DNA of 64,000 nucleotides from Hypanus sabinus (lineage: Eukaryota), in NCBI RefSeq assembly GCF_030144855.1, contig NC_082728.1, positions 33,108,001 through 33,172,000 of the forward strand, written 5' to 3'. This document shows positions 1 to 64,000 of this stretch, one piece after another. The position numbers and the translations under genes are program-made. The notes beneath the pieces are model-generated. The model saw nothing but the letters and a program-made list of their open reading frames with translations, was not told where the DNA came from and did no database searches. Each line of letters starts with the position of its first letter. Within the stretch, counting starts at the first letter, position 1.

Positions 1-1290
1 CAATCAACAAGTTATAGATACCGGTAATAGAACCATTAACAAAAGGTTTTAAATTTAAAAGATCATCCAGTAAATTTTTATCAGGACCTATAGGAAAAGT
101 AGCTAATTGGAAAAATAGAAAATTTCTAATTTGAAGATATCTGTAAAAATGTGATTTTGGGAGTGCAAATTTATTTGACAATTGGTCAAATGAAGCAAGA
201 GATCCTGAGATAAACAGGTCCAAAAAAAAAACACTTAATACCTAATTCATCCCAATCTTTAAAGACTATATCAGTCATGGAAGGGATACAAAAATAATTA
301 AGGAGAATGGGAGATGATAATGAAAAATTTACTAAACCAAAAAATGTTCTAAATTGAGACCAGATCCTTAAAGTTTGCTTAACAATTATGTTATCTGTTG
401 TTTTATTTGCTGAAAAAGAAGAGTATGATCCATGAAGAGAGACAATAGAGGAATTTTTTTACAGAATTAACTTCTAAGGAGACCCATGATGGGCAATCTT
501 TACGATAAATATATTAGGACCACAAAGTAATATTCCTTATATTGACAGCCCAATAATAAAACCTAAAATTCGGTAGGTCTAGTCCATCCATCTCTTTATT
601 GCTTTGTAAGTAAACTTTACTTAAATGAGCTTGTTTATTATTCCAAATATAAGAGGTTAAAATTGAATCTAAAGAATCAAAGTATGTCTTAGGAATAAAA
701 ATAGGTAAGGCCTGAAAAAGATATAAAAATTTAGGAAGAATCTTGATTTTAATCGAATTAATTCGGCCAATTAGGGATAAGGAAAGAGGGGACCATTTAG
801 AAAGCGTCTTTTTCACATAATACAATAAGGGCTTTAAGTTTTCTTTGAATAAATTCTTGAAGTTTTTAGTAATTGTTACACCTAGATATGTAAATTGACT
901 TGTAACAACTTTGAACGGAAATTTGGCATTTGATGATATTAGGTCATTTAAAGGAAATAACTCACTTTTATGTAGGTTCAGCTTATATCCCGAAAAAGAA
1001 CCAAACTGGGAGATTAAAGAAAGAACCAAAGGTAAAGAAGTTTCAGTGTTAGAGATAAAATGTAAAATATCATCAGAGTATAATGAAATCTTATGAGACA
1101 TACCTTCGGTTAGTATACCAGAAATGTCCTTAGATTCTCGAAGTGCTATTGCTAAGGGTACTATAGCTAAAGCAAAAAGTAAAGGACTAAGAGGACACCC
1201 TTGTCTAGTTCCCTGCTGTAATTTAAAGGGCTTAGAAATTTGGGAGTTAGTAATAACTTGAGCGGTAGGAGACAAGTAGATTAATTTAAC
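1..1290 (-). mobile_element. 5'-truncated L1/Tx1-type LINE, ORF2 RT and 3' region, degenerate
   Basis: ORF 514-1275 has RT motifs GTRQGCPLSPLLF, ISLYSDD, SGYKLNLHKS, YLGV and WSPLSLSLIGRINSIK; the downstream part is broken by stops. Confidence 0.9.
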
Positions 1291-1339
1291 TCATCAAATA
1301 AAATTAGGCCCAAAATTAAACTTTTCTATGTCTTAAATG

Positions 1340-2290
1340 ATCTGTATTATAAATGATCTGGATGAGGAAGTAGAAGGGTGGGTTAGTACATTTCCTGATG
1401 ATGCCAAAGTTGGAGGTGTTGTGAATAGTCTGGAGAGTTGTCAGAGATTACAGTTGGACATCGATAGGATGTAGAAATGGGCTGAAAAGTGGCAGACAGA
1501 ATTCAACCCAAGTAAGTGTGAAGTGGTTCATTTTGGTAGGTCAAATTTGAAGACAGAATATAATATTAATGGTAAGACTCTTGGCAGTGTGGAGGATCTG
1601 GGGGATTTTGAGCTCCATGTCTGTAGGACACTCAAAGCTGCTGCATAGTGTACAGATTGACAGTGTTGATAAGAAGGCATATGGTGTGTTGGCATTCATC
1701 AACCATCAGATTTAGTTCAAGAGCTGGGAGGTAATGTTACAACTATGTAAAACCTTAGTTACACCCCACTTGGGTACTGTGTTCAGTTCTGGTCACCTCA
1801 CTACAGGAAGGATATGGATGCTATAGAGAGAGTGCAGAGGAGATTTACAAGGATGTTGCCTAGATTGGAGAGTATACCTTATGAAAATAGGTTGAGTGAA
1901 CCTGGCCTTTTCTCCTTGGAGCAGTGGAAGATGAGAGGTGACCTGCTTGAGGTGTATAAGTTGATGAGAGGCATTAATCATGTGGAAAGCCAGAGGGATT
2001 TTCCCAGGGCCGAAATGGCTAACAAAAAGGGACGTAGTTTGAAGATGCTTGGAAGTAGGTACAGGGAGATGTCAGAGGTAAGTTTTTCACACATGGTGGG
2101 TGCATGGGATGCACTGCTGGCAATGATGGTAGAGGCAGATACAACAGGGTCTTTTAAGAGACCCAGAGACAGGTACATGGAACTTTGAAAAATAGAGGGC
2201 TATGCGGTAGGGAAATTCTGGGCCGCTTCTAGACTCGGTTACGTTGTCGGCACAACACTGTGGGCCAAAGGGCCTTTAATGTGCTATAGA
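1340..2290 (+). mobile_element. CR1-type LINE 3' fragment
   Basis: Late RT sequence (AIERVQRRFTRMLP..MRGDLLEVYK) followed by a CR1-like 3' UTR. Confidence 0.85.
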
Positions 2291-2559
2291 TTTTCAATGT
2301 TCTATGTCTGTGTTGGAAGTTTGCTATAGCAATGATAGTATTAGTGATGTAGTTTTCTTCATGTGGATTTATGAAAACTATTAATAGTACAGATGAGACA
2401 GCTCCAGGAAAGGATGTTATATGTTATTTTATGTTTTAAACATATAGCTGACAACTCTTTTAAGATAATATTAAAATTTATGAATTTTGGAATTTAGGCC
2501 AGCTTCCCTCCTCATGGAAAGTTTCAGTAGTAGTGGCTGTTCTGAAACTTGGAAATCTA

Positions 2560-3075
2560 TATGATATGTTATGGAGAGAGGAAATTAGGAGTGGGAGGAA
2601 GGCTATATCATTATTTTTCTGAGTTCCTAGTTTGGACGGTCAATGCAGGTAAGGGTAGGTAAGTATATTCAGGCTTCTATGAGCTGGAGAATGGGACTCC
2701 ACAAGGCAGTATTTGCAGCTCTTTATTGTTTAATAGTATGATTGATATTATTTTCTCCGAGATGGGCACTGGGGCGGGTGAATTACTCTTTGCAGATGAT
2801 GGAGCTTTATGGATCAGAGGAAATAAATGCAATTAGCAATTAATAAGGCTGAACAATGGGCAATTAGATTGGGCTTTAAGCTTTCAGTAACTAAAACACG
2901 TTATATGTTCTACAAAGAAGATCAATAGACCTGCACTCGATTTGATACTTTTGAAGAAGTCAGTGGCAAGATTTCTTGGCATGTGGTGGGACAATATGCT
3001 GACATGGAAACACCATATCAGTAAGATAATTGACAAATGTAAAGAGGCATTAAATATCCCTGGGTGTCTGTGTGG
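2560..3075 (+). mobile_element. I/Nimb-like LINE RT remnant
   Basis: Translates to ENGTPQGSICS..LFADDGALW..WAIRLGFKLSVTKT..FLGMWWD..LTWKHHI; the clade call is from motif recollection. Confidence 0.6.
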
Positions 3076-3511
3076 GTCAGAATCCAGATCTCAATCCAAT
3101 CAAAAATTTGTGGCTGGACTTGAAAAGGGCTGTTCACTCACGATCCCCATGTAATCTGACCTAGCTTTAATAGTTTTGAAAAAAAGAATGGGGAGAAATT
3201 GAAGTTCGCAGATGTGCAAAGGTGCTAGCGATCGATCCACACAGACTGAAACAAGGCTGTAATTGCTGCCAAAGTTGCACTTACTCAATACTGTCTTGAA
3301 GGAAGTTGAATACTTATGCAATAAATTATTTTGTGTTTATTTGTAATTAATTTAGATCACTTTGTAGAAATCTGTTTGACACAAAAGAGTTTTTTTTCTG
3401 TTAATCGGTATCAAAAAAGACAATTTAAACTCACTGTGATTCAAGTTGTAAAACAATAAAACAGAAAAATGTCTGGTGGGCGGGTGGTGTATAATTTTTA
3501 TCACCACTGTA
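3075..3511 (+). mobile_element. Tc1/mariner 3' end
   Basis: Sequence resembling SPDLNPIxNLWLDLKRAVH, then a terminus CACTG followed by TA at 3505-3511. Confidence 0.7.
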
Positions 3512-4201
3512 CATAGAAATTAATGGTGCATTTTTTGATAAAGTATCATACTACACAGATCAATAGAGCAGTTTCCAAAGAAAATCTCTTCAATGGCCTT
3601 CTGCTTTGAGCTGGCAGCCTGAGATTGTTGCAGCAATATCAATGGTAGGGACAGTCCAGTTAGTTTACAGAACAAATACTTTAAATGGCCTGTCGTTGTT
3701 TATAAATATTTTGCAATCTGGAATTTTTTTTAGAAATCAGAGATCCTAATTTTAATATCTAATTTTAAATGTATATCATTAAAATAAAATAAACAGTTTT
3801 AAACTCTATTGTCAGCAGGAAGTAACTCTGCTTTCTTTAAGTGTCCTTGTGGTGTGAGCTCTAAGCCTGCAATTGCCCTTAGTAAACTAGTTCCATTCTC
3901 TGTATACATTGTGTGTTTATTTTTTACTTGCACATAAATTCCGTAAGAGTTAATTTTTATTCCACATTCCACATCGCAGAATTTTTGATGATGATTTGTA
4001 AAATCTGTAAGGATGAACTTTCGTTACCCCAACTGCTAAAATGCTGGGTACACGGTACTTTTATAGACCAGAAATGTGACCAATTAATTTCCCCCTCAGA
4101 TACAAACTTGTAAGATTTTTGATTTGGCCTCAATTACGGCATTATAAAAAGAAAGTTAAGATACTCTAAAAATCAAATGCTAAGTTGTTTTTCACTTAAA
4201 A

Positions 4202-6480
4202 CAATGTTTCCCAAACTTTTTTGGTTTGCCAACCCCTAGGTTCCCACACCACAGTGCCCCCTTTTCCTTTAACTGACATTAATTAAAATCTATAAAGCAT
4301 TTTGATTTATGATGCACAGTTAAAGAAAATAGGAACGGCAAATTCAAAGTAGTGACAAATCATTCGAAATTTTTTTAAATCTATTTGAAGCTGCAAACAA
4401 AATTATTTCTTTACTTAGTTATTGTAATGTTCTCGCACAGGTGTAAAAGAACTCTGAACTAAACACCAAGCATAAACCAGTCAATGAGGCGGTTCCAGTA
4501 AGATTAACCATTTACTGTTCACTCTTCCACATTAATGTATGGTGAAAACTGTTGATAAAACAATACAAAATATATACAGTATTTGTTTCCTTCTTGACAT
4601 CACATTTACATCATCAATACTTGCAAAAGTAAAACTACAACAGCTATATTACATAAAAGTGCAACATACAGTCAAAATCTACCTACGCCATCGACTGGCT
4701 TTAAATACACTTCAACACAAACTATCCGCAACTCTTTAAATAACAAAAAACATAAACTTTATCAATCATCTTTACTTTTAACAGAATCAGCATTAACATT
4801 TTTAATTCAACATATCGATTATCTCATGAACTTACGGCATTGCTTCACTGATGTTTCTAGTGCGTAGAAAGAAAACTTTTCTCGGGCTGATCCTGCACAC
4901 ACATGAGCCCCCTCCTTCCTGTTTCTCCAAACCGGTATTTTCCCACAAGATGCGGCGTAACTGGGTGTGACGTCATCGCATGCTGCGCTATATCACAGAC
5001 AACAAATTTACTTTAAACAACCTTAACTTTAACTAGAAAATGGTAACAAACGAATTACTGAAGAGAAAATATAATAAACTAAACAAATGCCTTAAAGGCA
5101 ACACAGTTATAGAGAAAAAATTTTTCATCAACAATTTTGGAGTGTACATTAATAGTCCAAATATTCATTGCTCTTTCACCATTCAATGGGGTGGATAAGC
5201 TTTGTGCAGTGATATCAGCTTTATACGCTAAATGTCACTCAGCAGGAATCTCAAATCCCATGTTCATTAACTTGGAGTCTGTTTCATTACTTTGAAAGAA
5301 TTTTGGCAAGTGCTCTGTGTTATGAATGTACCACAGCTCTGAGGGGCCGAAGGGGCGGGAGCAGCCCCCTTCTTCCGGAGGGTCGCAAGATCACTATTAA
5401 TTCGGGTCTCGGACCCAGGAAATAAGAGACAATGCAACGGTTTTGACCATTGTTCTTAGAGACACCTGTGTGAATTGCAACTCCCTGCTACATGCCAGCT
5501 ACCAGGGACATGGACACCCTCGGGCAATGTGGGGGTGGGGATTGCATCACCCTACTTTGATGGACATCAACAACTCTGCAAGTCAAGTTAAAAGGGGACT
5601 GCAGGAGCCGGTACCCCAGCGACGCACCAGAAGGACACACCATCGCTTAGCGCTCCCGTGCTAGCAGGAAGCCATTCAAAGCCACGTGCATTCCGTTCAC
5701 CTTTGCCTGGGGAGCGGGTGGCTGATAACACCGAAAAAGACTTCGAACTAACAACGGGGAACCAACGCTCCCCTGATTCAACGGAGTTGCTTCATAAAGA
5801 CCCGGGCAAGTTTTCCTTTTCTCACCAATCTCTCTCAAACACGTGAAATCCAGCGATTCCCAAAAGGCTGAAGCCTGCAGACTTTTATATTTCCAACGGA
5901 CAATATATTATCCCCTAGACAACAGTAGAGTTTATTTCTTAATGATGATTATTACTATACCTGCGCTTTAGATTGAGTATTGACGACGTATATTATCTGA
6001 ATGTTTGTATTAACCTTACTTTTGTGCCCCCTTTATAAATAAAAACGTTTGAAAATAGTGCCATCAGACTTCACCGGACCTCTCTATCTTTGCTGGTAAG
6101 TTATCCAGTTACGGGATACGTAACAACTGAAACCATACTCCACAAAATATGATATTGGAAAGGCATTAAAGAACAACTTGACCTTTTTCCACTGCGCAGG
6201 ATAACATTGGGAAATTTCTTTCTGGAATCAAAAATCTTTGATTTCTTTTTGAAACGTGGCTTCAGCTCAGTCATTTTGTAGTGAGATCAGTTCTTCCTCC
6301 ATTCTTCCTGTCAATTTCACATTAAAGTGTCCAGCAATGAATTTATTAACCAATCTGGAATTTGGATCAAGAGAAGATCTTAAAATCTCTCAGGCATGTC
6401 TTTATGTAGCTCATCCAAGAGGGTACAGTTTACTTGAAGGTCATCATCTGGTATTTTTTCTCACCCCTTGTTTTCGGCGG
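4202..6480 (-). mobile_element. hAT (Buster/ZBED5-like) transposon 3' portion, interrupted by a solo LTR
   Basis: TIR-like CAATGTTTCCCAAACT at 4202; the minus strand near 6130-6420 reads FNAFPISYFVEYGFS and ELHKDM, typical of the hAT C-terminal dimerisation region. Confidence 0.65.
5318..6125 (+). mobile_element. Solo LTR (about 808 bp, family A)
   Basis: TGTTATG...CGTAACA termini; flanks TCTG/ACTG (imperfect 4-bp TSD); AATAAA near 6037; homologous to the split LTR at 14727-21671. Confidence 0.8.
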
Positions 6481-6769
6481 TGGAAAAAAGAGGTGCTTAA
6501 CGTGTTTTTAACAGAAAAGCTAGCTGATAATTAGATATTGGTGAAATTGTAGGTTTAACACGGTGAGTCCAAAAGCCACTTTGTGGTATAGCTTACCAGC
6601 AGAAATAGCAAATTGATCAGGAACTCAAGTCCACGGAAGGTCCAAGCACACGTTAGGCATTTGGCATTATCTGGTACATCAGGAGCAAAGTAGGAATAAT
6701 TGTTTCCTTTTAAGAATTTACATAAATGCAATCACTTAATCTTCAGTAGTTCTCTCCCCTCCCTGAAAG

Positions 6770-9700
6770 GTTAATAATGCAGCCTCTGCAATGTCAGTCT
6801 TGCTTTATGTTCAGATTCATGGAAACCTGCTCCCCTGGAGCGTACACGTGCAAGAAATTTCAGCTAATCCAACACTTTGGGATAAAGTTAGCTGAGATTG
6901 AGGATGAGGTAGCTGACCTGCGATGTTGTACTAAATTGGCATTGTGCTCCAGCTGTCCTTTAGAGAGATGGTGTTCACACCATGATACCTGCAGGTTGAG
7001 ACTCCAGACCAGAAAGAAAAAGACAGCGTTAGAAGCGTCCAACCATTTTGAACAATTAGCAATGCTCAATGACTACCATGAGGTGGTAGGCAGGACAGAA
7101 GAGCCCCACAGGTCCTCCAATGCTAAACGTAAGCCCTGGAGAAAGGAAGTAGTTGTAGTAGGGAACTCAATTTAAAGGGAGTGGGTGTTGAGAATCAGGT
7201 GTGTCCTGACAAGGAGTCTTGTACAGTCTGTTCCCTACTAGGAACACAACTGGGAGACCTCCCTGGATGAGTAGATAGATTCTGGCCAGAGCTGAGCTGG
7301 ATCCAGCGGTAATTGTCCACATTGTAATAAATAACTTACTGTAGGTAAGGGCAGGCTGACAGTTCTGGAAGACAAATCTAAAGAGTTAGGTCGGAAAGTT
7401 AGGGGCAGAACTGGTATGGTGGTCTTCTCGGAAATTCTGCCTGTGCCATGTGTCAGTCCAGGTAAGATGGAGGAGTTTATAGAATTGAATGTGTGGCTCA
7501 AATCGTGGCGTGTGTTGCAGGGAATATGGTTGTGGGACACTGGGGTGCCATTTGGGGCAGATGGAACCTAAACCACTGTGATGGGTTGCATATGAACCGG
7601 AGGGTCACTAATGCACTGGGCAGGTGAATGCTTGAGATAGCTGAGGATTGTTTAAACTAGGGAATGGGGAGCAGGGAACTTGGGACAGGCCAGGCTCAAC
7701 TGTTTAAACATCTTAGTGGATAATAACATATTAGGGCATAAACCAATTATAGGCTTCAAGAATATAAAAATGGGTCAGAATAGGATAAAAAATAAATAAT
7801 AGACCAAGGATGGCCTGTATAAATGCAAGAAATATTAAGAATAAAATAAGCGAGCTGGAATTGTGTGCAAGAGCCATTAAGTATGATATAATAACGAGAA
7901 CTGAAACCTGGCTGACACCAAAAAATGGTGATGAATGTAATATTAAAGAATATACTTAGGAAAGATAGGCAAGATCATAAAGGTGGAGGAGTAGCTATAT
8001 ACATAGAGGAGAAGTTAAACATGAGGGTGCTTATGATAAGAAATGAATCGAGGCTTAGTGAAGGTATCTGGGTAAGAGTTGAAAGCTGTAAGGACAGAGG
8101 AATAACATCCATGTTATAGACCCCCTAACGCTGATAGTGATATTAATAAAAAAGCTATCAGAATATTAAAAAAGCAAGTTCTGAGGGTGATGGTATGATT
8201 ATAGGCGACTTTAATTTCCCAAATATTGAGTGGGAGAACCCAGTGTCAAATGGATTACAGAAAAGTGAATTCATTGGATTATTCAATGATTGTTTTTTTT
8301 TAACCCAGTATGTTAATGCACCAACAAGAGGGGAGATCTGTCTAGGTTTGATATTCTGTAACAATCAGGATAGGAGTTTGCTTACTAAGTTGTTGATTTT
8401 TTAGGAAAGATGAGTCATAATGTTGTTGGTCTCAAAGTTTTTTGGGATAGTATATCAGTAAAAACCAAAGCCATTAAATTGAATTTCAGAAAGGCAAAGT
8501 TCGTGCAGATGCACCAAAGACTTCAGACAGTAAACTGGAAGGAAATGCTTGACATTGAGTCAGTTGAGGAACAACACGATCGATTTCAGAGGTAATACAC
8601 TCAGTGCAGGAAGTGTTCACAACCAAGGTTGGGAGATACAATAAAAACAATAGAACAATGTCATGGATGAATAAAGATACATTAAAATATTGAAGAAAGG
8701 ACAACTGTATAAGGAATATGGAAAATATAGTTATGATGTTAACCATAGGGCATATGAAAATATGAAAACTATAGTCAACAGGGAAAATCGAAATACCAGA
8801 AGGCAGGTTGCGAAGAATATTGCTGATAATGCTAAGATCGATCCTAGGAGGTTTTATCAATACTTGAGTAAAAGAAATGTCACGGATGAAATTAAGTGCC
8901 GAAGGAATAATAAAAGGGGTGTTAAATTATGGAGGGAAGGACCTAATGGCTACTCTTAACTCATATTTTGCTGAAGTATTCACCTGTGAAGATGTTAGCA
9001 ATATGCCAGTAAGAGCAGAGAAAAATAAGATTATTTTAAGTGACTTAGAGATCTTAGAAAGTGAAGACCTGCTTCAGCTGAAAAGACACAAAATTAATAA
9101 ATCTCCAGGGCCAGACAACATATATCCAAGGGGATTTAAAGAGGTCTGTGATGAAATGTGCAAACATGTATTTTACTGAAGCCAGTAAAGACTGGTGAAA
9201 TTCCCAAGGACTGGAATGGGCTAATGTTGTTCCAGTATATAAGAAGGGTGACCACACTGACACTGGTAACTATAATCCAGTAAGCATGATGTTTTTTGCA
9301 GGCAAGATAATGGAAACAACAGTAACAAATGAGATGGAAAAGAAGATGATTAGGACAGGTGTGCTACCAGAATGCCAGCATGGGTTCAGAAAGCGGAAAC
9401 CATGTTTTACTAATATGCTGGAGTTCTATGAAGTGGCAACTAAAGTTTATGATAACAACAGAGCAGTTGATATCACTTGCATGGACTTTCAGAAGCCTTT
9501 GACAAGAGGGGTTAATAATCAAGTTAAAGAAGTTAGGGATTCAGAGTAAGGTGTGCGAATGGATGAGAATTGGCTCAGAAACAGAAAACATCAAGTTAAG
9601 GTGAGAGGATCATTTTCACACCTAGAGGATGTTAAAACGGGGTTCCGCAGGGATATGTTTTGGGACTGCGGCTGTTTTTAATTTACATTAATGATTTGGA

Positions 9701-9995
9701 TCACATAACAAATAAACTGATAAAGTTTGTAGATGATAGAAAATTAGGTGGGTGGGCATCATCAAGGACAACGAGGCCATAAGTGTCGACTGGTTAAAGG
9801 GAGATTTCAGACTAACATCAGAAAACATTTCTTTACACAGCAAGTGGATACATGGAACAAACTACCTAGTTGTGGAATTGAGAGTGGCACCTTAGAGACT
9901 TCTAAATCTAAGCTCGGTAGTTACTTCAACACACTATGAATAGGAATTTATCAAGCATAATTGAGCTGAATGGCCTGTTGTCAAAAAAATTTAAA
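6770..9995 (+). mobile_element. Near full-length degenerate CR1-type LINE (ORF1 zinc-finger/esterase, APE, RT)
   Basis: CQSCFMF..YTCKK and VVVGNSI (SGNH-like) in ORF1; IIGDFNFPNIEW (APE); KSPGPDNIYPR and QHGFRKRKPCFTNMLEFY (RT); internal deletion near 9750. Confidence 0.85.
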
Positions 9996-11230
9996 TGTTC
10001 TCATGCCCAACTGAGAGAGGCTTGGAAATTGGAAAAGGTTGCAATGACCAATGTTGTACTTCAATAGAGATAACAGGGACAAAAATGTGGAGACCACTGA
10101 TTTGACTTTGATAAAGATTCCTATCATTTCATTGCAACTGAAGATTTATTTCATAAAACTTTGGAAATAATTTTGTCAAATAAGCAATGTCATGCCTAAT
10201 ATTCTTATGTTTTTCACCAAATGATGCATTCGAGTGTTCAAAGAGTTTTATCACAATTTCAAAAAGCTCATAAAAGTGTCTCTGACGGGTTCGTTTTGAG
10301 AGCCACCTGACTTCTGTGTGCAACATGAAGCATTCAAACTGTTCATTATTCTCAGTACAAAGCTCTCTAAATTTCTAAAATTGAGAATATGGGACATTAT
10401 TTTATTTACTGCCAAAATAACAGTACTTAATGATTTCTCTGGCCAGTCACTTAGATATTTTGTTAAAAGATGTTGTCTATAAATTACAAAGTGAATGGTA
10501 AATATGTTAGGTACATATTCCTCAAGAAGGTAATAATTCCATGGTGTTGTCCTGTCAGTGATGCTTCCCCAACTGTTGCACAAGCCAGAATGTTGGTGAG
10601 CAGAATGTCTTGCTCTTTGAAAAGTGTTCAACAACCTGAAATATTGACTCCTTCCTTTCTGTTTCTTACCCCCTCGTAAATAACAACTCATGAACCAAGC
10701 TTTCATCTTCTTTGACACAAACAAAACCAAGAAGCAACGATTCATTACCTGGCAAAGTTTACTCATCCAACTGCAGAGCAAATTCTAATACCCTAAGCAT
10801 ATTGCCTAACACGTCTTCCACTTTCTCAGCCATTTCATGTATTTGTCTTTGAACAGAGTTGGCACCAAGTGGAATCACTTTAATTACTTGTTGTGGTGAC
10901 CTATGTGAAACCGCACTCAGTACTTCCCTTACTGCTAGCAGAATCAGTTATTCTTCAATTATATTGGGAGTGGGGGTGGTTCCAGAATATTGTATGAAGC
11001 ATGCAAACCATCATTGTTCTGTTATGAGCTGGCAAGCAGATTTTGAAGACGTTTCCATTTCTGAAAGTTTCCACAAAGTGACTGAAAATAAGGCAAGTTC
11101 TTGCTTGCTTTATCAACCTTAAATTTCAAGGCAATATTTACTCATGTTTCAACTTACAAGTTCACTCAGCTGTTGTTCTTTCAAAAGCGCAACTTGATTG
11201 AAAATGCATTCATAGGATCCAAGTAAGGCT
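9995..11230 (-). mobile_element. hAT (Buster/SCAND3-like) transposase middle remnant, probably the same element as 4202-6480
   Basis: LHTEVRWLSK motif (ORF 10129-10326); collinear with the C-terminal remnant on the other side of the CR1 insertion. Confidence 0.7.
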
Positions 11231-14200
11231 GAGTTTCTTCTTGCTTCTGATTGTTCATGAAGAGCTGCTGCTGAGATATTGTTTCTGAAATTAAAGGTGG
11301 AAAACTTTCTGGAGACATAAGAAAAGCCCTGATACAAATAATGCATGAATTGAAAGTAATAAAAACAGATATTAGAAATGTGAAGATCACACTTGATAAG
11401 GTGGTGGAAAAACACAAGAAAATGGACAAGGAAGTTAAAAAGTTGGAAGGAAAAATGGGAGACAACACTGAAAGAATGGACAAGACAGAAGATAATATCC
11501 TTGCCTGGACATCAGAAAGAAAACGATTGTTGGAAAAGTAGATGCGCTCGAAAATTTCAGTAGACAAAACAATATTAAGATTGTTGGTCTTGAAGGTATT
11601 GAGGGAGAAGATTCAATAAAATTCTTTCAAAAATGGATTCCAGAAATCTTGGAAATGGAAGAGGGAAGGCAGTTAATTGAAATCGAAAGGGCTCATTGAG
11701 CTTTAAGACCAAAGCCCCAGCAAGATCAAAATCCATGATCAACCTTGATAAAATGCTTAAAATATCAAGATAAAGAAAAGAAGGCAGCTGCTCAAGGTGC
11801 CAGAAAGAGTAATGGGCCATTGATGATAGAAGGGAGAATAGTTATTTTTTCTCCTGATATAAGTTACGACCTTTTGAAGAGGCAGAAGGAATTTAATTCA
11901 ATGAAAAAAATCTTATGGAAAACGGGTTATAAATTTATATTGAGCTACCCAGCAACATTGGTAATTTTTTTGGATGATGAAGAAAGAAGATTTTTTACTG
12001 ATCATCAGAAAGTGGAGGAGTTTGTACAAAAACATCCTAATATTCATGAGATGCGGTAAAGAATTATGGAAATGAAATGGATTAAAGATGAAGACTGAGA
12101 TAGGGATCGGATTTGATGGACATTTATGAGTAGAAGAATATACAAATATACTTTAAGTATATGATAGAAGGTGAACAAGATTTTAAAAAATTGAGGATTT
12201 ATTAATTGGGAGTAGAGATATTATTTTTTTTCTTCGTCACTTATATATATCTTTTTTTGTTACCGGGGAGCTGGAAGAGCTTCTGATCAATTGCTGTGGG
12301 ATTCACGTGTGTAATCATGATGATTGCCATGACCCGTAAAAACGGGGGGGGGGGTAATGTTGTGTTTCTATTCATTCACAACATTAGTGGGGGGGGGGTA
12401 TTTTGTTTTTTTTTCTTTACTATCTATCTATTTTTCTTTTTTTGCCTAGATGATTGGGTGGGAGACACATAGCAACATGGAGAATTTTAAAGAGATTCCC
12501 CAAGGTATTATGAATGACTAATTTACTCAATTTTTTAAGTTTTAATGTTAATGGGCTTAATGAACCTCTGAAAAGAAGAAGAGTTTTATCATATATTAAG
12601 AAAATGAAATGAGATATAGCTTTTTTTGCAGGAAACACGTTTAACAGAGACAAAACATCAGAAATTAAAGAGAGATTGGGTTGGAAGTGTTATTGCAGAT
12701 TAATTTAATTCAAAATCGAGGGGAGTTGCAATTTTGGTTAATAAAACTTTACCAATTAAAATACAAAATGTGTGGGGAGATATGTGATTATACATTGTCA
12801 AATCTTTTTGGAATTATGGACTCTTATGAACGCTTATGCACCAAATGAAAATGATGCAAAATTCATACAAGAAGTTTTTTTGAATTTGGCTGACGCACAT
12901 GATAAAATATTAATAGGTGGAGATTTTAACTTTTGTTTTGATCCAGTTCTAGATAGGTCAACTAAGGCTGTTACGAAATCAAAAGTAACAAAGCTAACTT
13001 TATCATTAATGAAAGACTTAAATTTGATTGATATATGGAAAAGAATTACTCCAAGAGAAAGTGATAATTCATTTTATTCAAATAGACATAAAACTTATTC
13101 ATGGATTGATTTTTTCCTATTATCAATAAATATTCAGGATAGAGTGAAAAGTGTGAAATATAAAGCAAGAATACTGTCAGATCATTCCCCCTTGATAATG
13201 ACAATGATAATGATGGATAAGGAGGAATTGATTTACAGATGGAGATTTAATTCAATTTTATTAAAACGTCGATTTTTGTGATTTTATGTAAAAACAGATC
13301 TGACTTTTTTGGATACATATTCAGTTGATGATAAATTTATATTATGGGAAGCGATGAAAGCATATTTGAGGGGTTAGATAATAAGTTATACTTCTAAAAT
13401 TAAGGAATATATGGTAGAAATAGATCAATTAGAAAAAGAGATTACAAAATTAGAAAAAGAATCCCAAAGATATATGAGAGAAGAAAAATGAAGACAACTT
13501 GTGAATAAGAAGCTACAATATAATACACTCCAGACATATCGAACAGAAAAAGTAATTATGAGAACTAAACAGAGATATTACGAATTAGGTGAAAGATCAC
13601 ACAAGATTCTTGCTTGGCAGTTGAAAACAGAGCAGGCTTCCAAAACAATAAATGCAATTAGAACAAGTGCAAATAAAATTACTTATAAACCTTTAGAAAT
13701 TAATGAAACTTTAAAATTTTTTAATTCTGAACCATATCAATCAGAATAACAAAAAGAGGTTGCTGAGATAGAAATTTTTTTAATCACAAATAACTCTTCC
13801 AAAATTGAATTCAGAAGAACAGAAAGGATTAGATATGCCCTTTACATTAAAAGAGGTTGAAGATGTTTTAGGATCACTCCAGAGTAATAAATCTCCAGGA
13901 GAAGACGGTTTTCCGCCTTAATTTTATAAAAAATTTAAAGATTTATTAATCCCTCCCTTTATGGAGTTAATATATCAAGCGGAAAGAACAAATAAACTTC
14001 CATTCTTTTTCGACAGTGATCCTAATAGTATTGCCAAAAAAAGATAGAGATCCTTTAAAACCAACATCATATAGGCCTATCTCTTTGTTGAATATGGATT
14101 ATAAAATCATAGCAAAAATTTTAGCTAATATATTATCTAGATATTTACCAAAATTAATACATATGGATCAAACAGGCTTTATTAAAAATAGACAATCGGC

Positions 14201-14726
14201 AGATTATGAAACTCGGTTACTTAGCATAATTCAACTGGCACAAAAAAGAGAAGAAATGAGTGTGGCAGTTGCTTTGGATGAAGAAAAAGCATTTGATAGA
14301 TTGGAATGGGACTTTTTATTTAAAGTATTGGAAAAATATGGGTTAGGAAAATATTTTATAAAGTGGATTAAAACTTTAAATACTAGTCCCAAAGCTAAAG
14401 TAGTGACAACTGGTCAAATTTCAACATCATTCCAGTTAACAAGGTCAACTAGACAAGGCTGTCCATTATCACCTGCCCTATTTGTATTGGCGATAGAACC
14501 ATTAGCTGAGTTAATTAGAACCGATCCAGATATTGTGGGCTTCAGATTTAACCAGGAGGAATATAAGATTAATTTATTTGCTGATGATGTTCTATTTATT
14601 TAACAAACCCATTGCGTTCGTTGCCTAAATTATCTTTTAGATTGGAAGAATATGGGAAAATATCAGGGTATAAAGTAAACTGGGATAAAAGTGAAATTTT
14701 ACCCCTTACTAAAGGAGATAATAGTC
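11230..14726 (+). mobile_element. L1-type LINE, 5' part (ORF1, APE, RT), degenerate
   Basis: Coiled-coil ORF1 and IVIFSPDISYDLLKRQKEF; APE (FNVNGLN, IGGDFN, SDHSP); RT (SYRPISLLNMDYK, TRQGCPLSP, LFADD). Confidence 0.95.
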
Positions 14727-15196
14727 TGTTACGTCCGTGGCCCCCTCATTTGTGAGAATCGCCAGATCACTGTTGGGTTGAGTCAAAAGGGGGCCCAAGA
14801 CAGGAGGGGGAGACGTGTAGGATGTCATGTTTCTCCCCCCCATAGCGATGTAAAGCTACGGGACATGGCCATTGTCTCTTGCAGACAGATTTGTGGATTG
14901 AGATGCTCTGCTATGTGAATGCCCTCAGGCAAAGTGGGCTGGTTGAGGGAGAGATTTCATCACCCCCAACCTGATTGACATCTACGACCCTGCGAGTCAG
15001 AATAAAAGAGGGGCTGTAGGAACAACACCTCAGGCGCACCAGAAGAAACGTTAAGCGACCACGTAACAGCAGACGGTCATCGGAAACCAAGCTACGTGTA
15101 TTCAATTCCGTGGCTGGAATTGGTGGCTGAAACCACGGAAAACGGCTTTTTAGCTAACAACGGGGAAACCCGCTCCCCTGACACAACGGATTGATA
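14727..15196 (+). mobile_element. Solo LTR family A, 5' part (split by a 6.16-kb insert)
   Basis: Starts TGTTACG after AGTC; matches 5660-5780 up to CCCCTGACACAACGGATTGATA. Confidence 0.85.
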
Positions 15197-16477
15197 CAGG
15201 GGTGGGCAAACTTTTTGACTTGTGGGCCACAAAGGGTTCTAAAATTTGACAGGAGCAGATGGACGAGTGTTTTGGTAATACACCTCATAAGAGAAAATAA
15301 AATATCATGGGATATGTAGAAAACGTGCTTTAATTTCAATTGAAAATGAACAAATGCATTACAACAAAATATCTGTCTTTGAAGTCCCATGGTATTTAGC
15401 TATTTATTGAAATGACTTTTAAAACACTGAAAATTAAATGAATAAAATACAGCTTTTTTTAATAGTAACAGTTATTATTTTAAAGCACTGAAAATTCTGT
15501 TATCCTTCAAGATATTATCATCATCACTCTCCTCCTGCCTATCTTTATTTCAAAAATGGTAGGAGATGCAGGTCTACTTGTCCTGCTCCTTCTTATTCAA
15601 TTGTCCCCTGTGCCAAAACTCAACAACGACCAGCACAGGGACAGAACAGTGACAGCGCGCCAGTATGCGGAGCGCGTTATTTGATCTGGAGCGCATTTTT
15701 TATTTTGAGAACGTACGTGCACCTGCGCACTACTCATGTCCATCACTTAACAGAAATGACATGTTGACATGTAACATGTAAGGCTTATTGAAAAAAATAT
15801 TTTCAAATGCATTTTTTACATAACACAATGAAGAAACTTATTTTTAATTTCAGTGGGAACAGTGTTGTTGGTCTCCCTTTTTAGCCAGCGCATCAAAGTC
15901 TGGATTTAGTTTTGTTGTGGTGATTCTCAGGATGGATCTGAGGTTTTGGTCAGTTAACTTGGATCTGTGGCTGGCTTTGTTGATGTTCATGACGCTGAAC
16001 GCCTGTTCACACAAATAGGTCGAGCCGAACAAAGAGTAAAGCGCAAATGTGGAGTAATACGCTGCACCTCAACAAAGGTCAATGTGTAGCGGTACGCTAC
16101 ATGCAGCGCTAAAATTACGACACGGAGTCGGTAACTGCAGTCGAAGAAAAAGACTTTATTCGAAATCCCCAGCCTCACTTTTAAGCCTCCCTCAACCTGC
16201 CCCCCGTGACGCAGAGGCTCCAAAGCTCTGTGCTCGCAAATCCCCGCAGGCTATCTCCCTTAGCCTGAACGCTGGCTAATTGTGAGCCGGTTCGGATGTG
16301 CCAGGAAATGGGTCGCCACAAATGTATATAGAGTGCGTCATCTATTGGGAAAACGCTAGAATTGCGGGGAAAAACGTTAACAAGGTTTATTAATATAATT
16401 TCATCAAGTTCTGCGGGCCGGATTAAAAAGCTTAACGGGCCGCATATGGCCCCCGGCCCGTAGTTTGCCCATGCCTG
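15197..16477 (-). mobile_element. Non-autonomous hAT (SPIN/GTF2IRD2-like) with both TIRs
   Basis: TIRs CAGGGGTGGGCAAACT / AGTTTGCCCATGCCTG; transposase C-terminus FGSTYLCEQAFSVMNINKASHRSKLTD; flanking 8-mers differ (GATTGATA vs GGCTAGAT). Confidence 0.9.
16085..16320 (-). mobile_element. Solo LTR of the CsRN1-type Gypsy family
   Basis: TGTAGCGG...CGCCACA, near identical to 41237-41451 plus an extra segment of about 21 bp; 4-bp TSD AATG. Confidence 0.95.
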
Positions 16478-17102
16478 GGCTAGATGCAGGAAGATTGTCT
16501 CTGATGTTGGGGAAGTCCAAAACGAGGGGTCACAGTTTAAGGATAAAGGGGAAGCCCTTTTGGACCGAGATGAGGAAAAACTTCTTCACACAGAGAGTGG
16601 TGAATCTGTGGAATTCTCTGCCATAGGAAACAGTTGAGGCCGGTTCATTCACTATGTTTAAGACAAAGTTAGATATGGCCCTTGTGGCTAAAGGGATCAG
16701 GGGGTATGGAGAGAAAGCAGGTACAGGGTTCTGAGTTGGATGATCAGCCATGATCACACTGAATGGCGGTGTAGGCTCAAAGGGCTGAATGGCCAACTCC
16801 TGCACCTATTTTCTCTGTTTCTATGTTTCTATGTCTTAAAATGAGAGAAACACAAGTTCAGGAAACTACTTAAATGCATGGATAACAAATGCAAGGTATT
16901 GCTTAAAAATGAACTATTCAGATCAGCAAGGTGTAATGACTGAATGGGATTTGGTCCATTTGACATGAAAACTTTGAAACATAGAACACAGGGGACAAAA
17001 ATGCCATCCAGACATTTGGGCTTGTGTCACCACCTAACATGATCATGGATGATCATTCACTCTACTATTCCTGCATTCCCGTTTCTCTTCATTCTTCTAA
17101 AC

Positions 17103-17181
17103 CAGGGGTTCTCAACCTGGAGCCACAGACTCCTTGGTTAATGGTAAGTATCTCTGGCATTAAAAGAGTTGGGAAACCCTG
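17103..17181. mobile_element. Tiny hAT MITE (79 bp)
   Basis: TIRs CAGGGGTTCTCAAC / GTTGGGAAACCCTG; degenerate TSD TTCTAAAC/CTCTATAC; mirrored near 49741-49820. Confidence 0.7.
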
Positions 17182-17679
17182 CTCTATACATCTACCTGCC
17201 CTCTTGAATATATTTAATGGTTTGGCCTCTACTCCCTCCTGTGTGTATAACTCTCCTGATCTCGGTATTGTATACATCATATCTTGAGCCATGACCCCTT
17301 TTTCTGCACTCCTCAGCCTCTATTTAGTCCTGCTAGTTTTTTTGAGTGTGTGTCTTTTAGGAAGTCCAACGTCATTCTTCTGAATTAAAGCAAATCTCTC
17401 TGCATACAATAGTCATTCCATCTCAGGGATCTCTCTATTAAACACTGATTCACTCCACCCATGACAAACCGATTCTTTCTCACATAAGGAGACCAAAACT
17501 CCAGTTGGGCTTTCACCAAGATGACAACATTGCTTTTGCAATGAAAATCATCTAATTTGAATACTTGCTTGCTTCAACTATCAACGTACAAAGGCACCCA
17601 CTTGAAACACGTTTCTTTTTCCCAATTTATCATTGCTTAGATAATAATCTGCCTCACACACTAAATGCTGCTGGAACTC

Positions 17680-18632
17680 AGCAGGCCAGGCCGCATCTAT
17701 AGGAAGAAGTACAGTCGACATTTCAGGCTGAGACCTTTCGTCAGGACTAACTGAAAGAAGAGATAGTAAGAGATTTGAAAGTGGGAGGAGGAGGGGGAAA
17801 TCCAAAATGATAGGAGAAGACAGGAAGGGGAGGGATGAAGCTAAGAGCTGGAAAGTTGATTGGAAAAAGGGATACACCACTGGAGAAGGGAGAGGATCAT
17901 GGGACGGGAGGCCTAGGGAGAAAGAAAGGGGGAGGGGAGCACCAGAGGGAGATGGAGAGCAGGCAAGCAGTGATTTTGAGAGGGGCAGAGAGAAAAGGGG
18001 GTGGGGGCAGAGAGAGAGAGAGCGAGAGAGAGATATATATATAAATAAGGGATGGGGTAAGAAGGGGAGGAGGGCAATAATGGAAGTTAGAAAAATCAAT
18101 GTTCATGCCATCATGTTGGCAGTTACCCAGACAGAATATAAGGTGTTGTTCCTCCAACCTGATGATGGCTTCATCTTGACAGTAGAGGAGGCCATGGATA
18201 GACATATCAGAATGGAAATGGGATGTGGAATTAAAATGTGTGGCCACTGGGTGATCCTGCTTTCTCTGGTGGACAGAGCGTAGGTGTTCAGCAGAACGAT
18301 CTCCCGGTCTGCGTCGGGTCTCACCAATATATAGAAGGATTCACCGGGAGCACCGGATGCAGTATATCACACCTGCTGCCTCACGGGTGAAGTGGCTCCT
18401 CACCTGGAAGGACAGTCTGGGGCCCTGAATGGTGGTGAGGGAGGAAGTGTAAGGGCAGGGGGTAGCACTCATTATGCTTACAAGGATAAGTGCCGGGAGG
18501 GGGTTTGGTGGGAAAGGATAGGGGGGACAAATAGACAAGTGAGTCACGTAGGGAACTATCCCTGTGGAAAGCAGAAAGAGTGGGGCAAGGAAAGATGTGC
18601 TTGGTGGTGGGATCCCGTTGGAGGTGGATACT
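17680..18632 (-). mobile_element. Penelope-like element 3' part (GIY-YIG region and tail)
   Basis: GTYPCKH..CYPCP..VIYCIRCSR..IGETR..HFNSTSH..LEEQHLIF; mirrored at about 48320-49250. Confidence 0.8.
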
Positions 18633-19661
18633 GGAAATTATATGACTTCCCAATGCTTATACTCAACAGCCCAAATGCTGAAAGCATGTCTGCCAAATCC
18701 CTTCCTTACCACCTTAACAACGTGTGTTGCCACTTTCAATGAGCTATTGACTTCTTCCTCAATATCCCTAAGTACAATAATGCTCCTCACTTCCTGCTAT
18801 TTACTGATCAAATTCCTTGTGCATTTGACCTCCCAAAGTACAACACCTCAAATGTATTCAGATTACACTCCATCTGCAATTTCTCTGCCCGTATCTCCAA
18901 TTGGTGTATAACCTACTGATTCCTTCCGCACTGTTCACAACTCCCCCTGTTTTTGCATTGCTTAAAAATTTACTCATCAACCACTTATTTCCATCCAAAT
19001 CAGTTATATAAATCACAAATAACAGAGGTCCCAGCATTGACCCTTGTGGAACATCACTGGCCACAGACCTCCAGCCAGAGTAACTCCCCTGCATAATTAT
19101 ACTCTCTCTTTCATGGCCAAGCCAATTTTGCATCCAACCTATCAAGTCTCCATGGATCTGTTGGGCCTTAGTATTCTGGATTAACCTACCACAAGTAATC
19201 TTATCCACAGCTTTACTATAGCATTTACTGCCTTGCCATTATCAATTACCTCAAAAAGCACAGTAAGTTTGTGATACATGTCCTCCTCCAAAGGAAGGAA
19301 TGATGGAGAAGACTCGATGTGCCAATTGGCCTAATTCTGCTCCTGTGACTTGTGATCTTTGCTTTTCCCGATGTGACATGAACCTATCCATAACAATTCT
19401 CTCCAATAATTTTGTTTAAGGCTCACAGGCCTGTAATTTGCTGGTTTGTCTCAAAAATAGAGGAACAGTATTGACTAACCTCCATTTCCCCCGGGACCTG
19501 TCAATATAGAGGATACAAAGATCTCTGTCAATCAGCAATATCCTGTCTTGCCTCTCCTGGTAACTTGGGATAGATCATATCAAGCTCTGAGAATTTATTC
19601 AGCATAATATTCTTCAGCAGCCCCAATTCCTCCTGCTGTTTAGTATCAACATGATCTAGAA

Positions 19662-20436
19662 CAGGGGTGGCCAATCTTTTATATTCCATGCGTCAATTTT
19701 TTCACACACGAGTTCTGATGTGTCATACAATTTTTATATGAGCCTTATATGCTCTTCAGGTTGGTGCTTATGCAGGTTTCCATGGCATGAGGCGACTGAG
19801 AGTACAATGCCCACCCCCCAGATAGGACGCCAGTCTATCACGAGGTTAACCCCCAGCATTTTGCCGGTACTCATTTTCAGCTGGGTGGACTGGAGCAATG
19901 TGTGGTTAAGTGCCTTGCTCAAGGACACAACATATTGCCCCGGCTGGGGCTTGAATTCACGACCTTCAGGTCTCTAGTCCAATGCCTTAACCACTTGCCC
20001 ACACACCACACTATACAACTCTTATACCCCCATTCAATTCTTGTAAGAATATGTTAATATAGACATATTTAGCATTTTTACGGGATGTATTGATTTAGTA
20101 TAAAAAACAAGATAAACATTACTTAATGAGACTTTTAACACATATATTTTGTCTTCTTTTGATTTCTTCCTTTTTCTTAATCACATATTCTTTCCGTAAC
20201 TCAAACCCAAGCAGTAGCTTCAGTTTCCCTTCTATTTCAGTCTGATGTTGTGTTTTATTGTGTCTATTAAGATCATGTCTTCTCTTGTGTGAGAAAGTGT
20301 TTTCACAAACAATGAACAACGGTTTTCCTGATGGACATGCTATAAATATGAACTCATTTTCCCGCTGTTCATTGTGGCAATTCTAATCAACCAATGCACC
20401 ACTTTTGGCACTGGCACCATAGGTTGGCCATCCCTG
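19662..20436 (-). mobile_element. Non-autonomous hAT with perfect 8-bp TSD, carrying a zinc-finger remnant and a SINE
   Basis: TIRs CAGGGGTGGCCAATCT / AGGTTGGCCATCCCTG; TSD ATCTAGAA on both sides; CIVCENTFSHKRRHDLNRHNKTQH. Confidence 0.92.
19736..20010 (-). mobile_element. tRNA-derived SINE (duplicated copy)
   Basis: Reverse-complement copy of 46941-47213. Confidence 0.8.
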
Positions 20437-20815
20437 ATCTAGAATATTTGCGTACCACTCTCTGATCTCACTAACCACACTTGAGGAAAAACTTTTTTGC
20501 CCAGAGAGTTGTGGATCTATGGAATGCTCTGCCTCAGAAGGCAGTGGATGCTAATTCTCTGGATGCTTTCAAGAAAGAGTTAGATAGAGCTCTTAAAGAT
20601 AGCAGAGTGAAGGGATATGCGGAGAAGGCTGGAACGAGGTACTGATTGTGGATGATCAGCCATGATCACATTGAATGGTGGTGCTGGCTCAAAGGCCGAA
20701 TGGCCTACTCCTGCACCTATTGTCTATCCTTCATGTACTTCTCTTTAAATGCAAAGTATGTTTCGTGTTATTTTAATTCCATCCTTCAACTGATGAGTTA
20801 TTTTTTCTCCAACAG

Positions 20816-20850
20816 GTGACAAAGAAAATAGAATATGTGTATCAAGTTAA
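20816..20850 (+). pseudogene. Orphan duplicated terminal exon, (G)DKENRICVSS-stop
   Basis: Acceptor TTTTTTCTCCAACAG|GT GAC AAA.. then TAA; copy of 46096-46130; AATAAA at 21014-21019; no upstream plus-strand exons found. Confidence 0.5.
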
Positions 20851-21358
20851 TTCTCAAAAAAAAAGCCAGATTCTGTCATCAATCTACTCTTGTCAATCAA
20901 CATAATTATTCATGTAAATTAGCAAAATCACTATTGTCAATATATTTTCACCAGATTCCTGTGTTGATATCTTACAGTTTAATCAGCTAATCATGCTATT
21001 CTTTCTGCATCCAAATAAAAGAACTGGAATCTGAACTGAAAGTTATCAACAAAAAACTTTAAGAGAATTTTCCAAGATGCAGACAAGATGAAGCCTGACT
21101 TTCTGAAGATTACGATCAAGGCACAGAACAGCTGAAGTCAATAAGAAAAATAAATCCTTTCTGTTCGATTACTTAACTTTGTGGAAATGTAATATATCTT
21201 TAATAATTAACTTTTAAAATAAAAAACTCCAAATTTCAGACAGTATTCAGAATGATTTTATTGTAATGGCATGTTTTTCAGTCAGAAAATTAATGTGAAA
21301 GCTATTTCGTGATTCCAAAATCCATGTTCAGACCCATCCTACAATCCATATAAGCTTA

Positions 21359-21671
21359 TCATAAAAGACTTGGGCAAGTTTAAACCACATCACTTTTAAA
21401 TCCAACAACGCTGCAGCTTGAATGAACTGATAGTGACTTATCTTTCCATCGGATAATACAGTAACCCCTAGACAACGAGTGTTATTTCTAATCGGTTATT
21501 ATTATACCCGCGCTTAGATTTAATATTGATGATGTATATTATCTGTATGTTTGCATTAATCTTCTTTTTGTGCCCTTTATCAATAAATACTTTCAAAAAT
21601 AGTACCATCAGACTTCGACGGACCTCTCTACCTTTGCTGATAAGTGATCCAGTTACGGGAATTTCGTAACA
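21359..21671 (+). mobile_element. Solo LTR family A, 3' part
   Basis: Resumes at TCATAAAAGACTTGGGCAAG (compare 5791-5810), ends CGTAACA followed by TSD AGTC. Confidence 0.9.
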
Positions 21672-23437
21672 AGTCAATGTCGATTAGTATCTCAATTTAG
21701 ATGGCCGACAAATGGTATAAAATATTTAGGTATAAGAGTCGATAATGATATAAAGAATTTATATAAATTAAATTATTTGCCATTATTGAAAAAAATACAA
21801 GAAGATCTTGATAAATGGACGATGTTACCAATAACATTAGTAGATACAGTTAATGCTGTAAAAATGAATATATTTCCTAGATTACAAAATTTATTCCAAA
21901 CATTACCAATACAACTGCCCCAGAAGTTTTTTCAAGAGTTAAATAAATGTGTGAAGAAGTTTCTTTGGAAAGGTAAGATGTCAAGAATATCTTTGGAAAA
22001 ATTGACATGTAAATTTGACCCAGGAGAGTAACAACTCCCAAATGTTAAGAATTATTATAAAGCAAATCAACTTAGATTTATTGCATTTTTTTTATGAAGA
22101 AAAACCGGCATGGATTAGAATAGAGTTAGATAAGATAGGAGAAAATATACCAGAAGATTTTATATATAAATGGGAATCCAAATAGATACGGGAAAAGAAA
22201 GAATCTCTTATATTAAAACATTTGATCGATTTATGGAATAAGGTAAATGTGGATGATGAGATAAAGAAATCTTTATTAGCAAAGAGAACCCTAATTCAAA
22301 ATAGACTTATTCCTTTTACAATGGATAATCAACTTTTATATAACTGGTTTCAAAAAGGGATCAGATATATAGGTGACTGTTTTGAAGGAGGTATATTGAT
22401 GTCGTTTGATCAATTAAGGAATAAATATAAAATGTCAAATAACACTCTTTTCTGTTATTTTCAATTAAAAGCCTATTTAAGAAATAAACTGGGTCAAACA
22501 AAGTTAATGCCAAAACCTAATGAAATAGAAGCATTAATTCAAAAAGGAAAAATTAAAAATTTACATCTTGTATGTATAATTTGATTCAAAAATAGACAAT
22601 TGATTTGAATATTAAAATTGATGGAAAAAAATTGGTCAAGACGATGTCTTAATAGTATGACAAATACAATAAATGTCCAACTTAGATTAGTACAATACAA
22701 TTTTTTACATCAATTATATATTACACCACAAAAAATAAATAGATTAAACTCAAATTTATCTCACCAATGTTTCCGATGTAATCAAGAAATTGGTACTTTT
22801 TTACACACGGTCTTGTTTTAAAATTCAACCTTTTTGGATAAATCTAAGACTTTTACTGGAACAAATTATTGGAATACAACTTCCACATAGCCCAATATTA
22901 TTTTTATTAGGCGATATTGAAGGGATAATACCAAAACCAAAATTGAACAAATATCAAAAAAAATTATAAAAATTGCATTGGCAGTGGACAAAAAAGCTAT
23001 TGCAGTTGCTTGGAAATCAGATTTATACTTTACTATGGAACGTTAGAATAATGAAATATATAGCTGCATTCCACTTGAAAAAATTACTTATAATTTAAGA
23101 AATGAATATGATATATTTCTGAAAAATTGGCACCCCTATCTACAAAAGACAGGATTAAATATATAGGTCCTTTGAAGATAAAATTATTAGTTATTTGGGG
23201 AAAAAATAAAGATATACTAAAGTTATTTTGAACTCCATGGAGCATGTGGGGATCCTCCAATATCCAGGCAATCCTTCTTTCTTTTTATTTCTTTTTTCTT
23301 TTTTTTAAGACAGGGATGTTAAGGTGGGAAGTGTTAAGGAGAGGGGGGAGTGGTAATATTAATTTCCGTTACTCTATTATTCTATTCATTTTATGTAATT
23401 CTCTTAAATTTTATTGAAAAATATATTTAAAAAAATT
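21672..23437 (+). mobile_element. L1-type LINE, 3' part (late ORF2, Cys-rich region, 3' UTR, A-rich tail)
   Basis: Continues the L1 sequence across the AGTC TSD (..SQCRLVSQFRWP..IKYLGI); CFRCNQEIGTFLH; G-rich UTR and A-rich end. Confidence 0.92.
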
Positions 23438-24839
23438 TATATCCAGCAACCAGGAAGGCACAGTGATACATTTTCAATTCAAGATAGAATGTGATTTGGA
23501 AGGGAAATTGAAAGGACGGCAGGTTACCATGTCACTTGCCACCCTTATCCATCTAAGTCACGCTTATTGCACCCTTGGGAGCTGCCTTGAGGTAGCACAG
23601 AAACTTCTTTGTAATTCAGGGAAAATAACAGATTTTTAAAGACAATGGATCCGGAATGGAACTGAGATCCATTGTGTTATAAATCTGGTTTGTTTCCTGA
23701 ATTTCAGCAGTTTGATGCATTGAAAGTATTGGATAATTCCCTGTGAATACCACAGCCTCACTCCTATTTTTAAAGAAGTACCAGTTTTTGGAGTTTGAGG
23801 GAGCTTGGTATGTCACCCAAGACTCGCAATTCTTTTTACAGATACACTGAGGAGAGCATACTAACTTGTTGCTTCAGTGTCTGGTATGAAGTGGCCACTG
23901 CACAGGATCAGTAAAAGCAACAGAAGCTTGCAAGCTCAGCCAGCTCCATCATGGGTACTAGCCTCCCCAGCATCGAGGGCATCTTCAGAAGCCTTTACCT
24001 CGAAAAGAGCCCCATGACCCAAAGATGCCTTCTTGTTAAGGAGCAGGTACTCAAGCCCTAAAGGCACATACTAAATGTTTCAAGAACAGGTTCTTTCTCT
24101 CTGCCCTCACTATATTTTTAATTTGTTTGCTCTCTTTTAGCACTATAATGTAATAGTACATATTCCTTATTGTGATTTATAGTTTTTCTTTTATTATTAT
24201 TGTACATTGTAATGTACTGCTGCCACAAACCAACAATATTAAATCTGATTCTGACTTAAAGCAAAATTTACTTTGCCACCTTATTTTCATCAAACCATTC
24301 AATCATTGTTTGAATTTTAAATAATTACTTTGTAAGATTTGACCTCAAATACTATATAAACCATTCTAATGACAAATCTCTTTACATAGACACACATAGC
24401 CCTTACAGAAGCTCATATCCATTGGCCTAAGTGCACTGTTGTTAAATATAGCTCTAACTTTGAACCACATATCCAGTTACTTGTCCTAATCAGACTTTAT
24501 AACTGTATGAACACCTTTCTCTGTTTGCTTCTGTGGCATAAATGTGTGTTCCAGGTTTCATGAGGGTATTAGGATATCAGCCTGTCAATCAGAAACCTGG
24601 CCTTCAAAGGGAAGGCCATTGTGGTTCTTTGGCCTCCAGTTGGCAGAATTGTGCCTATGATGTTAGCATTGATTTGGTTTAGTAACTTTGAGAGAAGGGC
24701 AGGAGACTAGTGGGCCTATAGGCATATTCACACTTCCCTTCTTGGAAGTTTCATACCCCCTGGAGAGAGCAAATGGGGCTTCAGTTAGTCAACATAGCTG
24801 AAAGAAAGTACTACAATTGTGTGTGTCTGGTTCAGAACT

Positions 24840-25135
24840 GTAGAGTCATAGAATCATACAGCTCTAAAATGGACTTTGTCCACCATGACTGTGGTGCCCA
24901 TCAAAGCTAATCCTTTCTTGCCTACATTAGGCCCTTCTTTCTCAACGCCTTTACAATCCAAATACCCTTCTAAAGCCCTTTTAAACATTGTATATTCCTC
25001 TGCCACTTCCTCCAGCAGATCAGTCCGGATAATCGCCACACTCTGTGTGAAAGGTGACCCTTTCAAACTCATTTAAATTTCACCAAAAATGTGTCCTCGA
25101 ATGTGTTCTCAAATCTCCTGCCTTGAGAAAAGAAA
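24840..25135 (-). mobile_element. CR1 3' fragment
   Basis: FKRALEGYLD and a CR1-like tail. Confidence 0.65.
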
Positions 25136-25369
25136 GAGACTTGACATTTCATCCCTGTTAATTTTGTAAATCACCATCTAGTCTCATCATTGCTCTACAA
25201 CACTCTATTCCAAGCAACATCAAGGTGACGTTCTTCTGCACTCTTTACAGCACACATCCTTCCTGTGCTCAAATGTGAGAGGAATTCAAATCTTCTTTCT
25301 ACATAATTAATCTAAGTTGGTAATCTGAATGTGCTGTATATGCAGAGTCTGTGTGTTTAACCCCGCAAA

Positions 25370-26835
25370 TGGTCTAATGACTAGACCACTTTCCCAATGC
25401 TGGACCTGGAACTATGCCTACCTTTTCATCAGCTGCTTGCAACAGTCTGTACTCCAAGCCTACACTGGTATTGCTTCCCAACACTTTCTGCACCGCATTG
25501 ACAACTTGGAGCTGCTTCATCAATTTCATCAACTATATCCTCAACTTCACTCCGCTCTTAAATTTACTTGGTGCATTGCTGACAGCTCTCTCCCCTTTCT
25601 CAATCTCTCTGGAAGCACACTATCTGCTAATGTATTTTATAAACCTATCGAGTCTCACAGCTATCTTATGTATCCCTTTTTACAACCTGTCACTTGTAAA
25701 AATACTATTCCCTTTTCCAAATACCCTTAACCCTGCTCCCTCTTCTCAGGACAAGGCTTTCCATTCCAGAACATCTGAGATGTCCTCCTCTTTCAAAGAA
25801 TGGGGTTTCATTTCCTCTACAATTGATTTTGTTCTTATCCGTATCTCTTCTATTTCCTGGACATACACTCTTGCCTAGTCCTTACCTATAATCCCATGAG
25901 TCTCCGCATCCAGAACATCATTCCCTTTAACATCTGCCATCTTCACTAAGCATGTCTTTCTCTACCTGCCCCCATTCTGTTTTCGGTAGGGTGCAGATTC
26001 TGCTCTCTAGGTGACTCCATTGTCCACTCATCCTTCTCCAGGCACTTATCCCTGCAAGTGGCAGAAGTGCTACACCTGCCCCTTCACTTCCTCTGTCACC
26101 AACATTCAGGGCCCCAAACAGTCCATCCAGGTGAGACAACACCTCATCATCTGTCAAGATTCACCTGCTGTATCTGGTGTTCCTGGTGCCGCCTCTTCTA
26201 CATCTATGAGGCCTGATGTAGATTGGTGCTCTGTTTAATTGAATACCCTTGCTCCACCCACCACAACAGGTGGGATTTCCCATTGGCCATAGATCTAAAT
26301 TCTACTTCCTATTCACATTCCAACAGGTCAGTCCTTGGCCTCCTCTACTTTGACAACAAGGCCACTGTCAGGTTGGAAGAGCAGCTCCTCATATTCCATC
26401 TATGTTGCCTCCAACCTGATGACAAGAACACCATTTCTCTAACTTCTGGTAATTTCTTCCCCCTCCTCCTTCTCTCTTATTCTATTCCCATTCTGGCTCT
26501 CTCTTACCCCTTCTTTACTCCTCACTTGCTCAACACCCCTCTCTCGTGCCCCTGCTTCTTCCCTTTCTCCCTTAGATCTCTCCTATGAAATTCCTTCTTT
26601 TTCAGCCCTTTACTTTTTCTACTTATCAGCTGGCAGCTTCACACCTCATTCCCCCTCACCTGGCTTCACCTATCACCTGCTATCTTGTGCTCCTTCTCCT
26701 CCACCTCGTCTTATTCTGACATCTCCCCCTTTTCTTTCCAGTCCTGATGAAGGATGTCAGTCCACAATGTTGACTGTTTATTCCCCTCCATTGATGCTGC
26801 CTGACCTATGGAGATCCTCTGGTAATTTTTGTGTG
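25370..26835 (+). mobile_element. Penelope-like element, degenerate RT plus GIY-YIG
   Basis: NYAYLF..QAYTG..FLHRIDN..LKFTW..LPFL (RT); GTYPCKWQKCYTCP..QVRQH; VRLEEQLLIFHL; typical tail. Confidence 0.8.
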
Positions 26836-27289
26836 TTGCTCATAGACTGGTCTGTATCTTTGACTCCCAACAAATAGTTTGAAAAAGAAGCCGTATTCAC
26901 CACCAGGACAATGTTGTATGTTTCATGCTGTCTGTAATGGTGAACTTCTAACTTTGAACCATGAATTAGCAGCATTTGTGAATTTATTTCAGCACTTCCT
27001 TTTAATTTCAGCAAGGGGATATTTCCTCATATTGAGTGAAGTTCATCTAGTCCTGCACACAAGGTGGAGTGAGAGACCAGCGCAGCCAAATAAACCAGTT
27101 GTACAATGAACCCACGTCACAGCCAACCAACAACTTTTCCCCTGGCAGCGAGCAGATTTAGAGATGACGCTATTGGAAAGTCAGTATCCTAGAGGACCGA
27201 ACTGCAGTCCAATATGTGCACAATGCATGAATGGTGAGTAGCCAGAGAGTATTTTTTAATGTCATGATTTTCATCAGCTTGTTACTTAC

Positions 27290-27720
27290 TTGAAAAATGG
27301 GGAATGTGATGTGGGGAGAGGAGGGAGAAGCAAAGGGCCTGTGTGGAAGAAAGGTCAAATAATCCACGGCAGAGAAGAGGGGATGAGGGGAGTGGAGAAA
27401 TGAGGAACTGGAATCAGAGGGAAGTGAATGAGAATTGAACTGGAGAGCGAAAGAATTAGAGGGGAAAGAAGAAGGTGTCAGATGAGAATAAAGAGGGAAC
27501 TGGGAGGAGTGAAAAGTAGATTCATGAGATGAGCACAGGAGATTAAAAGGGGGGAGAGGATTGGAGGGGTTTTGCAAGTGGAAGGACAGAAGGAATCAAA
27601 GGGGAGTGGAAGGAGTGGAGGCCAGAGAAGAAGGGATTGAAGGGTAGAAATGGGGAGTGGAGGGCAAACAGAAGCAATAGAAAGGAAGAGCCTGGGAGTA
27701 GACGTCAAAGAAAGCAAACA
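27290..27720. repeat. Purine-rich (GA) low-complexity tract
   Basis: Strong G/A bias on the plus strand with degenerate GGAG/GAAG units. Confidence 0.7.
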
Positions 27721-28493
27721 TCAGGGAACGAAGCATAAGAATCAGAGGGTAATAGAGTCTAGTCGATAAAGAAATGTGATGATATTTAGTTCTATTTGTT
27801 CTATATCATGTCAAGATCATAAATCTCACCTGTTTGTTATCTTCTGGCATGTCAGTCAAGAGAGGTGACACAATATTAACTTACATTTCAAAAGACTAGT
27901 TTGCTGAACTACTTTAGTTCCTTTTCTGAAAGGGTTATCGCTAATTATCACAACTCTGAGCTGTGGGTCTCTTCTCCCTACCAAAGAGGAATTCTCTCCA
28001 GCTAATAATGCAAATCAAATTCAATATTCAAAAACAAATAAAAGTTGTGTCTTCTCATTCACTCCTTACTGCTTCTATCTTTAAAGTTGTTCTATATTTA
28101 TGTTTACTGATTGTCTTGATATGGCATTATTAACATGGACAGTTTCTGTATCTGTTGTTTAACTTTGAGGTATTATTGTCCATTATTACACAACTGCAGA
28201 CGAACAAAGTTTATTGATTTGAGCTCGACAGGGATTTCTTCTATATTTAGAAATTGAGGGTAGCAATATTCTGGCCAGAATAAGCATTTTGTTGATCTGT
28301 CCAGTGAATAGTTATCACAATGCATTAATGGAGAGTAGGATGTTTCTGAGAGTGGCTGAACAGAGATTTGGGGGAGAATGTGCTCACACTCCTACCTACC
28401 ATCATGTTGTCAAGAAACAGTATTCTGCAGTAGCTATTATGCCTGGTTTTAAACAGTAAGCCTGAACCCCCGTCAATATTGTAAATTCATACC

Positions 28494-28523
28494 ACACACA
28501 CACACACACCGCCCCCCCCCCCC
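28494..28523. repeat. (CA)n microsatellite followed by poly-C
   Basis: CACACACACACACACACCGCCCCCCCCCCCC. Confidence 0.9.
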
Positions 28524-29599
28524 CAAAATATAATGTTCTTATTGTACTCTACAGACAACCTGGTTTGTTGCAAGTTTTTTTTTCTGGAAAGGATGTCACT
28601 TTTCTGCTGTGAAATATGTTATCAGAAAGGTAATCAAAGGTAATGGAATATTATATGGTTGTATCACTAAAGGAGTATTCCAAGGGTCTGGATTATTAAT
28701 CTGGAGACACTGAATATAAATCCCATTGTGGATGTTTCAGTGTGGAAATTGCAGTAAGGCAAGGGTTAAAATGGGGCACTGATAGCACAGAATGTGGAAG
28801 TTCAGAAAGGTAAGAATTAATATGATAAACTGACACAAACTGTCATCACCCAGACTGAAAATGGCCCTTGGAAGCCTGACTCTCCTTTGCACAGACTTTC
28901 TGTTCAAGCCTGGGGACCAAGGTTACCAACATTCGATGAAGGTGCAAACAGAGGATTCTAGGACACACTTAATATTGCACGCTTATTTCACTAATACCTC
29001 AAGTACAATTGGTGTTTAACACGTGTATTTAATTGGTTTTTGATACCTGAAATATGTATTATGATTGGTACCTAAATATGCAAATGATAGAATTCAGAAG
29101 TACACTAAGTTTATATTGAATCAATATCTGCCAACGAGTCATTTTGTGTATAAAAATGGCATTTCCTTGTTCGAACTTCAGGATAGTTTAGTGACAGGAG
29201 CTGAACTGTTCTTCTTGTGCACAATTATATAAAGTGTGATTGAGGAATGAGGGTGAGTTGTCAGAGTCCAGTTAGTCAGTGATGATACCAGGCTCATAAT
29301 GCAAAAACCAAGATTGTTAATCTAGAGTCACTGAGTACAAATTCCACATTGGATGTTTGAGAACGGAATTCTATTGATTATACAACTAGCGCTTTACATT
29401 TAAGGCACAGGTCCACAGATGAATGGGCTGAAAGCCTTTGGGCTGGGACTCATAGAAGATCATGTGGTTCAATCTGTTGGCAAAGAAATCAAACAATGGA
29501 GAAATAAAAGTCAAAGTTCAAATTTATTTCCCAAATTAGGTCAGTAACATTGCTAATCACTTCACAAAACAATTTTTTAAAAATCCCACAGCTTTTGGC

Positions 29600-30115
29600 C
29601 ACCTAATTACAGTAAGGATATTAATAAGGTTGAAAGAGTGCAGAGAAGGTTTACAAGGATGTTGCCAGGACCTGAGAAACTGAGTTACAAAGAAAGGTTG
29701 AATAGATTAGGACTTTATTCCCTGGATCTTAGGAGAATGAGGGGTGATTTGATAGAGGTGTATAAAATTATGATGGGTATAGATAGTGAATGCAAGCAGG
29801 CTTTTTCCACTGAGGCCGGGGAGACCCAGAGGTCATGGGTTAAGGGTGAAGGGGGAAAAGTTTAAAGGGAACATTGAGGGGGGCTTCTTCACGCACAGAG
29901 TGGAGGGAGTGTGGAATAAGCAGCCAGATGAAGTGGTAAATGCGGGCTCACGTATAACATTTAAGAAAATCTTGGACAGGTATATGGATGAGAGGGGTTT
30001 GGAGGGATATGGCCCAGGTGCAGGTCAGTGGGACTAGGCAGAAAAATGGTTCAGCACAGCCATGAAGGGCCAAAAGGAATGTTTCTGTGCTGTAATGTTC
30101 TATGGTTCTATGGTT
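29600..30115 (+). mobile_element. CR1 3' fragment
   Basis: VQRRFTRMLPG..RRMRGDLIEVYKIM; tail TTCTATGGTTCTATGG. Confidence 0.85.
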
Positions 30116-30208
30116 TTCACTCTTCTGACAATAAAAATAAAGCAAATGACACTCAATTTTCATTTTATTTTAATTACTCATGTAACACTCACCCAACAGG
30201 CTGATATC

Positions 30209-30767
30209 TGTCTAGGGGAAAATGAGATCCAGCCACACACCACCCCCACCTCCCGTACACGCAGGTGCTGTGGGAATTAAGCTTATGCCTCGCGCACGCA
30301 CACAGTATCAAATTCACACCAGATACCGTTATGAAATACACTTTAAAGAGTTTACTAAAACTAAAAGAGTACTAGGCAATACAATATATATGATAGAAAG
30401 GAAAAAGCAAAAGGCGCTAACTTATCAAAGTTCAGTCAGTTTAGTGCACATCGATGGAGCTCAACCATCGAACCATTCGACCCCTCATCACTTTCCTCTG
30501 ATGTCCACTTCTTCGCACCTGGGACCACCCCCTGTTTTTCAACAAAGCAGTGCAGCGCATGTCCACCTTCCTCGGCGTCTTCTCCTGAAAACCCCCCAAG
30601 CTCCCAGCCTCACAAGACAAAATAACATTCCCCATTGGTTAACAAATGAATACAATCCCCATATCAGCAAGTCTAAAGCTAAACAACTGTGAGAGAAACG
30701 CTTATCAAAGAAGCATTCCTACTCTTAACAAACCAAAGAAGCCATTTTGAGTAACATACACAGGACA
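30209..30767. mobile_element. Probable solo LTR (family B)
   Basis: TGTC...GACA termini and LTR-like composition; no clean TSD seen. Confidence 0.4.
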
Positions 30768-31242
30768 TTGTACACTCACTCGAACTGAATAGTATTTTTA
30801 TGAGGATCCGCTACAGGAAGTGATGTATATTAAGGTTGCAGTCACCAAATGTTAGGGTTTGATTTTAAAACCTTACATTGTTACAGCCAGCTCACATTCA
30901 TTGGCATGGCTCACATAAGCGATAGTGTAGGATAGCAAGACATTAGAAATGGTTAATGTATCTAAGTACTTTTAGGAGGAAAAGAAGAACAATGTATAAA
31001 ATACATGTAAAAATATCAAATTAGCAATGTCACTGGGCTATGTACATAAAAGAAATTAAAGTAGAAATACTTAGAAAATAAGCAGAAATTTTATTAGTAA
31101 ATTTAGATATTCTAATCCTTAAAACATAGAAAAGACGACTGATCAAATTATAATCTATAATATTGCACGTGTTCACTGCATTTGACTTAAAAGACAAAAC
31201 ACAAAAAATTTTAACATACACAATTGATATGTTATAATAATA

Positions 31243-31580
31243 GACAGCCGTCGATCTCAGGAGATCATGGGTTTGCGCCTCTGGTGGGCTGTGTCCTCTC
31301 CAGGGTGCAAGCCTGGGTGGGAAGATTTGAAGAACCAGCTGTTGCCCATGCAGTGGGTTCATCCTTGCCATGTCACTGATGTAACCCAAGGGAAGGGCAA
31401 GTGCCGATACAACTTGGCACCAGTGTCATCGCAGAGTTGCCAGAGTGAAGCTGCAAACATCATCAAACTGCCTAAGGGACCCGGGCTCCGGATTTCTTCC
31501 TCGGGGTTTACTCACGAAGACTTTCCCATGAGTCTGTATGGCCACCAGACAGCGGAGGTTTAAAATCAGTTTTCCTTCTC
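31243..31580. mobile_element. RTE-like 5' UTR or SINE-like interspersed repeat
   Basis: GC-richer block ending GGAGGTTTAAAATCAGTTTTCCTTCTCC; resemblance from memory only. Confidence 0.35.
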
Positions 31581-33269
31581 CATACATACGATACAAATGG
31601 CAAAAATGTGTAGTATTCTACTTACATAATACTCCTGCTTCTATTTTGGACAGAAGCTGACTACATATCACATTTCATTGTTTTAGTTCCTGAGAAGTAC
31701 AGCTCAGCGGAAAAATGGCTTAATGGATTCATTCAACAGGAAGCAAACTTTCAAAGTGCAACTGAGCTTAAGAGCTTATTCTCTCTTCATTGCCTTATAG
31801 GATTTTGTACACAGGCTTGCTTAGTATTTCAGGTGTAAAACAGTGTCACTCTTTGATACTTGAGACTGATCTCACTGATGAGATTGATTAAAGCACTAAT
31901 AATCAATATATGAAGCCATTAATTTCAGATAAAAGCGATGGTGAAGAGTCCAACAAAGTGCCCGAGTTAAAACTGGGTTCTTATTTTACCCAAGAACTGA
32001 GATTATTAAAAGCACAATTCTTGCTTTCAAGTTATTACAGAGGAATGTCAGAGTTCTTTGTGAAGGATGTTGAAGTTTCACAGTTGCACAACAGAACATC
32101 AGACAGATCAGACATCATATCACAAAATGATGGTTCCTCGATATAAGTTCAAAGTTAGTGGGACAGTCCTCAAATCTGAGTAAATTTTTTAAGCTGTTAA
32201 AGAAGAACAAATAAATTTTGAAAATCATGATGTGTGTGGCTAAAAATAAGTCATTGTTTGAAATCAAACCTACCATTTGATTTCCTGCTTCTTCATAGAA
32301 CTGTCAAGCTAAAAACAAAAGAAAATAGTTATTTATGTTACAGTAATTTGAAGTAAATTAATATTTCTTGATGTAAAAATAATCCAAATTATTTTCCTTA
32401 TTGTTCTTAAACTCCTAATCATGCATACTAAGAGTAGTAACAATGACAGTAATAATGAATTCTGACTTTTTCTGTAATATTCAGGTATTTCCAACAACAA
32501 CGTTATGCAAAAATGATACAATTTTGAGACTGAGACCAGTCTACAAATAATATATCACTCCCTCTCAGTTGGAAATTATGTTACCAATCGATCAGTTTAA
32601 TTGTCTGAAGTAATAAATAATCCAGGTGAAATTATCTCAAATCCTAGCCTCGCAATATGGGTAGTTGAGCGTAGTTTAATAAGTATGCCTGCTGCCAGTA
32701 ACTGTAGACATAAAGATTTATCTCTATCTACTCCCCATTCTTATCTTTCATTTCTTCCCACCTGCCTATTCTGGTTCCACTCCTCCTTTGTTTTCTCCAA
32801 TGGTCCATTTTCCCCTATCAGATTATTTTTTCTCCAGCCCTTGACCTTTCCTGCCCACCTGGCTTCACCTATCACGTTCACGCTAGTCTCTTTCACCTCC
32901 CCCCTCAGCACATTTATTTTCTAGTGTCTTCCCCACTTCCTTCACAGCCCTAAAGAATGGTCTCAGCCTGAAATGTCAACTGTTTACTCTTTTCCACATA
33001 TGCTGCCTAACTTACTGAGTTCTTCCAACATTCTGTGTGTTTGCTTAAAATTCAATCTCCTTTAGAATTTTGTGGAAAACAAACAACTTGCTTATTCATG
33101 TCCTTTAACAATGAAAAAACACTACTCGCAATTGGTCTGGCTCTTTTTTATCTGACAACATTCCTACGTTATTTCCTCAACTATCCTATACACTGGCAAG
33201 TCACTCAATTAACTGCTAAAACACACAGAAACACTTACTCAATGCAATGAAGGCCAGCAAGTCAAAGTT

Positions 33270-33590
33270 CAAAAGTTAAAACTTTATTATTAAAGTGCGT
33301 ACTATCACCATATGTATTACTAGCATGAGATTCATTTTCCTGTGGGCACTCACAGTCGACACAAGGAGATACGACAGGATCAGTAAAAATCTACACAGAA
33401 AGGTGGTCAGACAACCAATGTGCAAAAGAAATTAATAAATAGTATTGAGAACATGAGCTGTAGAGTTGTGGAATCAGTTCAGTGTTGAGGTGTGTGAAGA
33501 TATCCACACTGCTCCGGAGTTTGATGGTTCCAGGGTAATAACTGTTCCTGAGCCTGGTAGTGTAGGACCAAAGGCCCCATAATTTCACAC
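33270..33590 (-). mobile_element. L2-type LINE 3' end
   Basis: TTRLRNSYYPGTIKL resembles the L2 C-terminus; short tandem tail. Confidence 0.55.
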
Positions 33591-33661
33591 ATAAATTATG
33601 TTTTTAAAAGCTTTTCTTTTTTATAGAATGTTCTCTCCAGCACCATTTGCTTTACCCAATA

Positions 33662-33717
33662 CTACATCAATACTTGCTGCACTGTACATGATGGTAGTTT
33701 GATAACAGAATCAGACC
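33662..33717 (-). CDS. B7-like gene, putative last coding exon (G)SDSVIKLPSCTVQQVLM-stop
   Basis: Acceptor CTCTGATTTACCTTCTGCAG; phase-1 compatible; stop TAG at 33664-33662. Confidence 0.4.
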
Positions 33718-33872
33718 CTGCAGAAGGTAAATCAGAGCATTCCAGGGTGACTCATCTGGTGAGTCTTTCAACGAAAGTGTGAATATGGTGAAAATATCTG
33801 CACATTCTGAGGCCAGGATTTGGATTAATTGATTATATAATTTATCATGGTTTATATTGGTACTTTATCTAC

Positions 33873-33911
33873 CTATCCCTGTAAAGATCCACTGCAGACA
33901 GGACTTCAAAT
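33873..33911 (-). CDS. B7-like gene, short cytoplasmic exon (D)LKSCLQWIFTGI
   Basis: AAGCAG acceptor (tandem AG, alternative start 33914), GTAGAT donor, 39 bp, phase 1-1. Confidence 0.5.
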
Positions 33912-34135
33912 CTGCTTGTGTTTGGAAGGCAAATGCACAAATACATACACAGCCCTGCTAACAATCTTGACCAGCCAGCTATAGATCATAACAATTGGCA
34001 ATCATTAAAGTTTTCAGTCTTTCACAGATTATGAAATTATATTTTATATTAATCATTGATTATCTATGCATAATTTTTCACCAATGATTAATACTTTGAG
34101 TTACAAGCATTCAGAAGTTTGCTGAAATATTGTAC

Positions 34136-34276
34136 CTCGATGGCGCCTTCTCCAGAATTTCAAAAGACCCAGGAGGAATATTCCAGCAGCAAGACCTCCA
34201 ACAATGATACCTACTGATGTGAGGGATTTTCTCTTTCTTCCTTCAGTGTGTTGATTCTTAATTGGCTGATATGCAA
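34136..34276 (-). CDS. B7-like gene, transmembrane exon
   Basis: TTTTCTTTTAAAAG acceptor, GTACAA donor, 141 bp phase 1-1: (I)AYQPIKNQHTEGRKRKSLTSVGIIVGGLAAGIFLLGLLKFWRRRHR, a hydrophobic helix followed by a basic stop-transfer. Confidence 0.85.
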
Positions 34277-35713
34277 CTTTTAAAAGAAAAAGCAGAATAA
34301 GCCGTAAATTTCACCATCAATCTTCATAAGAACACTGATGTAATTTGCTTATATACACCACAATTTTTAAAAATCTGTCATATTAATCTCCAAGCAAAAC
34401 TGTAATTTCATAACCACCCTGGAACAAACACCCGCGAGAGCTAAATATAGCCTCTAAAGCATAACAAATGTAAGAAAAAGAAGAATGATTGGAACAACCA
34501 AAGTATAACAACTTCCCTATCATTCAATGAGATTGTGGCTTTTATCTCAGCTGTATTTTCATACACATTCCCCGTATCCCTAAATACCCAAACTTCTATT
34601 TATCTCAAACATGGAAATATTTGGCGACTCAACTTCTGCAGTCTCCATTGGTAGACTGACTGGCTTCTGATGAAGTCCTTCTTCTCATCTGGGTCATGAA
34701 AGGACAACCCTGAAGTTTGAAACTGATGCTGTGTCCAGACACCTCAACCAGGGAATATCAACAACATGTGAAGAACCGTGATAATTTTGTACCTTCCAAT
34801 GAGAAAAACACTGATTTTTTTTAAATTTAAGGGAGCTTAGATCAAAACCCCTATTTTAGGAATTAACCTGGTTGCCCATTGCTCCAGTCTCTCTACTGCA
34901 AACCCATAGGCAAATAGTATTCCAAATGTTGACTCACCAAGGCCCTCAATAATTGGAGCAAGATGGCCCCATTCTTGAAGTCAAATCATCATGCAGTTGA
35001 AACCTAATAAATAATCTGGCTTCCTACTTATTGCATCATATGGAAATTAAATTTCAGTGATTTGTGCCAAATGATGTGCACATTGCTCTAAGCACCAACA
35101 GCTATCAATTTATCATGAGTTAATGGTGGAGCAGGCTTGACAGGCCAAGTGACATCATCATGTTTCTATTTTTTATGTTCATATATTCAATTGTTTCCCT
35201 GCCCCAGCACTCCCATCTGCTCTCTGTACCTTCCCCCTTTGATTCCACATCTGCCTCTAAGTCAGCCTGACCTGAATTCACCTATCACCTGCTAGCTCTT
35301 GTTCCAGCCCTTCTCTTCACCCAGTAATGGTTTATATCTCTCCTCTTTCAGTCCGGATGGAGGGGCTAAACCTGAGATATCAACCGGGCATTTTTCTTAC
35401 AGATGCTACTTGAACTATTAAGTTCTTCCAACTTTTTCTAGCTAAGACTGATCGCTGCAGTACCCCATTTGTCATGCCTCCCAGACTGAAAATCTCCAGC
35501 ATATTTCTATTTTTTTTGTCCATTTCCCAATATTCAGACTAGGTCAGTATATTGCATCTTGTGACATATGCTAAAATTTGCTTTGTTACACCCACTCAAG
35601 GTTCTTCTGGAAATCCAAATATACCAAGTTGGCAGCATTGAGAACCAGAAATATTGTAGCAATTAGTTAAACAATCGCTTTGCTAATCATGAAAAAGAAG
35701 ATTATGAACATAC

Positions 35714-35998
35714 TTGAGATACTGTTCCTGGCTTCATATTTATGTTCTGCCTCATTCCACACAGCACAAGTGCAGTTATGTTCCTGGTCAGTTTCTGACG
35801 TTATAATTAGAAGTGTGCTGGTGAAATAGATCAGTCCGTGAGCAGTTTTGTTTCCTTTAGTTTTTGAGTTAAGTGTGAGGTTTTTCCCATTGACGGTCCA
35901 ATGAATCTGATCGGAAGGATATCCAGTTGTTTCACAAGTGACCACCATGGTCGTTTCTGTCAAATTAATTAAGGCCAGTTTTGGCAAACTGTAGGGAG
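35714..35998 (-). CDS. B7-like gene, IgC exon copy 2 (membrane-proximal)
   Basis: TTTTTAG acceptor, GTATGT donor, 285 bp phase 1-1; (T)PYSLPK..VTCETTGYP..IHW..NCTCAVWN. Confidence 0.9.
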
Positions 35999-36904
35999 CT
36001 AAAAAGACAGCATTGTATTATTTGATAATATTGGCCAATCTTTCATTATTCCAAAATCTGCCATCCCTGCCATAGTATTCCAGCATGGCCACTGAAAATC
36101 AAAGCTCTGAACACTTAATCATGGCTGAACGCAACCCAATTGCTGTCACAGCACAGGTAGTCAGCAGGTCTCACAGAATAGATACAGCAACCAATGAAAC
36201 CCTGAGCTCTGCCTCAGAGGCTTTCACTTTCATAAACATTCATCAAGGTATAAATATTATTGTATTGAAAAGCTGAACTTCATATCTATGCCAAACAACT
36301 AATTAAGGAAAATAATAACCATCCCATGCTTGACAGACCAGATGACATCATCATGTTTCTATTTTTTATGTTCATATATTCAATTGTTTCCCTCCCCCAC
36401 CACTCCCATCTGCTCTCTGTACCTTCCCCCTTTGATTCCACATCTGCCTCTAAGCCAGCCTTACCTGAATTCACCTATCACCTGCTAGCTCTTGTTCCAG
36501 CCCTTCTCTTCACCCAGTAATGGTTTATATCTCTCCTCTTTCAGTCCAGATGGAGGGGCTAAACCTGAGATATCAACTGGCCATTTTTCTTACAGATGCT
36601 ATTTGAACTATTAAGTTCTTCCAGCTTTGTCTAGCTAAGACTGATCACTGCAGTATCCCATTTGTCATGCCTCCCAGACTGAAAATCACCAGCATATTTC
36701 TATTTTTTGTCCATATCCCAATATTCAGACTAGGTCAGTATATTGCATCTTGTGACATATGCTAAAATTTGCTTTGTTACACCCACTCAAGGTTCTTCTG
36801 GAAATCCAAATATACCAAGTTGGCAGCATTGAGAACCAACAATATTGTAGCAATTAGTTAAACAATCACTTTCCTAATCATGAAACAGAAGATTATGAAC
36901 ATAC

Positions 36905-37186
36905 TTGAGATATTGTTCCTGGCTTCATATTTACGCTCTGCCTCATTCCACACAGCACAAGTGTAGTTATGCTCCTGGTCAGTTTCTGACATTATAATTG
37001 GAAGTGTGCTGGTAATAGAGATCAGTCCTTGAGCAGTTTCTTTTCTTTTGGTTTCTGAGCTGAGTGTGAGGTTTTTCCCATTGACGGTCCAATGAATCTG
37101 AGCGGAAGGATATCCAGTTGTTTCACAAGTGACCACCTTGGTCATTTCTGCCAAATTAACTGCCAGTTTTGGCAAACTGTAGGGAG
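36905..37186 (-). CDS. B7-like gene, IgC exon copy 1
   Basis: 282 bp phase 1-1; splicing gives VVK-APYSLP, the V-C linker motif seen in B7 members (for example VxAPYSKP in CD276); canonical C..W..C. Confidence 0.9.
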
Positions 37187-37875
37187 CTAAAAAGACAGCA
37201 TTGTATTATTTGATAATATTGGCCAATCTTTCATTATTCCAAAATCTGCCAGCCCTGCCATAGTATTCCAGCATGGCCACTGAAAATCAAAGCTCTTAAC
37301 ACTTAATCATGGCTGAACGCAACCCAATTGCTGTCGCAGCACAGGTAGTCAGCAGTTCTCACAGAATAGATACAGCAACCAGTGAAACCCTGAGCTCTGC
37401 CTCAGAGGCTTTCCCTTTCATGAACATTCATCAAGGTATAAATATTATTGTATTGAAAAACTGAACTTCATATCTATGCTAAACAACTAATTAAGGAAAA
37501 TGTAACCATCCCAGGAGACATTTTCCATTCCTTTGAATGGATTCTGCTATGTTTACACCAGCTTTAAGCTGCAAAGCCCTGGGTACAGATTCCTTGAGGA
37601 CACTCTTGGTGCAACGCAGGGGCAACCACTGCCTGTGGGGTATGCCACTACGATGGAGAGATATTGGTTAATTCTCAGCGTTAATGCCAAGGGATCCTTG
37701 CCAGCATATGTTGATGCAACACCCTCAACAATTTTCATCAGCTAACCCTCGTCACTACCTCCTCCCATAGATGCCGTCTGGCCTGCTGAGTTCTGCCAGC
37801 ATGTTGTGTTTTTTTTAATTTCCAGCATCTGCAGATTCATTCACTCGTGTTGTCTTAGAATACACTGTTACTCAC

Positions 37876-38202
37876 CTTTAACCACTAAAACGATGTCAAC
37901 TTCCTGATATCCCACATCTGTATCCAAAAAGTAAATATATTTCCCACTATCTGAAAGTTGTGTTTTTTGAAGTACCAACGATACATTTTGTAGATCTGGA
38001 GAAAGTAATTTAATTCGATCCTGAGCTTTCCTGAGATTATGACTTCCATTAAACTGAAAAATAGGTCTATCATTTCCATCATCTTTTCTCAATTCAATGG
38101 TTATGGATTTACTTGGCTTTGCTGTTGTCAGGTTGCATGGCAATATCGTGTCCTCGTTCAATATTCCCGTCACCGTCTCCTCGCACTTCAAAGTCACGAA
38201 CT
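37876..38202 (-). CDS. B7-like gene, IgV exon (non-canonical)
   Basis: TTTTTTTGCAG acceptor, GTGAGT donor, 327 bp phase 1-1; DTILPCNL..NVSLVLQKTQLSDSGKYIY V-set pattern. Confidence 0.9.
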
Positions 38203-38286
38203 CTGCAAAAAAATACATCCCATCATCTTCCATTACTATCGTCAGTGTTGAATGAGCTAGTGTCTGAAAAACGATTTACTACTTAC

Positions 38287-38368
38287 CCTGTGCAGAGTAA
38301 ACGTTTGCACACAGCACCAAGTAAAAATATATCTGTAGGTTTAAATCCATTTCCAGAATTCCCTTCAT
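38287..38368 (-). CDS. B7-like gene, signal-peptide exon
   Basis: (MKGILE)MDLNLQIYFYLVLCANVYSAQ then G|GTAAGT phase-1 donor; ATGs at 38368 and 38350; 84-bp intron to the IgV exon. Confidence 0.85.
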
Positions 38369-38559
38369 CTGTCTGCCAATTTAAACACAATACACAAAAA
38401 AATGTTTAAAGATCAGAAATCGGATGTTTGCCAGGAATTTCATATAATGTAAATTCCAAGTAGGTTACAAAAAGGTAGATTGCATCAACTACAATCGATT
38501 CCTCTATATGTTCGATCAATCAGAAAACCTCGTATAAGTAACCCACTGGGTTTCTAGTT

Positions 38560-50087: not shown

Positions 50088-53000
50088 ACATAGAAACATA
50101 GAAAATAGGTGCAGGAGTTGGCCATTCGGCCCTTCGAGCCTGCACCGCCATTCAGTATGATCATGGCTGATCATCCAACTCAGAACCCTGTACCTGCTTT
50201 CTCTCCATACCCCGTGATCCCTTTAGCCACAAGGGCCATATCTAACTTTGTCTTAAACATAGTGAATGAACCGGCCTCAACTGTTTCCTATGGCAGAGAA
50301 TTCCACAGATTCACCACTTTCTGTGTGAAGAAGTTTTTCTTCATCTCGGTCCGAAAAGGCTTCTCCTTTGTCCTTAAACTGTGACCCCTCATTCTGGACT
50401 TCCCCAACATCAGAAACAATCTTCCTGCATCTAGTCTGTCCAATCCCTTTAGAATTTTATACATTTCAATAAGATCCCCCCCTCAATCTTCTAAATTCCA
50501 TTGAGTATAAGCCTAGTCAATCCAGTCTTTCTTCATATGAAAGTCCTGCCATCCCAGGAATCAATCTGGTGAACCTTCTTTGTACTCCCTCTAAGGCAAG
50601 AATGTCTTTCCTCAGATTAGGGGATCAAAACTGCACACAGTACTCCAGGTGCAGTTTCTCCAAGGCCTTGGACAACTGCAGTAGAACCTCCCTGCTCCTG
50701 TACTCAAATCCTTTTGCTATGAATGCCAACATACCATTTGCCTTTTTCACCGCCTGCTGTACCTCCATGCACACCTTCAATGACTGGTGTACAATGACAC
50801 CCAGGTCTCGTTGCACCTCCCCTTTTCCTGATCGGCCACCGTTCAGATAATAATCTTTTTTCCTGTTCTTGCAACCAAAGTGGATAACCTCACATTTATT
50901 TACATTAAATTGCATCTTCCATGAATTTTCCCACTCACCTAACCTATCCAACTCACCCTGCATCTTCTTAGCATCCTCCTCACAGCTAACACCGCCGCCC
51001 AGCTTCTTGTCATCCGCAAACTTGGAGATGCTGCATTTAATTCCCTCCTCTAAATCATTAATATATATTGTAAACAACTGGGGTCCCAGCACTGAGCCTT
51101 GCAGTACCCCACTAGTCACTGCCTACCATTCTGTAAAGGACCCGTTTACCCCGTTTGCTTCCTGTCTGCCAACCAATTCTCTATCCATATCAATATCATA
51201 CCCCCAATACCGTGTGCTTTAAGCTTGCACACTAATCTCCTGTGTGTGACCTTGTCGAAAGCCTTTTGAAAATCTAAATATACCACATCCACTGGTTCTC
51301 CCCATCCACTCTACTAGTTACATCTTCAAAAAATTCTATGAGATTCGTCAGACATGATTTTCCTTTCACAAATCCATGCTGACTTTGTCCGATGATTTCA
51401 CCTCTTTCCAAATGTGCTTTTATCACATCATTGATAACCGACTCTAGCATTTTCCCCACCACCGATGTCAGACTAACCGGTCTATAATTCCCCGGTTTCT
51501 CTCTCCCTCCTTTTTTAAAAAGTGGGGTTACATTAGCCACCTTCCAATCCTCAGGAACTAATCCAGAATCTAAGGAGTTTTGATAAATTATCACTATTGC
51601 ATCCACTATTGCAGACCATCTGGCCCTGGGGATTTATCTGCCTTTAATCCCTTCAATTTACCTAACACCACTTCGCTACTAACATGTATTTCCCTCAGTT
51701 CCTCCATCTCACTAGACCCACGGTCCCCTACTATTTCTGGAAGATTATTTATATCCTCCTTAGTGAACCAAAGTAGTTATTCAATTGGTCTGCCATGTCC
51801 TTGTTCCCTATGATCAATTCACCTGTTTCTGACTGTAAGGGACCTACATTCGTCTTGACCAATCTTTTTCTTTTCACATATCTATAAAAGCTTTTACAGT
51901 CATTTTTTATGTTCCCTGCCAGCTTTCTCTCACAATCTTTTTTCCCTTTCCTAATTATCCCTTTGTCCTCCTCTGCTGGTCTCTGTATTTCTCCCAGTCC
52001 TCAGGTGTGCTGCTTTTTTTGCTAATTTATATGTTTCTTCTTTTGACTTGATAATATCCCTAATTTCCCTTGTCAGCAATGGGTGCACTACCTTCCCTCA
52101 TTTATTCTTTTGCCAAACTGGGTTGAACAATTGCTGCAGTTCATCCATGCAATCTTTAAATGCTCTCCATTGCATATCCACTGTCAACCCTTTAAGTATC
52201 ATTTGCCCGTCTATCTTAGCTAATTCACATCTCATACCTTCAAAGTTACCCTTCTTTAAGTTCAGAACCTTTGTTTCTGAATTAACTATGTCACTCTCCA
52301 ACTTAATGAAGAATTCCACCATATTATGGTCACTCTTACCCAAGGGGCCTCGCACGACAAGATTGCTAACTAATCCTTCCTCATTGCTCAATACCCAATC
52401 TGGAATGGCCTGCTCTCTAGTTGTTTCCTCGACATGTTGGTTCAGAAAACCATCCCGCATACATTCCAAGAAATCCTCTTCCTCAGCACCCTTACCAATT
52501 TGGTTCACCCAACCTATATGTAGATTGAAGTCACCCATTATAACTACTGTTCCTTTATTGCACGCATTTCTAATTTCCTGTTTAATGCCATCCCCAACCT
52601 CACTACTACTGTTAGGTGGCCTGTACACAACTCCCACCAGTGTTTTCTGCCCCTTAGTGTTATGCAGTTCTACCCATATTGATTCCACATCCTCCAGGCT
52701 AATGTCCTTCCTTTCTATTGCATTAATCTCCTCTCTAACCAGCAATGCTACCCCACCTCCTTTTCTTTTCTGTCTGTCCCTACTGAATATTGAATATCCC
52801 TGGATGTTGAGCTGCCATCCTTGGTCACCCTGGAGCCATGTCTCTGATCCCAACTATATCATATTCATTAATAACTATCTGCACATTCAATTCATCCACC
52901 TTGTTACGAATGCTCCTCACATTGACACACAAAGCCTTCAGGCTTGTTTTTCCAACACTCTTAGCCCTTATACAATTATGCTGAAAAGTGGCCCTTTTTG

Positions 53001-53345
53001 CTTTTTGCCCTGGATTTGCCTGCCTGCCACTTTTACTTTTCACCTTACTACTTTTTGCTTCTACCCTCATTTTACACCTCTTTGTCTCTCTGCATTTGTT
53101 CCCATCCCCCTGTCACGTTAGTTTAAATCCTCCTGAACAGCAGAAGCAAACGCTCCCCCTAGGACATTGGTTCCAGTCCAGCTCAGGTGCAGACCGTCCT
53201 GTTTATACCGGTCCCACCTCCCCCTGAACTGGTTCCAACGTCCCTGAAATTTGAATCCCTCCCCCTTGCACCATTTTTCAAGCCACGTATTCATCTGAAA
53301 TATCCTCCTATTTCTACTCTGACCAGCACGTGGGACTGGTAGTGC
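50088..53345 (-). mobile_element. CR1-type LINE (end of ORF1 esterase, APE, RT, 3' tail)
   Basis: RNRRIFQMNTWLEKWC; SETWL..VYRPP..MGDFN..SDHN; NYRPVSLTSVVGK; QGSVLGP..KFADD; (TTTCTATG)n tail. Confidence 0.95.
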
Positions 53346-53859
53346 CACGAAAGACCATGAAACTTGCTGGAAACTTTTTGCTTCCTCCACCGTTGGCTTC
53401 TGATACACATTTATTACAGATTTTATTCTTCCCAACTTCTTAACCCCCTTTCTCTTTCTCTCCTTCAAATACCTCTAAATATCCACCACTTTGGACCAGT
53501 TATTTCTTCACATGGGATATTGTCTTCATCTTTAGATCAGTGTCAGATTTCATTATAATTCTGTCCATGTTGAGATGTTTTGCTGTTAAATTGCTTATAT
53601 TGTGTAGAGAATATGTGATGGTATTGCGAGAGAACAGGACTGAGGTCAACAATGGCCACTTATACATTATATTGCTTATGATTGATGCTCTTTAGACTCT
53701 TTTATGAAAAATGGTCACTCAGTTAAGTGTGGTGGGTGCTGCAGTCTTACCCTAGCTAAACTTGGAATGGAGAAAGACGGATTGGTAAAAGTGTGAATGG
53801 GTCTTTATAGAATGGAATGGAGAATAGAACCTTCAAAAACTGCTATGTAACACCAGTTT

Positions 53860-55640
53860 TAGAGTCTTTGAAGTAGCATAGTCTGACCTGGGACAATCAG
53901 TGTAGCTTTATGAGGGGGGAGGTCATGCCTCATGAACCTGAGTGACATTTTTGAGGAAGTGACAAAACAAATTGATGAAGATGGAGTGATGCATTTGATG
54001 TTTATAGATTTAGTAAGGCACCAAAAAAGCTTCTCCGTGGTAGGCTCTTTCAGAAAAGCAAGGAAGGAAGTGATCTAGGAAAGCTTGCCTGTATGGATTC
54101 TGAATTAGCTTCCCTATAAAAGTCAGATTGTGGTTGTAGATGGATTGTCCTCTGTCTGAAGATTGGTAACAAGTGGAATTCCCGGGGACCTGTTATGGGA
54201 CCCCTACTCTTCGTGATTTTTATAGATGACTTGGATGAGGAAATAGAAGGGTGGGTTAATAATTTTTCAGATTACACAACGATTGGTGGTATTGTGGATA
54301 GGGTAGAGGTTGTCATAGATTACAATGGGACATTGACAGAATATAGGGCTGGACTGATGAACTGAGATGTGGCAGATGGAATTCAATTCAGAAGAGTGTC
54401 CAGTGATTCACTTGGGAAGGGCAAACTTGAAGGCAAGGTACAGTGCTAATGGCAGGACTTTTAACAGTGTTAAGGATCAGAGGGATCTAGGGGTGCACAT
54501 GCATAGACCCTTTAGAGTTATCATGCAAGTTGATAGGGTGGTCAAGGTGTATGTTGTGTTGGCCTTCATTATTTGGAGGATTGATTTCATGAACCACAGG
54601 ATAATGTTTCAGCTCCATAAAACTCTGGTTAGACCACACTTGGAGTATTGTGTTCAGTCTGGTCATCTTGTCTCAGGAAGGAAATGGAAGCTTTAGAGAG
54701 GGTGCAGAGGATGCTGACTACACTAGAGTGCAGGTCTTATAAAGAAAAGTTGAGCAAGCTAGGACTTTTCACTTTGGAGCAAAGAAGAATGAGAGGCAAC
54801 TTTATTCAGGAGAATGAGTGTCAGCAACTCTAAATTCCTCAGTGTTATCATTTCAGAGATTGATGCACTATCAATAACTCGAGGAGACTGGAAGTAGAGT
54901 AAATAACGATAGGCTTTTATTAACAGTGAAAACGGAGAACGACCATGTTGAAGACTGTGCAAGGGGCAGTGTCCCAATCACAGGAGCAGTCAGCACAGCC
55001 GCGTGTCCAGACAGGTATATATGGTTTACAACAGAGGACCTATGCTTGACCCAGCATGTAAATACAATTACAAAGAAAGCACCACAATACCCCTATTTCC
55101 TTACAACTTCAATGAACTGTTCCACGACCTATGGAATCACTTTCAAGGACTCTTCATCTCTTGTTCTCCACTTGATGTAATTATTTATTTCATTTCTGTT
55201 TGCCCAGTTTTTGTCTGTTGCACATTGGTTGTTTGTCCTTGTTGTTGGATACGGTGTTTCATTGATTCTGTTTTGTTTCTTGGATTTACTGTGTATGCCC
55301 GGAAGAAAATCAGCTCAGTATTGTACATGTGACATATGTGTTTTTTGATAATAAATTTACTTTGAAGGTAATGGTGTATAAGATAAGAGATGTAGATCAA
55401 GTAGACAGCCCGTAACTTTTTCCCAAGGCAGTAATGGCTAATATGAGACAGATTACCTTTTAAGTGATGTAGGAATTTGTAGGGGGTGTCTGTTGGTGGT
55501 AGGTTTTATTTACACACAAAGTGGTGAATGTGTGGAACAAACACACTGCCAGGATGGTGGTAGAGGCAGATACTTTAGAAAAGTTAAAGAGATTCTTAGA
55601 TGTCCTTTGCATGAACGAAAAATAGAGAGTTATGTGGGAG
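53860..55640 (+). mobile_element. Degenerate CR1 RT and 3' region with nested short inserts
   Basis: WQMEFNSEEC..QRDLGV..KTLVRPHLEYCVQ; interrupted at about 54820-55390. Confidence 0.75.
54843..55033 (-). mobile_element. Short solo-LTR-like element
   Basis: TGTTATC...TACAACA termini; AATAAA on the minus strand; no TSD confirmed. Confidence 0.45.
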
Positions 55641-55769
55641 GGAAGAGTTAGGTTGATGTTGGGGTAGGCTGAAAAGTGAACACAACATCATGGGCCAAAT
55701 GCCCGGACTGTGCTATAGTGTTTGATGTTCTATGTTCTTTGTTTTCACTGACCAGAATTAATAGTCTAC

Positions 55770-55895
55770 CTTTAGAAAACTTATTCTTGCAGTAAAAAAC
55801 TGCTATGCACAGCAGTATTAAGAACACCAAGGAGAGAATAACACCCACAAGTATTCTAACGTCATCCAATAGTTGCTGAGGAATTGCTTCAACTT
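55770..55895 (-). CDS. Transmembrane exon of a second type I membrane-protein gene
   Basis: TTTTCCATTGCAG acceptor, GTAGAC donor, 126 bp phase 1-1: VEAIPQQLLDDVRILVGVILSLVFLILLCIAVFYCKNKFSK. Confidence 0.85.
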
Positions 55896-56249
55896 CTGCA
55901 ATGGAAAATAAATAATTAAATTGTCTGAAAATGTAGAATTTACATTCTGTAGCACAAAAATGTAAACTTAATATTTAATTTTGTAATTGACTATGTACAA
56001 TATCAATTCATGAGATAACTGCCCTGAGCCAAGTAAACTGTGTGTTAGTCTTAGGATACATAGGTTACATTGAATTGGGAATTTTAGACAAGCCAAATAC
56101 GCTCATGCTCAGCTGCAACTTGTGCGCGTTATTGCAAATGATTCTTTGAGGCATGGGAAACATGAACCATATTAATGGGGATTCAACTTGATGGGAATTT
56201 CAGCTTTGGAGGGTTTCAATGTAATTATAAATTTAAAAAGAACTAAATC

Positions 56250-57350
56250 ATGGAACACTGCTATCAAAAAGGTCCTCACAAGTCCAGAGTATAGACAGGA
56301 TAGGGACACCTGGAAGATGCATCAGATCTGATCCACAACATTCTAAAGAGGGAAGGTGAGCAGCCAGAAGTCTTGGTACCTGTTTGCACCAATAACATAG
56401 GAAGGAAAAGAGAGGAAGTCCTTGAGATGATTTAGGGAGCTTGGTAGAAAGCAGGAAACTGTCCAGGTTTTCACAGGTTAGCAAGATAGGTGGAGGGGCA
56501 AGTAGTGTTGTTGAAGCAGGGAGGTTGCAGTAGGATTTAGACAGATTCGGAGAATGATCAAAGATGTTGTAATCAGAATACAGTCTCAGGAAGTGCAAGG
56601 TCATGCTCTTTGGTAAAAGGAACAAAAGCCCTGACTATTTTCTAAACGGGGAGAAAATTCAAAAATCCAAGGTGCAAAGGGACTTGGGAGACCTCACGCA
56701 GGAGTCCCTAAAGATTAATTTGCAGGTTAAGTTTGTGGTGAGGAAGGCAAATGCAATGTTAGCATTCATTTCCAGACGACTAGAATAAAAGAGCAAGGAT
56801 GTAATGCTGATCATTTATAAGGCACTGGTGAGGCCTCACTTGGAAAATTGAGAGCAGTTTTGGGCTCCTTATACAAGAGTCGATGTGTTGACATTGAAGA
56901 GGGTTCCGAGGATGTTTATGAGAATGTTTCCAGGAATGATCAGGTTATCCTATGAGGAGTGTTTGTTGGCTCTGTGCCTGCATTCACTGGAATTTGGAAG
57001 AATTGGGGTGATCTCATTGAAACCTATCGAATGTTGACAAGCCAAGATAGAGTGGCTGTGGAGTATACGCTTCCTACAGTGGTGAGTCTATGACCAGAGA
57101 TCCAGTCTCAGAATAGTGGGATGTCCATTTAGAATGGTTGTTGAATCTGGGCAATTCATTGCCACAGATGGCTGTGGAAGCCAGATCATTGGGTGTATTT
57201 CAGGCAGAAGTTGATAAACTCTTCATTAGTCAGGGCATGAAAGGTTGTGGGGAGAAGGCAGGAGTATAGTGTTGAGAAAGAAATAGATCAGCCATGGTGA
57301 AATGCTGGAACAGACTTGATGGGTGGAATGGCTTAATTCTGCTCCTATGT
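56250..57350 (+). mobile_element. Internally deleted CR1 (ORF1 esterase joined to late RT)
   Basis: EGEQPEVLV..TNNIGRK is joined near 56460 to VQRDLG..KANAMLAFISR. Confidence 0.7.
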
Positions 57351-58228
57351 CTTATTGTCGCATTGTCTTATGGAATATTCAAGATGGTGGCTACTTAACA
57401 AACAATTTAAGATCCATCGCTAGGCAAGATCTTAGGTCGGCTCACTGCAGTAGTTTCTATTTTACCATTAAACTGAATAGTGTTTCCAGCAACACAAGTG
57501 GAGCAGAAATAACGCAAGCATTTTAAATATAATTACAAAACAAGAACAAAAATCCTATTAAAATTATTCCACATGTTATAAGGAATACAAAATATAATTA
57601 TATGCAGTAAATCATGCAGATGTACACGGTGGCCATTTCACTAGAAACTGTACACCTGCTGTATGCCAGACAGTGGAATGACTGTTGGTGTCAGATGGGG
57701 TGATTTGAGTATCTCTGAATCTGCTGATCTGGCATTTTCATGCACAGCAGTCTCAAGAGTTCACAGACAATGGTGCAAAAAACAAAGCGTCCATTGAGTG
57801 GCAGTTTTGTAGGTGAAAAACCCTTATCAATGGGAGAGGTTAGAGGAGAAAGTCCCAAAATTCCAGATTGGTTCACCCTGACAGGAAGGTGGCAGGAACT
57901 CAAAAAATCTTACATTACAACAGTAGGGTGCAGAAGAGTGTCTCTGAATATACAACACATCAAACCTTAAAGTGGATGGGCTACAGCAGGTGAAGACCAC
58001 AAACATACACTCATTGAATGTGCATAATTTGGTAGTTTGGGACAATGCAGAACTGAGAGGAGTTATAATTGTTGAGTTCACTATTTCTGCCCACTATAAA
58101 TATGATTTTTGAGGTATGATTCAAATACCCATTACAATGATTCACACAAGGGAGCTTCATGATCTTTGACATTCCTGATCATTTATTTATTTCAAACTGA
58201 TCATCAAGTTCCATTAAGCAACTGCATG

Positions 58229-58550
58229 TGTTACGTATTCAGGCAACAATAAATATATGAGTTCGGCAAGGGTTTCTTATAACAAACAACACGTTTATTA
58301 AACACCGAAAACAAACCCCCCAAAAGTAAACAAACACTACCGTAACCGGAAACAGCTGCTGAGCGGCAGCCCAAACAGTTCTTAAAGTGATATTGCAAAA
58401 ACAGTTCTTTAAAAGTGATATTGCAAAAACAGTTCATAAAAGGGGTATTGCCAAAAGTTCGATATGCTCACAGTCCATTTAAAAAGAGAGACTTTATAGG
58501 ACGATTTAGGTTCTCTTTCACGTCGCTTGCTCCGATCCCAATCAGCCGAG
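58229..58550 (-). mobile_element. Partial second copy of the Gmr1-type LTR
   Basis: TGTTACGTATTCAGGCAACAATAAATATATGAG.. duplicates 59045 onward. Confidence 0.85.
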
Positions 58551-58551
58551 C

Positions 58552-59044
58552 GTCAGAACCACTTTAACACTGGAAAAAAATTTGAAAATTATAAGCAGCG
58601 TGGCATCAGGTAAAGGTAGCACAGCTCTAGGACGCTACTGCTGAGAACAGAATCTTGCCTTTAAAGTTCTTCTGTTGCTTGAGAATGCGCCAGGCCAGCC
58701 TAAACATTTGGGCAGCATTCATCGTAATATAATAGTGCGTTTCCTGCCGCCTAACACAACATCACTGATTCAACCACTCGACCAAGGTGTGATCCACATT
58801 CAAGTTTTTTTTTACGCCAAACTATCTCTCAGATGCTGCAAGCAACAGACGATTATCAAAATCCCGGGAGTTTACCAACGGTGAGGGAATGGTGGAAGTC
58901 GGAATACTTGGCACAAATGGTGATGGACCTGAACCCAATTTTAGAATGGAGTCAGCATTTCAGTGGTTCTCTACCATTAACCCTTCTTCCCACAAGCAAA
59001 TTTATGCTGAAAAACAAAATGCTGCCAAGCAAACAACCCTCACC
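58552..59044 (+). mobile_element. Deleted Tigger/pogo transposase remnant
   Basis: TTLTLEK..KII (CENP-B HTH-like) followed by LLENAPGQP..FLPPNTTSLIQPLDQGVI (DDE_1). Confidence 0.75.
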
Positions 59045-62000
59045 TGTTACGTATTCAGGCAACAATAAATATATGAGTTCGGCAAGGGTTTATACAACAA
59101 ATAACACTTTTATTAAACACTGAAACAAACTCCTCAAAAGTAAACAAACACTAACGTAACCAGAAACAGCTGCTGCGTGGCATCTTGAATAGTTCTTAAA
59201 ACGATGTTGCAAAAACAGTTCTTTAAAGTAGTATTGCCAAAAGTTCAAAAATGCTCACAGTCCATTTAAAGGAGAGACTTTATAAGACGATTTAAATTCT
59301 CTTTCACGTCGTTTTGCTTCGATCCCCAACGTCGAACTTTTCCCACGAAGAATTTACGAAATGAAACGGCTTAAAGGCACTGACCTTTCCTTTATCACAC
59401 TGTCCTCAATCTTCTGCTATCCCACAGAGATTAACATGAGAACAGTCAACGAATTCCTTTCAAATAAGGATTAAATCAGGTTGAACCCGTTTCACCGTCG
59501 AAATAGATTCTCCTCGATCTTTAACTCCCTAACTCCAATCTTCACTCTCCACTGATTTCTGAACTAGCAATATTGTAAAGAATCTGCTGGCAATGACCTT
59601 TTAAATTTTAGGCATTAGATAAAACTTCATCTTTCAACTAAACTGCGTCATCTCATTAAATCAAGCAGTGGCATGAAGTCAACTTGGCAAATCCAGCCAC
59701 GAACTGCCCCTCCTCACAGGGTGGGGTCTTCCTTTTATAACCTGTAAAAAAACCTGTCACATGATCTCTACTGGCGGGAAAATGACATCACTCCACCATC
59801 ACAAGACCATTACCGCAAGTCCAGTATAGCTTCAACCCGAGTCACGTGACAAGTGTACCACTGTCATGTGTCCCAAGTACGTAACACCTCCATCAAAAAA
59901 AAAACATTTTTGGTCTGACAAGAACAAAAATTATTTACAAGAAAAACAAATATATAAATATTATAACATACACAATATACAATACCATCATATAACATCT
60001 TACAATACAATAGGAGTGTTACAATTGAAAAAAAACACTCCATAAAAAAATTGCACTGTACATTCAACATCGAGATAGACAATCAGCAACCACATTACCT
60101 TTACCTTTAATATGTTATCACAATATTGTACTCTTGTAACATCAAACTCCAATTTAATAATCTTCTGTTTTTGTTTTTCATCTTACTCAGAAAAACTAAC
60201 GGATTATGATCAGAGTAAACAACAAGTGGTTTTTGAGTTGTACCACCATATACCTCAAAATATTCCAAAGCTGAAACAAGAGATAACAATTCTCTCTCTA
60301 TTGTCGAATAGCTTCTTTGATGCTTATTAAATTTCTTAGAAAAGTAAGCTACTGGATGATCAACCTCATCACCCTCAATCCTTTGCATTAATACTGCTCC
60401 TGCAGCCTCATCACTAGCATCCACAGCCAATGAAAAAGGTTTTTAAAAGTCAGGTGCCTTAAGCACAGGTTGTTGACATATCATTATTTTCAATTTTTCA
60501 AATGCTTCTTGACAAGGCACTGTCCACACAAACTTCACATTCTTCTGCAGAAGGTTAGTTAATGGAAGGGCAACAATAGCAAAATTCTTACAAAATTTTC
60601 GATAATATCCTATCATTCCCAAAAATCTTCTGAGAGTTTTTTTCCCAGTTGGAGAGGGAATCTCTAAAATTGCCTGAACTTTTGCCTGAACAGGAGCTAC
60701 CTTACCTTGACCCACAACATAACCAAGGTAAATCACAGTGGCATGTCCAAATTCACTCTTAGCTAAATTAATAGTTAAGTTAGCTTTTGAAAGCCTTTCA
60801 AACAATTTCTCCACCGCAATAATGTGCGCTTCCCAAGTATCATTTCCTGTCACTAAGTCATCAATATAAGCATCAGTATCTTTCAATCCCTGAATCACAG
60901 AGTTAATCATCCTCTGGAAAGTACCTGGGGCATTCTTCATCCCAAATGGAAGAACATTATACTCATATAACCCAGATGGAGTTACAAATGCAGAAATCTC
61001 TCTACCTCAGTCCGTTAATGGAAGACACCAATACCCTTTCAATAAATCAATCCTTGTAAGGAACTTTGCTTTTCCAACTTTATCTACACAATCATCTATT
61101 CTAGGAATTGGATATGCATCTGTTTTCGTTACAGCATTCACCTTCCTATAGTCCGTACAAACCCTAATACTACCATCTGGTTTTGGCACCATAACACATG
61201 GTGAACTCCAATTCAAGTTAGAATGTCTAATAATATTATTCTCTACCATATATTCAATTTCTTTCTCAGCAAGTTCACATTTTTCCATGTTCATCCTATA
61301 TGGATGTTGTTTAATAGGTTTGGCATCTCCAAAATCTACATCATGTGAATCTATAGTAGTCCTTCTCGGAACATCTGGAAACAACTCCTTATATTTAAAA
61401 ATTAATTCCTTCATCTGTTGTTTCTGCTCTAGCTGTAAATGTGCTAATTTCTCATCAATATTTTCCAGAATGGTTGAATTTGGTAACCTAGCAGAAACAA
61501 TGTTGGATTTAGAATGAAAGTCAGGTGAATCATCTATCATGTTCCTAGTTAAATCAAACTCATTCTCACTAACCACAACAGTCACAGTATCAGATTGTTT
61601 CCCAAAATATGGTTTTATCATATTTATATGGCAAAGTTGTGTTGACCTTCTACGATCTGGAGTTTTTATCACGTAATCCACATCATTGATTTTAGACACA
61701 ATTTCATAAGGACCATGGCATCTAGCTTGTAAAGGATTTGTCTGCACTGGGAAAAGAACCAACACCTTATCTCCAGGCTTAAACATCCTCTTCCTAGCTT
61801 CTTTATCATACCAAGTCTTCATTTTATCCTGAGCCAACTTTAAATTTTCCTTGGCTAAGCTACAAGCTTTATGTAACCTGTCCTTAAATTTCAACACATA
61901 GTCCACCAAATTAGTGTGTACTTCCTTACTAATCCACTGTTCTTTCAATAAAGCTAAAGGTCCTCTAACTCTATGTCCAAACACGTTCAAATGGACTAAA

Positions 62001-64000
62001 ACCTAAAGATTCCTGTACCGATTCCCTTACTGCAAATAAAAGTAAGTTTATACCCTCATTCATTTTCCACACAATATGTCCTAATCATATTCTTGAGGGT
62101 AGAATGAAACCTCTCCAAGGCACCTTGCGATTCTGAATGGTATGCAGACGAAGTAATTTGCTTAGCTCCCAATTTATAAACTATCTGTTGAAACAATCCA
62201 GACATAAAATTACTGCCTTGATCAGTTTGTATCTCTGTAGGTAATCCAAAATAAGTAAAAAAAAATTATAAGAGCCTTTGTCACAGTTTTAGCTTATATA
62301 TTCCTAAGTGGTACTGCCTCTGGAAACCTAGACGAAGTACACATGATAGTCAACAAATACTGATAACCAGTTTTTGTCTTTGGTAATGGACCAACACAAT
62401 CTACCATAACTTTAGAAAATGGTTCACCAAATTCTGGAATAGATTGTAATGGAGCTACTGGTGTAACCTGATTTGCTTTACCCACAATTTGACAAGTATG
62501 GCACATTTTACAAAACATCGCCACATCTATTCTTAAACCAGGCCTGTAAAAATGTTTTAAAATCATGTCCACAGTTTTCCTTACCCCTTGATGTCCACCT
62601 AAAGGCACACTATGAGCTAAAGTCAAAATCTCATTCTGATAAACTTTCGGGACAACTACCTGGTACCTCACTTGCAGGAATTATAGGTGATCTCCACTTC
62701 CTCATCAACACTCCTTTTTCCAAGTAATACCCTACTGGCACCTTCTCAATTTCACTACCTGGTAAAGCTTGCTCTCTTAATTTTATAATCTCAGGGTCTC
62801 TATTCTGCTCTGCTATCATCTCCTTCCGAGACAGAGATAAATCTTCATAGTCAGACTTACTCCAAGAATCTTGTTCAAACAACGAAGATAAGAAAGTCTC
62901 TGACACATCCTCAAAACTCAAATCCTGAGTTGAACAGTCATGAGTAACAACCTCATTCTGCGCATCAATCTTTTTAGCCATAGCTCTAGTCACAATACAG
63001 GAAGAATCTGTGTTAGAATTCAACTCTGGTTCCTCTGACTCCATTGAAAAATGCACTTCAGGAAAAACTTGTCCACCTGCCAAGTCATTACCTACCAATA
63101 AAGAAATACCCTTCACAGGTAAGTTATGCTGTAATCCTACTTAAACAAATCCTGTAACTAACCCTGATTTTAAATTTACTTTCTGTATATGTACAGGCAC
63201 AAAATCACTCCCAACACCTCTTATGTAATTTATGTCACCAGTATCAGACTCTTCATTAAACTTCAACACACTGTCTAACATCAGTGTTTGAGAAGCTCCA
63301 GTATCCCTAAGGATTTTTATTGGCACCAGAGTAGATCCTTCTTTCAAGGCTACAAACCCTTCAATTATAAAATGATCATATCCCTTCTAAACTGATCAGA
63401 CTCTAACAAAGCCTCATTTGTGTTTATCAAACCCTGTAACTTTACAGGTGCTTCAGTATGTTGCACACAAGCATCTGGAACTGCTTCCTTCTCCTTCTTT
63501 TTCAATCTGAAACAGTTAGCTATTACATGGCCAGGCTTCTTACAATAGTTACAAATAAGACCAAACTGTCTTTCCTTCACAGGCTTTCCTTCCTCCTTAA
63601 CTTTCTCATTATCTTCTGATTTACTTTCTGATTTACCTTGAGACTCCATGTTATTTTTCCACTTAAAAATTCTGCCTTGAGGAAATTTATTCTAATGGAT
63701 TAAAACATACTCATCAGCTAATCTAGCATAGTCCTGCAATTTACCAGTATTGTGGCGACCCATTTCCTAGCGTATCCGAACCGACTCACAATTAGATAGC
63801 CTACGGGGGTTTGCGAGCACAGAGCTTTGGAGCCTCTGCGCCATGGGGGGCCGGTTGACAGAGGCTTAAAAGTGAGGCTGAAGTTTTCGAATAAAGTTTT
63901 TTCCTTCGACTGCAGTTACCGACTCCGTGTCGTAATTTTAGCACTGCGTGTAGCACACCGCTACAGTATCCCTCTCATTTAAGTAGGTCCTTACTTCAAC
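59045..64000 (-). mobile_element. Gmr1-type Gypsy (gag-PR-IN-RT-RH, 3' LTR 59045-59885); 5' end lies beyond the window
   Basis: In reading order: CNYCKKPGHVIANC, LRDTGAS, HSVPLGGH..CHTC plus integrase core, WSSPC/DYRKVN/YIDD, DAS..SDHNPL; multiple stops and frameshifts. Confidence 0.93.
63751..63965 (+). mobile_element. Solo LTR of the CsRN1-type family inserted in the Gmr1 gag
   Basis: Reverse complement of 41237-41451; perfect TSD GTAT. Confidence 0.97.

Follow-up and report, generated by a model that had tools for sequence, protein, structure and literature searches.

The window, by which we mean the whole stretch of 64,000 nucleotides analysed from Hypanus sabinus (NC_082728.1, positions 33,108,001 to 33,172,000, forward strand), lies in what is probably a stingray immune-gene cluster of B7/PD-L1-like and butyrophilin-like genes, a cluster that also exists in Hemitrygon and Mobula. 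The following features, in window positions, are referred to below.

11290..23432, + strand: decayed L1-type LINE, the outermost host, with endonuclease and RT Pfam matches at 12760-13281 and 13971-14603
14727..15196, + strand: left part of solo LTR-A, with 4-bp TSD at 14723-14726 and 39 other matches at 94-96%
15197..16477, + strand: non-autonomous hAT-type MITE of 1281 bp, with 16-bp TIRs at 15197-15212 and 16462-16477 and no TSD
16085..16320, no strand assigned: solo LTR nested in the MITE (self-BLAST; composite copies genome-wide)
16478..21358, + strand: captured host segment, an inverted copy of 45592-50436 (self-BLAST, global alignment)
16478..16833, + strand: donor CR1 3′ end, beginning with an 8-base canonical hAT target (TA at the centre) where insertions recur
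19662..20436, no strand assigned: older hAT-type MITE, a passive passenger with its own 8-bp TSD (19654-19661 and 20437-20444), read from the alignment
20816..21358, + strand: copy of the last exon of a butyrophilin/B7-like gene, with acceptor at 20814-20815, about 11 codons and stop at 20848-20850
21359..21671, + strand: right part of solo LTR-A, with 4-bp TSD at 21672-21675
32170..38368, - strand: coding span of a PD-L1/PD-L2-like gene (IgV-IgC-IgC-TM), its stop about 10.8 kb from the insert
45592..50436, - strand: donor arm, containing the last exon (46130 downward) of the butyrophilin/B7-like gene
50090..53350, - strand: donor CR1, with the empty target at 50429-50436
55771..55896, - strand: transmembrane exon of the donor gene; the exons for IgV and IgC fall outside the window, in L035

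An insert of 6.16 kb interrupts solo LTR-A, which itself sits in a LINE missing from the neighbouring tandem units (alignments to both neighbours skip from 11289 to 23433/23435). The first base of the insert is the terminus of the hAT MITE, and the remainder is an inverted copy of 45592-50436, from which it lies 24 kb away. Self-BLAST returned a single inverted match (16480-21358 against 50434-45592), which global alignment lengthened to 16478-21358 against 50436-45592; over 4801 columns the two differ by 172 substitutions (3.58%), and there are 19 gaps. The hAT start at 15197 and the inverted copy are as given in the preliminary description. LTR-A, said there to have rejoined with almost no loss, did rejoin, and with no loss at all: all 11 other LTR-A copies examined are continuous over 15196/21359, and zero LTR bases are missing. 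The window carries T at position 15195, where these 11 copies have C, and TA ends both the left flank and the insert, the donor being the source of the insert's TA. The far joint shows at most this 2-bp overlap and no TIR, in keeping with the microhomology first described, and the 8-mers flanking the hAT MITE differ at 6 of 8 positions, again as described, so that this copy has no TSD. The right joint (16477/16478) is typical of the family, with a central TA at the recurrent CR1 target position.

These joints were read in the assembly, the public runs searched including none of the source species; the best of 20 listed public runs contains 0.29 of the words. None of the 32 listed contig pieces from four relatives' runs over 14400-22000 bridges a junction, but their placement is swamped by repeats, and this counts neither for nor against the joints. 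At 17033, 17333 and 18973 the relatives' contigs (four runs) mostly show the paralogue state, not the insert-plus-donor state, a weak hint that these relatives split off before the event or are without this unit.

The segment carries an exon, as claimed earlier, and the cluster is indeed B7/PD-L1-like and butyrophilin-like; the exon nevertheless carries less weight than suggested there, amounting to 11 codons and 3′ UTR of an already broken gene, now intergenic and on the strand opposite to the cluster genes. By tblastn, residues 276-285 of P0012 match 20818-20847 at 10/10 identical positions, and about 500 bp of presumed 3′ UTR follow the stop, truncated at the far joint. The donor gene had lost its penultimate exon before copying. 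In the homologue search the TM exon alone gave no match; the IgV exon did. Judging from the sequence, the captured exon is probably inert, with no sign of function.

The MITE, whose TIRs mismatch at 2 positions, has no transposase frame among ORFs of at least 100 aa in 15197-16477. It belongs to a family with full-length copies at about 96%; the nested solo LTR is common to a whole MITE subfamily and belongs to the LTR family of the Gypsy element at 41237-45437. An 8-bp TSD is kept in all 76 other checked family copies with two intact TIRs, leaving the copy in the insert as the sole exception among 77. This count pools three sets (25/25, 48/48 and 3/3), the first of which comprises 22 copies in register and 3 recognised by eye after a shift of 1-2 nt, and it excludes locus L064 and 7 of 58 survey loci without one intact end (5 damaged, 2 unresolved). 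One end was deleted in 5 of 53 family copies; all 5 miss TIR bases, and none has both TIRs. Target sites, judged from the central dinucleotide only, have a central TA in 71 of 76 cases, a preference which we take to be Buster-type. The family has also repeatedly targeted the same CR1 position, with 20 and 24 pattern matches against 0 in reversed controls, and CR1 lies on both sides of the MITE at 16/16 other distinct loci.

We conclude that the donor was this tandem unit or its allele, because the 3′ end of the donor CR1 is absent at this position from all five paralogous units, because insert and donor share 84 sites against the five paralogues, because distances to the paralogues are 7-10% against 3.5% between insert and donor, and because a deletion of 1.29 kb is common to both. 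The small CR1 at 46218-46474 is present in unit U-4 too, and the large CR1 alone counts toward donor identity. Of the two sources proposed earlier, an allele or a paralogue, the paralogue is ruled out for the five assembled ones by the shared sites, the distances and the shared deletion. The donor arm was rightly said to be without the hAT: target 50429-50436 has neither hAT nor footprint and is colinear with 9/9 CR1 family copies. The right flank does correspond to this donor site, a recurrent hAT target; their single mismatch is a donor-private change, the insert's base at 16479 being carried by 27/27 other CR1 rows. Donor flank and hAT occurred together at none of the 12 + 12 loci fetched from CR1-target pattern matches. 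Site 16561 in the CR1 part favours the donor as source. The first 120 bp of this part hold 10 differences to the donor, the mean being 4.25, and so rank in the top 4.4% of windows; this is suggestive of a mosaic, in which copying would have started on another CR1 copy and changed to the donor inside the first 80 bp, although this reading is post hoc and not significant.

The duplication event almost surely involved the hAT, because the insert starts exactly at a TIR and because this is the only TSD-less copy of the 77 with two intact ends. Of the joints, the right one is normal for a hAT and the far one is of repair type, whereas the left one seems not to have been made by transposase, because its 8-mer has TG at its centre. 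Taken together, we consider it probable that the insert is a copy started by transposase and completed by host repair, whichever step came first. The best explanation, held tentatively, places the MITE first in the donor CR1 of a since-lost allele, followed by a one-ended transposase event and repair. The MITE would have inserted normally at the CR1 hot spot in one allele of this unit; transposase would then have cut only its left end, which would have joined a break in LTR-A; copying or breakage would have stopped 4.9 kb beyond the right end, with end-joining to the other LTR half at TA; and the hAT-bearing donor allele would later have been lost, leaving the clean donor. To our knowledge, no hAT pathway gives exactly this product; one has to suppose a further break, or synthesis that stopped early, 4.9 kb out. 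Under this lost-allele history the split of the arms should predate the MITE insertion, and the direction of the ages agrees: the insert and donor branches carry 58 and 64 changes (1.4% and 1.6%, with 0.4% unresolved), and private differences amount to 3.3% in LTR-A and 0.95% in the MITE. Nesting and ages fit in making LTR-A older than the arm split and the MITE youngest, but the gap between MITE and arm split is not significant (Fisher p 0.11-0.26), and a MITE younger than the duplication is therefore not adopted. The donor site without hAT or footprint speaks against the lost-allele order, as do the fetched loci, none of which joins the donor flank to a hAT, and the off-target left joint.

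That the hAT first sat in the donor CR1, as originally proposed, was thus not established: the donor is pristine, the left joint is without central TA, and a right joint formed in the same event fits about equally. This other order of the same core is a possible, though rather unlikely, history. The MITE would have been cut out of either the LTR-A site, in a local hop, or some other place, its right end alone joining the CR1 hot spot on the sister strand, and repair would have copied flank and element into the LTR-A break, running off at the free left end. It accounts for the pristine donor with no lost allele, and an off-target left joint is what end-joining should give. hAT excision proceeds through hairpin opening, which leaves footprints; the LTR-A break lies at a TA that is found on either side of the insert, and this TA could be what trimming left of an 8-bp TSD with TA at its centre once the hairpins had opened. 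This order requires 3-bp trims on both sides, or else a break that arose independently, 35 kb away from the target, and the TA itself requires a prior C-to-T change in this LTR copy; equal ages of MITE and arm split are also predicted, against the observed 0.95% and 1.4-1.6%, a difference that is not significant.

Readings in which transposase made no cut at the joints fare less well. A break at or beside a MITE could have been mended by one-sided homologous repair or by template switching. The template would have been a copy that carried the MITE, either a second one in the donor CR1 or one at another CR1 locus, the latter followed by a switch into the donor CR1, and synthesis would have gone on for 4.9 kb through the flank. 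MITEs at this CR1 position are common templates, the raised divergence over the CR1 part's first 120 bp would fit, and PMC8277862 describes gap-filling captures by animal TIR elements as typically showing cis bias and short microhomology; the same paper has breakpoints skewed toward the element interior, however, a switch exactly at the first TIR base is improbable when nothing is cut there, and a MITE resident in LTR-A should have a normal-target left flank, which this one has not, so that we regard this course as unlikely. It is more improbable still that ordinary repair made the duplication first and the MITE landed later at the hot spot in the copied CR1, an adjacent deletion then taking away the TSD on the left together with whatever CR1 stood between it and the old breakpoint. 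The MITE does lie at a hot spot, its apparent age is slightly below that of the arm split, and one-end deletions do occur (5/53), but since LTR-A is complete the deletion would have to end at the first TIR base, at most 2 bp from the original breakpoint, and the 5 damaged copies lose TIR bases, none retaining both TIRs. An assembly artefact, with a haplotype piece mis-joined in inverted orientation, is very improbable: although the joints rest on an assembly and the cluster contains near-identical units, the window has no N, the arms are 3.6% apart with changes even between the branches (58 and 64), the LTR is split with base precision, and the insert opens with an element absent from the donor. 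Among other candidates, a composite transposon using the internal MITE was rejected, this element retaining its own TSD and stopping 920 bp before the far joint; the termini do not match a Helitron or Tc1/mariner; and LINE-mediated 3′ transduction is contradicted by the lack of a poly(A)/LINE tail at 21358 and of a TSD and by the intronic DNA and nested repeats that were kept.

That cut-and-paste elements duplicate host DNA has been well documented for maize and for induced Drosophila lines; in animal genomes, according to PMC8277862, such duplications are represented mainly by Pack-TIRs. It is uncommon to have a natural vertebrate case in which donor and product lie 24 kb apart, all three joints are readable and there is a family-wide control; in the literature searched, mostly non-subscription, no vertebrate case of one-ended or alternative hAT transposition with inverted or segmental duplication was found, the matches for alternative transposition with segmental duplication being from maize only. 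It is doubtful, though conceivable, that vertebrate hAT MITEs make a distinct class of duplications, namely inverted copies of flank, several kilobases long, that are single-ended and TSD-less. If they did, Pack-TIR and composite-insertion screens would be blind to the class, which has an element end on one side only; the present locus would provide its first natural example with a date, and more would be expected among TSD-less copies with intact ends, some with working exons or enhancers. The scan signature is simple: both TIRs intact, no TSD and one flank duplicated nearby. What we describe is one old event, of a kind below about 4% of copies in our sample (0/76).

Half-site integrations of retroviral integrase and P-element hybrid-element insertion combine one enzyme-made and one host-made joint with local duplication or inversion. 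They involve different enzymes and come from experiments, unlike this old germline event of a hAT MITE. The insert also resembles P-element end bypass, a 3′ transduction by a TIR element described in PMC8277862, in that the element moved with its downstream flank; end bypass, however, uses TIR-like flank sequence and should leave a TSD, and the insert has neither. Within 40 bp of the far end the best cryptic TIR matches 10/16 positions, and 30 of 225 control windows reach at least 10. Pack-TIRs of animals, which the same paper attributes to gap-filling and FoSTeST (Tan et al. 2021, PMC8277862), likewise pair a TIR element with a cis duplicate of nearby host DNA and short microhomology (median 2 bp there; the 2-bp overlap of the insert has a length often given by chance). 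Their host DNA lies between the element ends, whereas that of the insert lies outside a complete element with both TIRs on one side, and a Pack-TIR screen would therefore miss it, there being no far TIR.

A further close likeness is to alternative transposition with re-replication of maize Ac/Ds, in which a hAT and kilobases of adjoining host DNA are duplicated to a linked site (Zhang et al. 2014, PMC4270019; bioRxiv 10.1101/2020.01.07.897926). Linked-site duplication of DNA adjoining an element end is seen here too, and the element's prior place at the donor is what we infer. Ac/Ds composite insertions also have a host-repair joint, with 0-9 bp of microhomology (PMC4270019). As described there and in 10.1101/2020.01.07.897926, they nevertheless use two termini, with element ends on both sides and an 8-bp TSD, whereas the insert has one element, one bounded side and no TSD; an anchored match to the TIR at its far end, where a second terminus would lie, agrees at only 4-5 of 16 positions. 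Although it falls outside the class so defined, the insert acts like maize alternative transposition.

The 6.16-kb interruption of LTR-A, a solo LTR at 14727-15196 and 21359-21671, is real; it is a clean natural example, from the germline of a vertebrate, of a hAT event gone wrong. As proposed in the preliminary description, the insert (15197-21358) begins with a hAT-type element, a non-autonomous MITE with 16-bp TIRs (15197-16477), and continues as an inverted copy (16478-21358) of 45592-50436; these insert and donor arms differ by 172 substitutions in 4801 columns and by 19 gaps. That description had LTR-A rejoining with almost no loss, and in fact no base of it was lost, because all 11 other LTR copies examined are uninterrupted across the insertion site. 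The same 11 copies carry C at the position of 15195. TA forms the last bases of both the left flank and the insert, the insert's TA coming from the donor. LTR-A is nested in an L1 that is absent from both neighbouring units of the Ig-gene cluster. Private differences amount to 25/760 (3.3%) in LTR-A and 12/1267 (0.95%) in the MITE (0.9-2.1% in other MITE copies), and the sequence L1, LTR-A, insert fits this nesting. The MITE subfamily spread with a nested Gypsy-type solo LTR (16085-16320 in the window), and copies lacking this LTR also exist.

At the right joint (16477/16478), where the MITE meets CR1 sequence, the 8-mer 16478-16485 has the central TA typical of MITE family targets and matches the state of the CR1 family; the donor departs from it at one base, a change private to the donor. 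Insertions recur at this CR1 position (20 and 24 pattern matches, 0 in reversed controls), in agreement with the earlier reading of the right flank as a hAT-target type of site. The 24 fetched loci represent 16 distinct ones besides the window's copy, and all 16 keep CR1 on both sides (one with a weak 3′ match). Genome-wide, hAT MITEs hit this one position in the 3′ part of the CR1 family in both orientations and from more than one MITE family (window 50429-50436, homologous sites L075-L098). The left joint (15196/15197) is exact at the first TIR base, and its flanking 8-mer is centred on TG; 71 of the 76 family targets have TA (24/25, 45/48 and 2/3). At the far joint (21358/21359), the TA-only microhomology noted before was recovered as a 2-bp overlap with no tail, and no TIR-like sequence was found: the anchored match was 4-5/16, and the best nearby match (10/16) was equalled by 30 of 225 control windows. 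The donor site carries no hAT, as had been claimed, and shows no footprint.

The TSD was kept in 76/76 other MITE copies that retain both ends intact (in three it was read after shifting by 1-2 nt). This count excludes eight loci where an end is damaged or missing, and it draws on the best matches to the window's MITE, not a random sample. The TSD-less structure is rare within the family, roughly below 4%. One end is lost or separated in roughly a tenth of MITE copies (L107, L123, L124, L147, L157, L159, L163).

The captured DNA derives from the window's own unit or an allele of it, because it starts within a CR1 3′ end that none of the five paralogous units has here (every alignment to them begins at 16833), shares with the donor 84 sites that set both apart from the paralogues as well as a 1.29-kb deletion, and diverges from the donor by 3.5% versus 7-10% from the paralogues. 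Of the "allele or paralogue" suggested earlier, only the allele, or the unit itself, stands. Branch-private differences number 58 and 64, plus 16 unresolved, in 4087 columns (insert 1.4% and donor 1.6% before the unresolved sites are allotted); this even split argues against an assembly duplicate. Misassembly is highly improbable. The MITE appears slightly younger than the arm split, a non-significant difference (p 0.11-0.26).

The insert is probably a copy started by transposase and finished by repair, since an exact TIR start, no TSD and a complete recipient are hard to obtain without a transposase cut; repair lacking such a cut is an unlikely source, and later MITE insertion with a coincident deletion is very unlikely. 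For the transposase-started copy, two orders of steps fit. In one, which we hold tentatively and at somewhat less than even probability, the MITE would have resided in the CR1 of an allele since lost; its left end would have been cut and then joined into LTR-A, carrying along 4.9 kb of right flank. Under this order, already favoured in the preliminary description, the donor should be clean, as observed, and the arms should predate the MITE, which is the direction observed, but the left joint is off-target. In the other, possible but doubtful, the right end would have joined into CR1 during the event, and repair would have copied flank and element into a break, possibly the MITE's own excision site. 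This order accounts for the lack of any trace at the donor and for the off-target left joint, with TA read as a trimmed TSD, but it predicts equal ages for the MITE and the arm split. Both orders require an unobserved event 4.9 kb out, either a break or aborted synthesis. Within the first 80 bp of captured DNA, copying may have switched from one CR1 copy to another. The event is a single one and likely neutral.

The window lies within a tandem array of the 4.04-Gb genome, with units spaced about 75-100 kb apart, each holding two minus-strand Ig genes whose names, PD-L1/PD-L2-like and butyrophilin/B7-like, are automatic NCBI labels. The window has the following features:

38368-32170, minus strand, coding span of the PD-L1/PD-L2-like gene
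55896-55771 (TM exon) and from 46130 (last exon), minus strand, butyrophilin/B7-like gene, with IgV and IgC exons in the fetched locus L035
41237-45437, Gypsy-type element whose gag-pol frames are long and whose LTRs differ by 3.7%

The Gypsy-type element ends 154 bp from 45592, the far donor breakpoint. An IgC exon is duplicated in tandem at 35132-37513 (copies 94.8%), and the annotated protein P0001 includes both; three Hemitrygon proteins likewise have two IgC domains. Over the part that was compared, units L029, L045 and L047, below the window, are mutually almost identical; this suggests either that tandem amplification was very recent or that collapsed repeats caused trouble in the assembly.

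The cargo is the last exon of the butyrophilin/B7-like gene, with an intact acceptor, about 11 codons and a stop, followed by a presumed 3′ UTR of about 500 bp. Both arms lack the penultimate exon (window 48296-48315), which was thus lost before copying; together with a 1-bp deletion in the donor gene's IgC exon (L035:2126-2376), this makes the gene of the window's unit a probable pseudogene. The exon copy lies about 10.8 kb past the PD-L1-like gene stop, inside dead retroelements and on the other strand from the two genes, and a non-exhaustive look saw no plus-strand host gene able to use it. The proposed exon duplication in a vertebrate immune locus holds in that an exon was copied within an Ig-gene cluster, but, judging from its sequence context, the copy is probably inert.

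Maize alternative transposition with re-replication works similarly, whereas the present insert lacks a second terminus and a TSD (PMC4270019; bioRxiv 10.1101/2020.01.07.897926). It is not a Pack-TIR (PMC8277862); end bypass as its identity was also rejected, given the lack of TIR-like sequence at the far end. Similar element-anchored rearrangements are described for Arabidopsis in PMC12312487, which also gives an account of an inversion attributed to the insertion of one end with the other remaining in place. No vertebrate hAT case was found in the literature searched, which covers few subscription papers.
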